The notes under the pieces: generated by a model
What the model saw: only the letters and a program-made list of their open reading frames with translations
Databases searched by the model: none
Told to the model about the DNA's origin: nothing
In this document: positions 1 to 64,000 of the stretch, piece by piece
How positions within the stretch are numbered: the first letter of the stretch is position 1
How the letters are laid out: the number at the start of each line of letters is the position of its first letter
Made by a program: the position numbers and the translations under genes
Origin: Candidatus Micrarchaeota archaeon
GTDB lineage: Archaea; Micrarchaeota; Micrarchaeia; Micrarchaeales; CABMGC01
Length of the DNA stretch: 64,000 nucleotides
Reading direction: 5' to 3'
Assembly (NCBI GenBank): GCA_028867335.1
Contig: JAGWGN010000002.1
Location: 9,829 to 73,828, forward strand

Positions 1-699
1 GGTGATCACGTTTATCGAGTCCACGCCCTCAAGGTCCCCCCCGATCAGCCTGTGCAGATTGCCTATCGCATCAGAGTTGAAGTGCTTGTCTACTATCCTT
101 ATGTTCCCCTTTAGGTTGGAGAAGAGCTTTGAGCGCAGGTTCTGGATGTTGGTGTACGGCGTGTCCGGGTTTATTGTTATGTTTCTTGCCCCAACTCTTC
201 TTGCGCTTGCTATTCTCATGGTATATTCCAGATAGATGTCCGTTATCAGGCAGATCAGCATCCCGAAGAACCCCAGATAGATCATGATGCTGAGCGTCGA
301 GTGAATGAAGCTGGAGTAGATTATCGCAAAGAGTATTATGTACACCACGGTGACTGTGGTGTGCATCGAGAGGTACCTTCGGTTTCCGTCGTCATAGCGA
401 TTTGTCCTCAGGGTGTAGATCACCACTGAGAGAAGTGATAGCAGAAGCGCAAGTATCAGTGCCAGGTACGATTCAAGCACATACTGGTTGATGACGCTAA
501 GCTGGGTCGATAGGAGCTGGAGGTTTTGGGTGACGTTTGTGCTGTCCGCATTGCTCTGCAGTATCGCACCCGCCCCGACCCCGTACTGCGTTGAGAATAT
601 CTGTATGAAATACACTGATGTGAATATCAGCATAGCCGAACCTACAATCAGCAACAAAAGGGTCTCCCAATAGTTGTCCCGCTTGCTCTTCTCCTCCAT
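1..699 (-). CDS. hypothetical membrane protein, partial (C-terminal end runs off the left edge)
   Basis: Absent from the ORF track because it has no stop in the window. I checked all 233 in-frame triplets (positions 1-699) and found no minus-strand stop. ATG at 699-697 gives MEEKSKRDNYWETLLLLIVGSAMLIF..., with about 4 hydrophobic helices and then a soluble tail (NITINPDTPYTNIQNLRSKLF...). It replaces + ORFs 2..235 and 488..673. Confidence 0.5.
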   Translation of the reverse strand, partial: MEEKSKRDNYWETLLLLIVGSAMLIFTSVYFIQIFSTQYGVGAGAILQSNADSTNVTQNLQLLSTQLSVINQYVLESYLALILALLLSLLSVVIYTLRTNRYDDGNRRYLSMHTTVTVVYIILFAIIYSSFIHSTLSIMIYLGFFGMLICLITDIYLEYTMRIASARRVGARNITINPDTPYTNIQNLRSKLFSNLKGNIRIVDKHFNSDAIGNLHRLIGGDLEGVDSINVIT

Positions 700-744
700 G
701 ATTGGATTTGGTGTGCAAGTCTCTTAAATTTAGCACTATCAGAA

Positions 745-1707
745 TCAGAGACTTAGGTTCCTAAAGTCCGCGCTGGTGACGAGCGGATTTGCGTTGTATC
801 CTGCCTTGGAGAGGTTGCTCGCCATCATTTTCGCCTCTTTCCCGACGGCATAGACCATCTTTGGGCTTGTCGCCTGCAGATACTCCACACTCTGCCTAAA
901 GTCTGCATGGTCGCTTAGCGCAAACTGCACGTCTGTGCCGAACCTAAACGCCTTGGCCCATCCTGTCGCGACTGCAGTGAAAACGCGCTTATTGTATATT
1001 GAGGAGAGCTTTCTTCCCAGCTCCTGCAGCCTGCTGCTTTCGACTATCCCGACGAAATTATTCCTTACAAGCTGCTCGAAGTTTGACTCAGAATTATAAA
1101 CGGATTCGAACTTCAAGTCGATTCCGAATTTTTTATAGACTCCGTTGAGCCTTGATATCCCCTTGCTGACAACCGGGGTTATCCCTATCTGGTTGACGAC
1201 GCTTATGAGTTCCTGCGCCTTTCCAAGCGAGTAGGCTCCGAAGATCACTATGCCGTTCTCTATCTTTCTGTTGACGTAGTACTGGATCGTCTCGATCACC
1301 TCCTCCCTAGGATCAAACACCATGTTGGGGTCCGGATATGTCGAGTCGAGTATCGCCACATCCGCCTGATTTATCTGGATCTTGCTTGCGGTGGGCGATC
1401 TCTGCATCTGGTAATCCCCTGTGTAGACAACCGAGTACCCGAACTCAGGTGAGTCAATGTAGAGCTGCTTTGAGCCGAGAATGTGTCCAGAATCAAGCAG
1501 TTTTATGTTGGTGGGAATCTCCGCAAGCTTGAGCCCGACGCCCTTTCGCGTCTCGATCAGCTCCTTTGTCTCAACGCTTGCGAGTATCGAGGCGCCCTTC
1601 TTTGCGCGGTTCGTGTGGTCGCTGTGAGCGTGCGAGACAAAGCTCAGGTTGCTGACGGTATGCGCCAGGTCCAGGGAGATGTCGTAGTTGTCAATTCCTA
1701 TGGACAT
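745..1707 (-). CDS. metallo-beta-lactamase fold nuclease, beta-CASP-like (short form)
   Basis: 320 aa. HAHSDH (HxHxDH) lies near the N terminus, with GHILGS and YTGDY downstream. The C-terminal LSDHADFRQSVEYL block resembles beta-CASP motif B. Confidence 0.7.
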   Translation of the reverse strand: MSIGIDNYDISLDLAHTVSNLSFVSHAHSDHTNRAKKGASILASVETKELIETRKGVGLKLAEIPTNIKLLDSGHILGSKQLYIDSPEFGYSVVYTGDYQMQRSPTASKIQINQADVAILDSTYPDPNMVFDPREEVIETIQYYVNRKIENGIVIFGAYSLGKAQELISVVNQIGITPVVSKGISRLNGVYKKFGIDLKFESVYNSESNFEQLVRNNFVGIVESSRLQELGRKLSSIYNKRVFTAVATGWAKAFRFGTDVQFALSDHADFRQSVEYLQATSPKMVYAVGKEAKMMASNLSKAGYNANPLVTSADFRNLSL

Positions 1708-1736
1708 GGGGTCGCCTCTAGAACATCAGAATCAAA

Positions 1737-1746
1737 CTTTAAATAG
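1737..1746 (+). promoter_or_regulatory. TATA-like box (CTTTAAATAG) upstream of trxB in a divergent intergenic region
   Basis: AT-rich TTTAAATA-type element 42-51 nt upstream of the ATG at 1788. This matches the archaeal TATA consensus only by eye. Confidence 0.3.
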
Positions 1747-1787
1747 GTATTCAAACAAATTATGTATTGCAAATTCTTGATGGTTAA

Positions 1788-2732
1788 ATGGTGGAAAGTG
1801 TCGTGATTATAGGTTCTGGACCTGCCGGACTTTCGGCAGCGCTCTACACCGCAAGGGAGGGATTCAACCCCCTTCTGATAAAGGGAAGCGGAGCCGGGGG
1901 ACAGCTTCTTCTGACAACCGACATCGAGAACTATCCGGGATACGGCAAGATTGCCGGTCCTGAGCTCATCAGGCTCATGGAAGAGCAGGCAACAAGCTTC
2001 GGAACAAGGTTCCTCGAGGGTGATGTGACGAAGGTCGAGCTGGGTTCAAAGCCGATAAGACTTCACGTAAACGACACGGTAATCGAGACTCTCACACTAA
2101 TCGTATCAACCGGCGCATCATCAAAGTGGATCGGCCTGCCTTCAGAGAAGAACTTCACAGGAAGGGGAGTATCAAGCTGTGCAACCTGCGACGGCGCGTT
2201 CTTCAAGAACAAGGAGGTCATAGTAGTCGGCGGCGGCGACACCGCAATGGAGGACTCGCTATTTCTGACAAGGTTCGCAAGCAGCGTTACGATAGTCCAC
2301 AGGCGCGATGCCTTCAAGGCGAGCAAGATAATGCAACAAAGGGTGCTCTCAAATCCAAAGATAAAGGTCATCTGGGACACCGTTGTCGAGGAGATAACAG
2401 GGGATAGGAAGGTCACCGGAGTGAAAATAAAGAACGTCAAGAGCAATCAGATAACCGAGATGAAGATCGACGGGGTATTTGTAGCAATTGGCCACCAGCC
2501 AAACACCTCCTTGTTTGTCGGGCAGCTTGACCTAGACAAGGACGGCTACATCGCGGCCAAGGATGACGTGCTCACAAACATCGAGGGCGTATATGCTGCA
2601 GGAGACGTTGCTGACAGGTTCTACAAGCAGGCAGTCACCGCCGCGGCAAGCGGAGTGAAGGCGGCCCTAAGAGTGAGAGAGCATCTCTCGATGATGAAGT
2701 TCGAGGAGGAGCAGAGGGCTAAGCACCAATAA
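1788..2732 (+). CDS. trxB: thioredoxin-disulfide reductase
   Basis: 314 aa. FAD site IIGSGPAGLSAALY, redox-active CATCDG, second dinucleotide site VVGGGDTAMEDS, C-terminal GVYAAGDV. Confidence 0.9.
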   Translation: MVESVVIIGSGPAGLSAALYTAREGFNPLLIKGSGAGGQLLLTTDIENYPGYGKIAGPELIRLMEEQATSFGTRFLEGDVTKVELGSKPIRLHVNDTVIETLTLIVSTGASSKWIGLPSEKNFTGRGVSSCATCDGAFFKNKEVIVVGGGDTAMEDSLFLTRFASSVTIVHRRDAFKASKIMQQRVLSNPKIKVIWDTVVEEITGDRKVTGVKIKNVKSNQITEMKIDGVFVAIGHQPNTSLFVGQLDLDKDGYIAAKDDVLTNIEGVYAAGDVADRFYKQAVTAAASGVKAALRVREHLSMMKFEEEQRAKHQ

Positions 2733-3795
2733 ATTCCTTCATGCTTTTCTGCCCGCCCTGCTTTGAAAATCCGGAAACCCTAACTCCTATTTTTCTCACA
2801 GGTTCATTCTTCTCAGAGTATGAGTCAAATAGTTTCACCGCATTATCAACTATGTCGCCAAGTTCATCAGAGTAGTGGCCAAGGCTGCGGCTCTTTAGGT
2901 GCTCCGAGAAGTCATAGTACCTTATTTTTACCGTGACCGTCTTGAATGAAACCCTCTCTTTCTTGAGTTCCTCATAGACCTCCTTTGCGATCGAGTTGAT
3001 CTGCGCAATAATCTTCTCCCTGTCCGTTGTGTCGCTTTCGAATGTCCTCTCCCTCCCTATGGACTTTATCTCATAGTTCTCAACCAGCACATCCTCCCCC
3101 TGCCCCTTCGCGCTCCTGTAGAGCTCCGCCCCGAAAACCCCGAAGGTGCTGACCAGATTCACCGTGTTCGCCCTTGCCAGATCACCAATCGTCTTGTACC
3201 CCATAGATTCAAGTCGCTCCTTTGTCTTCTTCCCGACCCCGTAGAGCTTTCCCACCGGCATCGGCGCAAGGAATTTCTCCGCCTCCTCCTCAAGCACCAT
3301 CTTTATTCCGTCAGGCTTTCCGGCCTCGCACGCCATCTTTGCCATGAGCCTATTGGAGCTTATCCCGATTGAGCAGGGAAGCCCGGTCTCGTTTTTTATG
3401 AACCCCTTGATCTTCCTTGCATACTCGACCGCCTGCTCAAAGCCGTCTATCTTTCCGCTGACGTCAATGAAAGCCTCGTCTATGCTCACCTGCTCGAACT
3501 TTGTTGAGAAGGACTTTAGGATCTGCATCACCTGGTTCGACATCTTCTCGTAGTAAGGATAGTCGACGGGGAGGAATACTGCGTCTTTCTTTAGCCGATA
3601 TGCTGTTGAGATAGGCATCGCGCTGTGTATCCCGTATTTTCTTGCAAGGTAGTTGCAGGTGCTCACCACTCCCCGTGCAACGCCGCCCTTGGGATCAGCA
3701 CCGACCACAAGCGGCTTCTCCTTGTACTTTGGATGCCGCAGTTCCTCGCATGCGGCGAAGAAGTAGTCCATGTCAACTAGCATTATTATCTTCAT
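2719..3795 (-). CDS. dinB: Y-family DNA polymerase IV (DinB/Dbh/Dpo4 type)
   Basis: 358 aa. VDMDYFFAACEEL and SIDEAFIDVS catalytic motifs with a typical Y-family layout. Its 3' end overlaps the trxB 3' end convergently by 14 nt. Confidence 0.9.
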   Translation of the reverse strand: MKIIMLVDMDYFFAACEELRHPKYKEKPLVVGADPKGGVARGVVSTCNYLARKYGIHSAMPISTAYRLKKDAVFLPVDYPYYEKMSNQVMQILKSFSTKFEQVSIDEAFIDVSGKIDGFEQAVEYARKIKGFIKNETGLPCSIGISSNRLMAKMACEAGKPDGIKMVLEEEAEKFLAPMPVGKLYGVGKKTKERLESMGYKTIGDLARANTVNLVSTFGVFGAELYRSAKGQGEDVLVENYEIKSIGRERTFESDTTDREKIIAQINSIAKEVYEELKKERVSFKTVTVKIRYYDFSEHLKSRSLGHYSDELGDIVDNAVKLFDSYSEKNEPVRKIGVRVSGFSKQGGQKSMKEFIGA

Positions 3796-4376
3796 TTGCT
3801 TACTTCCTCAACCGATCCGCTGGGCGAAGTCTCCCTGAAGGTCTGAGCAGTTAAGGTATGGAATACAACGTCGCTTCTGTGCGAATCGTGGGGCTGCAAC
3901 CCCGCCCTCTTGCAGAGCTCCTCAAGAATCTCCTCTGTCTTCGCGCCCTTTTTTATCTCGCCGGGAAGCATGAACCCTCTCCTGAACCCATACTCGACCA
4001 TCACGCCCTTCTTTCCAATCTTCGCGTTTTTCTTGAGCTTCACAGGTTCCGAAAATACATTTACCTCGATAATTATGTGCTCAAGCTCGTGGTGGGAGAC
4101 TGGGACAAACCTCGCATCCTCAGAAGCCGCCGCAATCGCCGCATCGATAAGTACGAGATTTATCGGCTTCACTCCCTTAACAAAGCCCGCAGAGCCCCTG
4201 GGCTCGCCGAGAGGATAGTGCATTATGGAGACTGAGATGCCGTTGTGTCCGGTGAACCTGGACACCATCTTGTCTATTATCTTCCTGTCAAAGCGGGCGG
4301 ACTTTAGGTAGAGCTCGATTGCGTGCCTGGCTGCCTTCACAAGCACAGTTCCCTCGTCAAGAGAATAGGTAGTCAT
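3792..4376 (-). CDS. AMMECR1 domain protein
   Basis: 194 aa. RGSAGF (variant of the RGCIG motif) is followed by AAIAAASEDARFVPV and EHIIIEVNVFSEP, as in AMMECR1. There is a 4-nt start/stop overlap with dinB. Confidence 0.75.
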   Translation of the reverse strand: MTTYSLDEGTVLVKAARHAIELYLKSARFDRKIIDKMVSRFTGHNGISVSIMHYPLGEPRGSAGFVKGVKPINLVLIDAAIAAASEDARFVPVSHHELEHIIIEVNVFSEPVKLKKNAKIGKKGVMVEYGFRRGFMLPGEIKKGAKTEEILEELCKRAGLQPHDSHRSDVVFHTLTAQTFRETSPSGSVEEVSK

Positions 4377-4473
4377 CCAACCTCTAATACTTCGTAGGCA
4401 ATCTTTTTATTTGTGATAATCGGGCAAAAACGAAGACTTAGTTAAATATTTAAAGCAGGAAAAACGAACTGAT

Positions 4474-4782
4474 TTGATACATATGAAGATGGAACAACAG
4501 GTATTTCGAAACGAGAGAAAGATTACTCCGGAGGAGGTAAAGCAACTCTCTTCACTTAGTGTGCCAGAAGTCAGGAAGCTCATAGAGACTTCAAAGCACT
4601 CTGTTGATGATGCCATAAAGCTCAGAAAGTATGCCTCATTGCCTGTAGTTGCAAAGCATCTGGTTTTAGTCGAAGCACTCAGCAAAGTCAATGATTTCGA
4701 AATCCAAAATGCAATTATCTCCAACCCCTGTGTCGGAGAATTAAAGGCAAGGCTTTGGAGATCGCACAGAAAGACTGATTGA
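4474..4782 (+). CDS. hypothetical protein (helical)
   Basis: 102 aa with normal composition. The antisense ORF 4407..4724 is Ser/Cys/Phe-rich and looks like a shadow. A TATA-like GTTAAATATTTAAAG sits about 20-30 nt upstream. Confidence 0.4.
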   Translation: MIHMKMEQQVFRNERKITPEEVKQLSSLSVPEVRKLIETSKHSVDDAIKLRKYASLPVVAKHLVLVEALSKVNDFEIQNAIISNPCVGELKARLWRSHRKTD

Positions 4783-4862
4783 GCAATTGCAATATTTTAC
4801 ATCTTTACCTTGATGTAAACCTAATACTATTTCGGGATTCGATTTCCTATAAAAAGCAGAGA

Positions 4863-4937
4863 TGGGCCCGATGAGATTTGAACTCATGGCCTTTCGATTA
4901 TCAGTCGAACGCTCAAACCAGGCTAAGCTACGGGCCC
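4863..4937 (-). tRNA. tRNA-Ile (anticodon GAU)
   Basis: Reverse complement is GGGCCCGTAGCTTAGCCTGGTTTGAGCGTTCGACTGATAATCGAAAGGCCATGAGTTCAAATCTCATCGGGCCCA. It folds as a cloverleaf: acceptor GGGCCCG/CGGGCCC, D stem GCTT/GAGC, anticodon stem TTCGA/TCGAA with loop CTGATAA, T arm ATGAG-TTCAAAT-CTCAT, discriminator A. No encoded CCA. Confidence 0.85.
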
Positions 4938-4993
4938 ATTCATTATAGCTTTTTCTATCTATAATTATTAAAAGCATTCTATTTGTTGGTTCC

Positions 4994-5902
4994 GTGGACC
5001 TCACACTACTCTACTACATGGCGTTTGCCTTCGGGCTCGGGCTAGTGCACGGGATAACCCCTGATGAGCACACCTGGCCGATAACATTCAGCTACTCCAT
5101 AGGTGCATTCAACACCAAGGGGGGAGCCAAGGCGGGGATGTTCTTCTCGCTTGGCTTCACGGCACAGAGGGCGCTTTTGGGGGTACTAGCGTTCACCGCC
5201 CTTGCCTCATTCTTCGCGGGTATCTATACCAACTCTATAGTATTCATAATCGTAGGGCTTGTGATGAGCGCATCGGGATTCTACATTTTAAGGAAGAACT
5301 TCTATCCTCACTTCCATGCTCTTGAGAGGCTTGTCGACTCGTTTGTGCACATCTTCGTAAAGAGGAGTGAGGGCGCACACAGACACGAGGAGGGCCTAAC
5401 CGAGCACGACATCTTTGCCGAACGACCTCTCATCGAGCCTAGGAAGGTCCCGCTCAAGCTTGCCGCGCTCCACGGAGCGATTGCAGGGTTCGGCTTCGGG
5501 GCTATAGATCTTCTTGTTTACACCTCCATCGTCCCACATATGCCAAGCATCTACTATGCCTGGATACCTGGGGCACTTTTTGGGATCGGCACCCTAGTCA
5601 TGCAGGTTATAATCGGGGCGGTGCTTGGCAGCTGGCTGCAGAGAAGGCAGTACACAAAGAACGAGATAACATACCTCTCTAGAAAGACTTCGGGAAGGAC
5701 GCTGGGATACGGGGGATTTGTATTCGTGTTTGCAGGAATACTGATCTTCCTGCTGCCCCAGATATCAGGTCTTGGAATAGCTTCGAATCTTCCGTATGTG
5801 GATCAATTTGACCTGGGCACGCTGATCGTTGTGATAATACTAGTCATAACCTTCTTCTCGTACAGAAAAGCTGTGGAGGAGACAAAACGGTTAAGAAAGT
5901 AG
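4994..5902 (+). CDS. polytopic membrane protein, possible metal-ion transporter
   Basis: 302 aa with about 6-8 hydrophobic helices. A His/Asp motif in TM1 (HGITPDEH) is reminiscent of Ni/Co transporter signatures, and a His-rich loop (HFHALE..., HRHEEG) follows. The function is tentative. Confidence 0.5.
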   Translation: MDLTLLYYMAFAFGLGLVHGITPDEHTWPITFSYSIGAFNTKGGAKAGMFFSLGFTAQRALLGVLAFTALASFFAGIYTNSIVFIIVGLVMSASGFYILRKNFYPHFHALERLVDSFVHIFVKRSEGAHRHEEGLTEHDIFAERPLIEPRKVPLKLAALHGAIAGFGFGAIDLLVYTSIVPHMPSIYYAWIPGALFGIGTLVMQVIIGAVLGSWLQRRQYTKNEITYLSRKTSGRTLGYGGFVFVFAGILIFLLPQISGLGIASNLPYVDQFDLGTLIVVIILVITFFSYRKAVEETKRLRK

Positions 5903-6862
5903 CCTCTCCTTTAGTAATTTGAAGTCTTGCTCCATTAGCGCAGCGACTTTTTTGCTTGACCTAAGTGCCATTGCGGGATGGAATGTTATGAAGTAGCTTA
6001 CTCCGTCCTTTTTTATGCTCTTCCCGTGGTTTTGCGACACCTTGTCGAACCCAAGGAGGTTGTTTGTGGCAAAGTTTCCTACAAGAATCACGCTCTTGGG
6101 CTTTACTATAGCAATCTGCCTCATCAAGAACTGCTTGCACTCCGCTATTTCCCGATCTGTCGGTCCCCTGTTTTTTGGTGGGAAGAACTGCACACAGCTT
6201 GTTATGTAAATCTTCTCTCTGCTAAGTCCCGCAGTCTTAAACATCCTGTCAAGCACCTTCCCGCTTCTTCCGACAAATGGCTTTTTCAGAATATCCTCGT
6301 TCGCTCCAGGTGCCTGCCCTATGAGCATTATCTTTGCGTCCAGCGGCCCGTCTCCCGGGACAAAAGTCTTGCTCAAATCCCAATCCCTGTGTTTTGAGGG
6401 GAGAGATGCGTACTCCCTATTCAGCTCCTCCATTCTCTCAAGCCTCCCAACATATTCAAACATTCTTCTCAGGTGCCTTTCCAGGTCCTTGAAGGTGTTG
6501 AGCTCTAGGGCCCCGTCAAGATCGAGCCATTTGTATGCCTTGTGTTCATGGGATATCTTCACCTTTCCCCCTCCCATCTTTGCAAGGAACAATGTGACGA
6601 GTTTTGGGATTTTGCGTTTACCTTTGCGCACAAAATACCGTATCTCCTCCTTGAAGTGGGGGAGAAATTCTACCTTAAGCCCCGATTCCTCAAATATCTC
6701 GCGCTTTGCCGCCTCCTCTAAGCTCTCGCCCCTCTCAACGTGCCCTTTTGGGGTGTCAAGCCTTCCACTTTTCTGCAGCAAAAAGAGAATCTGCGGCCTT
6801 CCGTTATCGATTCTGTATATGCAAGCCCCTGCAGATTGTTCCAATGTCATAATATCACACAA
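5891..6862 (-). CDS. Nudix hydrolase / family-4 uracil-DNA glycosylase fusion protein
   Basis: 323 aa. The N-terminal Nudix box is GHVERGESLEEAAKREIFEESGL. The C-terminal half has GQAPGANEDILKKPFVGRSGKVL and FHPAMALR, typical of family-4 UDG. Confidence 0.75.
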   Translation of the reverse strand: MCDIMTLEQSAGACIYRIDNGRPQILFLLQKSGRLDTPKGHVERGESLEEAAKREIFEESGLKVEFLPHFKEEIRYFVRKGKRKIPKLVTLFLAKMGGGKVKISHEHKAYKWLDLDGALELNTFKDLERHLRRMFEYVGRLERMEELNREYASLPSKHRDWDLSKTFVPGDGPLDAKIMLIGQAPGANEDILKKPFVGRSGKVLDRMFKTAGLSREKIYITSCVQFFPPKNRGPTDREIAECKQFLMRQIAIVKPKSVILVGNFATNNLLGFDKVSQNHGKSIKKDGVSYFITFHPAMALRSSKKVAALMEQDFKLLKERLLS

Positions 6863-8363
6863 ACCTCTCGCTCAGGCAGTAGGCTCCGACAAGCTGGGCC
6901 ATATCCGCGTTTTGCACCGATGCCGGCACAGCCAGATTTGCCATGTAAGTATAAATTTGGTCATACGATCCCACGCAGCCTTGATCGATCTGCCCAAGCC
7001 CTCCAGGCATTACCACATACTCCGTTGTAAGAGCATAGTTTCCTGCAGAGAGAAGGAACGGAACCTGCCGTATCCCGACAAATAGCGGGCTCTGGTTCAT
7101 CTCTATTTTGTATATCGTTGTCGGGATTGCTTCAGAATCGACAAAGATGTACCTGTCAAGTACGGGGTTATTTGTCAGGCCAGCTGTTAGATTCTGGTTA
7201 GGTGGCGTGATCAGTATTACGATTGGGTTTGTGGCGTTGAAGCTTCTATTCGACAGTGCCAGAATCCCCAAATCCGCCGAGGAGGACCTGGGCGTAGAGA
7301 CATTCCATACTCCCGCATTTTCGAAGCTGCCTGTGAAAGCAAGAAGAGACGAAGAACTGAAGTTGTAGCTCTGGTTTGGGCTTAAGGAGGCGGCAGGCAG
7401 GATGTTTGCTGCGAGGTAATTCGAAGAGACCAGAAGATACGAGATCGCGAGGAGAATGACGAGCGCATATTGCGGCAAGAATTCAGCCTTGCCCCTTTTG
7501 GCATCTGTCTTTTTGATTTTAGGGAAGACAAGTCCGAATCTCTTTGCGACAAGCACCATTGCCACAACCGATATGTAAAACAGGAATATCCCCGCAAATC
7601 CGTGCACAAAGCTTGTCGTTGAGTTGGGGCCATAGAGCAGCCATACTGCTGCGATAGCGCTCATCCTAAAGAAGTTGAGCACAAGCAGCAGAAGAAATCC
7701 GGCAACTACCCAGCAAATTTTTCTGCGCACCTTCCCCTCAAGCAGATAAGCTATCGGGATCAAGAAAAGCACCATCGCGGCAAATACCGCTATTCCGGCG
7801 CATGCGGTTCCTATCCCTATCGCATAGCTTCCGGTGCTGATGGAGAAGGGAGGTAGGTAGGTTATGCCTGATGAGAAAATGTGTAGTATGCCATATACAA
7901 AGATCGTATTCGCCTGTGCAAACACGTTGTTTACCCCCATCAGGTAGACAAAAAGGATGGGGCACGCCAAGATCGGGTAAATTAGCACCGATTTGAAATT
8001 CGATAAGTTCTTCACCCCGAACAGGAGTATTGCAAACGATGCAATCGCAATTGGCAAGACGAGCATGTCAAGCCTGTATCCCAGGAAGTAATACGGCAAA
8101 AATAGCTGGAGCATCAGCACAAGCAGCATGAATAGGAAAAACACCGCCACCCCAGCGACTATGTCACTTCTCTCCACCCTCGGGACAATCCTCTTCTTGA
8201 ATACGAAGGCTGCCAGAAGCGGCAGCATCACAATCGGAACTATTATGTAGCTTGAAGGGTCCGCATTGTCGATGTTCGGGTTTGTTATTAGGAAGGGATT
8301 GATTAGCGCAACGACTATCGCAAGCACAAAGAAGTAGATCCCCAGCTTGTTCTTAGAAAACAT
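6855..8363 (-). CDS. archaeosortase/exosortase-family membrane protein with C-terminal extracytoplasmic domain
   Basis: 502 aa. The N-terminal ~280 aa are polytopic and carry, in order, Cys (GTACAGIAVF, C188), Asn-x-x-Arg (NFFRMS, R233) and His (FVHGFAG, H254). This is the order of the catalytic triad in exosortase/archaeosortase. A ~220-aa Ser/Asn-rich domain follows. Confidence 0.55.
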   Translation of the reverse strand: MFSKNKLGIYFFVLAIVVALINPFLITNPNIDNADPSSYIIVPIVMLPLLAAFVFKKRIVPRVERSDIVAGVAVFFLFMLLVLMLQLFLPYYFLGYRLDMLVLPIAIASFAILLFGVKNLSNFKSVLIYPILACPILFVYLMGVNNVFAQANTIFVYGILHIFSSGITYLPPFSISTGSYAIGIGTACAGIAVFAAMVLFLIPIAYLLEGKVRRKICWVVAGFLLLLVLNFFRMSAIAAVWLLYGPNSTTSFVHGFAGIFLFYISVVAMVLVAKRFGLVFPKIKKTDAKRGKAEFLPQYALVILLAISYLLVSSNYLAANILPAASLSPNQSYNFSSSSLLAFTGSFENAGVWNVSTPRSSSADLGILALSNRSFNATNPIVILITPPNQNLTAGLTNNPVLDRYIFVDSEAIPTTIYKIEMNQSPLFVGIRQVPFLLSAGNYALTTEYVVMPGGLGQIDQGCVGSYDQIYTYMANLAVPASVQNADMAQLVGAYCLSERFV

Positions 8364-8482
8364 TTAAACACAATCGCCCTCAGTCGAAATGGACTTCATC
8401 ACTTCTCAGCAGTTACTCTCGTCTTCATCGGACAGATAACAAAGGGGCTTTGATATATATAAATTTGTCTGTATATTTCATC

Positions 8483-8926
8483 ATGCCTGCGGCTAATTTT
8501 AAATACCTTCCAAACGTCGCTGACGTCGCATTTGTCGCACGCGGTAAAACCTTCAAGGAGGCGCTTGAGAGTTCGGGGGCTGCGATCCTCAACCTCATGT
8601 TCGACATGAAGGAGCTGAAGAAGGATAAGTCGAAGGTGAGGACCCTGCGGATAAGCGACAGCGCGCCAAACCGAAATGAGCTCACCTGGTTCATACTTCA
8701 AAAGATCGTCTCGAAAGTGGATGAGAAGGGGGTTCAGGCATTCCGATTCAAGGTCAACAGGATAACCGAGGCAAGAGGAAGGATAAAGGTGAATGGGTGC
8801 ATCTTCTATAAAAAATCAAGGACCTACCTTTCGCTTTTAGATGTCAAGGCGGTCACGCCTCACGAGCTCGAAGTGAAAGGCTCTGCGGGCAAGAAGTGGA
8901 GTATAAAAGCGATACTTGATGTCTAG
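8483..8926 (+). CDS. archease
   Basis: I prefer the ATG at 8483 (MPAANFKYLPNVADVAFVARGKTFKEALESSGAAILNLMFD...). The N-terminal D-[VI]-A-F..G.t.eea pattern and ~147-aa size are typical of archease. TATA-like ATATATATAAAT lies at about 8452-8463. Confidence 0.8.
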   Translation: MPAANFKYLPNVADVAFVARGKTFKEALESSGAAILNLMFDMKELKKDKSKVRTLRISDSAPNRNELTWFILQKIVSKVDEKGVQAFRFKVNRITEARGRIKVNGCIFYKKSRTYLSLLDVKAVTPHELEVKGSAGKKWSIKAILDV

Positions 8927-9504
8927 ATTCCCAGGAACTCGTTCATAGGAACCGCCCTGTTTAGAAGCAGCCTGTAGAACTGCGAATACTCCTTCACAAC
9001 CTTGTTGTCCTCTATTAGGATGCAGCCATCGAATCTTTTTGCACAGTTGCCCTCCCCGACCTCAAAGTTGTTGAAGATGATGTTGTCATAGTCGAATATC
9101 ATAAAGTCCTTCATGTCGAGCTTGGTGCGCTTCTTCATCGATTCATACACATTCCTGTCAAGGAAGAATATCTCCTCCCCCATTTTCTGCGATATCCTGT
9201 AGCTCTCTATCTCAAACCGAAGGTACTGCGTCAGCGGCAGCGTCACCACATGAATCCTTACGAACTTGACTCCCGATCCGGTGATCTTTTTTATGGTGTT
9301 GTACCATGTGCCATTGCTGTTGTAGAGACGATTGCCGCTTATTTCTTCGCCGTTGCTGACGAAATAGTTGAGCTCATGCCTCTCGTCATCGAACGCATCC
9401 GAGTAGGAGTCTAGGAGTTCGAGCTTGAACACCTGCGTCTTGGCTGAATTGAGCAATTCCTCCATCTTTCCCTCAAGTTCCTGTCCAAAAAGTTCTGTTT
9501 GCAT
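8923..9504 (-). CDS. hypothetical protein
   Basis: ORF 8923..9597. The likely start is the internal ATG (MQTELFGQELEGKMEELL...) at 9504. No motif recognised. Confidence 0.45.
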   Translation of the reverse strand: MQTELFGQELEGKMEELLNSAKTQVFKLELLDSYSDAFDDERHELNYFVSNGEEISGNRLYNSNGTWYNTIKKITGSGVKFVRIHVVTLPLTQYLRFEIESYRISQKMGEEIFFLDRNVYESMKKRTKLDMKDFMIFDYDNIIFNNFEVGEGNCAKRFDGCILIEDNKVVKEYSQFYRLLLNRAVPMNEFLGI

Positions 9505-9666
9505 CTCTTTACCCTTAATTAGAAAGCCAGGAGAGGGAGTTGCACCCCCCTTTTCCGCTCTGCAGGCGGACGCATAGCTGATCTGCCATCCTGGCAAGGA
9601 ATTTTTGTCCTTAGAGCTTTTCGCGGTTTAAGATATATAAATGTGTAATAGTAAGTATCTTCGAGA

Positions 9667-10821
9667 GTGATATCTATGCAAAAAGCATTCGAAACCCTGC
9701 CTTCTGAATTCATTTCCGCGACCAAAATTTGCGATTACAAGACCCCAATTTCAGGGGTTTTAGGGAAGATAAAGTCCCTTGGGGGAGTCGTGGTCTTCAA
9801 GGGAAAGGAGTACTACGGCATAGTTGACAGCCGAACCATTGCAAACATGGGCGTGCTCAAGATGGACGCCAAGTTCCCGATCGGCAAGTTCGCAAAGAAG
9901 GTGCCTCTGCTCGACCAGTCGACCTCGATCGAGAAGAGCATCCACTACTTCTTCAACTCGGCAACAAAGTCCCTTCCATATACCGAGGGGGGAAAGATCA
10001 AGGGAGTGATAAAACGAGAGATGCTGCTTCGAGCAATACTCTCTCTCCACATGGTCTCAAGCTACAAGGCGGGATACGCAATGTCCGCGCCGGTTGTGGC
10101 GATAGACAAGGAGTCCAGCGTCTCACAGGCAAAGTCCACCATGGAGAGCCGCAAGGTCAACAAGATAATCGTGGTTGACGGGGGGAAGATCTTCGGAATC
10201 CTCTCCTACAACGACATACTCTCTGAATTCACGGAGCTCAACGCCCGCCAGACAACCGAGAAGAAGACGAAGGCGTACCTCGACAAGATCGGCACCACAA
10301 GCGTCTCTGACATATGCAGCAGGCAGGTCTACAGGATCGACCACAGCAGGCCGATAGAGGAGGCTATAAAGAGCATGATCGAGCTCAAGATCTCATCGCT
10401 GCTTGTCACAAAGGCGGACAAGCCAGTAGGGATACTTACCGTCCGTGACGTCTTTGAGCTTGTCACGACAAACACAAGCGCGGTCGCGGAGAGGATATTC
10501 ATATCGGGCCTCAACTCTCGCACAAAGGAGTTCGAGGACGAGATAAAGGTGGAGCTAGAGAAGCTTGCCGACAAGGTGGACCGCTTCGGCAACTTGAAGA
10601 CCGACTACATCTCGCTGCACATAAAGAACCCGAAGGCAAAGAACTACGAGATGAAGGGCAGGCTCTCGCTTTCAAAGGGCGGCACGATCAGCGCCTCCTC
10701 ATCGGGCTTCTCGCTTGACGACACGCTGAGCAAGCTTGTCGACAACCTCTACAGGGAGGTCAAGGTTAAGAAGGAGATAATACTGGGAAGCAAGAAGGGG
10801 GACAGGGAAGAGTATGAATAA
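9667..10821 (+). CDS. four-CBS (two Bateman modules) protein with C-terminal HPF/RaiA (ribosomal S30Ae)-like domain
   Basis: 384 aa (GTG at 9667, or ATG at 9676). Four CBS-like segments are visible, e.g. KIIVVDGGKIFGILSYNDILSEF and SLLVTKADKPVGILTVRDVFELV. The last ~105 aa (ISGLNSRTKEFEDEIKVELEKLADKV...YEMKGRLSLSKGGTISASSSGFSLDDTLSKLVDNLYREVKVKK) follow the beta-alpha-beta-beta-beta-alpha pattern of hibernation factors. Confidence 0.6.
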   Translation: MISMQKAFETLPSEFISATKICDYKTPISGVLGKIKSLGGVVVFKGKEYYGIVDSRTIANMGVLKMDAKFPIGKFAKKVPLLDQSTSIEKSIHYFFNSATKSLPYTEGGKIKGVIKREMLLRAILSLHMVSSYKAGYAMSAPVVAIDKESSVSQAKSTMESRKVNKIIVVDGGKIFGILSYNDILSEFTELNARQTTEKKTKAYLDKIGTTSVSDICSRQVYRIDHSRPIEEAIKSMIELKISSLLVTKADKPVGILTVRDVFELVTTNTSAVAERIFISGLNSRTKEFEDEIKVELEKLADKVDRFGNLKTDYISLHIKNPKAKNYEMKGRLSLSKGGTISASSSGFSLDDTLSKLVDNLYREVKVKKEIILGSKKGDREEYE

Positions 10822-11287
10822 TCGCCGCCAAGTTAGGCTTCAGTCAAGCTTCGAGCTACTGATAACGCTCTCGTTCGGTCTTGCGATCCTTCTTCCGCTG
10901 GTAGTATTCGCATTCATACAGCTCGCCAACGCCAACTCCGCGGTCTCCGCGGTCGCGGCGCAGCAGGTCGCATCCAAGCTCGCCAGCGCAGCGGCGCTGG
11001 TTGGGAGCCAGGGCGCTCCGGCAAAGCAGATAGTCCAGATCGCAATGCCGACGGGGGTGCAGTACATCTACATCGGCACGCTGACAAACGGGATAGGGCA
11101 CTCGATAATATTCGCCATAAGGTCTCCGACAGGGCTCAGTTACATAACCGCATACACTCCGATAAACGTGAGCGGAAATCTTGGGGGGATCTCGTCAACA
11201 GGAACATACCTTGTCAACGTGTCCGCCCAGGCACAGTGCCCACTGCAGCTCGCACTGCCGTGCGTGTACATGAAACCTGCGGTGTAG
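10814..11287 (+). CDS. pilin-like protein (class III signal peptide-like N terminus)
   Basis: 157 aa. MNNRRQVRLQSSFELLITLSFGLAILLPLVVFAFI is a basic stretch, then Q-S, then a ~22-aa hydrophobic helix, as in archaeal type IV pilin precursors. First gene of the + strand surface operon. Confidence 0.6.
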   Translation: MNNRRQVRLQSSFELLITLSFGLAILLPLVVFAFIQLANANSAVSAVAAQQVASKLASAAALVGSQGAPAKQIVQIAMPTGVQYIYIGTLTNGIGHSIIFAIRSPTGLSYITAYTPINVSGNLGGISSTGTYLVNVSAQAQCPLQLALPCVYMKPAV

Positions 11288-11291
11288 CCAT

Positions 11292-14200
11292 ATGAAGTCA
11301 AAAGCGCAGATCGCAATCGAGTTCCTGATAGTCTTCGCCTTCATACTTCTCGTCTTCCTCTTCCTCTTCTCGCTCATAACTCAGCAGCGCGCCGTGATAC
11401 AGAACACCCAGACCTACTCACAGCTCCAGCTAATCGCGCAGAACCTAGCGCTACAGATAAGCCGGGCGGCAATCTCCGGAAACGGGTACAGCGCGCAGCT
11501 CCCGCTGCTCACATCTGTCGGCGTGACCCCATACAACGTCTCGATCACAAAGAGCGGCACAGTCATAGTGACCTCCACAACCGCCCAGCAGGCTGTCAGG
11601 ACGACGGCTTTCAGCAGCGTGCAGAAGCTCACGTCAAACCCTGCATATCTTGCCTCCGGAAGCACCACAGTCTACAACCTCCCGATCGCAAACGGCTCCG
11701 TATCAATACAGAACTCTTTCGGCACCATATGCATCGATTATCAGTGCCCGACCACATCGAACGTGAGCTCGTCCATCTCGCTCTCAAGCCAGGTCGTGCA
11801 CGCCGCGCTTTTCAGCGGAGTATACGACTACATCAATGCCTCCTCCACCACGGTGAACACGCTCTCGCAGTCCAGTATCACGATAAGCTTCTGGGTTGAT
11901 CCGGAGGCACTCGGGCACGGGACTGGCTTTAGGGGCTCGGACCAGCTCGTCTGCATCGGGGACAGGGTGTCGAGCATACAGCTGGGGTACCAAAGCGACG
12001 GGAAGATCAACGTGAACGGGTGGCAGGGCCCAAGCTCAACATCAACGAACTCACTTTCGCTAAACAGGTGGTACTACATTGCCTACACGCAAAACGCCGT
12101 CTCGAATTCGCTCTACATTAACGGCGCCCTGGAGAGCTCGCTGGGGGGATCGGCTGGAACAACAATGACCAGGAACGTCTCGATCGGGGGCAGCAACCAG
12201 AACAACGGCGGAAAGGCGTGCCAGCTTTCCTCAAACTCCCTTAATGGGGAGATGGCAAATGTCCAGCTCTACAACGCTGCGCTAACCCCGAACCAGATTC
12301 TCTCAGAATACAGCGCTGGCATCTCCGCAGCCCCACCAAACACCGCAAATGTGGTCGGATGGTGGCCGCTTAGCGGGGACGCAAACGACTATAGCGGAAG
12401 CGGGATGAGGGGAACAATCCATGGCCCGCTTCTCTTCACCTCAGTCGCCCAGCTCTCCGCCCTTGTGCGCAGTTCCTCTGGCCAGCCAGAGTCAAATGTC
12501 CTTGTCGGGTTCTCCACCACGCTAGGTAACTTTACCTGGGGATTGGGGTCCAAACAGTTTAAGGCAAACTACACCAACTCAAACGGGATTGCGACGGTCT
12601 TTCTAAACCAGCAGGGCAACAACGGGCAGGCGCTTGTGAGGGCCACGACTCTGAACGGGAACTTTTTGCCCCAGTCATCGCTTGTCGCCTGGTATCCGCT
12701 AAACCTCGGGCAGGGCAGCGTGGCTGGTGATGTGAGCGGGAACTCAAATAGCGGCAACTTCGCAAGCTCACAGAACTCGCTTCCGTTCTGGAGCCTGCCA
12801 AACTATGTTGCATCATTTGACGGGCACACAAGCTACATAACCGTTGCAAATTCCCCGACCCTAAACTTCAACACTCAGCTCACCTACTCCATATGGGTCA
12901 AGAGGAGCGGCCCAGGCCAGCAAAATCCGAGGGCAATCGTGCTCTCAAGATACGGGACATACATAGACCTCTGCTATAATTCCCAGCCCCTCTTCAGCCT
13001 TGCCCTACTCAGCGGATCAAAGCTTATCCAAGGTGGCAGCTGCATGCAGCCCGGCGTGTGGACAAACTACATCGCAACATACGACGGCACCAACGCACGC
13101 CTCTATCTAAACGGCGCGCAGGTCGCAAATGCAATCTCGCCTAGCACAATCCTCAACTCCGCAAATGCCCTAACAATCGGCGAGTACGACAACTCCCTCT
13201 TCAACCTAAACGGCTCGATCGCAAACGTGCAGGTTTACACCCAGGCACTAACCCAAAGCCAGGTCTCGCAGCTCTATCAGGAAGGTATCTCGGGAGCGCC
13301 AATAGCAAACACCGCAGTTGGCGGCTGGTGGCCGCTTGATGGGGATGCGATAGACTACGGCCCGAACGGAAACAACGGCGTCATATTTGGGAACCTCACA
13401 TTCACCCCGACAGCAAAGGCGATCCCGCCCCAGCAGATCTCAAACGGAAACACCAGCAAGGTTCTCGCGGCGTCATTTGGCGCATCAAATAGCTATGTAA
13501 GCTACTACCAGGGCCAGAACACCGTGCTCTCAACCGCATCTGTATTCGGGTGGATAAACACCTCGGCAAACAATGAGATGATACTCCAGATACAAAACGG
13601 CTCAAGTAGCAACCCCCTCATAGCGCTCGGCATAGGCGGGGCGCTGAGCCCTGCGGGAAACGCAAACCAGCTTGTCGCATACGTGAGGAACAGCCTTGGC
13701 GGCACTGGCGGGGGCACGATGCCTTTCAACTCAAACATCGTTGTGAACAATAATGCATGGCACCAGGTGGGCCTAACGCTAAGCGGAACCCAGGCGACGC
13801 TATATGTCGACGGGATACAGGGACCACAGACGACATTCTACGGCTCCTTCAATCTGGCAAACACCCCCGCAAACCAGATAATTCGGCTCGCCGGAATCGC
13901 CCCCGGCTCCGGAGCATCGCAGTACAACGGGCTGATCTCTGACGTGCAGGTGTACAGCACCAACCTCACAAGGTCTCAGGCGCAGCAGCTCTACCAGGAG
14001 GGGATAGAGGGTCCCCCGGTCCCTTCGGCAAACGTCTTTGCATGGTGGCCCCTTAGCGGAAACTCAAACGACTATGGGCTAAACGGCATAAACAGCACTC
14101 TGGCCTCGAATGTCGTCTACAAAAACGTTAGAAACTACGCTCCGATCCTAGCACAGAACTCAAACTACTCCGGAGTGAACTTCAACGGGCAGGGAAGCTA

Positions 14201-14708
14201 CATAAACTTCAACGGCATCCCGACCCTCTCATCAAGCGCAATCACAGTGGATGCATGGGTGAATGAGCCGGCCTCGCATCAGGGTGAGATAGTGCGCGCA
14301 TCCAACTCAGTGAGCAGCTCCATAGGGACGTCGCTTAGGGACCAGGGCAACGGGATGTACCAGTGGCATGTCGCGAGCGCTACGAACTCGATAGACCTCA
14401 TCGCTCCGATCCCCTCGTTTAGCTCCTGGCACTTCGTGGCGGGAACCTATGACGGGACCACCTCAAAAATCTACGTTGACGGCGCGGCCAGCAACTCAAT
14501 GACAACAGGCCTGCAGCTTCTCCCCACAAATAACCTGGGCATAGGGGCATGGTCATTCTCTTCCCCTCCCTCAAACTTCTTCAACGGCTCTATAGTAGAC
14601 GTTCAGATCTACAGCACTGCGCTGAGCGCAACGCAGATTCAGCAGCTATACAGCTCGCAGATCCCCCCTTCCGCTTCAACGACAGTTCCGCTGAGTTGGT
14701 ACCCATGA
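11292..14708 (+). CDS. giant pilin-like surface protein with four LamG/ConA-like lectin domains
   Basis: 1138 aa. N terminus MKSKAQIAIEFLIVFAFILLVFLF is pilin-like. Four units each end in G.IANVQ.Y..aL...Q...LY.EGI.G.P and are followed by WWPL.GD.NDYSG, which matches Laminin_G_3-type domain boundaries. Rich in N-x-S/T sequons. Confidence 0.8.
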   Translation: MKSKAQIAIEFLIVFAFILLVFLFLFSLITQQRAVIQNTQTYSQLQLIAQNLALQISRAAISGNGYSAQLPLLTSVGVTPYNVSITKSGTVIVTSTTAQQAVRTTAFSSVQKLTSNPAYLASGSTTVYNLPIANGSVSIQNSFGTICIDYQCPTTSNVSSSISLSSQVVHAALFSGVYDYINASSTTVNTLSQSSITISFWVDPEALGHGTGFRGSDQLVCIGDRVSSIQLGYQSDGKINVNGWQGPSSTSTNSLSLNRWYYIAYTQNAVSNSLYINGALESSLGGSAGTTMTRNVSIGGSNQNNGGKACQLSSNSLNGEMANVQLYNAALTPNQILSEYSAGISAAPPNTANVVGWWPLSGDANDYSGSGMRGTIHGPLLFTSVAQLSALVRSSSGQPESNVLVGFSTTLGNFTWGLGSKQFKANYTNSNGIATVFLNQQGNNGQALVRATTLNGNFLPQSSLVAWYPLNLGQGSVAGDVSGNSNSGNFASSQNSLPFWSLPNYVASFDGHTSYITVANSPTLNFNTQLTYSIWVKRSGPGQQNPRAIVLSRYGTYIDLCYNSQPLFSLALLSGSKLIQGGSCMQPGVWTNYIATYDGTNARLYLNGAQVANAISPSTILNSANALTIGEYDNSLFNLNGSIANVQVYTQALTQSQVSQLYQEGISGAPIANTAVGGWWPLDGDAIDYGPNGNNGVIFGNLTFTPTAKAIPPQQISNGNTSKVLAASFGASNSYVSYYQGQNTVLSTASVFGWINTSANNEMILQIQNGSSSNPLIALGIGGALSPAGNANQLVAYVRNSLGGTGGGTMPFNSNIVVNNNAWHQVGLTLSGTQATLYVDGIQGPQTTFYGSFNLANTPANQIIRLAGIAPGSGASQYNGLISDVQVYSTNLTRSQAQQLYQEGIEGPPVPSANVFAWWPLSGNSNDYGLNGINSTLASNVVYKNVRNYAPILAQNSNYSGVNFNGQGSYINFNGIPTLSSSAITVDAWVNEPASHQGEIVRASNSVSSSIGTSLRDQGNGMYQWHVASATNSIDLIAPIPSFSSWHFVAGTYDGTTSKIYVDGAASNSMTTGLQLLPTNNLGIGAWSFSSPPSNFFNGSIVDVQIYSTALSATQIQQLYSSQIPPSASTTVPLSWYP

Positions 14709-15250
14709 AACTACAATTCCTCTCATTCGATGCGATCTTTGCGATAGTCATCTTCACATTCGCGGTCTCGCTCTTAGCATTCATCTGGTACACTGTGAAC
14801 TCACAGCTCTCCATAGGTTCGGGCAACTCGGTGCAGAGCATGCAGCTGCAGCTTGAGGGCGTCTCGGAGAAGATACTGGGCTCCGGATACCCGCAGAACT
14901 GGTACTCCAACGTGGACACAAGCAACACGCTTACATGGGCGAACATCAGCGTCGGCCTGGGCAACGGGGTCAGCGGCGCGATCTCGATCTCCAAGCTTGC
15001 GACATTCGCCTCGATGGCTAACGGCAACTACCTCTACACAAAGCCTCTTCTTGGCGTCGGTTATGACTACTACATAGTGATCAGCACCGCAAACTACCAC
15101 ATGACAATCGGCAAGAAGCCAGCCGCGCAGATAGGCAGCGCCCTCAACGGAGTCACGCTGCAGAGCACAAGCAAGTCTGTGACGATAAACGGGCAGCCGG
15201 GCAACATGCAAATCTTTATATGGACAAACTCTTCATTTGGGATTGGTTAA
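14705..15250 (+). CDS. small pilin-like protein
   Basis: I prefer the start at 14705 (ATGA overlap with the upstream stop): MKLQFLSFDAIFAIVIFTFAVSLLAFIWY..., 181 aa. The portion of track ORF 14549..15250 upstream of this ATG lies inside the previous gene. Confidence 0.55.
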   Translation: MKLQFLSFDAIFAIVIFTFAVSLLAFIWYTVNSQLSIGSGNSVQSMQLQLEGVSEKILGSGYPQNWYSNVDTSNTLTWANISVGLGNGVSGAISISKLATFASMANGNYLYTKPLLGVGYDYYIVISTANYHMTIGKKPAAQIGSALNGVTLQSTSKSVTINGQPGNMQIFIWTNSSFGIG

Positions 15251-15251
15251 A

Positions 15252-17414
15252 ATGCGACTCGTTATATTCACACTAGACTCCATTTTCGCCCTCATAATAG
15301 CAGCGGCAGGAATCTCTCTGCTCGCATATTTCTTCTACACCCCGCAGACCACGACTGTTCTCTCATACTCCTCAGCGGCCTCGATATTACAGGAGCTCCT
15401 GTCCGCAAACTCAAGCTCCGTCTCCTCTTCCAATTTCCTCTTTAGCAGCATAGCATTCCAGTCAAATGCGAGCGGGGAGACCTGGGATTCCTTCATGCGC
15501 GACTCTATGCACAATGCAGGCAATCCTCACGGCCCACTTTCCCCCTTGGTATCATTCATCTATAGGCCAGCGGCCGGCACTCCCTCAATGGCGGTTGCGG
15601 ATTACGGGAAGATATTTTTCTATTCCGGAAACACAATCTACTCACTTGACGCAGCAAGCGGCGCTCTTTTCTGGAGCAAGAACATTGGACAGACTCCTCC
15701 AAGCCAGCCTGTCATTGCATCAGGGCTTTTGATCTACTCAAACACAATAAATCTTACCGCCATAAATCCGACCACAAATGCGATAGTCTGGAGTGCGCCA
15801 AATACACTTGTTGCGCCTTCAATGACCTCAAATCTCCTCTCCTACGGCAACAAGCTTTACTACGGGACGGGGACTAGCCTTGCCGCTGTCTATGCTGCAA
15901 ACGGAACCCAGTCATGGACGTACAACCTTGGCACTGCGGTGAATGGAATAGTGATGGACGCTGGATCGCTTGCCGCATCATACGCCAGCTCGATCGCCCT
16001 GCTAAACGATTTCGGCACCAGCGGAAACGTGATATGGAGCAAGCCAATCGGGTCCGGAGTTACAGTGATGGCATCGAGTCCTTTCAACAGCCTACTCTCC
16101 TTCTTCAGCGGCTCGACGGCAAACGCGATGTATGTGGACAACTCCCTCGCCGCAGGATTCCCTTACGCAGTGGTTGGTGGATCAGCATATTCCACAATCT
16201 ACAACGGCACAATAATCTACCAATCCTCAAACGCGATCACTGCAGTATCGACAAACGGGCTCTCGTTGTGGACCTACACTGCCCCTGTCGCATACGGGAC
16301 TGCGACTCCGAATAGCTATCCTGTCATCACCTCAAAGATGATCTACTCCACATGGTCGAATGGGTACCTTGTCGCGCTAAATTATCCTAGCGGAACCTTC
16401 GCGTGGGCGACAAACGTTCCATATGGCTCTCCGCTTACAATTTCGGGAGCCGCTTACGGAAGGCTTTATCTTACCGCGGGTTCTAATGTGATTGCCTACG
16501 GATCGTGCAACAGCGGCACGGGCGGATCACTTCTGCTTATTGCCGCAACTATGTACGCAAACAATCAGGGGAGCTGCGCAGACGCCCTGGTGAACAGCGT
16601 CTACCCTATGACAAACTACTCTATTTTTCTAAACAACACCTTCGCCCCGTCGCTCAGCCTCACCAGCTTCGACGGATCCACCAGCCACATCGAGAATCCC
16701 ACAAAAGCCCCGCTAAACGGGCTCCAGACCTTCACGATCAGCGCATGGATATACCCTACAAACACGGTGAGCGGGCCGTACATCTACAGCGAGGGCTCGC
16801 CTTCGCTTTCAATGGACTTTGGCATAACATCGGGCAACGCGCTCACGATCTCCACAACAAATTCCGGCACCCCGCAAACTTTCACGAGCTCACTTAGCGT
16901 ACCCCTCAACAAATGGTCATTCGTCACTGGCGAGCTTTCGATCGGAGGCACCGCCGGGACATTCATCCTCTCCCTAAACGGTCAGCTGCAGAGCGGCGCA
17001 GGGCAGCCCGAGTCCAGCGCTGGCGCGATATTTAGCGGAATAGGATACAGTGTCGGCAACTCGATAGGCCAGGCGGGCAGCTTCTTTGCGGGAAACATTG
17101 CTAATGTGCAGATATACAATGCAACCCTGACCCAATCCCAGATACTGCAGATATACCAGCGCGGGCTTCAGGGCAGCCCGCTTTCTGGCGTCGGGATACA
17201 GGCATGGTACCCTCTTGCCGGCGACTCGAATGACTACAGCGGCCTGGACAACACCGCCTACCCATTCGGCGTCTCCTATCTCCCATCAAACTACCTCCCT
17301 TCCGGATACACCAACTCCTATCAGATCAGCACTGCGGGCATAACACTCCCGATTCAGAATTACACTACTGGCCTCTCGAGGCTATACAAGGTTAGCGTGG
17401 TATCATGGCGTTGA
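15252..17414 (+). CDS. pilin-like N terminus + PQQ/BamB-like beta-propeller + LamG domain protein
   Basis: 720 aa from the ATG at 15252 (MRLVIFTLDSIFALIIAAAGISLLAYFFY). About 7 repeats of the ...G.iY......l.Al[DN]...G...W... type are present (e.g. IFFYSGNTIYSLDAASGALFWSKNIG, LTAINPTTNAIVWSAP, LVALNYPSGTFAWATNV). The C-terminal LamG unit ends GNIANVQIYNATLTQSQILQIYQRGLQGSP..AWYPLAGDSNDYSG. Confidence 0.7.
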   Translation: MRLVIFTLDSIFALIIAAAGISLLAYFFYTPQTTTVLSYSSAASILQELLSANSSSVSSSNFLFSSIAFQSNASGETWDSFMRDSMHNAGNPHGPLSPLVSFIYRPAAGTPSMAVADYGKIFFYSGNTIYSLDAASGALFWSKNIGQTPPSQPVIASGLLIYSNTINLTAINPTTNAIVWSAPNTLVAPSMTSNLLSYGNKLYYGTGTSLAAVYAANGTQSWTYNLGTAVNGIVMDAGSLAASYASSIALLNDFGTSGNVIWSKPIGSGVTVMASSPFNSLLSFFSGSTANAMYVDNSLAAGFPYAVVGGSAYSTIYNGTIIYQSSNAITAVSTNGLSLWTYTAPVAYGTATPNSYPVITSKMIYSTWSNGYLVALNYPSGTFAWATNVPYGSPLTISGAAYGRLYLTAGSNVIAYGSCNSGTGGSLLLIAATMYANNQGSCADALVNSVYPMTNYSIFLNNTFAPSLSLTSFDGSTSHIENPTKAPLNGLQTFTISAWIYPTNTVSGPYIYSEGSPSLSMDFGITSGNALTISTTNSGTPQTFTSSLSVPLNKWSFVTGELSIGGTAGTFILSLNGQLQSGAGQPESSAGAIFSGIGYSVGNSIGQAGSFFAGNIANVQIYNATLTQSQILQIYQRGLQGSPLSGVGIQAWYPLAGDSNDYSGLDNTAYPFGVSYLPSNYLPSGYTNSYQISTAGITLPIQNYTTGLSRLYKVSVVSWR

Positions 17415-20152
17415 AAAACGGAAATAACGGCAGGAAGGGCCTTTTCATGACGATCCTGGTCCTGATTCTCTTCTTTTTGATACTAGGCGAGCTCTTCTCA
17501 TTTGCGCTCCTCACCATGAGCTACAACAACGTAGACCAGTCATCCGCCCTGGGAGCAAGCTCGCTAAACTACGGCAAGTCGCTCTCGGCCAGCGCGAGCC
17601 TCTTCGCCAATGCGAGCCTAAGCCGCGCGATATACACCCTCGCAAACTACGAGCTCAATGCGACGATGAGGCAGGATAACTTCATAACCAACACAAGCCA
17701 GTACCTTACATATCTGATTGTTAACGGCACGCTTCCTGGCGTCTCCGCAAACAGCATACCGGCAAACTATCTGCTCAAGAACATGGGCAATTTGACGCTT
17801 GCGAAATACAACTCCTCCCTCGCACTGCTTTTAGGCAGCAGTGCCGTCTCGATAAAGGTAAACCAGACCAAGCCTCTGATCTTCCAGGCAAGCCCCTACT
17901 CCCTCTCCGTAAGCTACCTTGAGTACGTCGCCCTCAACTCGACTGGCGGTCGCTTTGTTTACCCAATAGGCGTGAACGCCACGATCTCACTAAACGGCAC
18001 TCCGGACCTCCTCTACTACCAGCAGGGAGTAGCCAGGAACATAAGGTTTGCATCCCTCTCAAACCTCACCTCTGTCTTTCCGGCAAACGTTGCAGCGACG
18101 CAGAATCTGCCCCTGAACGCAACAGCAGGCAACTACCTCGCGAGCATCTACGGCCCGATTTATAACGTACCGAGCGGGGTGACCTGTGCAAACCTTGAAA
18201 GCAGTCTCCCAGCGTCATTCACCTTCTCCCCAAACAACCAGATGCTGATCATCGCGACCCCCAATGCGATCGGGATAACAAACGGGGGCTCTGGACCGAA
18301 CTGCGCGCAAAAGTACGGTGGCCTGATAACATATGCGATAAACAGCGTGGCAAACCCGCCTGCAATGCCCTGGATCTCCTATCCCACAACATCTAACTAC
18401 CTAAGCAATCTCAGAAACGGGCAGCAGGTGCTGCTGCTTGGAAACACCCTCTCGGTTTACAACATACAGAACCTGATAAAAGCAGCATCGAGCGGCTACT
18501 ATTTTGCATCTCCATTTACGCCCTCTTACTTGGACAGGGCACAGGGATCTCTGACAAGGCAGAATCCAAGTGGAATATTCTCATTTGCAAACTACAATCT
18601 GCAGGCGGCCACCTTCAACGGGCCAAACGCATACTCGTATGTGAGCACAGCGAGCAACGCGCTTCTTATGCCAAACAGCATAACGATAAGCCTCTGGGTC
18701 TACAGCCCGAACGTGATGAACACAAAGGACATAATAGAAAAGGGGATAGGGGCCGGGGGCTACCAGTATTTCGTCAGGACCAAGGGGACAGGAACTCCCT
18801 CATTAAACAACTTGGAGCTCGCCTTTGCAAACACCGCCCGCAACTATGACCTTCTTCCCGCATCATCGTCGCTCACCCTCAATTCGCTTGGATGGCATCA
18901 CATACTCCTCTCAGTGAACGACATCTCGCAGATAGGGTACGCATACATGGACGGCGCGCTGAAAGCAACGAACACCCCGTCCTCCGTCGCGTTCGCGCAA
19001 AACTCCAACGCCCTGATGATTGGCGGATCCCCATGGGATGTAGGATTCAACGGATCAATTGCAAATGTCCAGATCTACAACGTCTCTATCAACTCGCAGC
19101 AGGCCGCCCAGCTCTATCAGGAAGGGATATCCGGCGCGCCGCTAAACAACAACGCTCTCGTCGGATGGTGGCCTCTCAACGGAAACCCGGGCGACTACAG
19201 CGGGTACAACTACAACAGCGTTCCGTCAAACACAATCTTCCAGGTGCCAAAGAACTATACGCGCGACAGCATCTTTGGCTACGCCGTCCCCACTGCCACC
19301 TCTGCAATCCCCGGGCTTCTTGGATGCAAGACCCCCTCCCAGTGCTCAAGCTCAAGCGCGGCCCTCGTCTATGCTGGCTATCTCCCCCTTGAGCTGCAGC
19401 AGAACTCGCAGCAGGTTCTCGGACTCAACGGGGTCGTAGGATATCTAAACATCGGTTCAACACTAAGCAACACAGTTGCAGGCGGCTACAACACCGCAAC
19501 ATTCTGGATGCTCTGGAAGGGGATGAATGCGCAGGGCGAGATGCCGATCGAGTTTTCAGGGACCGGATTAGACCTCTACTTCCAGACCGCTAGCTGCTTT
19601 GGCTTCAACACCCACAGTAGCGATATCTGGGGGATAAACCCTACAAACACGCTCAACAAGTGGGTCTTTGTAGCGGCGACCTTCTACAACGGCTACACCT
19701 CAAACGGCCTTCTCTACATCAACGGCGCAAACCAGATCCTCTCGCAGTGCGCTGGCACCCAGCACAGCATACTCGCATCATCGAACGTGAGGATAGGCGG
19801 GGGCTACTCATTCAACGGCTCGATCGCAAACTTCCAGCTCTACAATCAGAGCCTGAGCGCAAACCAGATAGGCCAGCTGTATCGCGAGGGGATAGCCGGA
19901 ACCCCGATTCTCAGTGCAAATCTCGTCGGCTGGTGGCCGCTGAACGGAAACTCAAACGACTACAGCGGCTTTAGCAACAACGCTGTTCCTGCGGGCAATG
20001 TGATCTATACCTCTTTTGCAAGCACGAGCTACAACACGTACAACGCCGTTACGGGCTCATTCACCCTGGGCTCGTACAATGCGCCTGGCGTATCCACGAT
20101 AGTCAGCACGGGGAACGAGTGGCAGTCGATAGGGCTTCCAAGAGCTGGATAA
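17405..20152 (+). CDS. membrane-anchored surface protein with two LamG domains
   Basis: 915 aa. N-terminal anchor GLFMTILVLILFFLILGELFSFALL. Two LamG termini: NGSIANVQIYNVSINSQQAAQLYQEGISGAP..GWWPLNGNPGDYSG and NGSIANFQLYNQSLSANQIGQLYREGIAGTP..GWWPLNGNSNDYSG. Confidence 0.7.
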   Translation: MALKNGNNGRKGLFMTILVLILFFLILGELFSFALLTMSYNNVDQSSALGASSLNYGKSLSASASLFANASLSRAIYTLANYELNATMRQDNFITNTSQYLTYLIVNGTLPGVSANSIPANYLLKNMGNLTLAKYNSSLALLLGSSAVSIKVNQTKPLIFQASPYSLSVSYLEYVALNSTGGRFVYPIGVNATISLNGTPDLLYYQQGVARNIRFASLSNLTSVFPANVAATQNLPLNATAGNYLASIYGPIYNVPSGVTCANLESSLPASFTFSPNNQMLIIATPNAIGITNGGSGPNCAQKYGGLITYAINSVANPPAMPWISYPTTSNYLSNLRNGQQVLLLGNTLSVYNIQNLIKAASSGYYFASPFTPSYLDRAQGSLTRQNPSGIFSFANYNLQAATFNGPNAYSYVSTASNALLMPNSITISLWVYSPNVMNTKDIIEKGIGAGGYQYFVRTKGTGTPSLNNLELAFANTARNYDLLPASSSLTLNSLGWHHILLSVNDISQIGYAYMDGALKATNTPSSVAFAQNSNALMIGGSPWDVGFNGSIANVQIYNVSINSQQAAQLYQEGISGAPLNNNALVGWWPLNGNPGDYSGYNYNSVPSNTIFQVPKNYTRDSIFGYAVPTATSAIPGLLGCKTPSQCSSSSAALVYAGYLPLELQQNSQQVLGLNGVVGYLNIGSTLSNTVAGGYNTATFWMLWKGMNAQGEMPIEFSGTGLDLYFQTASCFGFNTHSSDIWGINPTNTLNKWVFVAATFYNGYTSNGLLYINGANQILSQCAGTQHSILASSNVRIGGGYSFNGSIANFQLYNQSLSANQIGQLYREGIAGTPILSANLVGWWPLNGNSNDYSGFSNNAVPAGNVIYTSFASTSYNTYNAVTGSFTLGSYNAPGVSTIVSTGNEWQSIGLPRAG

Positions 20153-20170
20153 AAATTGTTTTCCCCTTTT

Positions 20171-21160
20171 CTATACTCCGCTTATCGAGCTGAAGATTCC
20201 GCCTATTGCCGCGCCTACCACAAAGTAGATCCCTAGCGCAATTATCAGGAAGACGGGTAGATACCTTATCCCCCTGATCACGGTCCCGTTTGCTATCGCC
20301 GAGACGATGAATGCGCCGAATCCGGAGATCATGACTATCGCGATCAACGCAAAGTTGTGGTATGCGCCCACGGTTATCTGCGGTGCGGACGGCCTGAGGA
20401 ACGAGATTCCAGCGGTTGGCAATCCTCCCGGGTTCTGCGCAAGTATCCCCACCCACACCTGGTTTGTGACCGTGATCATCTGGGTTGTGAGCGCATAGAG
20501 CACCGGCGCTCCGACAAGCGCTGCAAATGCGATGAAGATAGTGTACATGAAGAGCTGTCCGGATATCTCCTTTTGGACTATCTGCTGGTTTCTAAGGTCC
20601 TTTGCCACCTGGTTGAGCAGATCGGTCATCCCGCCTCCGTACTGTAGCGCCTCGATTATCATCCTGATTGTGTGCTTTAGCTCAAGGGAGCGGTACCTCT
20701 TGGCGAGAAGAAGCAGCGAGTTCTGCAGAGTCTCCCCTGCGTAGAGGTTCTTTGTTATCAGCTTTATGTCCTCGCTGAAGAACTTGAACTCAGGCCTTGC
20801 GGCAAAGATCATCGCCTTGTCCAGCGAGATCCCGCTCCTAACGTTCGCAGCGGTTATCTGCAGGTAGTCCGGGAGGATCGACTCGGTGAAGTTCTTCCTC
20901 TGCTCAATCTTGAACTCAAGGTAGAGATAGATTCCTATCTCGTAGAGTATGGCCACGACTCCGCCCAGCAGCCCTCCGATTCCCACGTTGTAGCCCAGCG
21001 CAACCGTGAGGAAGGAGGCGATGAAGATGAAGAGCGCAATCCCGCCGACCACAGCCACCCTGACGAAGCTGTCGACAGTGGTCCTCACTCCGGCGAGGTC
21101 AAGCTCCTCGGATATGAAGACCGCGATGTTTCTTGATATTAGCTTCTCAAATGACACCAT
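20171..21160 (-). CDS. type IV filament platform protein, single T2SS-F domain (FlaJ/PilC/TadC-like half)
   Basis: 329 aa. N-terminal TM pair, a helical cytoplasmic block (LQITAANVRSGISLDKAMIFAARP...LQNSLLLLAKRY) and C-terminal TM helices. This is half the size of a typical archaeal FlaJ/PilC. Confidence 0.65.
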   Translation of the reverse strand: MVSFEKLISRNIAVFISEELDLAGVRTTVDSFVRVAVVGGIALFIFIASFLTVALGYNVGIGGLLGGVVAILYEIGIYLYLEFKIEQRKNFTESILPDYLQITAANVRSGISLDKAMIFAARPEFKFFSEDIKLITKNLYAGETLQNSLLLLAKRYRSLELKHTIRMIIEALQYGGGMTDLLNQVAKDLRNQQIVQKEISGQLFMYTIFIAFAALVGAPVLYALTTQMITVTNQVWVGILAQNPGGLPTAGISFLRPSAPQITVGAYHNFALIAIVMISGFGAFIVSAIANGTVIRGIRYLPVFLIIALGIYFVVGAAIGGIFSSISGV

Positions 21161-21164
21161 AACA

Positions 21165-22214
21165 TCACATCGCGTAAACCGGCCTCGAGCCCCTCATAAT
21201 GTTCAGGAAGACTATCTGCAGGAAGAATATGAACACCAGCGCCGCAATCAGCGTAGTCTGGTCCACAGTGAAGATGTTTATGAAGGTGGTGAGTATCGCG
21301 GCAATCGCGATTCCCATGCTCGGGAAGATGACTCCGAAGAGCATGTAAAACATCGCGAGTGCGTTAAGCCTCTGCCCGTACCTTCTCAGCTCGATGACCC
21401 TCTCCTGCGCAACCTCGTCAAGCACGCTCTGCAGCGCTGCGACGATGTCTGCGCCAGACTTTATGCTCACGCTCGCCTGCAGCATCATCCTCTTGAACGT
21501 CTTGGAGGTGCTCTTGTTGCTCACCTCATCTATCGCCTGCTCTATCGGAAGGCCGAGCTGCACCTGTTCGACCACCTTCGCGAACTCCCTGCTCGCCGCC
21601 CCGTATCCGGTGCTGACCGCAGTCATGGCGTTGAAGAGCGGCATTCCCGATCGCATCCCGATGACTATATCTCGCATTGCAAAGAGTATGTCGCGCTCCA
21701 CCTCGGTCCCGACGTTCTTGCTGCGGTCTATCGGGTACTGTATGAACTTGTTGAAGAGGGCGTAGAATATGGCGACCCCGAGTATTATCCCGAATATCGG
21801 CGAGAGCCCGACCTCGTAGATCGCAACTGAGGTGACCAGGGCGACCATTATCGCCGTAGCGGCAGCGTACTTGAACATCCTCTTGACGAAGTCGTATGGC
21901 GTTGAGCGTATGCCCTGCTCCCTTAGCGAGATCTCAAGGTCCTTGTGCATCGCAGCGGTCTTCGCTATGAAGATCTGGAAGTTGCTGTACTTCTTTCCTG
22001 GGGCCGCTGCCTGCTGCGCAGCTGGCTTTTGCGGAGGCTGCGGTGCGCTCATCTTCTGCATCTCCTTGGAAAAGCTCTGGGGGGTGTAGATGGGCCTTGA
22101 CTTTATCTTGAAAAATAGGAACTTCCTCGGTTTTGTGAACGAGAGCGGCGTCTTGGCAGGCTCAGCGCCCTTGGGCGCTGGCTGGTCGCTACCCTTCTTT
22201 TTAAAGAGCATCAA
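21165..22214 (-). CDS. type IV filament platform protein, single T2SS-F domain (FlaJ/PilC/TadB-like half)
   Basis: 349 aa. Pro/Ala/Gln-rich N-terminal tail, then the same TM / helical block / TM arrangement (FAMRDIVIGMRSGMPLFNAMTAV...ALQSVLDEVAQERVIELRRYGQRLN). Lies 4 nt upstream of its paralog. Confidence 0.65.
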   Translation of the reverse strand: MMLFKKKGSDQPAPKGAEPAKTPLSFTKPRKFLFFKIKSRPIYTPQSFSKEMQKMSAPQPPQKPAAQQAAAPGKKYSNFQIFIAKTAAMHKDLEISLREQGIRSTPYDFVKRMFKYAAATAIMVALVTSVAIYEVGLSPIFGIILGVAIFYALFNKFIQYPIDRSKNVGTEVERDILFAMRDIVIGMRSGMPLFNAMTAVSTGYGAASREFAKVVEQVQLGLPIEQAIDEVSNKSTSKTFKRMMLQASVSIKSGADIVAALQSVLDEVAQERVIELRRYGQRLNALAMFYMLFGVIFPSMGIAIAAILTTFINIFTVDQTTLIAALVFIFFLQIVFLNIMRGSRPVYAM

Positions 22215-22230
22215 AACTCACAAATAAGCA

Positions 22231-22884
22231 TTAGTTATTCGTGTTTAAAAGCCTATTCCCAATATCCGAGAGAAGTTTGTCTCTCGCCGCAATCAGGGGC
22301 TGCTGCGACTCGTCCTGCGGCTTCCCGCGCTGCCTTGAGGCATTAACCCCCGCAATCTCAAGCCGCACTATTTTCAGCTGCTCCGCATCGAGCGCGTTCT
22401 GGTCAAGCGCATCAAGTATCCCCTCAAGCTCGTGCATCTGGTCCTGGAGGGAGAGGCTTGGCAGCACAAGCTTTTTTGTCTGGATCTTCGAGACCCTACT
22501 CTCCACCATCTGCTCGAATCCCTTGCTCACATTGCCCAGCATCTTGCCGACGTCCTTTGCTGCGTCGAGCATCTCTTTGTCTAGCACCCCGATCCTCTTT
22601 TGGATATCCGCCTCGCCGATCCTCTGTCTTATCTGGCTCGCTTTCTCGGCCACGTTGACGTTCGGTACTATCTGCACCTTCTGCGCAGCGGCCTGCTGCT
22701 CTGCAGTGACAAGCATCTCTATCCCGCCTATCTTTTTGCATGCGGTGTCGTAGTCGTATCCCAAGATCTTCACCTGGTCCGCCAGCGCCTGGTTCGCATC
22801 CACGACAAGCACCTTCTGCTCGCTGCCCTGCTCTATCGCTTCAAGCGCCTGCGCAACAGTGGTGTAATCCGTATCCATTATCAT
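22231..22884 (-). CDS. hypothetical coiled-coil protein of the pilus motor operon
   Basis: 217 aa, acidic and helical. 4-nt overlap with the ATPase gene upstream. Confidence 0.5.
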   Translation of the reverse strand: MIMDTDYTTVAQALEAIEQGSEQKVLVVDANQALADQVKILGYDYDTACKKIGGIEMLVTAEQQAAAQKVQIVPNVNVAEKASQIRQRIGEADIQKRIGVLDKEMLDAAKDVGKMLGNVSKGFEQMVESRVSKIQTKKLVLPSLSLQDQMHELEGILDALDQNALDAEQLKIVRLEIAGVNASRQRGKPQDESQQPLIAARDKLLSDIGNRLLNTNN

Positions 22885-24404
22885 TCGCCCTCCTTGCCCC
22901 TGAAGAGGTCCTGCGAGTACGGCGAGTTCTTCGCCACTATCTCAAGCACCCTCGCCTTGTCCTTGTAGTAGTTTGCAACTATCCATCCGACGCTGTCCAC
23001 GTCAAAGAGGTTGTTTGCCACCATCCAGTTCAGCACCGAGCTCTTCTCCTTGATGTCGACTGCGATCTCCCCCTTGCTGTATCCGCCGTAGAGCATCATT
23101 ATCTCGGCGAGCCTTGAGAGGTCGCTTATCTGCACAAACGAGTCGCTTCTAAGGTTCCACCTGTATATGACGTTCGCGTCCCCGGTCTTTAGCATCTCCC
23201 CGAACTCGAGCACCCTTCTGATCCCGAGCCTCCTGTGCCTAAAGAGCGTGACCACGCAGCCGATCGCGTTGAGCAGGAGCTTTGGTATGTTTATCGGAGG
23301 GTTTGACATCCTGATTATAGTGTCCTGCGCGCTGTCTGCGTGCACTGTCCCGTAGACCGCGTGTCCGGTGTGGATCGCCTCAAAGAGCGTCTCCGCATCC
23401 TTCTCGGTTCGAATTTCCCCGATGAGCATGATGTCAGGCCTCTGCCTGAGCGCGTTTATCATAAGATTGTAGAGCGTGATCTCCCCCTTCCCCTCGGGGT
23501 TCGGCTGCCTTGTGGACATTGGCACCCAGTGCAAGAACGATGGAAGCGTGAGCTCCCTGTCGCTTTCCACCGATATCACCCTGTGGTTCTCCGGTATGAA
23601 GACCGAGAGCGCGTTGAGGAAACTCGTCTTTCCGCTTGCGGTCCCGCCCGAGATGAGTATGCTGATCTCGTTCTCAACGCACATCCAGAGTATCGCGGCA
23701 ATCTCTGCCGAGATCGTCTTGTTTGCCATGAGCGCCGGCATCGTCCACGGGTTCTTGGCGAACTTCCTGATTGTGATCGTGTTCCCCTTCTGCGAGATCG
23801 GATAAAGCGTCGCGTTGACTCTCGATCCGTCCGGCAGCTCCGCGTCCATCATCGGCGAGAGGTTTGAGATCTGCCTGCCCACCCTTCTCCCTATCTGCTC
23901 CGCGTCGTCGTAGATCATGTTCTCTTCGTGTATCTTGATGTTGGTCTTGCACCAGCCGAACTTCTTGTGGAAGACCCACATGGGCTCCTTGGAGTTGTTC
24001 ACGACGATCTCCTCCAGGTTGTCGTCGGCAAGCGGAAGCTCAAGGTCCCCTAGGCCGAGCATGATGTTTATGACGTACGCTATCAGTATCTTCTTTACCT
24101 CGGGAGTCGTGCTCGGCAGGTACTTGTCTATCATCAGGTTTGCCGAGGCGATGTATTTCTGGTTAAGCTCGTCTAGATACTCCCTGTCCTCGATCCTTGT
24201 CGGGTCGATCGGGACAAGGGAGAGAAGCTCGCTTCTAAGCGAGACAAGAAGTATTTTCGTTGCCTCCCCCAGGCCAGGAACCGTGACCTCGTACATCGGC
24301 ACGAACTCATTTGGCATCTCCGATATTTTGACGTTGGCCTTGAGCCCGTGCGCGTCAAGCTGGTATTCCTCGTAGGTGTTGGCGTTCCCCTCCTCCATCA
24401 TCAC
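22881..24404 (-). CDS. type II/IV secretion-family ATPase (FlaI/PilB/GspE-type)
   Basis: 507 aa. Walker A SGGTASGKTSFLNAL, then LIGEIRTEKDAETLFEAIHTGHAVYGTVHADS (Walker B / His box region of T2SS-E ATPases). Confidence 0.85.
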   Translation of the reverse strand: MMMEEGNANTYEEYQLDAHGLKANVKISEMPNEFVPMYEVTVPGLGEATKILLVSLRSELLSLVPIDPTRIEDREYLDELNQKYIASANLMIDKYLPSTTPEVKKILIAYVINIMLGLGDLELPLADDNLEEIVVNNSKEPMWVFHKKFGWCKTNIKIHEENMIYDDAEQIGRRVGRQISNLSPMMDAELPDGSRVNATLYPISQKGNTITIRKFAKNPWTMPALMANKTISAEIAAILWMCVENEISILISGGTASGKTSFLNALSVFIPENHRVISVESDRELTLPSFLHWVPMSTRQPNPEGKGEITLYNLMINALRQRPDIMLIGEIRTEKDAETLFEAIHTGHAVYGTVHADSAQDTIIRMSNPPINIPKLLLNAIGCVVTLFRHRRLGIRRVLEFGEMLKTGDANVIYRWNLRSDSFVQISDLSRLAEIMMLYGGYSKGEIAVDIKEKSSVLNWMVANNLFDVDSVGWIVANYYKDKARVLEIVAKNSPYSQDLFRGKEGE

Positions 24405-25630
24405 ACTCCTTTGCCCTCCTCTTCCTCCCCAGCGCCGCTCAATCTGTCAAGGTCCTGCTTGCTCGTCTTCATCTTTGCGTCCAGCCCCTTCGTCCTTCCG
24501 CCGAGTTTGGACACCTTCTTCTCGATCTCGCCGACCTGCACGACCTTCTCGACGTCTGAGCCCTTCAGCATATCGACGCTCTTAAGCTCCCCCTTTAGCA
24601 GGTTCGCCTCCTTAAGTATCGACTCGTGCTCCTTTTTTATCTCGGCAAGCCGTGTGTTTAGGGCTCCGAGCTGCTCGTTTAGGTTCGCTATCTCGCCGAA
24701 ATCCTTCTTCAGCAAAGCCACCTTGTCTGTTATCGACTTCACCTTTCCCTCAGCTAGGGGATAGAGCCTGTCTATTCCCTGCTTCACGTTTGAAATGTTG
24801 TTCTCGATCGCGGTCTTGTCCCTTTCCGCGTCATGCTTAAGCCTTGCGCTCTCCCTCTTTGCGTACTTCTCGAGCTTCTCGTTCTCGCCGAGCTGGTTCG
24901 CCTGCCTCTGCACGGCCTCCTCCAGGGACTTCATCTCCGAGTAGATCCCGTCGTGCATCTGCCGCAGCTGCGCGCGCTTGTCCACTATCATCCTCTCGAA
25001 CTCCTGGTCCAGCCCCCTTACCGATTCCTCATATCTCTTCATCTTCTCCTTGATGTCGCTGACCACCCCCTTCACGTCCGATTGGCCTGTGCTGAAGTTC
25101 TGTATCTTCCCTGCCATCTCCTCAAGGGCGCGCATCTCAGTTTCAAGAGTGGAGGATATCTTGTCCACCCTGTCCTTCTCCATCTTTATGCTTCCGTAGT
25201 GCTTCTCGACCTCATGCCCTATCCTCTCGAGCTCGTCCAAATCCTTTTTCACCTGTCCCGAGTTCTTCTTGAACGAGACGTCTGCAGATGCGGCAATCTT
25301 GCTGAGGTTGGATATCCTCCTGTCAAACTCCTGCAGCACGTTCATCTGCGCTACAAGCTCGGTCTCTACGGACTGCTTCTTTAGGTCCAGGGAGTTTTTG
25401 TAAGTGGCGACATCCACGTTAGTGACAGAGAGAGGCGCGACGAACATCTTCCCTATCTTGTAGGTTATCTTGACGATGTTTGCCTTCTCAAGCACGCTTG
25501 CCCAGTCCTCAACCACCTTTTCGCTTACCTTGAGCTCCTCGGCAAGCTTGCTTTCCTCCATCTCGCCGTGCTTGTTTAGGTAGTCGACAAGCGCATCGAT
25601 GCCAGTTGTTGTTAAGCCCTCCGCCGCCAT
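24401..25630 (-). CDS. winged-helix-like N-terminal domain + long coiled-coil protein
   Basis: 409 aa. First gene of the - strand motor operon. N terminus is GIDALVDYLNKHGEMEESKLAEELKVSEKVVEDWASVLEKANIVKITYK, followed by ~300 aa of heptad-like Glu/Lys-rich sequence. Confidence 0.55.
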   Translation of the reverse strand: MAAEGLTTTGIDALVDYLNKHGEMEESKLAEELKVSEKVVEDWASVLEKANIVKITYKIGKMFVAPLSVTNVDVATYKNSLDLKKQSVETELVAQMNVLQEFDRRISNLSKIAASADVSFKKNSGQVKKDLDELERIGHEVEKHYGSIKMEKDRVDKISSTLETEMRALEEMAGKIQNFSTGQSDVKGVVSDIKEKMKRYEESVRGLDQEFERMIVDKRAQLRQMHDGIYSEMKSLEEAVQRQANQLGENEKLEKYAKRESARLKHDAERDKTAIENNISNVKQGIDRLYPLAEGKVKSITDKVALLKKDFGEIANLNEQLGALNTRLAEIKKEHESILKEANLLKGELKSVDMLKGSDVEKVVQVGEIEKKVSKLGGRTKGLDAKMKTSKQDLDRLSGAGEEEEGKGV

Positions 25631-25651
25631 TTTATCACATACCCTACGCTT

Positions 25652-26395
25652 TTACCCTTTAAATATCTTACTTGGCACTTTTGCCATAAACATCGCTATC
25701 TCATTGCCCACAGCGACCTCGGGCAGTATCAGGCTGCTTATCCCTGCCCTTGTCATCCTGCCGACGTCCTCCTGCCTCTTTATCCTTGCTATTATCCTGA
25801 TCGATGGGTTGAGCTTCTTTGCCTCGATTGCAATCAGCGTGTTCATCATGTCGTCCTCGCCTAGCAGCGTGAGGTGCGATGCCCTCTTTATACCCGCCCT
25901 CTCAAGGGTCTGCTGCTGCGTCGCGTCCGCGTTGATCGCGAGCATCCCCTCGTCCAGCAGCTTGCGCGTCGCGCGCAAATTCGGCTCTATGACGATAAAC
26001 TCCTTTCCGGCGCCCTTGAGCTGCTTTGCAACCTCCAGCGCTATGCCCTCCATGGGCACTATCACAACGTGCCGCGACAGCCTCGCGATCTTTCCCTGCA
26101 CGAACTTCTCGCGCAGGTTTATCCCCCCAAGAAGCTGGTAGAAGACTGTGGTGAGCACTATCGTTATGATCAGCCTTCCCTGGATGTCTAGAGTGGAGGC
26201 GATGAGCAGCAGCGGATTTGTTGGGTCAATCAGGCCGTTGTTTGGCGGGAAGTCCGCCCCTATGATGTTCATGAAGCTCCAAAATACCGAGATGAATGGG
26301 CTCTGCCCTGCGGCAAGCGCAGCAACAACAGAAAATGCGAATATCACAAGAAGTATCAGAACAAGGAACTTCTGTATCGCTCGAAACTCAACCAT
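25652..26395 (-). CDS. membrane protein with RCK/TrkA-N domain (channel-like, degenerate pore)
   Basis: I prefer the start at 26395 (MVEFRAIQKFLVLILLVIFAF...), 2 nt after the upstream stop. Two TM helices flank FWSFMNIIGADFPPNNG. The Rossmann-like segment is VVIVPMEGIALEVAKQLKGAGKEFIVIE. Confidence 0.6.
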   Translation of the reverse strand: MVEFRAIQKFLVLILLVIFAFSVVAALAAGQSPFISVFWSFMNIIGADFPPNNGLIDPTNPLLLIASTLDIQGRLIITIVLTTVFYQLLGGINLREKFVQGKIARLSRHVVIVPMEGIALEVAKQLKGAGKEFIVIEPNLRATRKLLDEGMLAINADATQQQTLERAGIKRASHLTLLGEDDMMNTLIAIEAKKLNPSIRIIARIKRQEDVGRMTRAGISSLILPEVAVGNEIAMFMAKVPSKIFKG

Positions 26396-26397
26396 CT

Positions 26398-27168
26398 CTA
26401 CAACCCCGCAACCTTCAACAGCCTCTCGCCGATCTCTATACCTGATAGATACTCGGGAAGCACGCACATGTCCACCCCGACCCTATACATCTTGCTACGT
26501 ATCTCGTCGTTTGAGACCCTGCACATTATCCTGATCTTCTCATTTAGCCTCTTGGCCGTTATCGCCCCGACCAGGTTGTCTATGTCGCTGCTGGCGGTGA
26601 AGACTATCTCGCGCGCATTTGCTATGGACACCTGGCTTAGCACCTCGCTTTCTGTGAACTTGCCAGTTATCGCGACTATCCCCTGCCTGTTTAGCATCTC
26701 CTCGGTTGCCTTGTCGTGGTCGATCACCGCAACCTTGACCCCCTTCTTCTTGAGCCTTGCGACCAATCCCGCAGCCACGTCGTTGTAGCCGCACACGATG
26801 ACGTGCCCCTTCATCCTAGAGCCCCTGAAGCGGTTTATTATCTCCTCAAAGTCCGCGTATCGGATAATGTTTAGCACTGCCGCAATCACGAAGCTGATCA
26901 CAAGCATGTTGCTCAGGTTGTCTAAGATGACGACCCCAACTATCGCGGAAAACTTTCCCGGATCAGAGTTGAATGCTAGCTCGGCGAGGTCAAATGAGGC
27001 AGCGGTGTCCGGCGCCGCAAAGAACGTCTCGATTGTGTAGTAGGCGTCAAGGTAGATGTCGTGCGTCACGCTCCAGAGCACCGTGATCGAAATCGCCATC
27101 ACGACCGCTCCGATGAGCACCGCTGAGACGAGAACATTTCCTGTTTCATCCTGGGGTGCGGTCGCCAT
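26398..27168 (-). CDS. membrane protein with RCK/TrkA-N domain (channel-like, degenerate pore)
   Basis: 256 aa. Layout is TM, then AYYTIETFFAAPDTAASFD, then TM, then HVIVCGYNDVAAGLVARLKKKGVKVAVIDHD. Confidence 0.6.
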   Translation of the reverse strand: MATAPQDETGNVLVSAVLIGAVVMAISITVLWSVTHDIYLDAYYTIETFFAAPDTAASFDLAELAFNSDPGKFSAIVGVVILDNLSNMLVISFVIAAVLNIIRYADFEEIINRFRGSRMKGHVIVCGYNDVAAGLVARLKKKGVKVAVIDHDKATEEMLNRQGIVAITGKFTESEVLSQVSIANAREIVFTASSDIDNLVGAITAKRLNEKIRIMCRVSNDEIRSKMYRVGVDMCVLPEYLSGIEIGERLLKVAGL

Positions 27169-27172
27169 TCTC

Positions 27173-27601
27173 TCACCCGATGTCCTTCATTATCTCATCG
27201 AAGAGCTCCTTGCTCGCCGAGACGTTCGGGGTCGCGATGAAGCTGGCTCCGGCCCCCTCGAGCTTGCTCTTTAGAAACTCGTTGTTTGCCCTGGTCGCAA
27301 TAGCAATTTTCGGGTTTAGGCTCTTTGCGGTTATGACTGTGAAGAGGTTCTTGGCGTCGTCATCCATCACAATCGCAATGGCGCGCGCGCTTGAGACTCC
27401 CGCATCCTTAAGTATCTTCGATGAGGTCGCGTCGCCAACAAGGAACTCCACACCGCGCTCCTCGAGCACCTCCACCTTTTTCGCGTCCTTTTCTATCACG
27501 ATACACCGTATCTTGTTTTGCTCTAGTATCTCGACGACCCGCTCCCCGACTATTCCGTATCCGCAGACGATTATGTGGTCCTTGAGTTGTTCGCGAGCCA
27601 T
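27173..27601 (-). CDS. soluble TrkA-N/RCK domain protein
   Basis: 142 aa. HIIVCGYGIVGERVVEILEQNKIRCIVIEKD is a GxGxxG-type NAD/RCK fold. Confidence 0.75.
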   Translation of the reverse strand: MAREQLKDHIIVCGYGIVGERVVEILEQNKIRCIVIEKDAKKVEVLEERGVEFLVGDATSSKILKDAGVSSARAIAIVMDDDAKNLFTVITAKSLNPKIAIATRANNEFLKSKLEGAGASFIATPNVSASKELFDEIMKDIG

Positions 27602-27691
27602 CGATCCACCATTCCAATATCAATAATGTGTAATAATCTTTAAACCTGTTCTCTGACAGATGGGCGCGGCTAGAGGCTAGAAAATACATTA

Positions 27692-27783
27692 TAGCTCCAG
27701 CCAGATTCGAACTGGCGTCACCGCCTCCAGAGGGCGATATCCTTTTGTGGCTACTTGCGTAGCGACCACTAGACGATGGAGCT
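27692..27783 (-). tRNA. tRNA-Gln (anticodon CUG) with a ~20-nt intron in the D-loop
   Basis: Reverse complement is AGCTCCATCGTCTAGTGGTCGCTACGCAAGTAGCCACAAAAGGATATCGCCCTCTGGAGGCGGTGACGCCAGTTCGAATCTGGCTGGAGCTA (92 nt). Acceptor AGCTCCA/TGGAGCT with A1-U72; anticodon stem TCGCC/GGCGG with loop CTCTGGA; T arm GCCAG-TTCGAAT-CTGGC. A normal D arm (GTCT-AGTGGTCA-GGAT) forms only if about 20 nt (GCTACGCAAGTAGCCACAAA, roughly 27744-27763) are removed. Confidence 0.6.
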
Positions 27784-27866
27784 ATAACAAAATAGATTTC
27801 TCAAGAGATTTTAATAAAGCTTCGCCCGCCGCCCAGAAACTCTTATAATTATTGGGGGCAAAGGAA

Positions 27867-28604
27867 ATGTGTATGGCGGATTTTTTGAGGCTAAACACCC
27901 TCTACTCACAGGAGATAAAGGACCTTGTGCTAGCGGATGTCGTGCTTACGCTCGCATTTACCTTCGTACTGAGCGGCGGCAGCGCGGCCCTCTCGAGGAA
28001 TCTCTCTACCTTTTTGTACATTCTGCCGATCTCGTTCATTGCGGTCTCGCTAACATTCGTGCTTCATGAGCTGATGCACAAGTTTGTGGCCCAAAAATAC
28101 GGCGCGATTGCCGCATTCAAAAGTTCGCTCAACGGCTTGGTCATAACGATCATTTCCGGATTTATCGGCTTTTTGATAGGAATTCCCGGAGCAACAGTGA
28201 TCTACGCGCACAACTTCACAAAAAGGCAGGAAGGGATAGTATCCCTTGCGGGCCCTCTTACAAACTTTGCGATATTCGCCATTTTCTTTTCGATCGGCTA
28301 CGCACTTTATCCAAATTTCTCGCAGGTTTTCGGGATAAATCTTTCCAACAGTTATCTCCAAAACATCCTCACGTTCGTACCTTTCATCAGCATCTTCCTA
28401 GCATTCTTCAACATGCTTCCAATATACCCATTTGACGGTAGCAAGGTACTGAGGTGGAACAAATTAGTCTACGTGGGTACAGTGGCTGCAATTCTAATAA
28501 TCTTTTTGGTTTTGTATCCAGGAGTAATCTCCATTCTACAGCTTCTGTTCCTGCTTGTGCTTGCCCTAGGGATGTCACTCATTTCTAGGAGCATAATGTT
28601 TTAA
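27867..28604 (+). CDS. site-2 protease family (M50) membrane metalloprotease
   Basis: HELMHKF (HExxH) sits in a TM segment, and FNMLPIYPFDGSKVL is the NxxPxxxxDG motif. The protein is polytopic. The start could be 27852 (TTG), 27867 or 27873. Confidence 0.8.
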   Translation: MCMADFLRLNTLYSQEIKDLVLADVVLTLAFTFVLSGGSAALSRNLSTFLYILPISFIAVSLTFVLHELMHKFVAQKYGAIAAFKSSLNGLVITIISGFIGFLIGIPGATVIYAHNFTKRQEGIVSLAGPLTNFAIFAIFFSIGYALYPNFSQVFGINLSNSYLQNILTFVPFISIFLAFFNMLPIYPFDGSKVLRWNKLVYVGTVAAILIIFLVLYPGVISILQLLFLLVLALGMSLISRSIMF

Positions 28605-29437
28605 TGGCAATTAAAATGAAGAGCATATTTTCCAATAAAAACAACAAATTCATTATTGGCGCACTCCATTTCCTGCCGCTTCCGGGTTTCGTTGGGCATC
28701 CAGGTCTTGAAAAGGTGCTTGAAGTTGCTCTTGCCGACCTCAAAGCATTCGAAGTGGGAGGGGTGGATGCTGTGATAATAGAAAACAACTATGACCAGCC
28801 GCATAACATAAACGTAGGCGAGGAAACGGTCAATGCCATGTCATTTCTGGGAAGGGAGATAAAGAAGAAGACAAAGCTGCCGATCGGCGTAAGTGTGCTC
28901 TGGAACGATTATGCTGCCGCTTTGTCAATCGCAAAGGAGATTGGGGGCACATTTGTTCGGGTTCCGGTCTTTGTTGATAGCGTAATTACCGATTTTGGAG
29001 AGATAATTGCCGACCCGGAGAAGGTAATAGACTGCAGGGACCAGCTTGAGGCAAACAGCGTAATGATAATGGCAGACGTGCAGGTCAAGCATGCAACAAT
29101 GATCAATTCAAAGAGTGTCTCAAATTCAGTGAAGCTGGCAAACGATCATGGTGCCGATGCAATCATAATAACCGGATCGAAGACCGGCGAGCCACCGAAG
29201 ATAGGGGATTTGGAGATTGCGAAGAAGGCATCCAAGGTTCCTGTAATAATAGGGAGCGGATTGGACTCCTCAAATGCCTCTACCCTGTTAAAGTCAGCAG
29301 ACGGTGCGATAGTGAGCACCTCCCTAAAGGAGGGCTCAATATCGCAAGAAGAGAGGAACGCCAAGCCATATTCACTTAGAATCGATGTGAAAAAGGTCAA
29401 GGAACTGATGAAAGTGGCAAAATCGCTCCCAAATTAG
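28604..29437 (+). CDS. BtpA/SgcQ-family TIM-barrel protein
   Basis: 277 aa. IIGALHFLPLPGFVGHPG...GGVDAVIIENNYDQPH is typical of the BtpA family. TAATG overlap with the upstream gene. Confidence 0.7.
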   Translation: MAIKMKSIFSNKNNKFIIGALHFLPLPGFVGHPGLEKVLEVALADLKAFEVGGVDAVIIENNYDQPHNINVGEETVNAMSFLGREIKKKTKLPIGVSVLWNDYAAALSIAKEIGGTFVRVPVFVDSVITDFGEIIADPEKVIDCRDQLEANSVMIMADVQVKHATMINSKSVSNSVKLANDHGADAIIITGSKTGEPPKIGDLEIAKKASKVPVIIGSGLDSSNASTLLKSADGAIVSTSLKEGSISQEERNAKPYSLRIDVKKVKELMKVAKSLPN

Positions 29438-29472
29438 CCCCTTCCCCCACAATCCTCTCGATGGAGGAATAG

Positions 29473-29483
29473 CTTTATATTTA
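29473..29483 (+). promoter_or_regulatory. TATA-like box (CTTTATATTTA) upstream of cdc48
   Basis: Lies 30-40 nt upstream of the ATG at 29513. Recognised by eye only. Confidence 0.3.
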
Positions 29484-29512
29484 AGCAAACCATATTTAAT
29501 GGGGGTTAGGAT

Positions 29513-31669
29513 ATGCCAAACGGTGTAGAATTAACAGTCGCAGACGCGCTAGTAACTGACTCGGGCAGAGGCATCGCCAGAATCGATTCCAAGTCGAGAA
29601 AGCAGCTAGATGTTGTGTCGGGCGACATAATCGAGATTAAAGGCAGGATAAAGTCCACTGCTGCGATTGTCTGGCAGGCCCACCCAAGCGATGAGGGCCT
29701 TGGTTTCATAAGAATCGACGGTTATCTAAGGCAGAATGTGGGAGTCGGAATAGGGGACAAGATCCACGTAAGCAAGGCAGAGGTGAAGGACGCTGAGAAA
29801 GTAGTCATAGCGCCCCCTCCAGGACAGAGGCCTCCTCTTTCACCTGACTTTGCGGAGTATGCAAAAAGAAAGTGGGAGAACAAGCCGATTGTCAAGGGAG
29901 ACGTCATCCCAATCCCAATGTTCGGATTAGTATTCAACTTCCTTGTTGTGACTGTTGCACCGCACGGGATCGCAAGGATTACAAAGAACACAAACTTTGT
30001 CGTCAAGGAGGAGCCGGTTTCAGAGTCAATAGTCAGAATAGGCGAGGCCCACTACGAGGACATCGGTGGGCTCAAGGTAGAGATGCAGAAGATCAGGGAG
30101 ATGGTCGAGTTGCCAATAAGGTACCCTGAGCTATTCGAGAGGCTCGGAATAGAGCCGCCAAAAGGGGTGCTGCTATACGGCGCTCCAGGAACGGGAAAGA
30201 CGCTGCTTGCAAAGGCGGTGGCAAACGAGAGCGACGCAAACTTCATCTCGATCTCCGGGCCTGAGCTCGTCAGCAAGTTCGTAGGGGAGAGCGAGGAGAA
30301 GCTAAGGGAGATATTCAAGGAGGCAAACGAGAAGGCACCTACAATAATATTCATGGACGAGATCGATGCGATCGCGCCAAAGAGGGAGGAGGCCACAAAC
30401 GAGGTCGAGAGGAGGATGGTCTCGCAGCTGCTCACCCTTATGGATGGGATGGCATCAAGGGGGCAGGTAATTGTCCTCGCAGCGACAAACAGGCCCGATG
30501 CAATCGACCCAGCCCTCAGAAGGCCGGGGAGGTTCGACAGGGAGATTGAGATTGGGGTTCCAAGCCGGAATGCAAGAAAGGAGATACTTCAGATCCACAC
30601 AAGGAACATGCCTCTTGCAAAGGATGTCAATTTGGATGAGCTTGCAAACGTCACACACGGATACACCGGAGCGGACATAAGCGCATTCGTGAGGGAGGCG
30701 GCAATGGCCACGCTCAAGGCTATACTTCCAAAGATAATAGAAAAGCAATCGATTCCAAGCGAGCTGCTCAGTTCGCTTACCGTTACGAAGGACAACTTCA
30801 TGGATGCCCTAAAGAATGTGCAGCCAAGCGCGCTTAGGGAGGTATTTGTCGAGAGACCGAATGTGCATTGGGGCGACGTTGGCGGACTCGAGGGAGTTAA
30901 GCAGGAGCTCAAGGAGCTAATAGAAACTCCGCTCAAGAATCCTGAGCTGTTCATCAAGATGGGGATAAGGCCGATCCGGGGAGTCCTTCTTGTAGGACCG
31001 CCTGGAACCGGAAAGACGCTGCTTGCAAAGGCGGTTGCGACAGAGAGGGAGTCCAACTTCATCTCTATAAAGGGGCCGGAGGTGCTCAGCAAGTTCGTTG
31101 GAGAGAGCGAGAAGACGGTAAGGGAGATATTCAGGAAGGCGAGGCTCGCATCGCCATGCATAATATTCATCGATGAGATTGACGCAATCGCGCACCCAAG
31201 GGGGCACAGCGAGTTCGATTCGCGCGTGAGCGAGAGGGTTGTTGACACGCTGCTCACTGAGATGGACGGGCTCTCAGAGCTCAAGAACGTTGTCGTGCTC
31301 GCGGCGACAAACAGGCCTGACGCAATTGATCCAGCAATACTTAGGCCCGGGAGGTTCGACAAGATAATCGAGATCCCTATGCCGGACCCTGAGACAAGGC
31401 TCCACATACTAAAGGTCCACACAAAGAAGATGCCGCTTGACAAGAACGTCGACCTTGCGGAGCTTGCAAACTCCACCGATAACTACACCGGAGCGGAGAT
31501 AGAGAACATATGCAGAGAGGCGGGAATGAACGCGATTAGAAACGGAAGGGAGATAGTGAAGATGGAGGACTTCCGCAAGTCCCTTATAGAAGTGAGGCCC
31601 GCAATATCAAAGGAGGTCGCGGAGCGCATCAGGCGCTTCAAGGACGAGCCAAGCTCGATGTATAGATGA
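29513..31669 (+). CDS. cdc48: CDC48/VAT-type AAA+ ATPase
   Basis: 718 aa. N domain [25 protein letters not shown]. Two AAA modules with Walker [18 protein letters not shown] and [17 protein letters not shown] and Walker [10 protein letters not shown] / IIFIDEIDA. Confidence 0.95.
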
Positions 31670-32070
31670 TTAGTGATTTAATGAAAATAGTTTATTCGGA
31701 CAAGAAAACTGGAAAGACAGGACAGGTAGAAGTTGTGAAGGAGAGAGAGGCGATTCTCATGGGCAAGAAGATCGGAGAGACGATCGACGGCTTCCCTGCA
31801 GGGCTCGAGGGCTTTGAGCTGCAGATAACGGGCCTGAGCGACAAGTCCGGAACCCCTTCGAGAAAGGAGGTCGACGGGACAAGGAAGGCAAGGCTGCTGC
31901 TAAGCGGCGGCGCAGGACTCAGATACGACAAGCACGGCTTTAGGGCGAGAAGGCTAATCCGCGGAAACATGATCAGCGCAGACACGATCCAGGTCAACAC
32001 GGTGATCGTGAAGATGGGATCAAAGCCTCTTGAGGAGCTCTTCAAGCCAAAGGAGAAGAAAACAGAGTGA
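31666..32070 (+). CDS. rps6e: 30S ribosomal protein S6e
   Basis: 134 aa (or 129 aa from MKIVYSD at 31681). The KIVYSDKKTGKTGQVEV...GFELQITGLSDKSGTPSRKEVDG...RGNMIS pattern is that of S6e. Confidence 0.85.
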   Translation: MISDLMKIVYSDKKTGKTGQVEVVKEREAILMGKKIGETIDGFPAGLEGFELQITGLSDKSGTPSRKEVDGTRKARLLLSGGAGLRYDKHGFRARRLIRGNMISADTIQVNTVIVKMGSKPLEELFKPKEKKTE

Positions 32071-32077
32071 ATACTAA

Positions 32078-33304
32078 ATGCGAGATTTGAAGCAGAGTGA
32101 GTTTAACATAGGGACCCTGGGACACGTGGACCACGGGAAGACCACTCTCACAAAGGCTATAACGGGGGTTTGGACCGACAGGCACAGCGAGTCCCTCAAG
32201 CGAAGCATGACGATAAAGCTCGGATACGCCGATGCGATAATAAAGAAGTGCGAGGGATGCGGAGAGGACGGGCCCGGGATGTACACTGTCGGCGAATCCT
32301 GCATGGACTGCGAGAACAAGCCTGAGCCTTTTAGGAGAATCTCGCTCCTTGACTCGCCAGGGCACGAGACGCTGATGGCAACCGCAATAGCGGGATCGAG
32401 CATAATCGATGCGGTGATGCTTGTCATCTCCTCAACCGAGCCTTGCCCGATGCCGCAGACAAGGGAACATCTGATGCTTATCTCAACATTGGGAATAAAG
32501 AAGATAATTGTAGTCCAGACAAAGGTGGACATTGTCGGAAGGGAGAAGGCAAAGGCCCACTACGAGCAGATCAAAAAATTCGTGAGCGGAACGGTGGCGG
32601 AGAGCGCCCCGATAGTTCCTGTCATGGCGAACAAGAACGTAAATGTGGACGCCGTTTTGCAGCAGATTGCGGCAATCGAGCCACCAAAGCACGATCTGTC
32701 CTCAGACCCTCTCATGTACATAGCAAGGTCCTTCGACGTCAACAAGCCGGGAACCCCGATAAAGGATCTGGTCGGGGGAGTCGCGGGCGGATCAATAGTC
32801 AGGGGCAAGTTCAAGATTGGCGATGAGATTGAGATAAGCCCTGGGATCAATGCCGCAAGGGACAAGGCAAAGAAGGAGTCGTACGAGCCGATAATCACAA
32901 CTATCGAGAGTCTCTCCTCAGGAACGGATCAGCTGCAGGAGGCGCTTCCGGGAGGACTGATCGCGTTCGGCACAACAATCGATCCGGCATTCACAAAGAC
33001 GGACAGCCTTGTGGGCAACCTTGTGGGACACGCAGGAAAGCTTCCGCAGCCGGTGAACTCGCTGACGCTAAAGTACAACATGCTAAAGAGGGAGGACATA
33101 CCAAAGCAGGCATTCAAGAACGGGGAGCCTGTGATCCTCGGAATCGGAACAGCAACAACTGTTGGCTACGTAAAGGTCGCAAAGAAGAGCACGCTTGAGA
33201 TCGACCTCAAGAGGCCTGTGTGCGCGGACCCGAAGACGAAGATCTCAATTTTAAGGAACTTCGCGCAGAGATGGAGGCTCTCAGGATTCGGGACTATTGC
33301 CTAA
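32078..33304 (+). CDS. eif2g: translation initiation factor 2 subunit gamma
   Basis: 408 aa. GHVDHGKTTL, DSPGHETL, QTKVD, and a Cys-rich insertion CEGCGEDGPGMYTVGESCMDC typical of aIF2-gamma. Confidence 0.95.
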   Translation: MRDLKQSEFNIGTLGHVDHGKTTLTKAITGVWTDRHSESLKRSMTIKLGYADAIIKKCEGCGEDGPGMYTVGESCMDCENKPEPFRRISLLDSPGHETLMATAIAGSSIIDAVMLVISSTEPCPMPQTREHLMLISTLGIKKIIVVQTKVDIVGREKAKAHYEQIKKFVSGTVAESAPIVPVMANKNVNVDAVLQQIAAIEPPKHDLSSDPLMYIARSFDVNKPGTPIKDLVGGVAGGSIVRGKFKIGDEIEISPGINAARDKAKKESYEPIITTIESLSSGTDQLQEALPGGLIAFGTTIDPAFTKTDSLVGNLVGHAGKLPQPVNSLTLKYNMLKREDIPKQAFKNGEPVILGIGTATTVGYVKVAKKSTLEIDLKRPVCADPKTKISILRNFAQRWRLSGFGTIA

Positions 33305-34059
33305 CTGCCAAACTTTTTGTTTCTTTCCTTTAATTGTTCCAATGTTGATTTTAATTCAGACAGGGCTCCATCAATCTGTTCAACTTTTTTATCCACTTCC
33401 GCAAAAAGCTCACGAGTAACCGAAGCTCTATTTTCTTTTACATGAAATACCGTTTTTTCTCTGACTATTGCCACTTCCGTATCCGCCACAATTTTTGTCA
33501 CCTTAAAAGTAAGCCTTCCGCCAAAATACGGGATCACTATATTGTCCCCCTTTGTTATTGGGACTGTATCCAAACAATCCGCTATATATCTCTCATCAAT
33601 CGGTGGAATCCACACGGAATTTTCAACAAATACTGCAATAGCGTCATCTGTTTTTATCTTACGCAACGTCACCTCCTTTTCAAGATCAACTTTTGCATTA
33701 TTTCTTAAAATTGAATCAATCCTAATCATATTTTTGCCCTCATCGCTCGGATAAAGTGAAAGAATTTTGGCGGCTGTAACCCTTTTACCTTTTATCTCAA
33801 CAATATCTCCCAATGATAGGCCAAGTAAATCCATTGTATCATAATCTATTCTTGCAACCCCCTTTCCAACGTCTCTGCCATGTGCTTCTTTTACCCTATT
33901 TATTTCTGAGGGCTTTGTGAATGGGTATTTTGTCACCTGTTCTTTCTGAGATTCAACCTTATTTCTCCTCACTACTTTTGTTAAATCTTCTACTTTAGAG
34001 CTATCACTGTTTTCCTCCTTTTTTCTCCTGGGTTCCTTTTTCAATGTCATGATTGCCAC
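33301..34059 (-). CDS. stand-alone CDC48 N-terminal domain protein (no ATPase module)
   Basis: 252 aa. GVARIDYDTMDLLGLSLGDIVEIKGKRVTAAKILSLYPSDEGKNMIRIDSILRNNAKV parallels the cdc48 N domain ([59 protein letters not shown]). Basic N-terminal tail, coiled-coil C terminus, AT-rich coding sequence. Confidence 0.65.
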   Translation of the reverse strand: MAIMTLKKEPRRKKEENSDSSKVEDLTKVVRRNKVESQKEQVTKYPFTKPSEINRVKEAHGRDVGKGVARIDYDTMDLLGLSLGDIVEIKGKRVTAAKILSLYPSDEGKNMIRIDSILRNNAKVDLEKEVTLRKIKTDDAIAVFVENSVWIPPIDERYIADCLDTVPITKGDNIVIPYFGGRLTFKVTKIVADTEVAIVREKTVFHVKENRASVTRELFAEVDKKVEQIDGALSELKSTLEQLKERNKKFGS

Positions 34060-34130
34060 TATATACGAATTTAAAGCGGCGTTTTAAATAGCTGCCTAGA
34101 TATTCGTTTCGAATGAATAAAATCCAAGAA

Positions 34131-35105
34131 TTAGAGAAGCCTAGAGGATTCCTTTCCGATTTTTTCCATAAGCTTTATTCTTCCAGCTTCAGAACCGAGT
34201 GGATACTTCTTCAGATCAAGCTCAAAACCCGAGGCGTGGGGATGCCCTCCGCCGCCGAGCGCAGCTGCAAGTCCGGAGATATTGCTCTTGAGGCTTCTAA
34301 TGCTGCCCTTGCCCTGCTTTGGGTCTATCACAATGCCGACATCCCTTCCCGACTGCTTAATCACCATGCCGCACGCCTGCGTTGACTGAACGCCTGTTGC
34401 AAATCCTATCGCCACCTTCCTTCCGACGAGGTGCAGATTCTTTAGCATCTTACTTATGCGATCAGTGTTCAGCTTCTCAAACTTTCTTTCCTCATCCTTT
34501 ATCTTTTTGTCCACAAATTTCCTGCTTGCAATCACATCTGCAATGTGCCTAAGCTTTCCCTGCATGCCTGCCGACGACTTTGCCTTTGTGATCGATGTTA
34601 TGCTAAGCGCATATGCCTTTACGAGTTCGTAGTGCTTCTTTGTGTCCGGCTTTAGGTTGAAGTCAGAGAAGTGTACCACCTTGCAGAATTCGTTAACAAA
34701 AGGCGTATTAAGCTGAAGCTCCTGTTTCGTTATCTCCGTTGCGCAGTACTTTTCGTTCTCCCCGACAATTGCGGCATCGCATATCCCTGCCACGTTCTTC
34801 ATCGCATATGCACTCCACGGGTGATGATCAAACCAGAACACCTTCCCTCCCTTTGCCTTGATCTCCTTGATTATCTTTATCCAAACTGGTACGGTAGGTT
34901 CGTTGACGCTAAGGTCAGTCACGAAAAGGACGAATCCCTTTCCATAGAACTTCCTGAATTTGCTCTCCGCGTATAGTATATCCTCCTTTGCGTATCCGGA
35001 GAAGAACAGTCTGCTGCTTGGCAGGTTGTACTTGATCTTAAGCAGTGAGGCTGCCCCAACCCCGTCTATGTCTGCGCAGTGTGAGAGCACGGCTATGTTC
35101 TGCAT
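34131..35105 (-). CDS. DHH/DHHA1 family phosphoesterase (NrnA/RecJ-like)
   Basis: 324 aa. HCADIDGVGA (motif I/II), FWFDHHPW (DHH) and GGGHPHASGF (DHHA1 GGGH). Confidence 0.8.
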   Translation of the reverse strand: MQNIAVLSHCADIDGVGAASLLKIKYNLPSSRLFFSGYAKEDILYAESKFRKFYGKGFVLFVTDLSVNEPTVPVWIKIIKEIKAKGGKVFWFDHHPWSAYAMKNVAGICDAAIVGENEKYCATEITKQELQLNTPFVNEFCKVVHFSDFNLKPDTKKHYELVKAYALSITSITKAKSSAGMQGKLRHIADVIASRKFVDKKIKDEERKFEKLNTDRISKMLKNLHLVGRKVAIGFATGVQSTQACGMVIKQSGRDVGIVIDPKQGKGSIRSLKSNISGLAAALGGGGHPHASGFELDLKKYPLGSEAGRIKLMEKIGKESSRLL

Positions 35106-35158
35106 CCAATCTTACTTACCTCTCAGCATAGGAATAAATAGATTACATGGGACCTCTC

Positions 35159-35935
35159 TTATTTTCGTACCGCCCTAATCAGTATGCTTTGATGCAGTTT
35201 GTCAGACTCACCGAACTGGAAAAATTTCTTTATGCTTTTCTTGACGTTCGGTCCATAATCGGTATTATTGATTGTGCTATCCGCAGCAGAAGGTGAGGTA
35301 TTGATATGTAGCGGCACTATCTCCCCATAATTTAGGATGCTCTTTCCGTATTTCCTTGCGATAAAACCTCCCTTTCCAAGGATGATCAGGTTCTTGACTG
35401 AGGGGTGTTTCATTATGTTGCCAACGAATCTTGCGTCATAGGGTATAGGCCAAGCCGCAACAACTGTCTGAGGATCGAATTTTTCAAGCGCCTTCTTGTA
35501 GCTCATCCTTTTAACGTACCTCTCATCCCCCTTGATTTTCACCCCGGAGTCCGTGGCCGTAATCTCTATCCCTCCCCTTTTTACCCAGTAAGAGATCTTC
35601 CCCATTCCGGCGCATATTTCCACGTTCCTGCGGGTATCTAGCAGGTTTAGCAGCTGCGTCAGGTCATTTGCCAAATGATTGTGAACCACCTGGAAGTATC
35701 CCTTCCTCATGAGCAGTTCCCCGTAAACCCCTCCCCCAAACTTCCTGTCTACCTCCCTCATGAGTTTTACGCATTCATTGCGCTCTGGCAGACTATGTAT
35801 CTGGGTTATCTCTCTGTAAATCAAAAAAAGCTCAGGGTATTTTTTCCTCAGGCTATTCTCGATCTGGCTGAGAAGCGCTTCCCTGGTCTCTTTCTCAAAC
35901 TCTTTGAGCAGTTTTGCCCTGCTGACCGGTTTCAT
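35159..35935 (-). CDS. hypothetical protein, possible class I SAM-dependent methyltransferase
   Basis: 258 aa. VEICAGMGKISYWVKRGGIEITATD resembles methyltransferase motif I plus the acidic post-I residue. This is weak. Confidence 0.4.
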   Translation of the reverse strand: MKPVSRAKLLKEFEKETREALLSQIENSLRKKYPELFLIYREITQIHSLPERNECVKLMREVDRKFGGGVYGELLMRKGYFQVVHNHLANDLTQLLNLLDTRRNVEICAGMGKISYWVKRGGIEITATDSGVKIKGDERYVKRMSYKKALEKFDPQTVVAAWPIPYDARFVGNIMKHPSVKNLIILGKGGFIARKYGKSILNYGEIVPLHINTSPSAADSTINNTDYGPNVKKSIKKFFQFGESDKLHQSILIRAVRK

Positions 35936-36032
35936 AACTGAGCTCTTATTTTGCCATATTTAAGTATTTCTCAGTCTTTGTCTTTGTCCGCGGCTTGGCT
36001 GAGGGTGTAGATACCTCCAGAAATAGTATAAA

Positions 36033-36057
36033 GGCCTGCCTTGGGGGAAGGCAGGCC
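36033..36057 (-). terminator. 10-bp GC-rich hairpin followed by a T-rich run, downstream of the wHTH gene
   Basis: GGCCTGCCTT-GGGGG-AAGGCAGGCC is seen directly. On the - strand it is followed by TTTATACTATTT. It lies 15 nt after the stop of 36072..36581 and before the next - strand gene. Confidence 0.4.
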
Positions 36058-36071
36058 CATCTGGTTCTCAC

Positions 36072-36581
36072 TCACTGTGGAGGTGAAATAATGAGTGTGT
36101 TGGTCGTCTTGCCAGCATCATATTTGAAGTAAACCTTGTGGCCAAGCTGTATCCTGTCCAGAAGGCCGGCCCTGTGCAGCCTATTTAGCCTTGCACATGC
36201 CGCGTTTCGTCCCTTGTAGTTCATCTGTCCCTTTATGTCATCCGCGCAGACCATTCCCTTCGCCTGTGCGATTTCAAGTATCTTAGAATCAAGATTTGAT
36301 AGCGGTATCTCCCTGTTTGTTCCCATAGGGACCTCCATGCCCCTGTCGACCTCCTCCATTGAGGTGAGCTCCTCCTCGAGCCTCTTGAGCCTGTCGAATA
36401 TCCCTCTGAGCACCTTGTCTCTCTTTGCGTTCTCGTCAAGCATGTACTTTACAAGCGCTGAGACGCCGCTGTTCCCCTCGACCTCCTCGACTGCATTTCC
36501 GGCCTTCGATAGCTTCTCCACGACCTTCTTTAGGTCCTGGATTTCCTGTTCCATTTTGCTATTTTTGGCCATTTTTACCAT
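36072..36581 (-). CDS. coiled-coil + C-terminal winged-helix DNA-binding protein (putative regulator)
   Basis: 169 aa. C terminus ILEIAQAKGMVCADDIKGQMNYKGRNAACARLNRLHRAGLLDRIQLGHKVYFKY is MarR/TrmB-like wHTH. Confidence 0.55.
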   Translation of the reverse strand: MVKMAKNSKMEQEIQDLKKVVEKLSKAGNAVEEVEGNSGVSALVKYMLDENAKRDKVLRGIFDRLKRLEEELTSMEEVDRGMEVPMGTNREIPLSNLDSKILEIAQAKGMVCADDIKGQMNYKGRNAACARLNRLHRAGLLDRIQLGHKVYFKYDAGKTTNTLIISPPQ

Positions 36582-36612
36582 CTTTTGGATTTCGACGACA
36601 ATCCGTCGAAGT

Positions 36613-36744
36613 TCGTGATTCCAACATCCCCTCTTCGTGAAAGAATCACGATGGAATCACATAATTGAATGGTTGTAAACATTAAGATATTTAAAGCTTG
36701 CGCCATTTGGGTAACTTCCCATCAAAGAATCAGTTGGGAATCAC
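36613..36744. promoter_or_regulatory. cluster of GGAATCAC(G) motifs in a 240-bp divergent intergenic region
   Basis: CGTGATTCC at 36614-36622 (inverted), GAATCACG at 36643-36650, GGAATCAC at 36653-36660, GGAATCACG at 36737-36745. TATA-like AGATATTTAAAG and AAGATATATAGG also occur in the same region. Confidence 0.4.
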
Positions 36745-36821
36745 GCGCTACACATAACCCCCAAGTGCGATTGTTCCACGTAAAGATATATAGGTATCTG
36801 AGGTGAAAGGTAGAAAATAGA

Positions 36822-37328
36822 GTGATTAGTGTGCAGCAGGTCTTAATTCCAGTCAAGAGGGCAAAACTCCTATCGGACAAGAAGCTACTTGAGTCGATAG
36901 AGAAGAGGCTTGGCTGCAAGATCCACATAGAGGAGGACAACCAGGTTGTGATCGAGGGCGAGGCGTACGAGGAGTACAACGCCAAGAACATCATCTCCGC
37001 CTTCGGCAGGGGATTCGACATCAACCAGGCGTACTCCCTTCTCTCGGAGGAGTACTTTTTCACCCCCATCAACCTCAAGGAGCTCTTTCGCAACAAGGAC
37101 CAGCTCATGAGGATAAAGGGCAGGATAATCGGGGAGAACGGCAAGACAAAGGAGTACATAGAGTCGGTCAGCGGGGCGAAGATGTGTATCTACGAGAGCA
37201 CTGTGAGCCTGATCGGCACAATAGACCAGATAAAGATAGCAAACGTTGCGATAAATATACTCCTGGAGGGGGGAACGCATAAAAAGGCATACAGAGTAAT
37301 GGAGAAAGCAAGGCGTGAGCTTAGGTAG
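36822..37328 (+). CDS. KH-domain RNA-binding protein (archaeal Dim2/Pno1-like)
   Basis: 168 aa. Two KH-like units, the second with the GxxG loop RIIGENGKTKEYIE. GTG start. Confidence 0.7.
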   Translation: MISVQQVLIPVKRAKLLSDKKLLESIEKRLGCKIHIEEDNQVVIEGEAYEEYNAKNIISAFGRGFDINQAYSLLSEEYFFTPINLKELFRNKDQLMRIKGRIIGENGKTKEYIESVSGAKMCIYESTVSLIGTIDQIKIANVAINILLEGGTHKKAYRVMEKARRELR

Positions 37329-37336
37329 GCGATCAT

Positions 37337-38971
37337 ATGGCGGAGAAGAAAGGGGCTGAAGAGATATTCAAGGAGTTCAAGGAGCACTCGATATCCGAGT
37401 TCTTTCGAAAGAACAGGCAGATGCTCGGATATGCAGGAAAGGTAAGATCATTAACCACAGTCATTCACGAGTATGTTACAAACACCCTTGACGCCTGCGA
37501 GGAGGCTGGAATTCTCCCAGAGGTCAGCGTCAAGATAAAGTCGACCGGCGAGGAGAGGTATCTTGTAATCATCAAGGACAACGGGCCCGGAATCCCAAAG
37601 AAGATAGTGGGAAAGGCGCTTGCAAACGTGCTATCCGGAACAAAGTTCCACAGATACATGCAGCAGCGAGGCCAACAGGGAATCGGGGCAGCAGGGTGCA
37701 CGCTGTTCTCCCAAATCACTACGGGAAAGCATATACACGTAAAATCGGGAACGGGAAAGGAGGCTTATGAGTGCGACCTTGGAATCAGCATCAAGGACAA
37801 CAAGCCCGTGATTGAGAACCTAGTCGAGCTAGGAAAGGATTCTGTCAAGGGGGTCGTGATTGAGGCAGAGTTCGGAGGGGTTAAGTACGAGAACGGCGAC
37901 CACGGCGTATATGAGTACCTAAAGAGGACCGCGCTTGTGAATCCGCACATCAGCATAAAGCTAATCGACCCTGATGGGAAGGATTTCGTGTTCCCAAGGT
38001 CTGTGAATGAGATGCCAAAGAGGCCAAAGCAGATACAGCCTCACCCGTTGGGGATCGAGTCAAGCGACCTCCTCGACTTTGCGCACATAACCGAGTCCCA
38101 GAAGCTCTCCTCATTTCTTGTCGAGGCATTTGCAAGGGTGACACCAAACAAGGTTAACGAGCTCAGGGAGCTGCTGCCAAAGATGGATTTTGCAAAGAGC
38201 CCGAGGGAGCTCACATGGGACGAGGCGCAGGAGCTTGTCAACGCATTCAAGAAGATAAAGTGGATCGCCCCGGACATGGACTCCCTCTCCACAATAGGGG
38301 AGAAGCAGATAGAGGCGGCGATAAAGAACATACTAAACCCTGAGTTCCAGGCGGTGGTCGAGAGAAAGCCGAAGGTCTTCAGGGGCGGGATACCCTTTGT
38401 TGTCGAGATAGGGATTGCATATGGGGGGAACGCCGGTAAGGTAACGGACAGCGGGCCGAGCGGAAACATACTAAGATTCGCAAACAAGGTTCCGCTGCTC
38501 TTTGACGGAGGGACATGCGCAATAACTGAATCGGTGCGCGGGCTGCAGTGGAAGAGATACAACATTGACGACTTCGAGAAGTCGCCGATCAGCATACTAG
38601 TCAGCGTCTCATCCGTATACATACCCTACGCGGGCGTCGGAAAGCAGTCGGTCGCCCAGGAGGAGGAGATAATCGAGGAGGTCAGGCTCGCGGTCATGGA
38701 TGCGCTGAGGATACTGCAAAGATACCTAAGCGGGGTTCGAAACAGGACCACTGCCGAGACAAAGTACAAGACGATAATGCGATACGTGAGCCAGCTTTCA
38801 GCGGACCTTGGCGAGCTCACCGGAATGAAGAGCGATGCGATAGAGGCGTCCCTCAAGTCACTAATCGATGGCAAGTACAAGAAGCTCTTTGAGGACGAAA
38901 AGGCAGCCGCCCAGGCTGAGGAGGAGGCCGCCGCTGCCGAAGAAAAGACGGCAAAGGAGGAAGAGGAATAG
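37337..38971 (+). CDS. top6B: DNA topoisomerase VI subunit B
   Basis: 544 aa. Bergerat ATPase motifs VIHEYVTNTLDACEE, IKDNGPGIP and GQQGIGAAG, a transducer-length C terminus and an acidic tail. Confidence 0.95.
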   Translation: MAEKKGAEEIFKEFKEHSISEFFRKNRQMLGYAGKVRSLTTVIHEYVTNTLDACEEAGILPEVSVKIKSTGEERYLVIIKDNGPGIPKKIVGKALANVLSGTKFHRYMQQRGQQGIGAAGCTLFSQITTGKHIHVKSGTGKEAYECDLGISIKDNKPVIENLVELGKDSVKGVVIEAEFGGVKYENGDHGVYEYLKRTALVNPHISIKLIDPDGKDFVFPRSVNEMPKRPKQIQPHPLGIESSDLLDFAHITESQKLSSFLVEAFARVTPNKVNELRELLPKMDFAKSPRELTWDEAQELVNAFKKIKWIAPDMDSLSTIGEKQIEAAIKNILNPEFQAVVERKPKVFRGGIPFVVEIGIAYGGNAGKVTDSGPSGNILRFANKVPLLFDGGTCAITESVRGLQWKRYNIDDFEKSPISILVSVSSVYIPYAGVGKQSVAQEEEIIEEVRLAVMDALRILQRYLSGVRNRTTAETKYKTIMRYVSQLSADLGELTGMKSDAIEASLKSLIDGKYKKLFEDEKAAAQAEEEAAAAEEKTAKEEEE

Positions 38972-38978
38972 CCCTAAT

Positions 38979-41366
38979 TCAGAAGACAATCTGGTCCAAA
39001 TTGTTTGCGTCAACAAGCCTAATGTATCCGTAGGAGATGCCGATCTTTAGCATCTCAGCCTGGTTTCCGTACGATTTGTAGAGCTTCTCGGTGAATCCAA
39101 GCATCTTCTCCTCATCGGCGAACACGATGTAGGTCTTGAAGTTCGGCGCGACCTCTATGTTTCGCATTGTGCCTAGGCTTGAATAGATGACTATGTGCGT
39201 CTGCGCCCCGCTCTTGCTGAGTGTTATGTCTGCGGCCTCGCTTGCACCCACGTCGGTGAAAAGAAGCGCGTGCCCGACGCAGTAGTCCCTGATCCTTCTG
39301 AAGACGGAGAGATACTCTATATCGTATCCCGAGTCGCTCATCCACTTCTTCGGTGCATAGTATCCTCCGGATGAGACGATGTCCCCGTCAACAATCAGCC
39401 TGCTCATTATCAGGGCGGCATTCTGCATCGTTATCGAGACAGGTATGTTGTTGTAGCGGATGTTGTTGCTCACCCCACTCTTTATCTCCTCAAGGGTGAG
39501 CGGCATGTACTTCCAGTGGTAGAGGAAGTTGACCTTGTCGAATACGTTTAGTATCTCGCCGCGGTTGATCTTGACGTTCACCTTCTTCGCCTGCTGGAAC
39601 TCAGGGACGTCTATATAGTACTCGTCGCGGTTTGGCGGCTTGATGATCAGATTCAGTATCAGCACCGCAAGGCCGACAATCACGAACTCGATGTATATTG
39701 TGGGGATGTTGAGGACCTGCTGGGTGTTTGCGGCTACGTAGCTGTACTTGGTGTTGAAGATGTGCAGGTTGAAGGTCTCCGGTCCGTATCCGATAACTGT
39801 TCCCTTCGGCAGTGAATACGTTATAACCCCTCCGCTTAGCACACCGTTGTATGTGTAGGCGCCGTTTAGGTCCATGGAGTAGGTTGCGTTCGATATAGGG
39901 AAGTTATTGCTCTGGGCAAGGAAGCTGAACGTCCCGTTCGCAAATCCTAGGCTTATCGGGGTGAGCGTCACGCTTGTCACGTTCACTATCGCGCTTGAGT
40001 AGTACTTGTTGAAGAAGTTGCGAAGAACCGCTATGTATGTGCCGCTGGGGATCTGGAAAGAGTAGTACTTTATTATGTCGATGTTTGATGTGGTGTTGAA
40101 GAAAGGTATCGGTATTGCGGCTACAAAGCTGAGGTTCTTGTCGTATAGGTCGATGTGCGGAATCACCAGTTGCGGCGTCGTGGAGTTGACGTTTATCGAC
40201 ACCCCTATCGGCACGCTCTGCGACTGGCCTACGTAAGTGGGCAGCGAGAGGGTGCCGTTTGAGGCATATACGAGGTTTACCGGAATCTGCCTTTCGAGGA
40301 AGTCTGCCGAGTTTCCGACCACTGCGGTCAGAACAGCGTACGAGGCGTTAATTCTCCTCCCTACTCCTCCGGTGTTGTTTATGCTGCTTGCGAATGCTGG
40401 CACCCCTATGGTCGCGCTTTCGCCAGGAATGGTCGTTATGTAGGAGCCGCTTGCTATGTCGTCCATCCAAAAGTGCAGGCTTATCGCCCTTGCTATGTCT
40501 TTTGCGACGTTCGTGCTGTTGCCCCATCCGGATTTTTGCGTATTTGAAAACGAAACCACAGATCCGTTCGCCGTGCTAAGATACGAGGCGGAATACTGAT
40601 AGCCCCCAAGCCTGAAGCCAAATGTCGTGTTCTTGAAATCGAAATAGTTGTTCGTGAGGTTTGTGTTCCTAAACGGTCCGGAATCAAGCCCGATCCGCGC
40701 AATTGCCGTCAAAGTGGCGTTTGACGAGGAGAAGATGACCCCTCCCGGGCCCGAGCTTCTGCTGAAGTTGTCCCCAATATAGAGTATGGTGTCGCTGTTG
40801 TTTATTAAAGTTAGAAGGTTCTCCGATCCGGAAAGCTGGAAGCCGGACTGCGGCAGCATGTATACCGGGAGGAGCCCCGAAGGAACGATTATGGTGGAGC
40901 CGGCAGGCACCGAGGAGAGCTGGCTTGGGTTTATGTAGAAGAGCCTGTTTGTCGCTCCGATCACCCCGTATTTCCTTAGGTAAATGCTGACGTTGGAGAA
41001 AACCGCCAAGTCGCTGTAGCAGTGGTAGCAGTAGTTTGTGGTATTTAGGTAATAGATGTTTGGCAAGGGGTTCTTGGTATAAACGTCAAGGAACAGCTCT
41101 ATTTCGCTGAGGTTTGCCGAGGTGTATCTTGCGACAGCGTAAGGCACAAGCAGCTGCGCGTTGCTGTATGTGGCCACTCCGCTTGACACAAGTGAGACGT
41201 TGAAACTGATCGGGCCGGATACCTGGACCGGGGCCTTGGGTATCGCAGCAAAGGCGCTCTGGGTGTAGATTATTATCCCCGCGACAAGAAGCACTATGGC
41301 GATTATCGGCACCGCTATTATCGCGATCCCCATTTTTTTAGAATTCTCCGCCATCCAACCAGCCAC
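38979..41366 (-). CDS. bitopic surface protein: N-terminal anchor, ~520-aa sequon-rich ectodomain, second TM, ~215-aa cytoplasmic domain
   Basis: 795 aa (GTG at 41366, or ATG at 41354). TM1 is IAIIAVPIIAIVLLVAGIIIY and TM2 is IYIEFVIVGLAVLILNLII. There are many N-x-S/T sites. Last gene of the long - strand operon. Confidence 0.6.
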   Translation of the reverse strand: MAGWMAENSKKMGIAIIAVPIIAIVLLVAGIIIYTQSAFAAIPKAPVQVSGPISFNVSLVSSGVATYSNAQLLVPYAVARYTSANLSEIELFLDVYTKNPLPNIYYLNTTNYCYHCYSDLAVFSNVSIYLRKYGVIGATNRLFYINPSQLSSVPAGSTIIVPSGLLPVYMLPQSGFQLSGSENLLTLINNSDTILYIGDNFSRSSGPGGVIFSSSNATLTAIARIGLDSGPFRNTNLTNNYFDFKNTTFGFRLGGYQYSASYLSTANGSVVSFSNTQKSGWGNSTNVAKDIARAISLHFWMDDIASGSYITTIPGESATIGVPAFASSINNTGGVGRRINASYAVLTAVVGNSADFLERQIPVNLVYASNGTLSLPTYVGQSQSVPIGVSINVNSTTPQLVIPHIDLYDKNLSFVAAIPIPFFNTTSNIDIIKYYSFQIPSGTYIAVLRNFFNKYYSSAIVNVTSVTLTPISLGFANGTFSFLAQSNNFPISNATYSMDLNGAYTYNGVLSGGVITYSLPKGTVIGYGPETFNLHIFNTKYSYVAANTQQVLNIPTIYIEFVIVGLAVLILNLIIKPPNRDEYYIDVPEFQQAKKVNVKINRGEILNVFDKVNFLYHWKYMPLTLEEIKSGVSNNIRYNNIPVSITMQNAALIMSRLIVDGDIVSSGGYYAPKKWMSDSGYDIEYLSVFRRIRDYCVGHALLFTDVGASEAADITLSKSGAQTHIVIYSSLGTMRNIEVAPNFKTYIVFADEEKMLGFTEKLYKSYGNQAEMLKIGISYGYIRLVDANNLDQIVF

Positions 41367-41521
41367 TATACCTCGTCAACCTTCTTCTTCTTGAGTATGT
41401 ATTTGTCGACGAACTTTTCCATGAAGTCGCTTGCGGCATTGCTGCTCTGGTTGACTCTCTTGATCACGTTGTAGACCCTCACGTAGCGGAACTTCTTGTT
41501 TACCGTAGCGAGATATTTCAA
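41366..41521 (-). CDS. possible small basic protein (51 aa, TTG start)
   Basis: My own translation: (M)KYLATVNKKFRYVRVYNVIKRVNQSSNAASDFMEKFVDKYILKKKKVDEV*. It fills the otherwise empty 160-nt gap in the operon. It is below the ORF-track length cut-off and uses a non-ATG start. Confidence 0.25.
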   Translation of the reverse strand: MKYLATVNKKFRYVRVYNVIKRVNQSSNAASDFMEKFVDKYILKKKKVDEV

Positions 41522-41528
41522 GTGACCA

Positions 41529-42251
41529 CTAACTCTTCAGCTCGACGTATCCGAGCGAGACCATCTTGTCGAGTATCTGCTCGATCCTCGGCGCAGCGAT
41601 CTTGTAGTTCGCCGCAAACTCGGTTATGTCGATCGAGTTGTTGTGGGTGACTATCCAGTCCTGCACCATCGCCATCAGCGCCTCGTCGGAGTATGTCTGC
41701 AGCGCCTTGAGCTGCGCGCGCAGCTGCTTGTCCTCCTCGTCAAGCTGCGTCGTCTGTATCGTGAGGTTGCGGTTTGCCGAGGAGAGCTCTAAATTCAGCC
41801 TCCTTATCTCCCTGTACTCGGATAGAAGCGAATCGTACTTGTTGAATAGGGTGCTGTAGCTCTGGGAGAGGCTGTTTAGCACGTCATCGACAGAGGAGTC
41901 TATGTACTGGAAGAACTTCACGCTGTCGATCTGGTATGAGTCGTTGATCATAGAGAGGATGGAGGCGAGGTTCTTGATGACATACAGCCTCCTCACCTTC
42001 TCGCTGGTGTCAGGGGCTATGGAGTAGATCACGTGTATGCCGTCGCTCTTGATGTTTATCAGGTAGAATAGGAACGGTTTCTTCTTGATGTTTCTGCTCT
42101 CGACCTTCGCGATGCTAAGCTCCTCGCCGTTTAGCTTTACTGAGAAGAAGGGGATTGCAGAGAGCTTATCCTTTGCCTGCTCGAGCGTGCCGGTGAGCTT
42201 GCCTGGGAAATCTATCTCCTCAACTCTTGGCACAATCTCCTCATCAGGCAA
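41529..42251 (-). CDS. hypothetical protein with coiled-coil and C-terminal wHTH-like domain
   Basis: 240 aa. C terminus ITEFAANYKIAAPRIEQILDKMVSLGYVELKS. The central part has leucine heptads. Confidence 0.5.
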   Translation of the reverse strand: MPDEEIVPRVEEIDFPGKLTGTLEQAKDKLSAIPFFSVKLNGEELSIAKVESRNIKKKPFLFYLINIKSDGIHVIYSIAPDTSEKVRRLYVIKNLASILSMINDSYQIDSVKFFQYIDSSVDDVLNSLSQSYSTLFNKYDSLLSEYREIRRLNLELSSANRNLTIQTTQLDEEDKQLRAQLKALQTYSDEALMAMVQDWIVTHNNSIDITEFAANYKIAAPRIEQILDKMVSLGYVELKS

Positions 42252-42302
42252 TGGATCACTCTCTAGATATAGCGTATACTACCTATTAAATATATTTATT
42301 GC

Positions 42303-42776
42303 TTACTTCGGCTGCTTTGCGGCGATTTTCGGGGTGTAGTTTAGCAGCGAAAGCAGGTAGAGGAAGACAACAAGCGCTATCGAGACCGCAATCGAGGTTA
42401 CGCTCGGCGAGAGTATTATCCCAAGGAGCGCAAATACGATCCCTATGCCCACATACACCGCCTGCCTCGACTCGTAGGCCTTGCGGCTCTGCTCGTATCC
42501 GAGCCTCTCGACGCTGTTCTGCGAGTGCCTTCCCGCGTCCTCCAGTATGACCACGCCCTCACCCTCAAACTTTGGGTTTACCGCGGCGTCCTTTGTCGCG
42601 TGCATATGCCTTGGGTAGCACTCCTTGCACCAAATCAGCCTGTTGTTCATGACTTTCAGGTGCAGCTTCTCCTTCACAAAGCGTATTGCGCGTATGACAT
42701 AGTCGACCTCAACCTCAAGGCCGTTCCTCTCGTTTCCGCAGCACACGCATACGCTCTTTTTTGCCATAACCATCAC
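42303..42776 (-). CDS. zinc-ribbon (CxxC...CxxC) protein with two C-terminal TM helices
   Basis: 157 aa. CVCCGNE...WCKECYP at the N terminus, then VYVGIGIVFALLGIIL and IAVSIALVVFLYLLSLL. Confidence 0.5.
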   Translation of the reverse strand: MMVMAKKSVCVCCGNERNGLEVEVDYVIRAIRFVKEKLHLKVMNNRLIWCKECYPRHMHATKDAAVNPKFEGEGVVILEDAGRHSQNSVERLGYEQSRKAYESRQAVYVGIGIVFALLGIILSPSVTSIAVSIALVVFLYLLSLLNYTPKIAAKQPK

Positions 42777-43072
42777 TCTATGCTAAGCACGACGATCTTG
42801 CCGAAAGTCTCGTTTATCTTCTCCTCGTCAAGAGCGTTGAATATCTCCGTTATGCTGATATCATCAATCCCCATCCTTCGAAACACGTTTGTTATGTCCC
42901 CCTGTTTTAGCCCCACCTTCTGGAGCATCCCGGCAAACGAGACCGCGTTTACGTGCCTGTGGAGCCTGTTGAGGTTCGCCTCAAGCTCATCCACGCTCTT
43001 GTCGTTCACCTTGAGCATCGCCAGCATCTTCTTTAGCTCAAGCCTGTTCACTACAAATGTGGATCCCGCCAA
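42773..43072 (-). CDS. small helical protein paralogous to the C-terminal tail of the VirB4-like ATPase
   Basis: 99 aa. RHVNAVSFAGMLQKVGLKQGDITNVFRRMGIDDISITEIF aligns with the ATPase tail RQLDVRGFVEILNEFKVDKQNIILLMRSIGLQDMIITRVF. Confidence 0.5.
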   Translation of the reverse strand: MAGSTFVVNRLELKKMLAMLKVNDKSVDELEANLNRLHRHVNAVSFAGMLQKVGLKQGDITNVFRRMGIDDISITEIFNALDEEKINETFGKIVVLSIE

Positions 43073-43076
43073 ACAA

Positions 43077-44585
43077 TCACGTCGCTATATAGGTGAACAC
43101 TCTGGTTATTATCATGTCCTGCAGCCCGATGCTTCGCATCAGGAGTATGATGTTCTGCTTGTCCACCTTGAACTCGTTGAGTATCTCAACAAACCCCCTA
43201 ACATCCAGCTGCCTGTTGTGCTCGTCAAGCCTCCTGAATATGCTCTCTATGACCTCGATGCCTATGTTGCTCTCGATAAGCTTGCTTCGCAAATCGATCT
43301 TCTCGAAGTAGTACTCCTTCTGGATCTCAGCGTTCTCAAGCTCGTCCTGGTTTAGTATGTCCCCTGTCGAGATCGTGTAGACGTCAAGCGGAATCTCCCC
43401 CACCACCTTGTCGATCACGAATATCTCCGGGAACTGCACAGATGTCTGGAAGGACATGTCCACTGCCGCCTGCCCGACCCCGAACTTGCTTATCTCCTTC
43501 CTTATGAAGTCGGAGAAGTTGAGCGAGCCCTGCAGATAGTTCATGAACTTCTCGAACTTTATCCTGAGCATGATTGTCGTGCCGACGTTGGAGAAGATCG
43601 CCTCGTTGATGTCGGTCGGGTTCTGCGATGCAACGATCAGCCCGAACTGGTACTTTCTTCCCTCTCTGACTATCATCACCGCGTCGCTTCTCTCGTCGCT
43701 TGCCACTTTCCACGCCTCGTCCAGCACTATTATTGCGCGAAGCCCCTTTGATGCGCTCCATCCCTCGCTTCTCATCTTCTCCTTCAGCGACTGGAGGATG
43801 AAGAGCGCGGCAAGCGCCCTGAAGCTCTCGTCAGGAAGACCGGAGATGTCCAGGTCGACAAGCCCGGAGGACACCAATTTTCCAAGGTCGAGAGTGCTCT
43901 TCCTTGCGAAGTAGTCCTCTCCCTCCCTTGCGAACTGCCTTAGCCTGTAGATTGCGTTCTCAAGCTCTGCCGGATACTCGTAGGTTCCGTCCTGCAGCTT
44001 TTCCTCAAGAATCGAGATAACTCCCTTTAGCGTCGGCGCATCCTTCTTCGGGTCAGGGATTGCAGCTAGGCTAAATCCTGCGTTGACATAGGTCTGCTCG
44101 ATCGCCTCCATCGTGAGCCTCTTCTGCTCCGGGTACTGCGAGATGTCGGTGAGGATCTCAAAGGAGCTGATTATCTGCTTTGCTCGGTCCAGCGGCTTCA
44201 TCCCGGAGAGGTCCATGATGTTTAGGTAGTCCCCCTTTGCAAGAGAGATGACCGTCCCCCCGCTCTGCTTTACCCAGGCGCGGTATTCCCCAGCCCAGTC
44301 GATTATGATCGCGTTCGTGTTCCAGACGTAGCTTGCGCGGATCAAGAATGTCTTCACAAAGAAGCTCTTACCTGCTCCCGTGATTCCCACGACCGCAAGG
44401 TGCGGGTTCGTGAGGTTCTGGAAGCTCCAGGAGAAGGGTGCATTGAAAACCTTGGTTATACCCACGAAGATCGAGTTCGTAGGGTCGTTGAGTAGGTACT
44501 CATGGGGCGGCTCAGGCGGCCTGCTGAGGAAGACTCGCTTTGCGAGCTCGTTGCTCATCAGGTTTTGCGCCCTTACCAATGTCAT
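43077..44585 (-). CDS. VirB4/TrbE/CedB-like conjugation-type ATPase (ATPase domain only)
   Basis: 502 aa. Walker A VVGITGAGKSFFVKTF, Walker B AIIVLDEAWKVAS (DEAW as in VirB4/TraC-type ATPases) and GLIVASQNPTDI. There is no TM segment and no N-terminal VirB4 domain in this ORF. Confidence 0.75.
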   Translation of the reverse strand: MTLVRAQNLMSNELAKRVFLSRPPEPPHEYLLNDPTNSIFVGITKVFNAPFSWSFQNLTNPHLAVVGITGAGKSFFVKTFLIRASYVWNTNAIIIDWAGEYRAWVKQSGGTVISLAKGDYLNIMDLSGMKPLDRAKQIISSFEILTDISQYPEQKRLTMEAIEQTYVNAGFSLAAIPDPKKDAPTLKGVISILEEKLQDGTYEYPAELENAIYRLRQFAREGEDYFARKSTLDLGKLVSSGLVDLDISGLPDESFRALAALFILQSLKEKMRSEGWSASKGLRAIIVLDEAWKVASDERSDAVMIVREGRKYQFGLIVASQNPTDINEAIFSNVGTTIMLRIKFEKFMNYLQGSLNFSDFIRKEISKFGVGQAAVDMSFQTSVQFPEIFVIDKVVGEIPLDVYTISTGDILNQDELENAEIQKEYYFEKIDLRSKLIESNIGIEVIESIFRRLDEHNRQLDVRGFVEILNEFKVDKQNIILLMRSIGLQDMIITRVFTYIAT

Positions 44586-44617
44586 AATATCATCTTCTAT
44601 TACAGGTTAAAAATACC

Positions 44618-45445
44618 TCACTTTTGCACATTGAACAGCCCCTCAAGCTCCGACGTGCTTGTCGGTATGAAGTATCCGAATCTGAAGAGTATGTTAAGCT
44701 CCCTTCCGACAACCCTTGTTATGCTCAGGTCCATCGAGTTGAACACTGTCTGGAGCTGGTTGATCTGGTTTGTGAGCGCATCCGCAGCCGCCTTCTCGCT
44801 GACTCCCACCGCGATGCTCTCGATATACATCACGCTGCCCACCGGCCTCTCACCTGATGAGAGCCTCTCTATCCTTGACTGGATCACGTTTATCCTCCTC
44901 TGGAAGTCGTCGATCGTTAGCTGGTTCGGGCTCGCAGCCTGCATCTCCTTTGAGAGCTGGAACTCGAGGAAGCCCCTCTTCCCCTCAAGGTCCTCTCGGT
45001 ACGCCTGTATCTCGTTTGCGTAGGTTATCAGGTGGAACTTGAATGGGAACTTCACGTTCATCACTATCCTCTCCCACTTCTCCGGCCCGGATGCGAGCTT
45101 CTGTTCCTCGCTAACATCGACCCGCTCCGCCGCGAAGACGTAGTTGTAGACGTTTGCGGTCAGATATCCAGTCGCGTAGTAGAGCCCGTTTACGTTCTTT
45201 ATTATGCAGTTCTGGTTCTTTGGTATCATGTAGTTCTTTGCCGGCACGGTCTTTATCCCCAGCACTATCGTGACTATCGGGAAGAGTATGAAGTCTGCAT
45301 AGTTTATTATCGCGATTATTATCAGCGTGACTATCGAGAGCACTATCGCGACAATCGAGAGTGGCCCGTAGTTTGCCGAGAAGAATATTGCGATGAGTGC
45401 GACTATCCCAGTGAATCCCAGATAGATTATAGTTTCCTCGTCCAT
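44618..45445 (-). CDS. membrane-anchored protein, paralog A (VirB3/VirB4-N-like candidate)
   Basis: 275 aa. 2-3 N-terminal TM helices, then a ~190-aa soluble domain (IIKNVNGLYYATGYLTANVY...FKFHLITYANEIQAYREDLEGKR...). Same architecture as the adjacent 276-aa protein, with 1 nt between the two genes. Confidence 0.55.
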   Translation of the reverse strand: MDEETIIYLGFTGIVALIAIFFSANYGPLSIVAIVLSIVTLIIIAIINYADFILFPIVTIVLGIKTVPAKNYMIPKNQNCIIKNVNGLYYATGYLTANVYNYVFAAERVDVSEEQKLASGPEKWERIVMNVKFPFKFHLITYANEIQAYREDLEGKRGFLEFQLSKEMQAASPNQLTIDDFQRRINVIQSRIERLSSGERPVGSVMYIESIAVGVSEKAAADALTNQINQLQTVFNSMDLSITRVVGRELNILFRFGYFIPTSTSELEGLFNVQK

Positions 45446-45446
45446 G

Positions 45447-46277
45447 TTACAGCCCCTCAGAGACAGTCTTCTGCCTTATTTCCTCGCTGACAGTCGAGAA
45501 CGGTATCGTGTAGTCAGCCTGCGTGACAAGCAGTATCTCCTCCCCGCTCATCATAGACGTGGTGATTCCGAGCGTTGCGCCGATTCCTGATGATAGCTCA
45601 TCCGCCTGCTGGGTCGCAAGGGCCGTCGCCTCCTCTTCCGTGCTCCCCATCGCGGTCACCGTGACGTAGTTTAGCAGCGCATGCGACTGGATCCTCCCGA
45701 TGCTCTCAAGCAGATTGTGCCACATCGTGACCTCCCCCTTCTCCCTCTCGACTACGCTCGGATTCGCCTCCTTCTCGCTCATCGATTTTTGGTATCGCTC
45801 CTCGACCTCGTTGAGCCTGTCGCGTATCTTGTTTATGTACTCGTCCTTGTTGATGAGGTACATCTGTGTGGTTATCTTGTACGGCGTCTTGCTGATGCTG
45901 ACGATCCTGCTAAAGAGCCTAGCAAAGTCAATCTTCTCCTCCTCGTTCATCTCGGTGGCGGACTTGTAGATCGGTATCTTCACAAAGGCGGTCGCGTAGA
46001 CATCGCTTCCCTCCCTTGTTATTATCGCATTGCCTGACGGGGCGATGTAGAAGGGCTCCTCGTTGCTTAAAACTATCGTCTTGTCCTTCATCCTGTAGAG
46101 AGGTATGAAGAGGTAGCTGTAGAACCTAGTCGACATGGCGAGTATGTCTATGAAGAGGGCTATTGCAAGGAAGATTATCTTTACGTAGCTCGGAATCTGC
46201 AGCGTCGAGGTCACGATCATTATCACTAATGAGATTCCAACGAACGCTACAAAGAGCAGTGACTTGAGGCTAGGCAA
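45447..46277 (-). CDS. membrane-anchored protein, paralog B (VirB3/VirB4-N-like candidate)
   Basis: 276 aa. 2-3 N-terminal TM helices, then a soluble domain (IITREGSDVYATAFVKIPIY...YKITTQMYLINKDEYINKIRDRL...). Confidence 0.55.
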   Translation of the reverse strand: MPSLKSLLFVAFVGISLVIMIVTSTLQIPSYVKIIFLAIALFIDILAMSTRFYSYLFIPLYRMKDKTIVLSNEEPFYIAPSGNAIITREGSDVYATAFVKIPIYKSATEMNEEEKIDFARLFSRIVSISKTPYKITTQMYLINKDEYINKIRDRLNEVEERYQKSMSEKEANPSVVEREKGEVTMWHNLLESIGRIQSHALLNYVTVTAMGSTEEEATALATQQADELSSGIGATLGITTSMMSGEEILLVTQADYTIPFSTVSEEIRQKTVSEGL

Positions 46278-46331
46278 TCAGATCCCTACGATACATATCC
46301 TGCAAAAATCTATAAATAACAACAGCACCCC

Positions 46332-47471
46332 TCAGAGCTTTCCTATGAATGTTCCGGAGCTGTGCGCGAATCCGCCGATGAAGTCGGAGATTGTTATCAC
46401 CGCAAAGTACGTTATCGCCATTATGAGCGCAGGGTAGAAGAGTATCGAGAGCCAGTACGCGCCCATTGAGCTTTGGATGTCGTGTAGGGTGCCCACAAGC
46501 GGGCTGGACGCCGAGATCGCATTTTGCTCTGCACCGGTTCCGGATCCGAACTGGCTAAGCTGCTGCGTTGCCTGGGCCAGCGAGGTGGCGACACCACCTT
46601 GCGTGAAGTAGAACGCGACCGCAAAGAGCAGCGGCATTATGAAGAAGAACCCTATGGCTATCGCCATGAACATCCCTCCGAGCGAGCGCGTAGGTATGAA
46701 GGCCCTGAGTATTACTCCTGGCAACAGGAAAACCGGGATGGCGGCGTACATCGCAAATATGAGTATGTAATACTCGACATTTAGCACCAGCAGGCCCTCC
46801 ATCAGCAGGTACGCAACAATCTGCGCAGGAAGCAAAAAGAACAGATCGATCGCCCCCTTGAACGCCTGAACTATGTAGCTTGTCACGAATTTCGTTATGC
46901 CCGAGGCGGCAAAGGTCCCGAACTGCCCTGTGTCGGGCACGGCACCTTGAGGCCCAAGACTCACCCCAAGAGTGTAGCTTGAGTAATACGCGTCAACGCT
47001 GTAGATGTTAAATAGCCCAGTTATCAGCGTTGTGGTTTGCGTTATGGTGCCGGTTATGTAGGTTAGCGAGGTCACATACGGGTTTTGTGGCCCGGTGAAG
47101 AGGGACGGGAGCACCCCGATCATCACCGCTGCAATGAACATGAAGAGTATAACTATCAGGGCCGTAGCGGTGGCCTCGTATATCTCACCTACCCCGAAGT
47201 CCCTCAGCCTCTGGTTTCTCAGGGCAACTCCTATTGCGAAAAGTATTGCGGCTATTGAAAATGCGACGGTCATGACCGCAAACCCAACGGGCAGCCACTG
47301 CTGCCAGGCGTTGTAGACCGCCTGGTTCACGCTGCTGCAGTACCATGGCGCAAGGTTTTGTATGTCTAGCTGGTTTGTGGCGCACGGCCCCCCTGCGCTC
47401 TGCGCATTTGCAAGCGACATGGCAAATACCACTAAAAGCGCGACAGCGACAATTGACTGGGCCATTTTCAT
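46332..47471 (-). CDS. polytopic membrane protein, tandem paralog 1 of 6 (VirB6/TrbL/CedA-like candidate)
   Basis: 379 aa. Sec-type signal peptide ...AMSLANA/QSA. Family motif PGVILRAFIPTRSLGGMFMAIAIGFFFIMP. Confidence 0.7.
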   Translation of the reverse strand: MKMAQSIVAVALLVVFAMSLANAQSAGGPCATNQLDIQNLAPWYCSSVNQAVYNAWQQWLPVGFAVMTVAFSIAAILFAIGVALRNQRLRDFGVGEIYEATATALIVILFMFIAAVMIGVLPSLFTGPQNPYVTSLTYITGTITQTTTLITGLFNIYSVDAYYSSYTLGVSLGPQGAVPDTGQFGTFAASGITKFVTSYIVQAFKGAIDLFFLLPAQIVAYLLMEGLLVLNVEYYILIFAMYAAIPVFLLPGVILRAFIPTRSLGGMFMAIAIGFFFIMPLLFAVAFYFTQGGVATSLAQATQQLSQFGSGTGAEQNAISASSPLVGTLHDIQSSMGAYWLSILFYPALIMAITYFAVITISDFIGGFAHSSGTFIGKL

Positions 47472-47480
47472 GTTTTCACC

Positions 47481-48533
47481 TTATGCGACGCTCGTGAGCA
47501 GCGAGAGGAAGTCCATCCTCTCTCCCACCGCCTGCGAGAAGTCAATTATGAATGTGTTAACTATCGTGAAGGTTATAAGAGGCAGTACAAGCGTTCCTGC
47601 CAGTGCAATTCCAAGCCATTCAAATACGGAGTTAACAATTGCGAGGACCGGACCTGTTGGGTCGCTTAGAAGGGCGACCGCATTTATCGCGTTGATCGCC
47701 GGCTGAACGGCAAGCACGCTGAGCACCTGCACCAAAAATCCGTAGGTTATCGAGACCATTATTGGGAATATGAGCCCGATTCCAAGCGCAAAGGCTATCA
47801 TCGCCCCTCCAAAGCTCCTGGTTATCCCGAAGATCCTCGCCACAAGCCCTAGCGGCAGCAGTATCGCGAAGATGAGCATAGCGGCGTCAAGCAGCAGAAG
47901 CTGCACCTGGGAGAGTATTATCAGCGAACCTATTGCAAGAGTCGACCCCTCAAGGAACTCGGCTATGGGAAGCGAGTCTAGAGTAAGCCCCAGGCTCAGA
48001 CCGAAGTTTGATATCGCCGGATTGAAGGAGTACTTTAGCTGGAAGCTCGGGGTGGATGAGAATAATATGGTCGCCCCGCCGATCACGTTGTTTAGGTAGT
48101 AGACAATGTTGCTGTTGAAATTGAATAAGTCGCACTCGGAGAGCCCGTAGATATCCGTAACCTGCGTGCAGTCGCTGTGCACCCCCCAGACTGCGGGAAT
48201 CCCTGCGGCCACACTGCCCGCCCCGGGAACCAGGTTTAGGTTTGTGAACAGGGGGATTGGGTTTATCGTGTAGACCATCAGCGCGAATCCGCTGAAAATT
48301 ATGACAAGCAGAAATGAGAAGAGCGTCTCGTACATCTTCAGCCTCGCCCACGTCCTCATCTCGCTTCTTCCCATAATCGGCGAGAGGCCGTAGATCAGGC
48401 TGGCGATAAGCATTATGACAAGGACCCCCAGGGACGCGAACGGGAACCATCCTGTGATCGGCGAGCAGAGCAGCCCGCCCACTCCGCTAGAGCAGCTTGC
48501 AGCAAACATGAGTATAGGGTCTAGCATGATCAT
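47481..48533 (-). CDS. polytopic membrane protein, tandem paralog 2 of 6
   Basis: 350 aa. Family motif LGLVARIFGITRSFGGAMIAFALGIGLIFP. ATGA overlap with paralog 3. Confidence 0.7.
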   Translation of the reverse strand: MIMLDPILMFAASCSSGVGGLLCSPITGWFPFASLGVLVIMLIASLIYGLSPIMGRSEMRTWARLKMYETLFSFLLVIIFSGFALMVYTINPIPLFTNLNLVPGAGSVAAGIPAVWGVHSDCTQVTDIYGLSECDLFNFNSNIVYYLNNVIGGATILFSSTPSFQLKYSFNPAISNFGLSLGLTLDSLPIAEFLEGSTLAIGSLIILSQVQLLLLDAAMLIFAILLPLGLVARIFGITRSFGGAMIAFALGIGLIFPIMVSITYGFLVQVLSVLAVQPAINAINAVALLSDPTGPVLAIVNSVFEWLGIALAGTLVLPLITFTIVNTFIIDFSQAVGERMDFLSLLTSVA

Positions 48534-49723
48534 ACCACCTTCTTTAGCATGTCTCTTGCCTGCAGCGAAGGGGCGCCGAGCAGGTCGGCGAATCCCTCAA
48601 GCAGGCTATAGGATATGACAAACGAAATTATTATACCGAATATCTGGAACGTCGCGTTTATTATCGAGAAGATGTAGAAGTCAAAGATGTCCACGAACTC
48701 GCTTTGCACCGCAGCCTGCGCCACCTCTCCTGCAAGGGTCTGCAGCTGCGTGAAAGGGTCCTGCGCAGTTGCCGCAGAGCCAATCGAGGAGGAGCCAAGT
48801 ATGTACTGCCCGCTGCAGTCCGCCTGCTCTAGGCAGTGGTAGTTCACCGTTGTGAATGGGTAGATGAGCGCAGGGAAGAAGATGTAGAATCCTATGAAGA
48901 GCGCAATCAGAGTGCCACCCGCCGCGCGAGTCCACGGGAACGAGCGCATCAGCACCCCTGCAAAGAGCAGGAGCGGGAAGAGGTAGTACACTATCACCAT
49001 GAAGAAGACAACCCCTATCTCTATCCCCACGACGCCCGAGACGAGAGGGCTCAAGAATCCCACCAGCAGCAGATAAGGCGTTATCCCAGCAAGCGGGGCT
49101 ATGGATATTCCCATTCCGTTTGGCATCAGGTTTATCACAAACCCTGAGGCAATGCTGTATCCGTATGAAATCCCGTTCAGCCCACTCAGCCCAGCTAGGT
49201 GGCTGACCGCATCGCTCATGTATGTCTGGCACACCGAGCTGTATATCCCCTGAATGTCCTGGTAGCCCGCGGTCGGGTTTGCCCCAAGCGCCACAAGCGG
49301 CGCGGACCCGGCCGCGCCTGCCGAGGCTATCACGGCATTGCCAAGGTTGGAGATGAACACCATGCCCCCGCTGAGCACCGCGGCGCCCCCGAAGAGCACA
49401 ACGATCATAATTATGTTAAGTACGCTCTCAAGGTACTCTGTCTTGACAAACACCAAGATCCTGGGTATCCCAAAGCCGTACCCCACGGCATACATTATCG
49501 CAAGCGCAGCAAACACCATCGCAACTATCAGGAGCGCGACCTGCAGCACAAAGCCGTAGCTGTCAAAGTTTGGCCCAAGCCATGGGAACGAGCCTGCTAT
49601 CCCCCCCTGCCCGAAGAAGTAGCTGCACGTGTTCGCGAAGTTGATGATCGATTGCGCGTGTGCAGTGCCTGTGAGTGCCATGAGGAGCGCAAACGCGGCC
49701 AGTACGAAATTTTTGACAATCAT
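48530..49723 (-). CDS. polytopic membrane protein, tandem paralog 3 of 6
   Basis: 397 aa. Signal peptide ...LTGTAHA/QSI. Family motif FAGVLMRSFPWTRAAGGTLIALFIGFYIFFP. Confidence 0.7.
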   Translation of the reverse strand: MIVKNFVLAAFALLMALTGTAHAQSIINFANTCSYFFGQGGIAGSFPWLGPNFDSYGFVLQVALLIVAMVFAALAIMYAVGYGFGIPRILVFVKTEYLESVLNIIMIVVLFGGAAVLSGGMVFISNLGNAVIASAGAAGSAPLVALGANPTAGYQDIQGIYSSVCQTYMSDAVSHLAGLSGLNGISYGYSIASGFVINLMPNGMGISIAPLAGITPYLLLVGFLSPLVSGVVGIEIGVVFFMVIVYYLFPLLLFAGVLMRSFPWTRAAGGTLIALFIGFYIFFPALIYPFTTVNYHCLEQADCSGQYILGSSSIGSAATAQDPFTQLQTLAGEVAQAAVQSEFVDIFDFYIFSIINATFQIFGIIISFVISYSLLEGFADLLGAPSLQARDMLKKVV

Positions 49724-51778
49724 CTAAACCAGCTTTCCAAGCCCTGCTATGTCTGTGTCCCCGCCAAAGAGGAACGAGACGTTCTTCATCGCCGAGAGTA
49801 TTATCAGTATGTTGAGGAAGGGTATGACAAATCCCGCCACGGACATCAGCCCGTAGACGTCCATGAACTCCATCGAGGTAGCGACTGCGGCCGATGGTAC
49901 GCACGGGGTGCTGAGTATGCCCGTCAGCTGCGGAACCTGCGAAACGAATCCGCCAAATGTGAACGCCGCCCCGAAGCCGAGCGAGATCGCCATGAGTACC
50001 GAGTCCTTTGCCTCCTCTGCCGGAAGGTTGCCTGCAAGCGGCCAGCATCCGTTGTAGTTCGCTATGGCCGAGATGCTCGGGAAGACATAAAAGTTTGGGG
50101 TCAGCGAGTTGTATATTATGTCCCTGCAGTCTGGGCTAACGTTGGGATCGCAAGGACTCTTCTCAGGCCCCCATGCTCCCCCGGTAGCGAAGGCGAGATT
50201 TATCTGTATGTTGTCAGAGCTCGATGTCTGCGTGTCGGTTGTTATCGGATTTAGCCCAACCGCAACCGCCTGCGATACCGAGTTCATGTTCCCCTTGTCG
50301 TCAGTTACCGTCAGCTTTATCGTCGGATTTGAAGCGCTAGCATATGTGTGGCTTAGTCCCTGCGGCCATCCTGTCGAGGTCTTCCCGTCCCCCCAGTCCC
50401 ATGCTATCGTTGTCTTGGGGTTCCCGGTGTTTTGGTTGTCAACGCTTCCCTGTGGCGTGACGATCAGACCAGTAGTCGGAAGGCCGTGAAGGTATATCCC
50501 AGGAAGCTGCTGCTCGTTTCCGACCTGCGTCACCTGTACCGTTGCCACACCGTACTGGTCAACATTCACCTCAAAGCTCACAGGCAGCAGTGCGCCCTTG
50601 GCAGACTGCGCAGTCTGGGAGATGGCCGCCCCCGGAATTACATCCAGATTCGCGCTCGCGCTTCCCGACTGCCCGTTGCTCTGCACGTCAAGAGTTATGG
50701 TTTGTGGGCCAGGAAGGAATGTGTGGGTTGCCGACATCCCGCTGCTAGTGGCGCTGTTGTCGTTCCAGTTCCACGTTGCCTGCGGCGGGATAGGGGCCCC
50801 GACAAGCTGGCTTGTGGTCACCCCGCTGCCCAGCATGTTGTATTCGATTATCATCACCAGCGGCAGTATTATCACAATCACCAGGGTTATCCCCATCAGG
50901 AGCCCTCCCGCGCTCCTCGTGAAGGAGATCGCCCTGAGGATTATGCCTGCGGCAAGAAGGAAAGGCCACACCACGAGCAGTATGAACATTATGACCAGCT
51001 GAGTTAGGAACATGTACATTATGAATATCCCCTGGGTCTCAAGCGGCTTTGTCATGAATGTTATCAGAGAGTATCCAGCGAAAGGCTGTGAGGCCAAGTC
51101 TATCGATAGCAGCCTAGGCACCAGCGGGTCTGCGCAGGCGGACGGCAGGCAGAGCCCCGGATCGGACTTTAGGGTGGAGAGGAATCCGATCATTCCCTCG
51201 TAGACGTAGAGCCCGTTTAGGTTCGCAGCCGCCTGATTTGTGAGGTTTGCAATCATCACGTAGCTTGAGGCAAGTCCGTAGTTCACATACGAGCTCGCGC
51301 TCCCTCCGGAGTTCTGCGAGTTCTCCACCAGCGCGCACACAAAGCTGGTCGGGTCCCCCTGCAGAAGGCTGACCTGGGAATTCTGCAAATCGCCGCACAT
51401 GTTCGTGACGTGGCTGCCGAAGTCTCCTGTTGATGTGCCCACAAGGCTTGAGTTCGAGACAAAGCTTCCGAAGAGAATGAGGACGCTTATTATCAGCACA
51501 ACGTATATCGCAGTCCCTATCGATTGGCCAAGCTCTGTTATTCCCCTCGAGCTTATCTGCCCGTCGTTTAGCAGCTTGCCGATGATGTACAGGAAGAACC
51601 CTATCGCGATCGAGATGAATATCGCGATGGAGACTATCGGGAGCCATGAGCTGAGCGATCCGAGCGGATTGGTCACCTGGGTCGGGAAGTTGATCACCTG
51701 GGCCGAGGCGGAGCCAAAGAGGATGGCGAGCGCTAGCAAAGCGAGCGAAAACGTGATTGCAGTTTTGTTGTGCGCCAT
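49724..51778 (-). CDS. polytopic membrane protein, tandem paralog 4 of 6, with two PKD-like domains inserted in an external loop
   Basis: Track ORF 49724..51808. I prefer the ATG at 51778 (MAHNKTAITFSLALLALAILFGSASA/QV), 4 nt after the upstream stop. Family motif AAGIILRAISFTRSAGGLLMGITLVIVIILP. The insert carries ATWNWNDNS...HTFLPGPQTITLDV and TIAWDWGDGKTSTGWPQGLSHTYASASNPTIKLTVTDDKGN. Confidence 0.7.
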   Translation of the reverse strand: MAHNKTAITFSLALLALAILFGSASAQVINFPTQVTNPLGSLSSWLPIVSIAIFISIAIGFFLYIIGKLLNDGQISSRGITELGQSIGTAIYVVLIISVLILFGSFVSNSSLVGTSTGDFGSHVTNMCGDLQNSQVSLLQGDPTSFVCALVENSQNSGGSASSYVNYGLASSYVMIANLTNQAAANLNGLYVYEGMIGFLSTLKSDPGLCLPSACADPLVPRLLSIDLASQPFAGYSLITFMTKPLETQGIFIMYMFLTQLVIMFILLVVWPFLLAAGIILRAISFTRSAGGLLMGITLVIVIILPLVMIIEYNMLGSGVTTSQLVGAPIPPQATWNWNDNSATSSGMSATHTFLPGPQTITLDVQSNGQSGSASANLDVIPGAAISQTAQSAKGALLPVSFEVNVDQYGVATVQVTQVGNEQQLPGIYLHGLPTTGLIVTPQGSVDNQNTGNPKTTIAWDWGDGKTSTGWPQGLSHTYASASNPTIKLTVTDDKGNMNSVSQAVAVGLNPITTDTQTSSSDNIQINLAFATGGAWGPEKSPCDPNVSPDCRDIIYNSLTPNFYVFPSISAIANYNGCWPLAGNLPAEEAKDSVLMAISLGFGAAFTFGGFVSQVPQLTGILSTPCVPSAAVATSMEFMDVYGLMSVAGFVIPFLNILIILSAMKNVSFLFGGDTDIAGLGKLV

Positions 51779-51782
51779 AAAC

Positions 51783-52967
51783 TCAGCTAAAGAGGCTCTC
51801 CGACCCAAGGAAGTTTAGCGCCGCGCTGATTCCCTTGGCAAGCCCTGCCGCCAGCCCTATCGTTATTGCAAGGTCAAGCGCTATGAGCACAGTCGTCTGG
51901 AAAATGTACCCTGCCACCTGCATCCCGACGTTTGTTACTATCGCAGGGGCCGCGAAGATGGCTGTGAGCGGATCCGAGGACTTGAGGAATGTGCTAAAGA
52001 ACTCCCCTACAGCGCTGCCGTAAAAGTTTGTGGGCAGCTGGACCCCGCCGAATCCGAAGTCCGGCTGCGGGGCCGATCCAAAGAGCGAGGACTGAGTGAG
52101 CCCAGGAACATTGTAGCTTCCAGAGTACTGCGGGTAGGGGTTTGCGCAGCTTGCCTGCGAGGGGGTGCAGTACATCCAGTTTATTATCTGTGCATCCATA
52201 ACAAAAGTCATCGGGAAGATGAAATAGAAAGCTAGTGCTATGGCGAGGAACTCGTTTGCGGCCTGCCTGAGCCTAGGCCCGGTGAAGGAGAGGCTTCGCA
52301 TTATGAGCGCTACGGGAAGCACCACAGTCAGCGCTGCTGCCTGTATGAGCGGAAGGGCGAGGAACTGCAAAAAGAGCATCGAGAAGCTTAGGACAACAAG
52401 CGGTATGAAGACATCCGTTAGAACAGTTGCGTAGTTCTTGTATATCGAGCTGAAGTCAGGTGCGCCCACGCTTGCTGCGAATATCTTGGAGTTTTTCAGC
52501 CCGGGTATCAGGGGGTTGAGCGGCAGGTCTGGCAGCGCCTCCGAGAGCCCTGTGAGCACTCCGGAATAGATCGTGAACGCTATGCTTGTGGAGTAGATGC
52601 TGTTCATCAGCCCTATCCCGTTGACAAAGAGGAGCCCTCCCACGTAATGCTGCGCAAAGGAGAACGAGTCCTGGCTGGGCTGGGTGAGTTGCAGGCTGAC
52701 ATTGCAGGCCGTTGTGGCTATCCCCATTATGATGACGATTATCAGCATGCTGATTATCGCCTGCCCAAGCTCAAATCGCACAAATCCCCTGATCCTCTCC
52801 CTCTCCCTTCCCCCTGCAAAGTTTGCGATAAGATACACAAGGCCCGCTATCGTCAGGCTGAGCAGTATGACAAGAGCGCTTATCCCGATCCAGTCGTTGC
52901 TGTTTATCCCCCCAAAAGTGCAGCTGCTTGAAACAGCGGAGGATGCTTGGAATAGTAGGTTTTGCAT
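51783..52967 (-). CDS. polytopic membrane protein, tandem paralog 5 of 6 (most divergent)
   Basis: 394 aa. Degenerate motif VALIMRSLSFTGPRLRQAANEFLAIALAFYFIFP. No obvious cleavable signal peptide. Confidence 0.65.
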   Translation of the reverse strand: MQNLLFQASSAVSSSCTFGGINSNDWIGISALVILLSLTIAGLVYLIANFAGGRERERIRGFVRFELGQAIISMLIIVIIMGIATTACNVSLQLTQPSQDSFSFAQHYVGGLLFVNGIGLMNSIYSTSIAFTIYSGVLTGLSEALPDLPLNPLIPGLKNSKIFAASVGAPDFSSIYKNYATVLTDVFIPLVVLSFSMLFLQFLALPLIQAAALTVVLPVALIMRSLSFTGPRLRQAANEFLAIALAFYFIFPMTFVMDAQIINWMYCTPSQASCANPYPQYSGSYNVPGLTQSSLFGSAPQPDFGFGGVQLPTNFYGSAVGEFFSTFLKSSDPLTAIFAAPAIVTNVGMQVAGYIFQTTVLIALDLAITIGLAAGLAKGISAALNFLGSESLFS

Positions 52968-52971
52968 AATA

Positions 52972-54183
52972 TCACTTTATCTTGAGCTTCCCGAACTCTA
53001 TGTTTATCGTTCCCCCAAGCGACTTTGCTATGCTGTCTATTATAGGGAAGGCGATCGCAAGGTCAAGGATCAAGAGCAAAAACTGAACGACCGCAGGCAT
53101 GGTGAATCTAAAAACCCCGTTCAGGCCCGGATATATCGAGCTTATGCTTGCGAGCGCGTCTGCCGCTCCCTGCCCCTGCGGCAGATAAGAAGTCGCCGAA
53201 GAGATCCACCACGGCGCAGTGGCCGATGCGCCTGCCGTTCCGGGCACTGCTATGTACGTGTTCACTATGTTGCTTATCGGCTGGTTCACTATCAGTATTA
53301 TCGATGGAAAGACTATGGTTATCCCAATCCCTATCCCTATCAGGGTCCCCCCAATCCCCCTTACGAACGGCATCGCCCTGAAGATTATCCCCATAGGTAT
53401 CATGAATGCGAGTCCGATGAATACGAGCATCGGCATGAGGTAATACTCCATCCCTATCACTGTGTAAACTGGTAGGATTATCATGCTTATCGCGTCGTTT
53501 ATCAGTGACTCGTAGCCTCCCGCATCAGGGGCTCCAGCCAGCATCGGGTTTTTGTAGATTGAGAATCCTGTCCCCAAGGTGAATGTTGGGATTGCCTGAA
53601 GGATCGTGGCCCCCAGCGGAATGGGTATGTAGTATCCCACCTGCAGGTTGCTGATTGCTCCGAGTCCCAGGCTGATCCCAAGCAGGTACCCTATGTAGTT
53701 TGCGCCTCCAAGCATCACGCTGCCCCCTGAAGGGTTTGGTTGCACAGTGCCGCAGAAAGCGAGTTGCAAATAGCTCTGAGTGGCAGTGGTCAGCGCGGAG
53801 AGCGATGCGCCCAGCGAGCTGCCTGCAGGCACGTTCACAGAAGACCCGGCAAGGCCCACTGCCACGCTTCCAAGCAGGACCATTATTGAGTATATCCCTG
53901 CGATGAGCATCGCCGACTTTGCAACCTCCCAGTACTCCTTCTTCACCCAGTTGGAGAGCTGCGTTCCGGGAACCAGCTTTCCGACTATGTATCCTATAGC
54001 GATTATGTCAAAGGAGATGCTCAAGGCGATGAGCGCAATCCCTATCAAGGGAATCTGGTTTATCGTTATGCCCACCGGTGCGGTATTTGTGCAGATGTTC
54101 TGGGCGTTTGAGACCCCGAAGAGGAAAAGGAAGAGCAGCAGTGGCGCCATTACCCTAGAAAGTCGCCCTCCCATCAAAACCAA
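52972..54183 (-). CDS. polytopic membrane protein, tandem paralog 6 of 6
   Basis: 403 aa. Signal peptide ...LFGVSNA/QNI. Family motif PMGIIFRAMPFVRGIGGTLIGIGIGITIVFP. Confidence 0.7.
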   Translation of the reverse strand: MVLMGGRLSRVMAPLLLFLFLFGVSNAQNICTNTAPVGITINQIPLIGIALIALSISFDIIAIGYIVGKLVPGTQLSNWVKKEYWEVAKSAMLIAGIYSIMVLLGSVAVGLAGSSVNVPAGSSLGASLSALTTATQSYLQLAFCGTVQPNPSGGSVMLGGANYIGYLLGISLGLGAISNLQVGYYIPIPLGATILQAIPTFTLGTGFSIYKNPMLAGAPDAGGYESLINDAISMIILPVYTVIGMEYYLMPMLVFIGLAFMIPMGIIFRAMPFVRGIGGTLIGIGIGITIVFPSIILIVNQPISNIVNTYIAVPGTAGASATAPWWISSATSYLPQGQGAADALASISSIYPGLNGVFRFTMPAVVQFLLLILDLAIAFPIIDSIAKSLGGTINIEFGKLKIK

Positions 54184-54217
54184 TAAGCTATTACAGCGAT
54201 TCTTTTTATTCCTTTCA

Positions 54218-54991
54218 TCAGGCGTTCTTGATGATAGAGAAGCGCTTCATGTACGCCTCCGCCTGGAAGATTACAAAATAAGGAAGTATGATCAGCGAGC
54301 TGATCAGCAGCACTATGTAGCGGCTTGCCTGCGTGCCGCTTATCCCTATTGCAAGGAAGTCCACGACCGAGAGCGTGACAAGCAGGAGGAAGATCCCGAA
54401 TAGGAAGTACTGCGGCTCGCGCACAACAAGCTTTGCGCTGTCCTTTATCGCGCGTATCATGTGCTTGTTGTCGATCACCATCGCCGCTGGCGCATAGAAT
54501 ATCAGCATGAATCCGATGAACCCGAAGATCGCCGTCAATATCCCTGAGATCCCGAGATAGTATCCTATCACATTGACTATTATCAGCAGGAACTGGAAGG
54601 CAAGCAGAAGCACAAAAACCTTGGCGGTGTATTTCTCTATGCCCTTGAGCACCCCCCTGCCCGTCTTCACGTGCGTCCTTGTTGACTTGACTATCAGGCT
54701 GATTGCGACAAGGGCGAAGCTGAGGAACAAGAGAGAGACGAAGATTGGTATTACGATTGCGACAAGGCTGATTATGTTTAGGTTGATGAATATGCTTGCG
54801 CTCCTAAGGAATATCCCCCCGGAGGTTATGTAGGTGGGGAGCGGCGCGAGCACAGGTATCAGAAAGGAGATCAAAAATGGGATGGAGAAGAGAGCTATGA
54901 ACTTGAGGTTCTCGCTGTACGTCTCAAAGGAGTCCTCGATTATGCCTGCCATGAATACCAATACGCATTGGAGTGCAATAAATAAAAACAC
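54218..54991 (-). CDS. polytopic membrane protein (about 6 TM), unknown function
   Basis: 257 aa, almost entirely hydrophobic helices. 3 nt from the upstream gene. Confidence 0.6.
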   Translation of the reverse strand: MFLFIALQCVLVFMAGIIEDSFETYSENLKFIALFSIPFLISFLIPVLAPLPTYITSGGIFLRSASIFINLNIISLVAIVIPIFVSLLFLSFALVAISLIVKSTRTHVKTGRGVLKGIEKYTAKVFVLLLAFQFLLIIVNVIGYYLGISGILTAIFGFIGFMLIFYAPAAMVIDNKHMIRAIKDSAKLVVREPQYFLFGIFLLLVTLSVVDFLAIGISGTQASRYIVLLISSLIILPYFVIFQAEAYMKRFSIIKNA

Positions 54992-54994
54992 ATC

Positions 54995-56920
54995 TCATTT
55001 TCCGCTGCTCATCCCCAGTATGCTCTGGTTGAAGACGCCATCCGAAACATAGAGGTGCTCGCCGTTGTAAATGTTTGCCCTAACCCCATACACCGGGTTG
55101 CCTGATGAGGGCCTTATGTACATCACCAGACTATACGAAGAGGCATTGCCTGGCAGCGCTATTTTGTTTACGTTCACCATGCACCTATAATCCTCCCCGC
55201 CACACTGCACGCTGTCATTTATCAGCGCATAGTTTAGTATGCCTGCAAAGCCTATGTTGTACTTTGAGATGACCCCCGCGAAGACGTACACGGAATCGTT
55301 TGATAGGTTCGCGTAATGGATGGTTGCCGTGTATACCGTTTTGTTCAGGGCGCTGTCAAAATGAATGCTTGCGTTGCTCACGCTCAGATTGAAATTATTT
55401 TGGTAGGCGAGGTGCGAACCGCAAATCAGATAAATAGGGACTGCCACAACCACGGCCACGATGCACAGAACCGCATTCCTGTTTTCGCCCATCCATCTTC
55501 TTATCTGGCCCTTTCCGCCTTTTTGTGCGATGAAAAGGCTGACTATCGCAAATCCTGTGAAGAACGTGTAGTATATAGGTATCGAGTGGGACAAAAAGAG
55601 GAAGGGCACCATTGCAAAGATTCCGACAAGCCTCTTCTGGTTTAGGTAAGCGAAGAGCATCGCAAAAAGTGCCATCGCTGCGAGAAACACTATGGAGAAT
55701 GTGCCCAAAAGCATGTGGTAGTTTGTCGCAATCAGGTACCCTATCGGTGAGGACGACTCAGGAAGAAGCAGCTGGTTTACCGGGCCAAAAAGGTTGCCAA
55801 AAAAGGCGCTCGGGTTCAAAAGTATGAAGTAAAGGTTGAGTGCGATAAAGACTCCCAGCGATCCGATTAGGTTCTGCGCGCCTTTTCTAATCCCGGAGTT
55901 GCTTGCCGAGTATATTATCAGGAGTATCACTGGGAACCAAAGCTGCTCCTGTATGGATAGGCATAGCCCCAAGAAGAGCCATGAATATCTGCTCTCAAGT
56001 TTTGCGTATGCTACCAGGAGCAGGGCGAACATCAGGAATATGGTTATGGAGGAGAGGTACGCCATCGCGATTGTCAAGAAGAGTATTATGCCGTAGACCG
56101 GCTTCTCTATGTATCTTTTCTCGACCAAAAGCGCTGTCGCAAAGAAGGCAAGCAGCAGGAAAATCATCCCCTGCGCCTCTATGTCTATGTTTACAAGGTT
56201 CTGCAAAGTCGGGGTTGAAATCAGATAGAACGGCATAAATGAGAGCAAAAAGAGGGACGGATAGTTTAGTGTACCGATTATGTGGTTCGTAGTGGTTATG
56301 CTGGGCGAGTTTATCGCGCCGCTTGTCGAGTTGTAGAAGATCTGGGATGAAACGGACATCCCGTAGGGGTTCATCCCGGCAAGCAGGTATTTCGTGCTTG
56401 CGAACTGTATGAATATCTCATCGTCTATTTTGTAGTGGTGGTAGACCAGCCCGGAGAAGAAGTAGAGGATCATCACCACAACAAACATCCCAAAGAGCAT
56501 CGCTGACAGCTTTCGGTAGCCCTGCCGATAAAGGTAGAGCCCGAAGAACGTCAGGAAGATAAGCGGCAAGAAGAGCACGAAGTTTATCGCCACGTACTGG
56601 TACGCCGAGACAAGGTAAGCTGTCATCGTCGTCCTCGCGCCAGTCTCAACGAGAAGCAGGATCAGGAAGTTGATAACCAAAAAGGCAAACGTGCCATTTA
56701 ATGCCAGCTTCCCAGGTTCTGAAACTTTCCTTTTTCCCTCCGATATCAAGAATAGCGTTGAATAAGCTACGAAAAGAATCGCATCGGCAAGCGTTGCAAG
56801 CTGAACATAGAAAGAGATTAGCCCGAAGACGGCAAGAGCTGTAGCGAAGCTGATGAAAACAAACGAGGCTATGAAGAAAAAAAGCCTGTACCTGCCCTTA
56901 TCGGACTTTATAATCTCCAT
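54995..56920 (-). CDS. large polytopic membrane protein (12 or more TM) with C-terminal ectodomain; possible GT-C-type glycosyltransferase
   Basis: 641 aa. An early-loop acidic motif followed by HHYKIDDEIFIQFASTKYLLAGMNPYG resembles the D/E loop plus G..pY of GT-C (DUF2029/GT87/PMT-like) enzymes. The C-terminal ~170 aa are sequon-rich. The function is tentative. Confidence 0.55.
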   Translation of the reverse strand: MEIIKSDKGRYRLFFFIASFVFISFATALAVFGLISFYVQLATLADAILFVAYSTLFLISEGKRKVSEPGKLALNGTFAFLVINFLILLLVETGARTTMTAYLVSAYQYVAINFVLFLPLIFLTFFGLYLYRQGYRKLSAMLFGMFVVVMILYFFSGLVYHHYKIDDEIFIQFASTKYLLAGMNPYGMSVSSQIFYNSTSGAINSPSITTTNHIIGTLNYPSLFLLSFMPFYLISTPTLQNLVNIDIEAQGMIFLLLAFFATALLVEKRYIEKPVYGIILFLTIAMAYLSSITIFLMFALLLVAYAKLESRYSWLFLGLCLSIQEQLWFPVILLIIYSASNSGIRKGAQNLIGSLGVFIALNLYFILLNPSAFFGNLFGPVNQLLLPESSSPIGYLIATNYHMLLGTFSIVFLAAMALFAMLFAYLNQKRLVGIFAMVPFLFLSHSIPIYYTFFTGFAIVSLFIAQKGGKGQIRRWMGENRNAVLCIVAVVVAVPIYLICGSHLAYQNNFNLSVSNASIHFDSALNKTVYTATIHYANLSNDSVYVFAGVISKYNIGFAGILNYALINDSVQCGGEDYRCMVNVNKIALPGNASSYSLVMYIRPSSGNPVYGVRANIYNGEHLYVSDGVFNQSILGMSSGK

Positions 56921-56957
56921 AAAGAAAAATAAAAAACAGACTGAACCCTACAGGACT

Positions 56958-57371
56958 TCAGCACGCAAGTGAAGAGAGTCCCGATCCGAAGTTCAGTATT
57001 GTTGATATTATGAATGGCGCAAGTATCACGAGTATCACTCCGATGACCCCACCGAGAATCATACCCATTGCCCATCCCTGCATGCTTGCCTTTACCTGTC
57101 CTGCCGCAGGCATGAAGTGTCCGACTGCGTACAGCACTCCTCCCACGAGGAACATGACAAGAGCGATCACTCCGATGACAGTCCTCACTCCGCCGACTAT
57201 GCCGCAGAGCTGTGAGGTTAGAACATCAATTGTTGAGCCGTTGGTTCCTGAAACCGTAGTTCCAGAAGAAGATCCTCCTCCAGAAACGCTAGTTGCAGCA
57301 TTTACAATGCTAAACATGCTACCTAGAAGTATTGTAAGCATCCAAAGAAGTCTAATGTTTGAACTCTTCAC
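56958..57371 (-). CDS. VirB2/TrbC/CedA1/TedC-like pilin candidate
   Basis: 137 aa with a GTG start. Sec signal peptide MKSSNIRLLWMLTILLGSMFSIVNA/ATS. Next comes a Ser/Gly/Thr-rich segment, then two hydrophobic helices (VRTVIGVIALVMFLVGGVLYAVG and WAMGMILGGVIGVILVILAPFIISTIL) joined by the short loop HFMPAAGQVKASMQG. First gene of the operon. Confidence 0.6.
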   Translation of the reverse strand: MKSSNIRLLWMLTILLGSMFSIVNAATSVSGGGSSSGTTVSGTNGSTIDVLTSQLCGIVGGVRTVIGVIALVMFLVGGVLYAVGHFMPAAGQVKASMQGWAMGMILGGVIGVILVILAPFIISTILNFGSGLSSLAC

Positions 57372-57401
57372 CAGTACACCTTGATTTTTGATTTAACTGA
57401 G

Positions 57402-57414
57402 CATATTTAAATAG
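57402..57414 (-). promoter_or_regulatory. TATA-like box (CTATTTAAATATG on the - strand) upstream of the pilin-candidate gene
   Basis: Lies 31-43 nt upstream of the GTG at 57371. Recognised by eye only. Confidence 0.35.
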
Positions 57415-57481
57415 CTTTCTGTAAGTTTGTTTCTCTCTATAGACTTTACAACAAACTGAAATCCAGGTTTTTACCGAGAGC

Positions 57482-57512
57482 ATAACTATTGAAAAAACAA
57501 AACAATAGTTAT
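57482..57512. promoter_or_regulatory. perfect 10-bp inverted repeat abutting the TATA box of the PKD gene
   Basis: ATAACTATTG-(11 nt, AAAAAACAAAA)-CAATAGTTAT is read directly. It is immediately followed by CTATATATATC (57513-57523), 21-31 nt upstream of the ATG at 57544. Confidence 0.5.
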
Positions 57513-57543
57513 CTATATATATCTCTTAACCCCAAATTAAATT

Positions 57544-59706
57544 ATGAATGCGACTGGGATAGCTAGCATTTTTGGGTTAGGAATAACCATTTTCATGCTT
57601 AGTTTTTTCGGTTCCGCATATTTTTTCTCACCTTCTCAACATGGCCTTAACACGCTTTCTACCCCATCGCAACAGATACAAATGAGCCTTTCCCAATCAG
57701 TTAGTGGGGGAGGATTAACCGTAACACTAAGTGGAACCATAACGGACCCCAACCAAGGCGCTCAGATAAGCTATGGTTCTGTATCGGTAAATTGGGGAGA
57801 CGGGTCCTCAACACAAGGGTTGTATCCGGTCCATACTTACTCTCATTCGGGTTCCTATACAATAACAACAACTGTGCGGGATAGTTTAGGCAACACTGCC
57901 ACAAATACAAAAAATGTGAATCTTGCCGGAGGGAGCGGCGGCACAACTATTTCTACCTCATTTCCTGGAATAACCGATGCTTCTACAGGTTTCACTTCGC
58001 CTACCCTTAATTTCAACCCACAAGTAGGTGGTAACGGTATGTTCGTAACTGTTAGCGGAACTATAGTGGACCCAAACAAGGGTGCAAGCATAAGATCTGT
58101 GACATGGGACTGGGGCGATGGCTCTCCAGACACCACTGGCTTTTCGCCACAGCATAGCTATACCATTCCTGGGCAGTACAGTATTTCAGGAACGGTAGTT
58201 GATACTTTTGGAGAGGCCTCAAGCCAGATTGAATCAGTCAGCGTCTCACAAGGTTCTGGTGCAACCATTCAGATCATTACCACAAACAATCAGGGCCAGA
58301 ATAATCTGCCAATTTCAATTTCAGTGACTGCAACAACAAGCGGTATGACAGTAACACCACGCGGCACCATAAACGACCCAAATCCTGCAGCCGCTACAAT
58401 ATCTGTAACCTGGGACTGGGGTGACAACAGTGCGCAATCTAACGGCTGGCCTTCAGGCCTCAGTCATACCTATTCTCAGTCAGGAACTTACATAATAACT
58501 ATTACTGCAACTGATGACCTAGGGCTTCGCAACTCTCAATCCATAACAACTACGGTTGGTGGAGGCTCCTCAACATCTTCTGGTTCATCTGGCGGAATAC
58601 AGATACAGTTCAATTTGATTAAAAATGGCGGACTCAAAGTGACCCCACAGGGGTCTGCAACAGATACTGCGCAAGGCTCAGTGTTTAGTTCCGTAATCTG
58701 GGACTGGGGAGACGGAACTCCGGACACTCACGGCTGGCCTTCAGGCCTAAGTCATACCTACGCGCAAGGCGGAACATACACTGTAACATTTTCTGTTTCA
58801 GACAACTTCGGTCAGAGCGCCTCTGCAACACAGACAGTTTCGCTTCAGTCCGCCCTCTCACAAATCGGGTTCAATGTCAACTACCAGGCAAGTGGCCTTA
58901 CAGTTACCCCTTCTGGTAGCATAAACGATCCAAACGATGCCGCGAAGACTCTTTCGGTTAGCTGGGACTGGGGCGATGGAAGTTCGCCATCAGGTGGCTG
59001 GCCTTCAGGCCTCAGCCACACTTATGCATCTGCGGGGCAGTACGCAGTTACAATAACAGCGACAGATGACATAGGCCAGAGTAACACGAACGTCCAGCTC
59101 GTTACGGTTTCAGGAACAAGCGGGGGCACGACTTCCGGAGGCGTTTCAGGCAAACCCATTTCAATAAGCGTAAGCTATCCAAAGAGTGGGTTAAAGGTCA
59201 CTCCATCGGGTTCAATAAATGATCCAAACGATGCCGCGACATCAATTACGACAAACTGGGACTGGGGAGACGGCACAGCTCCTTCAACGGGCTGGCCTTC
59301 AGGCCTCAGCCACACATACTCGCAGCAGGGTACATACATCATAACATTGACTGCCACAGACAACATAGGGACAACCAACACTCAGAAAACGTCAGTCTCT
59401 GTTAGCCCTTCAGCCACCACGACAATCCAGCAATCCTCGATAGTGTCGGGCCAGCCTATCGCGATAAACGTCAACTATCAGAAAAGCGGGGAGACGGTAA
59501 TTCCCCAGGGGAGCATAAACGACCCTAACACCCTTGCCACCTCTCTGAATGTTCTCTGGAGCTGGGGCGACGGAACAACATCGGGTGCATGGCCTTCAGG
59601 CCTCAGCCACACCTACATAACTCCTGGATCATACACAATCACAGTCACAGCAAGGGACAATCTCGGGCTTACAAACACTGCAAGCCAGACGGTAAATGTG
59701 CAATAG
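57544..59706 (+). CDS. membrane-anchored or secreted protein with seven PKD domains
   Basis: 720 aa. N-terminal hydrophobic segment IASIFGLGITIFMLSFFGSAYFF. Seven units carry W(D/S)WGDG....GWPSGLSHTY...G.Y.IT.TA.D..G. Confidence 0.85.
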   Translation: MNATGIASIFGLGITIFMLSFFGSAYFFSPSQHGLNTLSTPSQQIQMSLSQSVSGGGLTVTLSGTITDPNQGAQISYGSVSVNWGDGSSTQGLYPVHTYSHSGSYTITTTVRDSLGNTATNTKNVNLAGGSGGTTISTSFPGITDASTGFTSPTLNFNPQVGGNGMFVTVSGTIVDPNKGASIRSVTWDWGDGSPDTTGFSPQHSYTIPGQYSISGTVVDTFGEASSQIESVSVSQGSGATIQIITTNNQGQNNLPISISVTATTSGMTVTPRGTINDPNPAAATISVTWDWGDNSAQSNGWPSGLSHTYSQSGTYIITITATDDLGLRNSQSITTTVGGGSSTSSGSSGGIQIQFNLIKNGGLKVTPQGSATDTAQGSVFSSVIWDWGDGTPDTHGWPSGLSHTYAQGGTYTVTFSVSDNFGQSASATQTVSLQSALSQIGFNVNYQASGLTVTPSGSINDPNDAAKTLSVSWDWGDGSSPSGGWPSGLSHTYASAGQYAVTITATDDIGQSNTNVQLVTVSGTSGGTTSGGVSGKPISISVSYPKSGLKVTPSGSINDPNDAATSITTNWDWGDGTAPSTGWPSGLSHTYSQQGTYIITLTATDNIGTTNTQKTSVSVSPSATTTIQQSSIVSGQPIAINVNYQKSGETVIPQGSINDPNTLATSLNVLWSWGDGTTSGAWPSGLSHTYITPGSYTITVTARDNLGLTNTASQTVNVQ

Positions 59707-60056
59707 AAACGCAGATACAAGCATCTTTTTATAACCTTAAAAGAGATTCCTTGACATATGGCCTGGCAGAATATATTAGTTAAAAATTTGCTACTTATTT
59801 TCATCGGATGTGCACTGATTAGCGCATCCCTCTCAGCATCCGCAACGCTTTCCGGATACACCGTAACATCAAACAATTCGATTCACTCGACGATGGACCC
59901 TTTCATAATAAATGTCAGCTACGCTGTTAGCTCTCTTAAAGTCACCCCGCTAGGAGTGGTTGTAGATCCAAACAATGATGCAAGAACAATATTTACAACC
60001 TGGAGCTGGGGCGACGGTTCGGTCACAACTGGCTGGCCTTCAGGCCTCAGCCACAC
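58444..60056 (+). repeat. six in-frame copies of a near-identical ~26-nt unit (GGCTGGCCTTCAGGCCTCAGCCACAC) encoding GWPSGLSH
   Basis: Copies start near 58444, 58732, 58996, 59290, 59590 (first bases differ) and 60031. Flanking codons are much less conserved at the nucleotide level. Confidence 0.8.
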
Positions 60057-60717
60057 ATACCTCCATGCAGGGAACTATACAATAAGGCTTACTGCAATTG
60101 ATGACATCGGGAACGTGAATACTCAGATAAGCCACATCTTTGTAAGCGGGGTAACCTCAAATCCATTCAGCATAAAACTCAAATTTGATAGGTCCGGCTC
60201 AAAAATAATACCTAATGGGACCATAAAAGACCAGGCGCGCAACGCCTCATCCATCTATCTTCTCTGGAGCTGGGGCGACGGAACTGTGGACTCTGGATGG
60301 ACAAAAAATCTAAACCACACCTACCCTGCGCCAGGCAATTACTCTGTTTCAATAGTGATGAGTGATAATGCCGGGAACAAAAACACCTACCAAAAATCTG
60401 TACTTATAAACAGTAACTTCCCAAAGCCGCCAAAGTTTGTTCCCCAGATAAGAACACTTAAGATTGGAGAGAATCTCACCAACGGTTACATAACTGTGAA
60501 GTTGGAGAACCTCATTTTCTCTGATAAAAATGGGAGCACAAAGGCGCAACTTGTGGTGTACAACAATGGCGTCTACACCAACCAGATTGTTGTAAAACCC
60601 CTTACAACCGTGAAAGTTAACTCTGGCGGAACAATCCTCTACATCTATGTCGGGCAGACTATCTTCGGACTATATAACGACAGGACTGCAGAAGTTGAAG
60701 TTGAGTACGCGCAATGA
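59758..60717 (+). CDS. secreted protein with two PKD domains and a C-terminal beta-rich domain
   Basis: 319 aa. Signal-like N terminus LLLIFIGCALISASLSASA. PKD units TTWSWGDGSVTTGWPSGLSHTYLHAGNYTIRLTAIDDIGN and LLWSWGDGTVDSGWTKNLNHTYPAPGNYSVSIVMSDNAGN. Confidence 0.8.
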   Translation: MAWQNILVKNLLLIFIGCALISASLSASATLSGYTVTSNNSIHSTMDPFIINVSYAVSSLKVTPLGVVVDPNNDARTIFTTWSWGDGSVTTGWPSGLSHTYLHAGNYTIRLTAIDDIGNVNTQISHIFVSGVTSNPFSIKLKFDRSGSKIIPNGTIKDQARNASSIYLLWSWGDGTVDSGWTKNLNHTYPAPGNYSVSIVMSDNAGNKNTYQKSVLINSNFPKPPKFVPQIRTLKIGENLTNGYITVKLENLIFSDKNGSTKAQLVVYNNGVYTNQIVVKPLTTVKVNSGGTILYIYVGQTIFGLYNDRTAEVEVEYAQ

Positions 60718-61626
60718 CTATCCAAGAGTGGCAAGTATTCCGTCCACAATCCCCTTAACCCCGACTCCTCCTGTGGCGCGAACAGCAATCCTGTGGCTGA
60801 GCACCGGCTTTGCAAGGAACTTTATGTCGTCCCTTGTGACCTCGGTCCTTCCCTCGATTAGCGCCTTTGCCTTTCCGCACATCATCAGCGCAATGTCGGC
60901 CCTCGGGCTTGCGCCCATCACAACGTGGATGTCGGTTCGCGTGGCATTGACTATCCCGGTGATGTAGTTTGCTACGTCATCTGGCATCTTGATTAGCTTT
61001 GCCTGCTGCTGGTACTCGATTATGTCCTGCGTGCTGATTATCTTGCTCACTATGCTCTTCTCCTCCCGTTCCTTGATTCGAAGCATCTCCTTCTCCTCCT
61101 CCTCGCTCGGGTAGTCGACATCGATCTTCATTATGAACCTGTCCGCAAGCACCTTTGGCAGCGGCTCGGTCCCCTCTATTCGCAGCGGGTTCTGGGTTGC
61201 AAAGGCTGTGAATGGCCTCGGAAGCTGCATGTCAACCCCTCCCGCGGTTACCTGCCGCTCCTCAAGTGTCTCAAGAAGCGCGCTCATCGTCTTTGGAGGG
61301 GACCTGTTGAGCTCGTCGATAAGCAGGATGTTTGTGAATATCGGTCCCTTCTTGAAGGCGGGCGAGTTGTTGTCGTCAAGGTAGGCGTAGCCGACTATGT
61401 CCTTGGGCTCTAGGTCCGGGGTCCCCTGGATCCTCTTGAAGTCCGCCTGTATGGTTGATGCAAGCGCCTTTGTCATGGTCGTCTTTGCGACTCCCGGCAC
61501 TCCCTCAAGCAGAGCGTGCCCGTTTGCAACGATTGCGATAAAGAGCAGCTCGATCGTGTCGGTCTTTCCGGATATGTGCTTTTTCATCTCGGCAAGCGTC
61601 CTTGAATAGGCCTCTTTTGCGTCCAA
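60718..61626 (-). CDS. moxR: MoxR-family AAA+ ATPase
   Basis: 302 aa. LLEGVPGVAKTTMTKALA (Walker A), LLIDELNRSPPKTMSALLE (Walker B region) and the typical MoxR length. Confidence 0.85.
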   Translation of the reverse strand: MDAKEAYSRTLAEMKKHISGKTDTIELLFIAIVANGHALLEGVPGVAKTTMTKALASTIQADFKRIQGTPDLEPKDIVGYAYLDDNNSPAFKKGPIFTNILLIDELNRSPPKTMSALLETLEERQVTAGGVDMQLPRPFTAFATQNPLRIEGTEPLPKVLADRFIMKIDVDYPSEEEEKEMLRIKEREEKSIVSKIISTQDIIEYQQQAKLIKMPDDVANYITGIVNATRTDIHVVMGASPRADIALMMCGKAKALIEGRTEVTRDDIKFLAKPVLSHRIAVRATGGVGVKGIVDGILATLG

Positions 61627-61698
61627 ATTAGCACCGATAATAGTTAGTAGGGAAAGGTTTAATAATTAACTTTGCCCTATTATCCTTAAGGTGTATTA

Positions 61699-62034
61699 AT
61701 GATAGGAAAAGATCACATTTCAGGCAATCCAGTAACGGTAGCGGAGTCACTTGACATACTAGAGGAGCGAAAGAAGGCTGGGGAGCTGGGATACGAGCAG
61801 CAGATAGCATACGACCACGCAAAGAAGTTCGCCTCCATGGATCTGGACAAGGCAAAGAAGTTCGCAGCCGACCTTGAGGACGTGGGGATAAGCAAGAAGG
61901 CGATAATCAAGGTCATCGATGTCATGCCGGCCAACGAGGTCCAGCTAAAGAACGTACTGCTAATTGAGAAAAAGACGTTCGAGGCCGATGTCATTAAGAA
62001 GGTACTTGAGGTCGTGGCCAAGTACAAGAAGTAA
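61699..62034 (+). CDS. rpoF: DNA-directed RNA polymerase subunit Rpo4 (RpoF)
   Basis: 111 aa. ...PVTVAESLDILEERKKAGELGYEQQIAYDHAKKF... is the typical Rpo4/F helical pattern. It is followed by DUF655, as in many archaea. Confidence 0.75.
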   Translation: MIGKDHISGNPVTVAESLDILEERKKAGELGYEQQIAYDHAKKFASMDLDKAKKFAADLEDVGISKKAIIKVIDVMPANEVQLKNVLLIEKKTFEADVIKKVLEVVAKYKK

Positions 62035-62061
62035 CAGTTTTGCATATTTTGGGCGCTGTCC

Positions 62062-62637
62062 ATGGAATTCGAGAGAAAAGAGGAATTGGAGGAACACGCT
62101 GTTGTTCTAGACTATCTCCCTACTGGCAAGTCCGGCGCCGCAAAGTCGGAGCCGACAGCGATACTTCTTGGCGAGAATAAGTTCACGCTCCTTGAGGCGG
62201 TCCCAAAGCTTGGGGCAATCCTGAAGGTGGGAGAAAGAGTATACATAGGAAAGGCGGAGCGGGACAAGATTGCACTGATAAAACTCAGGCTAAACTACAG
62301 CGAGCTGACCGAGGGCGCGAGAAACGAGCTGCCGAAGGCGGTCTCGCAGATCGTCAAGGGCAACGAGCCAAAGTTCGTAGACGTCTTCAACAGGGCAGGC
62401 CCGATCAACATAAGGGAGCACTCACTCGAGCTGCTTCCCGGTGTCGGAAAAAAGCACCTTCAGGGAATAATAAAGGCGAGGGAGGAGAAGCCGTTTGAGA
62501 GCTTCGCAGACATCTCGGCAAGGGTATCGCTACTTCAGGATCCTGTCAAACTTCTAACAGACAGGATAATCGTAGAGCTAAAGGGAGAGAGCAGGTTCTA
62601 TCTGCTCACAAGGCCTTACGGAAAGCCGCACTTTTAA
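62062..62637 (+). CDS. DUF655-family protein (OB fold + helix-hairpin-helix)
   Basis: 191 aa. HAVVLDYLPTGKS...FTLLEAVPK...LELLPGVGKKHLQGIIKAREEKPFESFADI. Confidence 0.75.
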   Translation: MEFERKEELEEHAVVLDYLPTGKSGAAKSEPTAILLGENKFTLLEAVPKLGAILKVGERVYIGKAERDKIALIKLRLNYSELTEGARNELPKAVSQIVKGNEPKFVDVFNRAGPINIREHSLELLPGVGKKHLQGIIKAREEKPFESFADISARVSLLQDPVKLLTDRIIVELKGESRFYLLTRPYGKPHF

Positions 62638-62704
62638 GAATCTATCCTAAAAATTTTAGAAAATTTTCAGACATTTTAAAAGTCTATTTTTAGTCAATCT
62701 ATTC

Positions 62705-62944
62705 ATGCATGAGATAGTCATAAGTCAACATGCTCGAGAACGAATGGCAAGATATAAGGTCACTGAAGAACTAGTGAAAATAACTCTAGAAAGCCCAGAG
62801 ATCACACTTGAAGGCCACAGCGGCAGGAATATCTATCAACGTAGGCTTAATGGGCATCTGTTGCGGGTAATTACCGAGGATTCCAAAGGAATAAAAATTG
62901 TTATAACGATATACAAAGCGAAAAGGGAAAGATATGAGATATAA
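62705..62944 (+). CDS. DUF4258-like small protein (putative toxin)
   Basis: 79 aa. MHEIVISQHARERMARYKVTEELVKITLESPE... has the H..R..R pattern of DUF4258. AT-rich. Confidence 0.55.
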   Translation: MHEIVISQHARERMARYKVTEELVKITLESPEITLEGHSGRNIYQRRLNGHLLRVITEDSKGIKIVITIYKAKRERYEI

Positions 62945-63137
62945 GTACGATCCCAAGACCGACATTCTGCTAATGATCATAAAAAACGGCATGCCTGATT
63001 TTGGAAAGCGAAGCGGAAATATAATAACACACTACAATAAACGTGGCATTCCGATAGAAATTGAGATACTTGACGCAAGCAAGACAATAATGAAGACGCT
63101 ACTCAAAGGGCGAAAATTAGTTTCCAAAGAGAGATAG
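62934..63137 (+). CDS. DUF2283-like small protein (putative antitoxin)
   Basis: 67 aa. MRYKYDPKTDILLMIIKNG...GIPIEIEILDASK. Overlaps the upstream gene by 11 nt. Confidence 0.55.
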   Translation: MRYKYDPKTDILLMIIKNGMPDFGKRSGNIITHYNKRGIPIEIEILDASKTIMKTLLKGRKLVSKER

Positions 63138-63140
63138 GAA

Positions 63141-63434
63141 TTACTTCTTTGGCTTCTCAAGGTGTCTTTGAGGGACGATTATCTTTCTGACCGTAGACTT
63201 TGAGACAGGGATCCTGACGATGTATGCGGTTCCTCTTTTCTCTATGATCTTGCCGATCTTTCCCCTGTACCTTGGGTGAGGGATGTCTGGGAAGCTTCCC
63301 TTAGGGACAATTGCAACCATGTCCCCTACCTTGAAGTTCTTGATCAGCGTGGTGAGTCCAAGCTTGCCCGGCTGGTGATGCCTTGCCAGGTGCCTTGTCC
63401 TTCCCATGAATAATCCGTGCGATCTTGGTGCCAT
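63141..63434 (-). CDS. rpl21e: 50S ribosomal protein L21e
   Basis: 97 aa. HGLFMGRTRHLARHHQPGKLGLTTLIKNFKVGDMVAIV...HPRYRGKIGKIIEKRGTAYIVRI. Confidence 0.9.
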   Translation of the reverse strand: MAPRSHGLFMGRTRHLARHHQPGKLGLTTLIKNFKVGDMVAIVPKGSFPDIPHPRYRGKIGKIIEKRGTAYIVRIPVSKSTVRKIIVPQRHLEKPKK

Positions 63435-63515
63435 ATGCTCACGTTGTATAATTACAATACTTTATAAACCTCAAATATATATAAATAGCTATCCTGAGTA
63501 TATAAGCGTGATTAA

Positions 63516-63845
63516 ATGGCAAAAAGTGGCAAGCAGATCCCTCGTCCGGTCTTCAGGGTTGAGAACATAGTAGCAAGCTCGGATCTTGGTATAGACCTCG
63601 ACCTCTACGGGATAGCACGGGCTTCCACAGACATCGACTACGAGCCTGAGCAGTTCCCTGGCGCAATCTGCAAGATAAAGGAGCCAAAGACTGCACTTCT
63701 GCTGTTCAAGAACGGAAAGATCATCTGCACGGGAGCAAAGACAGAGGCGGACATAAGGAAGGCGATAGACCAGATAATCAAGATTGTAAAGGGCCACACG
63801 ATAACATACAAGGAGGAGAAGCCGCCGAAGCTGCCAAAGAAGTGA
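63516..63845 (+). CDS. tbp: single-repeat TATA-box-binding protein homolog (half-size TBP)
   Basis: 109 aa. RVENIVASSDLGIDLDLYGIA....DYEPEQFPGAICKIKEPKTALLLFKNGKIICTGAKTEADIRKAIDQIIKIV matches one TBP repeat end to end. A Lys/Pro-rich tail and a TGA stop follow. No second repeat is encoded downstream. Confidence 0.75.
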   Translation: MAKSGKQIPRPVFRVENIVASSDLGIDLDLYGIARASTDIDYEPEQFPGAICKIKEPKTALLLFKNGKIICTGAKTEADIRKAIDQIIKIVKGHTITYKEEKPPKLPKK

Positions 63846-64000
63846 TCACTTTTTTCTCAGTCTGCTCGTGCTGATTTTGTAAATAACATATATCGCAACC
63901 GCAAACACCGCGACTGCGCTTATCACAATGCTCACGCTGTTTGAGGCAAGCCCATAGTAACCAAAGAGCATCAGAACCACGTCCCATATAAGCGCCCCGG
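63846..64000 (-). CDS. C-terminal end of a membrane protein (partial; N terminus beyond the right edge)
   Basis: My own translation in a frame different from track ORF 63778..63987: ...GALIWDVVLMLFGYYGLASNSVSIVISAVAVFAVAIYVIYKISTSRLRKK*. It is a hydrophobic helix with a basic tail. I checked 51 in-frame triplets for stops. Confidence 0.4.
   Translation of the reverse strand, partial: GALIWDVVLMLFGYYGLASNSVSIVISAVAVFAVAIYVIYKISTSRLRKK

Follow-up and report, generated by a model that had tools for sequence, protein, structure and literature searches.

We examined a 64,000-nucleotide stretch of a Candidatus Micrarchaeota contig (here, the window), in which six back-to-back genes, M1 to M6, occupy positions 46332 to 54183 of the minus strand (Table 1). 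All six open reading frames of polytopic proteins were found where the original prediction had located them, the six motif blocks that it quoted translated exactly as given (6/6), and its four signal peptides were present as quoted. The external region, said to follow one transmembrane (TM) helix, is in fact preceded by two, which form a hairpin. In M2 and M5, the N-terminus is the mature N-terminus, with no space left for a signal peptide. The start of M2 overlaps the stop of M3 by 4 nt. M4 measures 694 aa if read from a TTG; the likelier start, the ATG at 51778, gives 684 aa and leaves a gap of 4 nt to M5. It also carries a PKD_4 match (E 3e-13, aa 448-513) inserted in external loop 2; this insert is 30 to 51% identical to neighboring PKD proteins, and M4 orthologs range in length from 335 to 649 aa. 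Based on hydropathy, Arg/Lys distribution, AF2 helices, and the external PKD insert, all six proteins are predicted to have five TM helices, an N-out/C-in orientation, and a large central external loop. The AF2 model of M1 (pLDDT, 86.5) consists entirely of long helices, most of which reach far outside the membrane; that of M6 had a pLDDT of 67.

Table 1. Genes of the six-paralog array and of the cluster around it
Gene or protein	Length (aa)	Position	Strand	Description	Conserved block
795-aa protein	795	38979..41366	-	bitopic envelope protein; last conserved gene of the cluster; no Pfam family	
240-aa protein	240	41529..42251	-	cytoplasmic; coiled coil and C-terminal winged-helix-like part	
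157-aa protein	157	42303..42776	-	Cys-rich N-terminus, C-terminal TM helix; no Pfam family	
99-aa protein	99	42773..43072	-	conserved; resembles C-terminal tail of the ATPase (blastp); 30 loci	
ATPase	502	43077..44585	-	CedB/VirB4/HerA superfamily; Pfam DUF87 (7e-15), AAA_10, P-loop_TraG	
S275	275	44618..45445	-	paralog of S276, same build (hhalign 97.1%)	
S276	276	45447..46277	-	two N-terminal TM helices and soluble domain	
M1	379	46332-47471	-	signal peptide ANA/QS	46632-46721
M2	350	47481-48533	-	no signal peptide	47763-47852
M3	397	48530-49723	-	signal peptide AHA/QS	48872-48961
M4		49724-51808	-	signal peptide ASA/QV	50861-50950
M5	394	51783-52967	-	no signal peptide	52212-52304 (variant, no GG)
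M6	403	52972-54183	-	signal peptide SNA/QN	53305-53391
257-aa protein	257	54218..54991	-	polytopic; conserved cluster member; no family match	
641-aa protein	641	54995..56920	-	polytopic; first large gene of the cluster; no Pfam family	
Pilin	137	56958..57371	-	VirB2/TrbC-like; Pfam T4SS_pilin PF18895, E 1.5e-4	

Six true paralogs in fixed number and order

M1 to M6 are true paralogs of one family. They have in common the block R-x5-R-x2-GG...P, in which (M1 numbering) R256 and R262 occur in at least 90% of 108 to 150 family members and P280 in all of them. This core block, at the membrane/cytoplasmic face, is the most conserved part within each paralog, and the external loops, as had been suspected, are the variable parts in the ortholog alignments. 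The sixth block, in M5, had been called degenerate; it is a variant without GG (R..f.Gp.lre) that is kept among M5 orthologs and shows no decay. Paralogs are only ∼20% identical to each other, and pairwise BLAST E-values are marginal at large-database scale, the one point in favor of regarding the block as a mere hydrophobic compositional likeness of unrelated membrane proteins. Against shuffles preserving local 20-aa composition, however, the 15 pairs gave Smith-Waterman z-scores of 2.8 to 12.5, and profile-profile comparison (hhalign) of the six ortholog alignments gave probabilities of 95.9 to 99.7% (E 5e-9 to 4e-27), M6 being the nearest paralog of M3 (99.7%), while the other membrane proteins of the cluster reached at most 1.5% against M1. 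These shuffles and hhalign comparisons, with the near-invariant R, R, and P, rule out a purely compositional similarity, the objection that the original prediction had raised against itself and one that we give practically no chance of being right.

Micrarchaeota are tiny DPANN archaea whose cells live attached to those of other archaea. Relatives of M1 were found in 140 GTDB species representatives, and the best 80 of these 140 were essentially all from Micrarchaeota, including the cultured Ca. Micrarchaeum sp. A_DKE. Six copies of a polytopic membrane protein in an archaeon had been predicted, and this is what the phylum has: every related locus that spans the region (67/67) has the six copies in an unchanged order, none gained or lost (64 with exactly six in tandem and 3 with seven due to frameshift splits; loci with fewer than six are interrupted by contig ends and lie outside the 67). 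M1 is the best conserved (45% identity; orthologs in 81 loci), followed in the array by positional orthologs of M2 in 77 loci and of M3 in 76, and M6 has 1:1 orthologs in 62. Each paralog of the window matches its own positional ortholog with E values of 1e-37 to 1e-104, compared with 1e-3 to 1e-8 across paralogs, and gene offsets across loci have narrow interquartile ranges. The number six, the order, and the 1:1 orthology are fixed. Since all 67 loci share this order and every copy has 1:1 orthologs of its own, the duplication is an ancient event, and the copies are nonredundant.

Alternatively, the copies could be functionally redundant, the cell using one or a few at a time and retaining the set to vary its surface or switch host range. 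Such a role has been proposed for tandem VirB6 and VirB2 genes in Rickettsiales, Bartonella, and Patescibacteria, and it is the rationale given for the tandem pilin arrays of the last (PMC12102498). The fast-evolving, length-variable external loops and the swappable PKD module of M4 would fit. We consider it improbable nonetheless, given that copy number is invariant, that orthologs form a separate lineage at every position and conserve traits peculiar to their paralog, the M5 block being one, that the low cross-paralog identity speaks for ancient subfunctionalization and not for ongoing turnover or gene conversion, and that the short junctions (-4 to 9 nt) suggest that the genes are expressed together and at equal levels.

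The surrounding gene cluster

The array lies within a tightly packed, conserved cluster of ∼16 genes (junctions, -4 to 54 nt), where, in a conserved arrangement, the VirB2-like pilin, the array, and the CedB/VirB4-like ATPase share one operon; throughout the class, array and ATPase module remain neighbors. The original prediction had set the array beside a VirB4-like ATPase. The two do share an operon, but the ATPase is not adjacent and lies two genes downstream of the array. The pilin, which had been missed, has a signal peptide and two hydrophobic helices with a short basic loop between them, with a conserved N-proximal Cys and an invariant C-terminal Cys; its orthologs match TrbC/VirB2 PF04956 in 7 of 27 cases (best, 1.1e-6) and PF18895 in 5 of 27. 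Between pilin and array, the 641-aa protein (3 nt to the next gene) has a same-position ortholog in 23 loci at 36% identity, and the 257-aa protein has one at a fixed offset in 46 loci at 53% identity; the latter is unrelated to the six paralogs (hhalign, 0.6%).

The ATPase corresponds to the C-terminal motor half of VirB4, matches the NCBIfam models conju_CD1110 VirB4-like (6e-18), CedB (5e-17), and CedD (7e-17), and is 71 to 73% identical across Micrarchaeota. L086 and L087, both distant lineages, have just one S275/S276-like gene, located ahead of the ATPase gene, and an HMM of S276 matches aa 3-247 of a fused 888-aa ATPase, P0408 (E 1.3e-6), which is CedB-like by NCBIfam (1.5e-36). S275 and S276 represent the membrane N-domain of the CedB/VirB4-like ATPase, split off into two genes. 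Downstream, the 157-aa protein is a conserved cluster member with orthologs in 46 loci. Among 25 orthologs of the 240-aa protein, 18 matched a ZapB-like coiled coil, 8 EAP30/Vps36, and 7 HTH_Cmi2_C; its gene accompanies the ATPase outside Micrarchaeia too, adjoining it in L086, L087, and L089. The 795-aa protein is laid out as an N-terminal TM helix, a large external domain, a second TM helix, and a cytoplasmic C-domain, with orthologs in 47 loci and also in L087 (HMM E 7e-101). More distant relatives of the ATPase (38 to 56% identity) keep the S275-like and 240-aa genes and have no adjoining six-gene array; therefore, the ATPase module can exist without an adjacent array. Pfam searches of the cluster revealed no relaxase or VirD4-type coupling protein, and no homologs of VirB5, 7, 8, 9, 10, or 11 were recognized. 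The window around the cluster is rich in surface proteins, among them Laminin_G_3 giants and PKD proteins.

Possible kinship with VirB6, CedA, and the pilin

As a family, the six are claimed by neither Pfam nor NCBIfam, and the Pfam profile search that had been proposed assigned them to no unrelated, well-characterized family. The prediction had likened them to VirB6, TrbL, or CedA. Membership in VirB6/TrbL is rejected: PF04610 matched none of 102 members at E ≤ 10, and hhalign against a 73-sequence VirB6 alignment gave probabilities of 0.1 to 0.2%. In a Foldseek search, TrwI/VirB6 (7o3v_F) ranked first for M1 at a nonsignificant level (E 0.11; TM, 0.25/0.33), and for M6 it came only 11th, again nonsignificant, with TTYH proteins ranked above it. 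Precomputed Pfam annotations, which include the CedA1 family PF27251, contained no entry in L001 or L002 for either the pilin or the paralogs.

In hhalign comparisons, the N-terminus of M5, the most pilin-like of the six hairpins, aligned with the cluster's pilin at a probability of 89.6% (E 1.9e-6; score, 41.0; shuffles, 13.7 ± 2.5), and the whole superfamily (29.7), M6 (26.5), and M2 (23.9) aligned in the same register; none of 50 local shuffles reached these scores, and unrelated membrane proteins stayed at or below 1.6%. By this measure, the paralogs' N-terminal hairpin is pilin-like and homologous to the cluster's own pilin. A pilin-in-channel relation has been reported for CedA-CedA1 and VirB6-VirB2 (PMC9905601), and it also appeared in our own analysis.

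The C-terminal half aligned in register with three CedA homologs (M1, 32.1 over 102 columns; superfamily, 28.3), scores that 0 of 60 shuffles reached (z, ∼6), although with this three-sequence alignment the hhalign probabilities were low (14 to 20%). Both families have, in order, R-S-[LV]-G, a P at +18, and then [FY]P...[LI]GG in the last helix; the two ordered motifs occur in 3/3 CedA homologs covering the region and in 0/2587 non-family open reading frames, for a pattern composed after both families had been seen. Across NCBIfam, the lowest E value among 108 members was for Ced_CedA (2 members; best, 7.3e-4), which barely beats evident noise in the same list (0.0018 and 0.0023). Finally, P0410 and P0408, which are 30 to 31% identical to the ATPase, matched at their N-terminus by the S276 HMM, and themselves CedB-like (1e-34 to 1e-36), have CedA1 (8.8e-16) and CedA/CedE (6e-23 and 1.4e-25) as operon neighbors. 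The proposed VirB6/TrbL identity thus fails, while a likeness to CedA/CedE, shuffle-controlled and in register, is weakly but better supported by sequence; several lines, each weak but in agreement with the others, suggest that the six are highly divergent subunits of CedA/VirB6 type.

It could also be that the six form a lineage-specific envelope family (S-layer anchors, adhesins, or host-contact proteins) unrelated by descent to CedA/VirB6 and sharing the operon as accessory or surface parts or through co-regulation only. That no known family or solved fold is matched significantly, that the external loops are big and variable with an adhesion-type PKD insert in M4, that the window abounds in Laminin_G_3 giants and PKD surface proteins, and that relatives of the ATPase occur elsewhere without an adjoining array would all agree with this. 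Conservation, however, peaks in the membrane/cytoplasmic-face block and not in the external loops, the hairpin is homologous to the pilin, the C-terminal half scores above all shuffles against CedA homologs, and the proximity to the ATPase module is maintained across the class; we therefore rate an envelope family as unlikely. A role as solute or nutrient permease subunits unrelated to a pilus machine seems very improbable. Symbionts need uptake systems, and the six, which are helical and polytopic, conserve charged residues at the edge of the membrane; yet they resemble no transporter family in Pfam, NCBIfam, or the PDB, have just five helices that mostly project far beyond the membrane, carry a pilin-like hairpin, and are encoded with a pilin and a secretion-type ATPase and not with a binding protein or an ABC ATPase.

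A putative six-subunit channel and its counterparts

On balance, we favor the six as an expanded CedA/VirB6-type channel or platform component of a chromosomal, Micrarchaeota-wide machine derived from a type IV secretion system (T4SS). In the best reading, this phylum-wide machine is related to the archaeal Ced/Ted systems, and its channel part is 6-fold expanded and probably hetero-oligomeric; together, the six probably constitute the membrane channel of a hitherto undescribed machine for cell-to-cell transfer, and we found no description of a six-paralog machine in the literature. A hetero-oligomer, already suggested in the original prediction along with the VirB6/TrbL membership that failed, is what best fits the fixed copy number and strict 1:1 positional orthology. 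M1, M3, M4, and M6 would be inserted N-out/C-in via a cleaved Sec signal peptide, and in M2 and M5 the reverse anchor would be the first helix. The six proteins, one copy each, may assemble into a ring or platform over the ATPase, which would dock through S275/S276; a ring with pseudo-sixfold symmetry would fit an ATPase that is hexameric. In this assembly, the R-x5-R-x2-GG loops, conserved and cytoplasmic, would line the inner face, the pilin-like hairpins might seat membrane pilin as it is fed into a pilus or conduit, and the external helical bundles and variable loops, including the PKD domain of M4, could span the sub-S-layer space toward the host. ATP hydrolysis would power pilin extraction and/or movement of a substrate between symbiont and host, candidates being DNA, as in Ced, or other host-derived macromolecules.

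CedA and CedE (CedA homologs were found next to CedB-like ATPases in L090 and L091) are likewise polytopic, have an N-terminal hairpin resembling the cognate pilin, are encoded with a pilin and a CedB/VirB4-type ATPase, and carry R-S-x-G...P(+18) followed by [FY]P...[LI]GG in the C-terminal half, ordered and aligned as in M1 to M6. CedE is a paralog of CedA and both are required, a precedent for multiple CedA-type subunits (PMC11868833). In contrast, CedA has ∼260 to 290 aa and occurs in one or two copies, whereas the Micrarchaeota proteins have 350 to 690 aa, with two large external insertions, in six fixed paralogs, 4/6 with cleavable signal peptides; they do not reach the thresholds of the CedA, CedE, and CedA1 models (best E, 7.3e-4; cutoff, 330 bits). 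Their pilin matches TrbC/VirB2 models and not CedA1, the N-domain of their ATPase is split into two genes, and their host is a DPANN symbiont. TedA, compared by description only, is a VirB6-like channel of an archaeal chromosomal pilus system, the Ted system of Thermoproteales, whose pilin TedC has its signal peptide cleaved by signal peptidase I (PMC9905601), as predicted for the Micrarchaeota pilin. TedA is single copy, unlike the six.

Similarity to VirB6/TrwI/TrbL (PF04610) lies in the predicted topology, in long helices projecting from the membrane, and in VirB2 and VirB4 homologs as operon partners. For Agrobacterium tumefaciens VirB6, Jakubowski et al. (2004) reportedly described a matching layout: five TM helices, the N-terminus outside and the C-terminus inside, and a large external loop in the center. 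There is, however, no sequence or profile similarity to VirB6/TrbL (probability, 0.1%), the best-ranked PDB fold for M1 is nonsignificant, and TrwI is a homopentamer with VirB5, in contrast to six different subunits. The parallel drawn earlier with the Rickettsiales rvh system stands as an analogy: RvhB6a-e, too, are VirB6-type genes in a row, from a host-dependent organism whose genome is reduced (PMC2653234). They are bacterial and recognizable as TrbL family with huge extensions, whereas the Micrarchaeota proteins are archaeal, unrecognizable by sequence, ancient, each conserved, and exactly six in fixed order across the phylum. Patescibacteria, which are also ultrasmall episymbionts, have a conserved chromosomal T4SS with VirB4, VirB3, VirB6, and VirB2 homologs, mostly without relaxase, and its genes are essential for host-dependent growth in one tested strain (PMC12102498). 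There the system is bacterial and the expanded component is the VirB2 pilin; here it is archaeal and the expanded component would be the channel protein.

A six-member family fixed in number and order

The six ORFs (M1 to M6) are arranged head to tail on one strand, and their translations reproduce letter for letter the six motif blocks of the original prediction. For M4, the ATG is the likelier start rather than the TTG because the spacing is then 4 nt, equal to that of the neighboring junctions. A-x-A before Gln ends the signal peptides of M1, M3, M4, and M6, and M2 and M5 start at the position equivalent to the mature N-terminus. Two proteins of the window are identical to KGH65_01555 and KGH65_01560, hypothetical proteins of a Candidatus Micrarchaeota metagenome-assembled genome.

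Features of the window referred to in the text
Feature	Coordinates	Strand	Length (aa)	Remarks
EpsH-family protein	6855-8363	-	502	exosortase family
Laminin_G_3 proteins	11292-20152	+	1138, 725, 915	three consecutive genes
T2SSE ATPase and adjacent gene	22881-25630	-	409 (adjacent gene)	type II/IV secretion family
240-aa protein	41529-42251	-	240	
99-aa protein	42773-43072	-	99	
ATPase	43077-44585	-	502	DUF87/HerA, AAA_10, and TraG P-loop domains
S275	44618-45445	-	275	
S276	45447-46277	-	276	
Six-gene array	46332-54183	-		M1 to M6
M1	46332-47471	-	379	
M2	47481-48533	-	350	
M3	48530-49723	-	397	
M4	49724-51808	-	694 from TTG; 684 from ATG	ATG at 51778
M5	51783-52967	-	394	
M6	52972-54183	-	403	
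Pilin-like gene	56958-57371	-	137	
PKD-repeat protein	57544-59706	+		just outside the cluster
PKD-repeat protein	59758-60717	+		just outside the cluster

Smith-Waterman comparison of the paralog pairs gave z-scores of 2.8 to 12.5 over shuffles that kept the local 20-residue composition. In profile-profile comparison of the ortholog alignments (hhalign), 15/15 pairs reached 95.9 to 99.7% probability (E values from 5e-9 to 4e-27), and the other membrane proteins of the cluster scored at most 1.5% against M1. These comparisons confirm the prediction of six tandem paralogous polytopic membrane proteins with a common block and refute a compositional artefact as the origin of that block. The block itself, R-x5-R-x2-GG...P, was the most conserved stretch in each paralog (mean column conservation, 0.58 to 0.77); across 108 to 150 family members, P280 in M1 numbering was invariant, and R256 and R262 were found in at least 90%. 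Conservation fell to a low of 0.19 to 0.27 in the external region of each paralog and to 0.02 to 0.14 within the PKD insert of M4.

The first homolog profile search, which was dominated by M1 orthologs, gave 115 matches, none with a Pfam domain, and the named ones were "hypothetical protein" entries, nearly all from Micrarchaeota. When one genome per GTDB species was scanned, 140 species proved to have a relative of M1; the query consisted of M1 orthologs only because a mixed-paralog alignment was too divergent. The best 80 of these 140 species were Micrarchaeota, apart from a few bins otherwise labelled, and included the complete genome of the cultured Ca. Micrarchaeum sp. A_DKE.

The tandem family ORFs numbered exactly six in 64 of 83 related loci. 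Three of the 83 had seven, owing to genes split by frameshift, and all loci with fewer than six were interrupted by a contig end. The window paralogs matched same-position orthologs in distant genomes at 30 to 46% identity (E values from 1e-37 to 1e-104), whereas cross-paralog matches in those genomes reached only 1e-3 to 1e-8, and the divergent block of M5 was retained by its own orthologs. Per-position orthology, the fixed number of copies, and the conserved M5 block together indicate that the six-fold duplication took place before these lineages radiated and that the six have persisted as distinct genes ever since. It is therefore unlikely that the copies are redundant and retained for surface variation, since copy number is invariant and every copy belongs to a conserved lineage of its own and is tightly coupled in translation to its neighbors.

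The external N-terminal tail of M1 carries an invariant C-x12-W-Y-C (M1 residues 30 and 43 to 45; M1 ortholog alignment), probably a disulfide-stabilized external element specific to M1. At least one tail Cys is kept in five of the six window paralogs; M4 has none. The PKD insert of M4 (aa ∼345 to 557, in external loop 2) shares 30 to 51% identity with repeats in both PKD-repeat proteins, and the signature WDWGDG...GWP.GLSHTY is common to the insert and both of these neighbors. The length of the protein at the M4 position ranged from 335 to 649 aa among genomes. This variation and the likeness to the neighbors suggest that loop 2 of M4 may have received its PKD domain by domain shuffling.

A split ATPase of CedB/VirB4 type and a VirB2-like pilin in the same operon

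The paralogs belong to a cluster of ∼18 kb in a genome of roughly 1 Mb. Its gene order is the pilin-like gene, genes for a 641-aa and a 257-aa membrane protein, M6 to M1, S276, S275 (a pair of genes between M1 and the ATPase), the ATPase, and genes for proteins of 99, 157, 240, and 795 aa. From the pilin through the 240-aa gene, junctions measured -4 to 54 nt and were collinear across related loci, and the cluster was conserved gene for gene in all examined Micrarchaeota loci spanning the region, the cultured strain included. The six paralogs, S275 and S276, and several partners are annotated as hypothetical proteins only. The cluster is chromosomal, adjoining topoisomerase VI here and ribosomal-protein genes elsewhere; the chromosomal site, these neighbors, and the phylum-wide synteny are the grounds on which an origin as a mobile element is rejected.

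The pilin has a typical pilin build, with a signal peptide and two hydrophobic helices separated by a basic loop. The window copy scored 22.2 bits against T4SS_pilin, under the Pfam cutoff of 26.6, and among its orthologs 7 of 27 matched TrbC/VirB2 (best E value, 1.1e-6) and 5 of 27 matched T4SS_pilin. Thus, it is through its orthologs that the pilin is recognized as the VirB2-type component of a system derived from type IV secretion. In the alignment of the 27 orthologs, a Cys is conserved after the cleavage region, and another is invariant at or near the last residue; an end-to-end disulfide between them would mimic the head-to-tail cyclization of the bacterial T-pilin and TrbC. Some genomes have two tandem pilin genes (loci L032 and L079).

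Against NCBIfam, the ATPase matched VirB4-like CD1110 (6e-18), CedB (5e-17), and CedD (7e-17), with HerA about equal, and these matches together with the Pfam domains DUF87, AAA_10, and P-loop_TraG place it in the VirB4/CedB family. Its identity across the phylum was 71 to 73%, well above that of its membrane partners. The predicted co-encoding of the paralogs with a VirB4-type ATPase is therefore borne out, and a VirB2-type pilin is present as well. No relaxase or VirD4-type coupling protein was recognized among the cluster genes in Pfam and NCBIfam scans, which argues against plasmid-type conjugation but not against a machine derived from a type IV secretion system (T4SS). Ced and Ted likewise have neither a relaxase nor a VirD4-type coupling protein.

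Direct homolog searches with the ATPase were saturated by Micrarchaeota orthologs, and Ced-like relatives were reached via clustered representatives, which yielded a graded series. Two of these relatives, the fused ATPases P0410 and P0408, are ∼900 aa long, 30 to 31% identical to the window ATPase, and have two N-terminal TM helices. They are CedB-like (NCBIfam model positions 51/72 to 587 of 590) and lie in operons encoding, in order, proteins of 84 aa, 291 aa, 60 to 65 aa, the ATPase, and ∼430 aa. By NCBIfam, the 84-aa protein is CedA1-like (8.8e-16) and the 291-aa proteins are CedA/CedE-like over almost the whole of their length (6e-23 and 1.4e-25).

S275 and S276 are paralogs of each other (hhalign, 97.1%). 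Because the S276 profile matches the N-domain of the fused P0408 (E value, 1.3e-6), the pair is, as judged by profile comparison, a duplicated module consisting of the membrane part and N-domain detached from a CedB/VirB4-type ATPase. Pfam gave no signal of VirB3, of VirB8, or of the N-domain of VirB4 in S275 or S276, and likewise none in the fused ATPases. In distant loci (L086 to L089) with ATPases of 38 to 56% identity, one S275-like gene and the 240-aa gene travel along, and the six-gene array is absent next to the ATPase; the ATPase module is thus older or more widespread than its union with the array.

A split ATPase with a duplicated N-module recalls CedB and CedD, which cover different parts of the VirB4 N-domain. 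The 99-aa protein resembles the C-terminal tail of the ATPase (blastp against other genomes, E values from 3e-4 to 4e-9) and looks like a free-standing copy of this tail domain. The 240-aa protein has a coiled coil and a C-terminal winged-helix-like domain, with weak matches of EAP30/Vps36, Cmi2-C, and CdvB_HTH type. It accompanies the ATPase in the distant loci L086, L087, and L089, which have no adjacent six-gene array, and may be a cytoplasmic adaptor of the ATPase or a DNA-binding partner. The CedB-like ATPases encoded in operons with CedA1 and CedA (L090, 10001 to 12742; L091, 1224 to 3890; CedB-like ATPase alignment) have a C-terminal extension of ∼250 aa with a conserved D-L-V-V-D...A-V-E-V-E-T, which looks like a winged helix followed by a restriction-endonuclease-type nuclease.

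Comparison of the paralogs with VirB6 and CedA

The original prediction was correct about the kind of machine, but membership of the paralogs in the VirB6/TrbL family was not supported. PF04610 gave no match in the six window proteins at an E value of ≤1 or in 102 family members at ≤10. No TrbL/VirB6, CedA, or other Pfam or NCBIfam family was found in the six window proteins, the Pfam release used being one without the CedA1 family PF27251, for which its negatives are uninformative. A sequence profile search of the PDB with the paralogs gave 0 matches, and a role as a solute permease found no support. Against an alignment of 73 VirB6 sequences seeded by Agrobacterium fabrum VirB6 of pTiC58, the paralog profiles scored 0.1 to 0.2% and the profile of the whole superfamily 0.0 to 0.1% (hhalign); the accepted homologs VirB6 and CedA reached only 1.5% in the same set-up, so this test is insensitive. 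Comparisons with single VirB2/3/4/5/8, Gram-positive PrgI, and VirB6-like sequences were uninformative, as they missed the pilin-VirB2 pair itself. The parallel drawn with rvh-type multiplication in Rickettsiales holds as an analogy only, the genome being archaeal and without TrbL signal.

The predicted topology is of VirB6 type, with five TM helices, the N-terminus outside, the C-terminus inside, and a large external helical bundle between TM2 and TM3. It was derived from hydropathy, AF2 helices, the PKD domain in loop 2 of M4, and the placement of Arg and Lys, which occur only in the tail and the two short loops. The AF2 model of M1 (pLDDT, 86.5) has helices at 42 to 84, 87 to 126, 131 to 164, 186 to 257, 259 to 309, and 324 to 365. 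VirB6 of A. tumefaciens was reportedly found by Jakubowski et al. in 2004 to have its N-terminus out, about five TM helices, a large central external loop, and its C-terminus in.

In a Foldseek search of 350,542 PDB chains with M1, 7o3v_F (TrwI/VirB6) ranked first, although non-significantly (E value, 0.11; probability, 0.90; TM, 0.25/0.33), and four more VirB6 chains were among the top 35; the fold references were TrwI/VirB6 of the R388 stalk (7o3v and 8rtd). With M6, whose model was built from a paralog-based alignment and is of moderate confidence (pLDDT, 67), TTYH proteins came first and VirB6 chains 11th and 27th (E values from 2.8 to 5.3), yet the latter had the highest TM listed (0.28/0.38).

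The CedA/CedE models (NF041796 and NF053657) did not match the six window proteins at an E value of ≤0.1. Among 108 family members scanned against 18,950 NCBIfam models, Ced_CedA gave the lowest E value (7.3e-4), although evident noise at 0.002 was little worse; the Ced_CedA model matched two members, far under its 330-bit cutoff. Equivalog membership thus fails, and the result is suggestive of remote homology only.

The N-terminal hairpin of the paralogs (Cys, TM1 ending Y-A-x4-P, basic loop, and TM2) aligned to the pilin of the cluster. The hhalign probability was 89.6% for M5 (E value, 1.9e-6; 66 columns), 19% for the superfamily profile, 19% for M6, and 13% for M2, all in one register. None of 50 shuffled alignments scored as high (z, ∼5 to 11), and reversed or unrelated membrane controls gave ≤1.6%. 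The hairpin is therefore homologous to the system's own pilin, a feature of CedA/CedE, and the paralogs combine it with a conserved arginine loop on the cytoplasmic face and variable external loops. The CedA1 model likewise matched the N-termini of CedA homologs in our NCBIfam scan. The same relation between pilin and channel hairpin has been described for CedA-CedA1 and VirB6-VirB2 by Beltran et al. (PMC9905601).

The C-terminal half of the paralogs aligned in register with three CedA homologs (L090, L091, and L172; hhalign), pairing TRSLGGMFMAIAIGFFFIMP with GRSLGTTLMSSSIVLAIGLP and, in the last helix and tail, FYP...FIGG with IFP...LLGG. Against this reference of only three sequences (Neff, 1.85), M1 scored 32.1 (14%; 102 columns) and the balanced superfamily profile 28.3 (19.7%), compared with 16.2 ± 2.7 and 13.5 ± 2.5, respectively, for shuffles, 0 of 60 of which attained the real scores. 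The two ordered motifs occurred in 3/3 CedA homologs covering the region and in 0/2587 non-family ORFs, with a pattern written post hoc.

All homology signals to known channel proteins are weak, which speaks for an envelope or adhesin family that is specific to this lineage and shares no ancestry with CedA/VirB6; we regard such an origin as improbable. Four independent lines, namely, the hairpin, the C-terminal half, the topology, and the fold, are individually weak and agree on a likeness to CedA/VirB6. A CedA-type ancestry of the six paralogs is likely but not proven.

A proposed machine and its surroundings

We favor, with moderate confidence, the reading that the six paralogs are an expanded CedA/VirB6-type channel or platform of a T4SS-derived, Ced/Ted-related machine of Micrarchaeota. 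M1 to M6, one copy each, would build the membrane platform or channel, and the ATPase would dock beneath it via S275 and S276. The pilin-like hairpins may form the seat that feeds membrane pilin into a pilus or conduit, and the long external helices and loops would traverse the space beneath the S-layer. ATP hydrolysis would power pilin extraction and/or movement of a substrate, which may be DNA, the substrate of Ced, or some other material derived from the host. A channel made of several paralogs has precedent in Sulfolobales, which require both CedA and its paralog CedE (PMC11868833).

Six distinct subunits would fit a pseudo-sixfold ring above a hexameric motor, an attractive match. A channel component with a fixed set of six different subunits would represent a new secretion-system architecture and would be relevant to the fit between a VirB6-type platform and a hexameric motor. 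Pilin and channel proteins have been proposed to share an origin, and the pilin-like hairpin that every paralog has adds an independent case from archaea.

Full-text literature searches found Ced, Ted, the Patescibacteria systems, and nanohaloarchaeal giant proteins with VirB4-like domains, but neither this cluster nor a channel family with six paralogs was described in them. New here is a Ced/Ted-type system of a DPANN phylum in which the ATPase is split and the putative channel component is highly divergent and expanded six-fold. To our knowledge, no genes have been assigned to the tubes and large envelope complex seen in cryo-tomography of a Micrarchaeon. The phylum-wide conservation of the cluster and its features, typical of a pilus or of a transfer machine, make it a concrete, testable candidate for a DPANN host-interaction apparatus. 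In cryo-tomograms of the Micrarchaeota strain ARM-1, intercellular nanotubes meet a 21-nm barrel-shaped "docking platform" in the symbiont envelope (bioRxiv 10.1101/2024.05.20.594898), and it is a speculation that this barrel is the product of the cluster. A one-each hetero-hexameric CedA/VirB6-type ring on a hexameric CedB-like motor, serving as the Micrarchaeota-host exchange complex with the barrel as its candidate, is a doubtful proposition at present; if true, a DPANN host-interaction conduit would have been identified at the molecular level for the first time, and no T4SS channel before it would have been obligately heteromeric.

Other genes of the window also concern the cell surface. 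Three consecutive large secreted proteins have Laminin_G_3/concanavalin-like lectin domains, one of them together with a PQQ-like beta-propeller, and are candidate host-adhesion proteins. The type II/IV secretion-family ATPase (T2SSE; E value, 1e-33) and the adjacent gene are probably an assembly pair of the kind that serves type IV pili or archaella and, as such, a second surface-filament system in the window. Finally, the protein matching the exosortase EpsH family (E value, 5e-14) is probably an archaeosortase, which bears on how the many nearby surface proteins are anchored.

Follow-up and report, generated by a model that had tools for sequence, protein, structure and literature searches.

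Why does one of six tandem membrane proteins in a gene cluster of a very small, symbiotic Micrarchaeota archaeon carry PKD modules in an outer loop, and what does it mean that one of these modules resembles the repeats of two PKD proteins encoded nearby? The question was raised by a first-pass annotation of the window analysed here (a stretch of 64,000 nucleotides from contig JAGWGN010000002.1 of Candidatus Micrarchaeota archaeon), which proposed that the shared signature ties the PKD proteins functionally to a membrane complex and records domain shuffling between a channel subunit and a surface adhesin. With a probability that we put at roughly 0.7, we believe that the protein in question, paralog 4, belongs to a conjugation-like cluster as a polytopic subunit with swappable external PKD modules, that the second of its units comes from the subtype found in the neighbouring proteins, and that the modules serve adhesive display. 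The features on which the argument turns are collected in Table 1.

Table 1. Features of the paralog 4 locus, in coordinates of the window; residue numbers refer to the 694-aa paralog 4 reading frame.
Feature	Coordinates	Strand	Assignment and basis
ATPase, 502 aa	43077..44585	-	VirB4/HerA-class P-loop ATPase; Pfam DUF87/HerA, AAA_10, TraG P-loop
Six tandem paralogs (403, 394, 694, 397, 350, 379 aa), including paralog 4	46332..54183	-	ORFs and alignment
Paralog 4	49724..51808	-	Polytopic membrane protein; ORF and translation, hydropathy, positive-inside statistics over orthologs
External module, residues 561-649	49862..50128	-	Private to the paralog 4 orthogroup; NFYVFP, NYNGCWP, invariant C588 and C636; not PKD
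Indel module, residues 447-545	50174..50470	-	Unit 2 plus a tail of ~30 aa; ortholog alignment; contigs L044, L047
Unit 2, residues 446-517	50258..50473	-	PKD domain, lineage-specific GWPxGLSHTY subtype
Beta-rich linker between units 1 and 2, residues 391-445	50474..50638	-	AF2 strands 396-429, pLDDT 70-83
Unit 1, residues ~337-390	50639..50800	-	Degenerate PKD half-domain of the "machine-borne" unit 1 type (TWNWNDN...THTF.PGP)
TM4, residues 302-327	50828..50905	-	Hydropathy; AF2 helix 295-327
FTRSAGG (TR..GG motif)	50903..50923	-	Cytoplasmic loop 3, a short TM3-TM4 connection
Candidate VirB2-type pilin, 137 aa	56958..57371	-	Opens the cluster; Pfam T4SS_pilin, E=1.5e-4 (under the cut-off)
PKD-A, 720 aa	57544..59706	+	N-terminal hydrophobic anchor, seven PKD units; Pfam E=6e-72 (seven PKD stretches)
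PKD-B, 319 aa	59758..60717	+	Sec signal peptide, two PKD units, C-terminal beta domain of ~100 aa; Pfam

Layout and topology of paralog 4

Read from a TTG start, the paralog 4 frame encodes 694 aa; the ATG at 51778 is the more probable start and would give 684 aa, the same length as the database protein P0001. Orthologs are present in 101 of the 118 genomes of the family. The segment singled out by the first-pass annotation, 50249-50800 on the minus strand, corresponds to residues 337-520. Its estimate that paralog 4 exceeds its siblings (350-403 aa) by about 290 aa was sound, the excess being ~290-340 aa, and part of this length is indeed made up of PKD units. Another part cannot be credited to a PKD insert: the cysteine-containing module at residues 561-649 is of another kind and is conserved in 14 of 14 paralog 4 orthologs, and the query segment from about 560 to 694 was matched across the family.

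Paralog 4 is predicted to consist of a signal peptide and five transmembrane helices, its N-terminus being external and its C-terminus cytoplasmic. The TR..GG block, whose T297, R298, G301 and G302 are invariant in the 14 aligned orthologs, occupies a loop of constant length (14 aa; 16 K+R per 100 aa), and TM4 intervenes between it and the insert, which had been described as following the block directly. Over the 14 paralog 4 and 61 paralog 5 orthologs, loops 1 and 3 and the C-terminal tail contain 13-16 K+R per 100 aa, and the N-terminus and loops 2 and 4 contain 1-2 and hold conserved cysteines. Ig-like insertions in the paralog family are confined to the N-terminus (P0009, P0030), loop 2 (paralog 1 of G310) and loop 4 (paralog 4, P0022). 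Because the charge bias and the placement of all these insertions in predicted-external segments agree, the prediction that the insert lies outside the cell is supported, as the first-pass annotation had supposed. The AF2 model of full-length paralog 4, built on 14 sequences, is of low quality (pLDDT 50.6) and unsuited to a fold search; from it we took no more than the per-residue confidence within the insert.

Two PKD-derived units of different standing

The insert had been read as two PKD-like units, and the two differ in standing. Unit 2 scores 50 bits against Pfam PKD_4 (PF18911; cut-off 27, E=3.2e-13) and 30.5 bits against PKD (PF00801; cut-off 23.5) and is, by these profiles, a bona fide PKD domain. 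Unit 1 reaches 17.7 bits against PKD_4 (E=0.0036), below the 27-bit cut-off and over profile positions 36-76 only, and 14 bits (E=7e-4) against a local PKD HMM, so that it qualifies as a degenerate half-domain. We call it PKD-derived because ortholog units at the same site are clear PKD domains, scoring 35-40 bits with the local HMM. In the AF2 model the unit 1 region forms beta strands (pLDDT 70-83). A tree of PKD units joins it, with support of 88/87, to the PKD inserts found in paralog 5 (L047) and paralog 1 (G310); different strains have units of this type in their paralogs 4, 5 or 1, and unit 1 itself would be an older, decayed member. The linker that follows (residues 391-445) has no Pfam match; it is found in orthologs P0002-P0005 and missing from P0006-P0014.

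The signature of unit 2, with its GWPxGLSHTY motif at 50342-50371 (residues 480-489), was said to recur in the repeats of the neighbouring PKD proteins. The relationship is real and goes beyond the generic PKD consensus, although the full signature, GWP[SQ]GLSHTY with a (V/I)(T/I)PxG first strand, is carried by six of the nine neighbouring units (PKD-A units 3-7 and PKD-B unit 1) rather than by all. In BLOSUM62 local alignments unit 2 scores 167-185 against these six and 65-100 against the remaining PKD units of the genome, and its scores against the signature units fall within the range of their scores against each other. A scan of 301 phylum genomes ranks the same six units first, at 56-65 bits, followed by the PKD-B ortholog of a congener at 47-51 bits; everything else, including every PKD unit outside the genus, lies at or below 38 bits, so that the similarity clearly exceeds that to unrelated PKD domains. 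A phmmer search of 1.84 billion representatives returned, as its best 150, mostly giant multi-repeat proteins whose scores sum over repeats, a biased ranking of single units in which a self-match of unit 2 would rank below the list's cut-off; with single-unit scores recomputed locally for these 150 top-ranked PKD-rich proteins, the best is a PKD-A ortholog at 59 bits, the sole carrier of the motif among them, and the rest reach at most 41 bits. None of 185,579 species genomes contained the strict motif, and in metagenomes it was found only at the same locus of sister strains, apart from one chance match. Carrying the motif and the (V/I)TPxG strand, and scoring highest against the signature units, unit 2 belongs by sequence to their subtype, which appears to be restricted to this locus.

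At ~70 columns, neither the quick nor the careful tree of the units was long enough to position unit 2 relative to the signature clade, and its nesting inside the neighbours' clade is not rejected by the AU test (p=0.34; 72 columns). At the nucleotide level, the neighbours share GGCTGGCCTTCAGGCCTCAG, and the motif of paralog 4 is written GGATGGCCGCAGGGACTAAGC; the synonymous codons differ, with 22-24 of 36 nt identical. On this codon evidence we rejected recent gene conversion between paralog 4 and its neighbours, which such divergence excludes.

Presence and absence of the module among strains

The insert does vary in presence between the orthologous operons of close strains. Unit 2 belongs to an indel of ~99 aa that the window shares with P0002 and that P0003, P0004 and P0005 cleanly lack. 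It occurs in an ortholog that is 74% identical and is missing from one that is 82-84% identical and whose genome still encodes the two adjacent PKD proteins. Paralogs 1 and 5 of relatives contain further PKD or Ig modules. The clean indel, the spread of unit 1-type units over paralogs 4, 5 and 1 and the locus-limited subtype of unit 2 together support modular domain shuffling, so that this part of the earlier proposal stands in sequence terms; its naming of a channel subunit as one partner does not, as discussed below.

Between strains, the dN of unit 2 is about three times that of the core, and its dN/dS is ~0.18, a rough ratio given that dS is saturated (>1); judged by this ratio, unit 2 is under purifying selection. 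In P0002, the closest ortholog to have unit 2, the unit is without the motif and its scores against the neighbours, 87-123, are at a generic level; the motif in the window could accordingly reflect a later partial conversion rather than the ancestral state. Loop 4 also holds inserts in other genera, and these contain no recognisable domain.

The cluster and the identity of the paralogs

The order of the six paralogs is conserved in five other genomes. Relatives keep the pilin candidate as the leading gene of the cluster; in the window it is divergent from PKD-A across a 172-bp spacer. The best NCBIfam matches of the ATPase are partial ones to VirB4-like CD1110, CedB, CedD and HerA, all below cut-off. 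Because it combines a VirB2-like pilin candidate with a VirB4/HerA-class ATPase, this chromosomal cluster, conserved across the Micrarchaeota family, resembles conjugation machinery of the type IV secretion, Ced/Ted-like kind.

The paralogs themselves are harder to name. Neither as single sequences nor as profiles did they match Pfam, NCBIfam or PDB sequences; VirB6/TrbL (PF04610) was not matched in Pfam by any of the six or by the 14 orthologs, and an NCBIfam scan of paralog 5 returned 0 families. An hhalign comparison of a 61-sequence paralog 5 profile with a TrwI/VirB6 profile built from homologs of R388 (NC_028464) gave 0.15% probability, a weak negative in view of the narrow TrwI profile (>=50% identity). 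The AF2 model of paralog 5 is good (pLDDT 82, pTM 0.76) outside the post-TM4 loop, which has low pLDDT; this loop is disordered and variable in length in the plain paralogs. With that model, Foldseek placed R388 TrwI among its top 11 matches (8rt9_F, E=0.16; 8rtd_L, E=0.59; 8rtd_I, E=0.8), with no match at E<=0.001 and TM-scores of 0.19-0.36. The paralogs fit a VirB6-type topology (N-terminus out, five transmembrane helices, a large external loop, C-terminus in), for which the VirB6 of A. tumefaciens is the reference, and they share an operon with genes for a VirB2-like pilin candidate and a VirB4-like ATPase. With the profile comparison negative, the fold match is a hint of VirB6 kinship and not a demonstration, and the label "channel subunit" of the first-pass annotation is not one we can uphold.

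How the insert arose and what it may do

We propose the following history. The six paralogous subunits, each predicted to have a signal peptide and five transmembrane helices, accept Ig-like modules in their external segments, mainly in the loop after TM4. In the lineage of the window, this loop holds the decayed and probably older unit 1, the beta linker and then unit 2, which derives from the same lineage-specific subtype as the PKD-A and PKD-B repeats. As the most likely source, we infer a repeat duplicated from the adjacent PKD gene into paralog 4. Such a transfer would predate the split of the window strain and the P0002 strain; it was not recent, and paralog 4 is not undergoing homogenisation with its neighbours. 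The module would then have been lost, or never fixed, in the P0003-type strain and have diverged in the P0002-type strain. Functionally, the module may present a rapidly evolving adhesive domain at the exterior of a putative conjugation-like machine, for contact with a host cell or with the surface coat of its own cell.

The most durable competing explanation, which we nevertheless consider unlikely, is that the PKD unit of paralog 4 binds the arrays of PKD-A and PKD-B, like with like, and so anchors a sheath or an adhesin layer to the membrane machine, in which case the three genes would act as a single functional unit. In favour of such docking, the rare subtype is common to these three genes only, and the PKD genes lie divergently, 172 bp from the first gene of the cluster, in an arrangement retained in three sister strains; the preservation of the motif peptide in paralog 4 despite other codons likewise suggests selection on the peptide. 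At the same time, the partners come apart in the relatives. The L044 strain keeps both PKD proteins and has a paralog 4 without unit 2, and unit 2 of P0002 has no motif even though the PKD-A of that strain carries five copies. The slot of the PKD genes, between a MoxR gene and the pilin gene, is variable in other genomes of the family, being occupied by other surface proteins or empty, as it is in most genera; in G186 the PKD neighbours are of a different subtype and paralog 4 has no PKD. PKD-A orthologs stand at the same site in L044 and L055, and a PKD-B ortholog with the motifs GWRSGLGHTY and GWPKNLTHTY adjoins MoxR in G280. The functional link of the PKD proteins to the complex, as first proposed, finds no support in the variable slot or in the L044 and P0002 strains.

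Neutral accretion, which we rate slightly lower still, would have the external loops simply tolerate Ig-like insertions, with unit 2 a passenger copy of nearby DNA whose signature marks nothing but its local source. The variable presence of unit 2 among strains that are 74-84% identical, the visible decay of unit 1, the domain-free loop 4 inserts of other genera and the threefold faster evolution of the insert are all in keeping with such tolerance, but the frame of unit 2 has stayed open at the low dN/dS given above (with dS saturated), its motif has been kept with different codons, and three paralogs have acquired PKD/Ig modules at external sites on repeated, independent occasions, which suggests useful display. 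Generic PKD resemblance, or ongoing homogenisation of paralog 4 with the neighbouring repeats, is very improbable: WDWGDG, HTY, GxY and D..G are generic PKD positions and the neighbours do share an invariant nucleotide string among themselves, but the single-unit scores of unit 2 against the neighbours are at least ~18 bits above those of all other PKD units (on contig C36 of the same genome, in the 301 phylum genomes and in the top 150 of 1.84 billion), and the codons of paralog 4 differ across the motif.

If swappable external modules on a conjugation-like subunit are the right reading, a bolder extension may be considered, one that we regard as a long shot. The PKD subtype common to paralog 4 and PKD-A/PKD-B might give the conjugation-like machine of a DPANN archaeon a recognition interface specific to the strain. 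The module on the membrane subunit and the secreted arrays would jointly set the host cell to which the archaeon docks or by way of which it exchanges material, and module swapping among the six paralogs would then feed host-range evolution, as an archaeal counterpart of the variation seen in Bartonella Trw and Rickettsiales VirB6. For the attachment of DPANN archaea to their hosts and exchange with them, the locus in any case offers a concrete handle, a conserved conjugation-like cluster with strain-variable external Ig-like modules. A role of the modules in contact would make them natural markers of host specificity and targets for tagging or for antibody localisation of the machine; if they have no such role, the locus would still record, at strain resolution, domain shuffling that links secreted, repeat-bearing proteins with polytopic ones of the membrane.

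Comparison with known systems

In the Trw type IV secretion system of Bartonella, trwL and trwJ-I-H (pilin and VirB6/VirB5 homologs) are amplified, and the copies are read as variant surfaces for host-specific adhesion; several TrwI copies per Bartonella genome were among the matches of our TrwI search. The two loci are alike in the tandem amplification of surface-facing parts. Trw, however, varies by whole-gene copies, and the paralog 4 locus by insertion of Ig-like modules, for which an adhesive role would be our proposal.

The rvh type IV secretion system of Rickettsiales (PMC2653234; PMC7648143) has tandem VirB6 paralogs with large extensions. It shares with the paralog 4 cluster an obligately cell-associated organism and several tandem copies of a polytopic subunit, some of them enlarged by extra, supposedly exposed domains. 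It differs in that the paralogs here have no detectable VirB6/TrbL similarity, in that its extensions are giant and C-terminal, whereas paralog 4 has small PKD/Ig modules inside an external loop, and in that our organism is archaeal and has one membrane only.

A further comparison is with the Ced and Ted DNA-import systems of Crenarchaeota, in which CedA/TedA are VirB6-like, CedA1/TedC are VirB2-like pilins and CedB/TedB are VirB4-like (PMC9905601). Like them, the cluster is archaeal and chromosomal and combines a VirB2-like pilin candidate, polytopic proteins and a VirB4/HerA-class ATPase, with partial matches to CedB and CedD. Unlike them, it has ATPase matches far below the family cut-offs and six paralogs, with no NCBIfam link to a CedA/TedA-type model, in place of one membrane protein; PKD decoration is undescribed for Ced or Ted.

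Finally, strain-specific secreted proteins of PKD fold have been proposed to mediate cell-cell contact of the micrarchaeon 'Ca. Mancarchaeum acidiphilum' Mia14 with its Thermoplasmatales host (PMC5498576). That paper reports neither a PKD module in a polytopic conjugation-like subunit nor a subtype common to such a subunit and the secreted proteins (PMC5498576). PKD-A and PKD-B themselves fit the Mia14-type class of strain-variable PKD surface proteins.

Gene cluster and setting

The window (C22:9829-73828) comes from a 0.96-Mb genome in 62 contigs, and its gene homologs carry Micrarchaeota or Micrarchaeales annotation (DPANN lineage). A compact minus-strand cluster running from 57371 down to ~38979 encodes a putative conjugation-like machine, whose P-loop ATPase also gives partial matches to VirB4-like, CedB and CedD models. 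The order MoxR, pilin gene, paralogs is kept in five further genomes from three genera, and the orthogroup of paralog 4, the subunit considered here, is present in 101 of the 118 genomes of the family. Two PKD proteins, PKD-A and PKD-B, are encoded in the opposite direction to the pilin gene, beyond a spacer of 172 bp.

Features of the cluster, its neighbours and related loci
Feature	Coordinates	Strand	Description
Pilin-like gene (cluster gene 1)	56958-57371	-	137 aa; weak T4SS_pilin match, E=1.5e-4
Cluster gene 2		-	polytopic protein, 641 aa
Cluster gene 3		-	membrane protein, 257 aa
Six polytopic paralogs		-	403, 394, 694, 397, 350, 379 aa
Paralog 4 ORF	49724-51808	-	TTG 51808 start
Two proteins		-	~275 aa each
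P-loop ATPase		-	502 aa; HerA/DUF87, AAA_10, TraG P-loop
Further genes past the ATPase		-	down to ~38979
PKD-A	57544-59706	+	720 aa, 7 units
PKD-B	59758-60717	+	319 aa, 2 units
MoxR gene	60718-61626
Extra gene, sister strains	L044:5281-6780; L045:2252-3751; L055:137-1702		~500 aa
Doubled pilin-like gene, G186 and G038	L050:9444-10339; L051:6805-7956
Paralog-1 gene, G311	L053:7627-8845		ORFs of 232 + 222 aa
u1-type PKD in paralog 5, loop 4	L047:5028-6488
u1-type PKD in G310 paralog 1, loop 2	L054:11086-12555

Several departures from this arrangement were seen. The extra gene of the sister strains, absent from the window, lies between the 641-aa and 257-aa genes, and its product matches DUF2079 in L044 and L045; the pilin-like gene, single in the window, is doubled in tandem at the cluster head in two relatives; and the paralog-1 gene of G311 is apparently split. 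The paralog 4 ORF as tabulated shares 26 nt with the gene upstream of it (51761-51808), and a start at ATG 51778 is more likely, giving 684 aa, the length of its database entry P0001.

The six paralogs have no sequence match in Pfam, NCBIfam or PDB, and a 61-sequence paralog profile showed no similarity to a TrwI/VirB6 profile. Three R388 TrwI/VirB6 chains are among the top 11 Foldseek matches of the paralog 5 model (E=0.16-0.8). At the same time, the known topology of VirB6 matches that predicted for the paralogs, which share their operon with genes for a pilin-like protein and a VirB4/HerA-class ATPase. Since topology and partners fit while sequence and profile matches are absent, we use VirB6-like for predicted position and topology, and do not place the paralogs as family members.

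Makeup and topology of the paralog 4 insert

The first-pass annotation described two PKD-like units at 50249-50800, which map to paralog 4 residues 337-520. The second unit, u2 (residues 446-517), matches PKD_4 of Pfam at 50 bits (E=3e-13) and is unambiguously a PKD domain. The first, u1 (residues 337-390), reaches 17.7 bits in Pfam, under the cut-off, and a local HMM gives it 14 bits. The same HMM gives 35-40 bits for the corresponding units of orthologs, which are clearly PKD, and u1 itself is a decayed half-PKD. A beta-rich linker of ~55 aa joins u1 to u2, and an additional ~45-aa segment follows u2. Beside the PKD units, a Cys-containing module (residues 561-649) is kept in all paralog-4 orthologs aligned (n=14), and thus the extra length of paralog 4 is only partly PKD. 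The insert had also been placed directly after the TR..GG block, from which it is in fact separated by one transmembrane helix.

Topology was derived from hydropathy and the positive-inside rule across orthologs. Loop 1, loop 3 (which holds TR..GG) and the C-terminal tail do not vary in length and contain 13-16 K+R per 100 aa, compared with 1-2 per 100 aa in the mature N-terminus, loop 2 and loop 4, which vary in length and carry conserved cysteines. This charge distribution, with hydropathy, predicts a signal peptide, an external N-terminus, five transmembrane helices and an internal C-terminus, with the insert in external loop 4. The sites of other Ig-like insertions provide an independent check that agrees with this placement. 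Indeed, all those detected in the family fall within predicted external segments: Ig/SprB repeats (P0009, from G311) and Big_3_5 (P0030) at the N-terminus, a loop-2 PKD in G310 paralog 1, and loop-4 PKDs in paralog 4 and in paralog 5 (P0022). Both lines of evidence support the proposed extracytoplasmic position of the insert. In the AF2 model of paralog 5 (pLDDT 82, pTM 0.76), the main low-confidence stretch is the post-TM4 loop.

A lineage-specific PKD signature

In BLOSUM62 local alignments, u2 scores 167-185 against the six neighbouring units that bear the GWPxGLSHTY signature, overlapping the range of these units among themselves (145-272), and 65-100 against PKD-A units 1-2 and three PKD units of the short contig C36. 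Of the nine neighbouring units, six carry the full signature. When 301 genomes of the phylum were scanned with u2, the six units ranked top at 56-65 bits, followed by the PKD-B ortholog of the congener G280 (47-51 bits), and all remaining hits reached at most 38 bits. Among the best 150 PKD proteins of 1.84 billion representatives, a list skewed toward giant repeat proteins, the top single unit belongs to the PKD-A representative (59 bits), which alone carries the motif; the others reach at most 41 bits. The back-translated GWPxGLSHTY pattern had 0 matches in 185,579 species genomes, and in metagenomes it matched only two same-locus sister-strain contigs, plus one chance match without PKD. From these comparisons, the signature common to u2 and its neighbours is more than generic PKD. 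C36 (1225 nt, locus L007, same genome) consists of part of a third protein with PKD repeats. Its units (…WGDG…YTHTY…) represent another subtype and group with PKD proteins from the congeners G198 and G186.

A near-invariant nucleotide string, GGCTGGCCTTCAGGCCTCAG, encodes GWPSGLS in the six neighbouring units (within 57544-60717, for example at 58441-58460 and the equivalent position of each unit); it is conserved even at synonymous sites while flanking codons vary, and includes a palindromic GGCC...GGCC. Paralog 4 encodes the same motif peptide with other synonymous codons, which excludes recent gene conversion between paralog 4 and its neighbours and suggests constraint at the peptide level.

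History of the modules across strains

Both units and the linker are found in the window and in P0002 (74-76% identical). In P0003 (82-84% identical), P0004 and P0005, u1 and the linker are present but u2 is not, and the gap is clean, with a single residue in place of residues 447-545; P0006-P0008 have a well-preserved u1 only, and P0009-P0014 have neither u1, linker nor u2. In the unit tree, the u2 of the window and that of P0002 are sisters (89/94), and a joint clade of this pair with the signature units is not rejected (AU p=0.34). The u2 of P0002 is without the motif and scores 87-123 against the neighbouring units. Between the window and P0002, dN is 0.36 in u2 versus about 0.10-0.13 in the core, with a u2 dN/dS of ~0.18 at saturated dS.

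In the locus carrying P0002 (L047), a PKD of u1 type ('W.WGDG...S..H/F.Y..PGP') has been gained by loop 4 of paralog 5, and another lies in G310 paralog 1. The u1-type units of paralogs 4, 5 and 1 form one group (88/87), which points to module exchange among paralogs. The paralog-4 orthologs of genus g2 (L040, L041, L042; 618-649 aa) have loop-4 inserts of ~150 aa with zero Pfam matches, so that outside the PKD-bearing genus the hypervariable loop holds modules of no Pfam family.

The interval between the MoxR and pilin genes is itself a variable surface-protein cassette (loci L050 to L055). It holds signature-type PKD proteins in the window, L044, L055 and G280; two PKD proteins (12 + 5 units) of a different Cys-pair subtype in G186, where paralog 4 is without PKD; in G310, a Cys/Tyr-rich repeat protein (638 aa) together with an Ig-like protein (703 aa) that has a TM anchor and an acidic tail; and nothing in G311, G038 and G042. 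Because its content varies in this way, the tie of PKD-A and PKD-B to the cluster is not obligatory for the machine; within the genus it is confined to a few strains plus one congener.

Discussion

Overall, the reading with the best support is that Ig-like domains have accreted as modules on the predicted external loops of the polytopic subunits, u2 coming from the lineage-specific PKD family to which the adjacent surface proteins also belong. The stronger docking model, in which paralog 4 docks PKD-A and PKD-B, is weakened by strains in which just one of the elements is present: the strains with PKD-A and PKD-B are not consistently those with u2, and in L044, whose paralog 4 (P0003) is without u2, both PKD proteins (720 and 319 aa) still adjoin the pilin gene. 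The modules may plausibly serve in adhesion or host contact, since attachment to Thermoplasmatales is the lifestyle of Micrarchaeota, and PKD surface proteins that differ between strains have been suggested as the interface of that contact (PMC5498576).

Full-text keyword searches returned no case of PKD or Ig modules that are set in an external loop of such subunits, swap among paralogs and are common to neighbouring secreted proteins. The amplified Trw surface components of Bartonella are among the nearest analogues. Rickettsiales offer another, with VirB6 paralogs that are arranged in tandem and extended (PMC2653234; PMC7648143), and within archaea the Ced and Ted systems (PMC9905601) come closest.

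Follow-up and report, generated by a model that had tools for sequence, protein, structure and literature searches.

All promoters of Archaea and eukaryotes make use of TBP. To our knowledge, the functional TBPs studied so far are all two-repeat chains, and a homodimeric ancestor of the family is purely hypothetical. Canonical archaeal TBP (P. woesei 1PCZ/1AIS, M. jannaschii 2Z8U, S. acidocaldarius 1MP9; PRK00394) has two repeats in about 180 aa, whereas the half-size TBP gene described here (type A) encodes one repeat in 109 aa, and its saddle would lie between chains. Type A has the canonical TBP fold, and its DNA-contact residues and EPEQ stirrup are also those of canonical TBP; the tail is acidic in P. 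woesei TBP, whereas in type A it is basic and predicted to be disordered. With two-repeat TBPs of the same class, type A shares the genomic slot by L21e, RpoF and DUF655. The gene lies in a window of 64,000 nucleotides (the whole stretch of DNA that was analysed) from a Micrarchaeota genome.

Monopartite TBP-domain proteins have been described as TbpA in Halobacteria and as a group in Thermococcales (Brindefalk et al., 2013; PMC3597702). As in type A, a single TBP domain makes up the whole archaeal protein (PMC3597702). Those proteins are always accompanied by at least one full-length TBP (PMC3597702), whereas type A occurs without any; the Thermococcales proteins have diverged far from TBP and TbpA is dispensable (PMC3597702), whereas type A is close to TBP; and type A, unlike them, sits at the TBP locus. 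A comparative study of DPANN counts TBP as conserved (PMC8407392). In a full-text literature search, no account turned up of a one-repeat protein that takes the place of TBP, or of one that is the sole TBP in Micrarchaeota.

The TBP of M. jannaschii is said to have been described as "ambidextrous" by Ouhammouch, Hausner and Geiduschek in 2009, with both stirrups reportedly recruiting TFB in basal transcription. It shows that a TBP which is symmetric in effect can be functional in Archaea; however, it is a single two-repeat chain, whereas a type A homodimer (A2) would be exactly symmetric, and A·B, with a second half-size protein termed B, would reconstruct the symmetry from two genes. Split protein genes with their halves at distant loci are known from Nanoarchaeum equitans, a symbiont with a tiny genome. 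A and B are comparable in that what is usually one protein is divided between genes far apart in the genome, but unlike the N. equitans splits, the A/B pattern is better explained by loss of a repeat and later gain of a paralog than by simple fission.

Results

Gene product and predicted fold

63516–63845, + strand: half-size TBP gene (type A), ATG to TGA, 109 aa (open reading frame list)
Type A, aa 18–23 (S1), 30–36 (H1), 40–42 (S2) and 50–54 (S3): predicted elements (AlphaFold2 model)
Type A, aa 59–63 (S4), 68–74 (S5), 77–91 (H2) and 95–109 (disordered Lys/Pro tail): predicted elements (AlphaFold2 model)

The initial annotation had reported a 109-aa open reading frame with one TBP repeat at 63516–63845, and this was exact (open reading frame list; one PF00352 repeat counted). 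The single PF00352 stretch covered aa 13–92 and scored 98.8 bits against a Pfam cut-off of 22.9. With all ten NCBIfam full-length TBP models, only one of the two model halves aligned to type A, which scored about 94 bits against cut-offs of 181 to 347 bits (94 against 278 for one model). P. woesei TBP was matched at E = 4e-42 (phmmer, PDB), with 69 bits in repeat 1 and 75 bits in repeat 2. Identity was 42% to each P. woesei repeat and at most 60% to the repeats of two-repeat Micrarchaeia TBPs. The motifs quoted in the initial annotation are present, except that EYEPEQFPG was misread and the sequence is DYEPEQFPG.

The AlphaFold2 model of type A built on a 119-sequence alignment (pLDDT 87.6) had the element order S1-H1-S2-S3-S4-S5-H2, which is that of a TBP repeat. 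A shallow alignment of 34 sequences gave a poor model (pLDDT 56, S1 unformed), which was kept out of the fold search; S1 being unformed in this monomer model would fit a need for a partner, without being proof of it. Foldseek with the type A model returned 44 TBP chains at E ≤ 7e-6, most with an rmsd of 0.8–1.3 Å over about 85 residues, and TM-scores of about 0.75 (query) and about 0.45 (target), half of the target being covered.

Residues N17, V19, F47, F64, T72 and Y42-E43-P44-E45-Q46 were invariant in 34 type A orthologues and aligned with identical residues in P. woesei TBP. From solved TBP-DNA-TFB complexes, we take the Asn/Val of S1 and the Thr of S5 to contact DNA, the two Phe to intercalate, and the Y-E-P-E-Q/L stirrup to bind TFB. 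The Lys/Pro tail had been given correctly as KEEKPPKLPKK-TGA, but not rightly as a defining feature: its length and sequence differ within the genus, it is absent from other genera, and it is predicted to be disordered. It was consequently discarded as a meaningful character. By sequence and predicted fold, type A is a bona fide single-repeat TBP that departs from the two-repeat architecture of the family.

Locus, neighbours and promoter region

61699–62034, + strand: RNA polymerase subunit gene Rpo4/RpoF, synteny anchor (Pfam PF03874)
62062–62637, + strand: DUF655 gene, synteny anchor (Pfam PF04919, 194.7 bits)
63141–63434, − strand: L21e gene, divergent neighbour, synteny anchor (Pfam PF01157)
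63435–63515, unstranded: divergent L21e/TBP intergenic region, 81 bp (sequence reading)
63461–63468: TATA-like box TTTATAAA, 27–34 nt upstream of the L21e ATG
63475–63487: TATA-like box ATATATATAAATA, about 29–41 nt upstream of the TBP ATG
63846–64000, − strand: 3' end of a convergent VTT/DedA-family membrane-protein gene (open reading frame list, Pfam VTT_dom)

The converging membrane-protein gene that had been noticed downstream proved to be a VTT_dom gene; its frame of 215 aa runs past the window end, and the domain was matched on the full open reading frame. Its stop codon (63846–63848) directly follows the TBP stop (63843–63845), so there is no space for a second repeat after type A. A VTT/DedA-type neighbour also lies downstream of type A in other genera of the family.

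In most of the families sampled from the class, half-size and two-repeat TBP genes alike had an L21e homologue within the few kb fetched around them. DUF655 lay close to TBP in 74 of the loci that were fetched, and the proximity of RpoF to TBP was conserved across the class. In six families of the class (f4, f9, f12, f13, f15 and f19) a two-repeat TBP lies close to L21e/RpoF/DUF655, and in about 23 other sampled families a half-size gene lies near this cluster. Type A is thus the positional orthologue of the canonical two-repeat TBP.

TATA-like hexamers in the genome peaked 26–40 nt upstream of predicted ATGs (491 long open reading frames), a spacing that both boxes fit, and TTTATAAA and ATATATATAAATA may, on this sequence evidence, act as the promoter elements of L21e and TBP, respectively. 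From the 491 upstream regions, a crude EM motif search recovered no more than a weak motif, AAA..TTTATAW, which suggests an A-rich stretch upstream of the TATA-like hexamers. Binding and bending of TATA DNA and recruitment of TFB and RNA polymerase are putative functions of type A, proposed from the TATA-like boxes throughout the genome and from its one TFB gene.

The hexamer peak at 26–40 nt also implies that most mRNAs are leaderless or have a short leader, and that promoters are of the classical BRE/TATA type. Between DUF655 and L21e lies a pair of genes with overlapping ends (62705–63137, + strand), DUF4258 (79 aa) and DUF2283 (67 aa), which has the look of a toxin-antitoxin-type cassette inside the conserved RpoF-DUF655-L21e-TBP neighbourhood. 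A 302-aa open reading frame at 60718–61626 (− strand) has a GVPGVAKT Walker-A-like motif and, as read from its sequence, resembles a MoxR-type AAA+ ATPase.

Conservation of gene A across assemblies

Proteins of 94–125 aa, 72–96% identical and with the same end point, were recovered from NCBI, JGI, ENA and Logan assemblies, and the type A end point recurred in more than 30 independent assemblies. In species-representative genomes, 351 stretches encoded type A relatives; the best 80 of these 351 were almost all from Micrarchaeota, Micrarchaeales or Micrarchaeaceae MAGs. Within the genus, pN of type A was 0.03–0.05 and pS 0.5–0.7, and dN/dS was at most 0.06 against congeners.

TBP genes of the genome and its relatives

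When all six frames of the genome that holds the window (0.96 Mb in 62 contigs, 83% complete; type A on contig C22 of G000) were searched with PF00352 at E ≤ 1, only two matches came up, namely type A and a paralog termed B; at this threshold and completeness no two-repeat TBP was found. The whole-genome check that the initial annotation had proposed thus returned no full-length TBP and, on contig C60, a second half-TBP:

Contig C60, 5995–6321 (locus L002, 1486–1818), − strand: paralog B, one-repeat TBP, 110 aa (PF00352)

The two proteins are 51% identical. A single TFB gene was found in the same genome, on contig C11.

Two congeners (G182 and G186, 92–93% complete) have type A and B without a two-repeat TBP. 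Such relatives make up for what is missing from the window's own genome. Among closed genomes of the order, two (G106 and G118) have one half-size gene and three (G090, G046 and G181) have two half-size genes at distant sites, all five without a two-repeat TBP. In a 71-genome sample of the order, a two-repeat TBP occurred only in G078 (L052, G078:C77). Its repeats are 40% identical to each other and, in the repeat-level tree, fell with long branches in a starred clade with P. woesei and Thermoplasmatota repeats; it stands on a 3.7-kb contig that lacks L21e and DUF655 neighbours. It is probably a binning contaminant because of the short contig, the distant relationship and the missing usual neighbours, and was set aside as a counter-example.

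Gene B lies beside a GT4 glycosyltransferase gene, often with a thermosome gene nearby, and this locus is kept in both families of the order. Orthologues of B (≥ 56% identity) occurred only in the order of the window. At least nine genera of the window's family are without B, consistently across the genomes sampled and with closed genomes included; the family has seen at least two losses of B, with no rate burst in type A. In the repeat tree, B formed a starred clade with a long stem (0.55, SH-aLRT 99) followed by tight conservation, and B is under strong purifying selection.

Elsewhere in the class, families f5, f7, f18, f23, f24 and f29 have two or three half-size TBP genes, with three in G030 of f7 (contig C1 at 448260, 893905 and 1045410). 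The extra copies of G030 and of G075 (f23) are lineage-specific duplicates and are not B-like; from these copies, half-TBP paralogs arose repeatedly in the class.

N-like and C-like character

Ten canonical archaeal TBPs supplied the N and C repeats for discriminator HMMs, which gave the right sign for 20 of 20 repeats when each was left out in turn. Type A was N-like (mean +7.8 bits) and B was C-like (mean −5.9 bits, 21 of 21 B negative), a signal of few bits from only two independent lineages. With the NCBIfam TBP models, the C half matched B in 9 of 10 and the N half matched type A in 6 of 10. The 51% identity between A and B is similar to that between N and C repeats of ordinary archaeal TBPs (41–52%). 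The repeat-level tree (87 columns, 157 rows) did not separate descent of type A from the N or from the C repeat, and in it the N and C repeats of each lineage tended to group together. An N-like A, a C-like B and their 51% identity suggest, at the level of sequence, an A·B heterodimer that would mimic normal TBP.

History of the half-size state

In a tree of the neighbour genes DUF655, RpoF and L21e (397 columns, 74 loci), the half-size or full-size character needed two changes, one origin and one reversal. One branch (SH-aLRT 85, not starred) set the half-size rows plus one two-repeat reversal apart from the two-repeat families. This reversal, G041, sits within f6, a clade with 100% support. 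Its TBP (L084, G041:C30) has repeats 84% identical to each other and 79–84% identical to the half-size proteins of sister genomes; a run of N follows L084, so its C-terminus is uncertain. An independent f6 case (P0002) has 91% identity between its repeats and 90–97% to half-size proteins. The clustering of L084 and P0002 with half-size TBPs points to a recent tandem re-duplication. Altogether, P0002, P0004, P0005, P0011 and L084 are two-repeat TBPs whose N and C repeats are 80–91% identical. L084 and P0002, with repeats 84–91% identical to each other and 79–97% identical to half-size proteins of sister genomes, show that one repeat type can fill both halves of the saddle.

The non-Micrarchaeia archaeal TBPs compared, other DPANN included, were all two-repeat. 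Since the half-size state is nested among two-repeat lineages and archaeal TBPs outside are two-repeat, it is a secondary reduction and not a relic. One repeat would have been lost once, in the ancestor of a large clade of Micrarchaeia; B would have been gained at the base of the window's order and later lost in several genera.

Discussion

Type A is probably the principal TBP subunit of this organism, acting as a dimer. The intact gene, its predicted fold, its conservation under purifying selection, its synteny, the lack of a two-repeat TBP and the phyletic pattern are observations, whereas dimerisation, DNA binding, partner choice and expression are inferred. Two chains would come together at the central S1 strands and the H2 helices and so rebuild the ten-stranded saddle, each chain contributing one pair of DNA-kinking Phe and one EPEQ stirrup. 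Because each chain keeps the residues aligned with the Asn/Val, Thr, Phe and stirrup, two chains would supply all that the saddle needs. The partner of type A would be itself (A2), the C-repeat-like B encoded on contig C60 (A·B), or both. In relatives where an A-type protein is the only TBP, A2 must function; in the genome of the window any of A2, A·B and B2 may form.

Symmetry of TBP need be no obstacle, since in archaea it is the contact of TFB with the BRE element that orients the pre-initiation complex (PMC7289017); a single TFB with the BRE element would set promoter direction. The initial annotation had expected a one-repeat TBP to affect promoter-orientation sensing, which need not follow, as a symmetric TBP need not disturb an orientation set by TFB-BRE (PMC7289017).

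That the gene is something other than an intact half-size TBP, be it a normal TBP truncated by error, a member of another TBP-fold family or a decoy beside an unassembled full-length TBP, is extremely improbable and effectively refuted. The source is a MAG of 83% completeness, which speaks for such an artefact; against it stand the equal length in more than 30 independent assemblies, the 351 related stretches, the conserved convergent gene at the stop codon, the six-frame search without a second repeat, and the closed relatives without a two-repeat TBP. The concern raised in the initial annotation that an error at the 3' end hides a second repeat falls with the shared end point and the abutting gene. 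Its other reservation, membership of a different TBP-fold family, is countered by 42–60% identity to bona fide TBP repeats and by Foldseek, in which RNase HIII (3asm) and OGG1 (7pz1) came only at E = 0.2–0.3, against the 44 TBP matches at E ≤ 7e-6; identity with the RNase HIII N-domain or a DNA-glycosylase domain was rejected, type A being a stand-alone protein of 109 aa without a fused catalytic domain. The postulated ancestral state, also invoked there, does not agree with a half-size state nested among two-repeat lineages, with one origin and one reversal. Direct survival of a primordial homodimeric TBP is disfavoured and very improbable, even though the architecture is that postulated for the ancestor, monopartite origins have been discussed (PMC3597702) and the repeat tree has no universal N/C split. 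Half-size lineages lie on one side of a single branch of the neighbour tree (bar one reversal) and two changes suffice; the compared TBPs from outside Micrarchaeia, other DPANN among them, are all two-repeat; and type A is N-repeat-like, which would make it a descendant of one half of a duplicated gene.

Two further readings concern the partner. An obligate split TBP, in which the N-like A works only as a 1:1 heterodimer with B and A2 is not the working form here, is rather doubtful. It agrees with the signs of the N/C HMMs (A +7.8 and B −5.9 bits, 20 of 20 left-out repeats correct, 21 of 21 B negative), with the halves chosen by the NCBIfam models (9/10 for B with the C half, 6/10 for A with the N half), with an A-B identity in the range of N against C, with the strong purifying selection on B and with its own conserved locus in both families of the order. 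However, at least nine genera of the family, closed genomes included, carry A alone, so an A-type protein suffices; the stirrup and the residues for DNA contact are the same in A and B; the N/C signal comes to a few bits from two independent lineages only; and B looks like a later addition and not a second fission product, because it is confined to the order and the half-size state is much older. TBP paralogs with different promoter sets occur in haloarchaea and are the model for the other reading, in which A2 and B2 would be separate homodimeric TBPs for different promoter sets. This alternative-factor arrangement is unlikely, more so than the obligate split. The long stem of B after duplication (0.55, SH-aLRT 99) with tight conservation thereafter, the dispensability of B and the lineage-specific extra half-size copies in other families of the class (three genes in G030) fit it, but only one TFB gene was found as partner, the crude motif search resolved no promoter classes, and nothing blocks mixed dimers. 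A principal type A subunit acting as a dimer, as A2, A·B or both, is the preferred reading.

A joint account is held tentatively, at somewhat less than even chance: Micrarchaeales would start all transcription with a separate-chain TBP, in which an ancestral TBP collapsed to a homodimer, B, a duplicate of the gene in this order, re-evolved C-like asymmetry without fusion to give an A·B heterodimer, and f6 re-fused a pair of near-identical repeats in a single chain.

Half-size TBP genes are often labelled "hypothetical protein", and because they score below the NCBIfam TBP cut-offs, annotation pipelines could treat TBP as missing. The one-repeat gene in the TBP slot resembles the postulated ancestor, yet it is derived and not primordial. 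With about 23 sampled families that have a one-repeat gene in this slot without a two-repeat copy, the clade would offer natural material for questions on TBP: whether a perfectly symmetric saddle binds TATA DNA, how TFB/BRE alone sets direction, and what is gained from asymmetry, as in B or by fusion. If the joint account of a separate-chain TBP is true, the homodimer, heterodimer and fused pseudo-dimer stages would coexist in living relatives.
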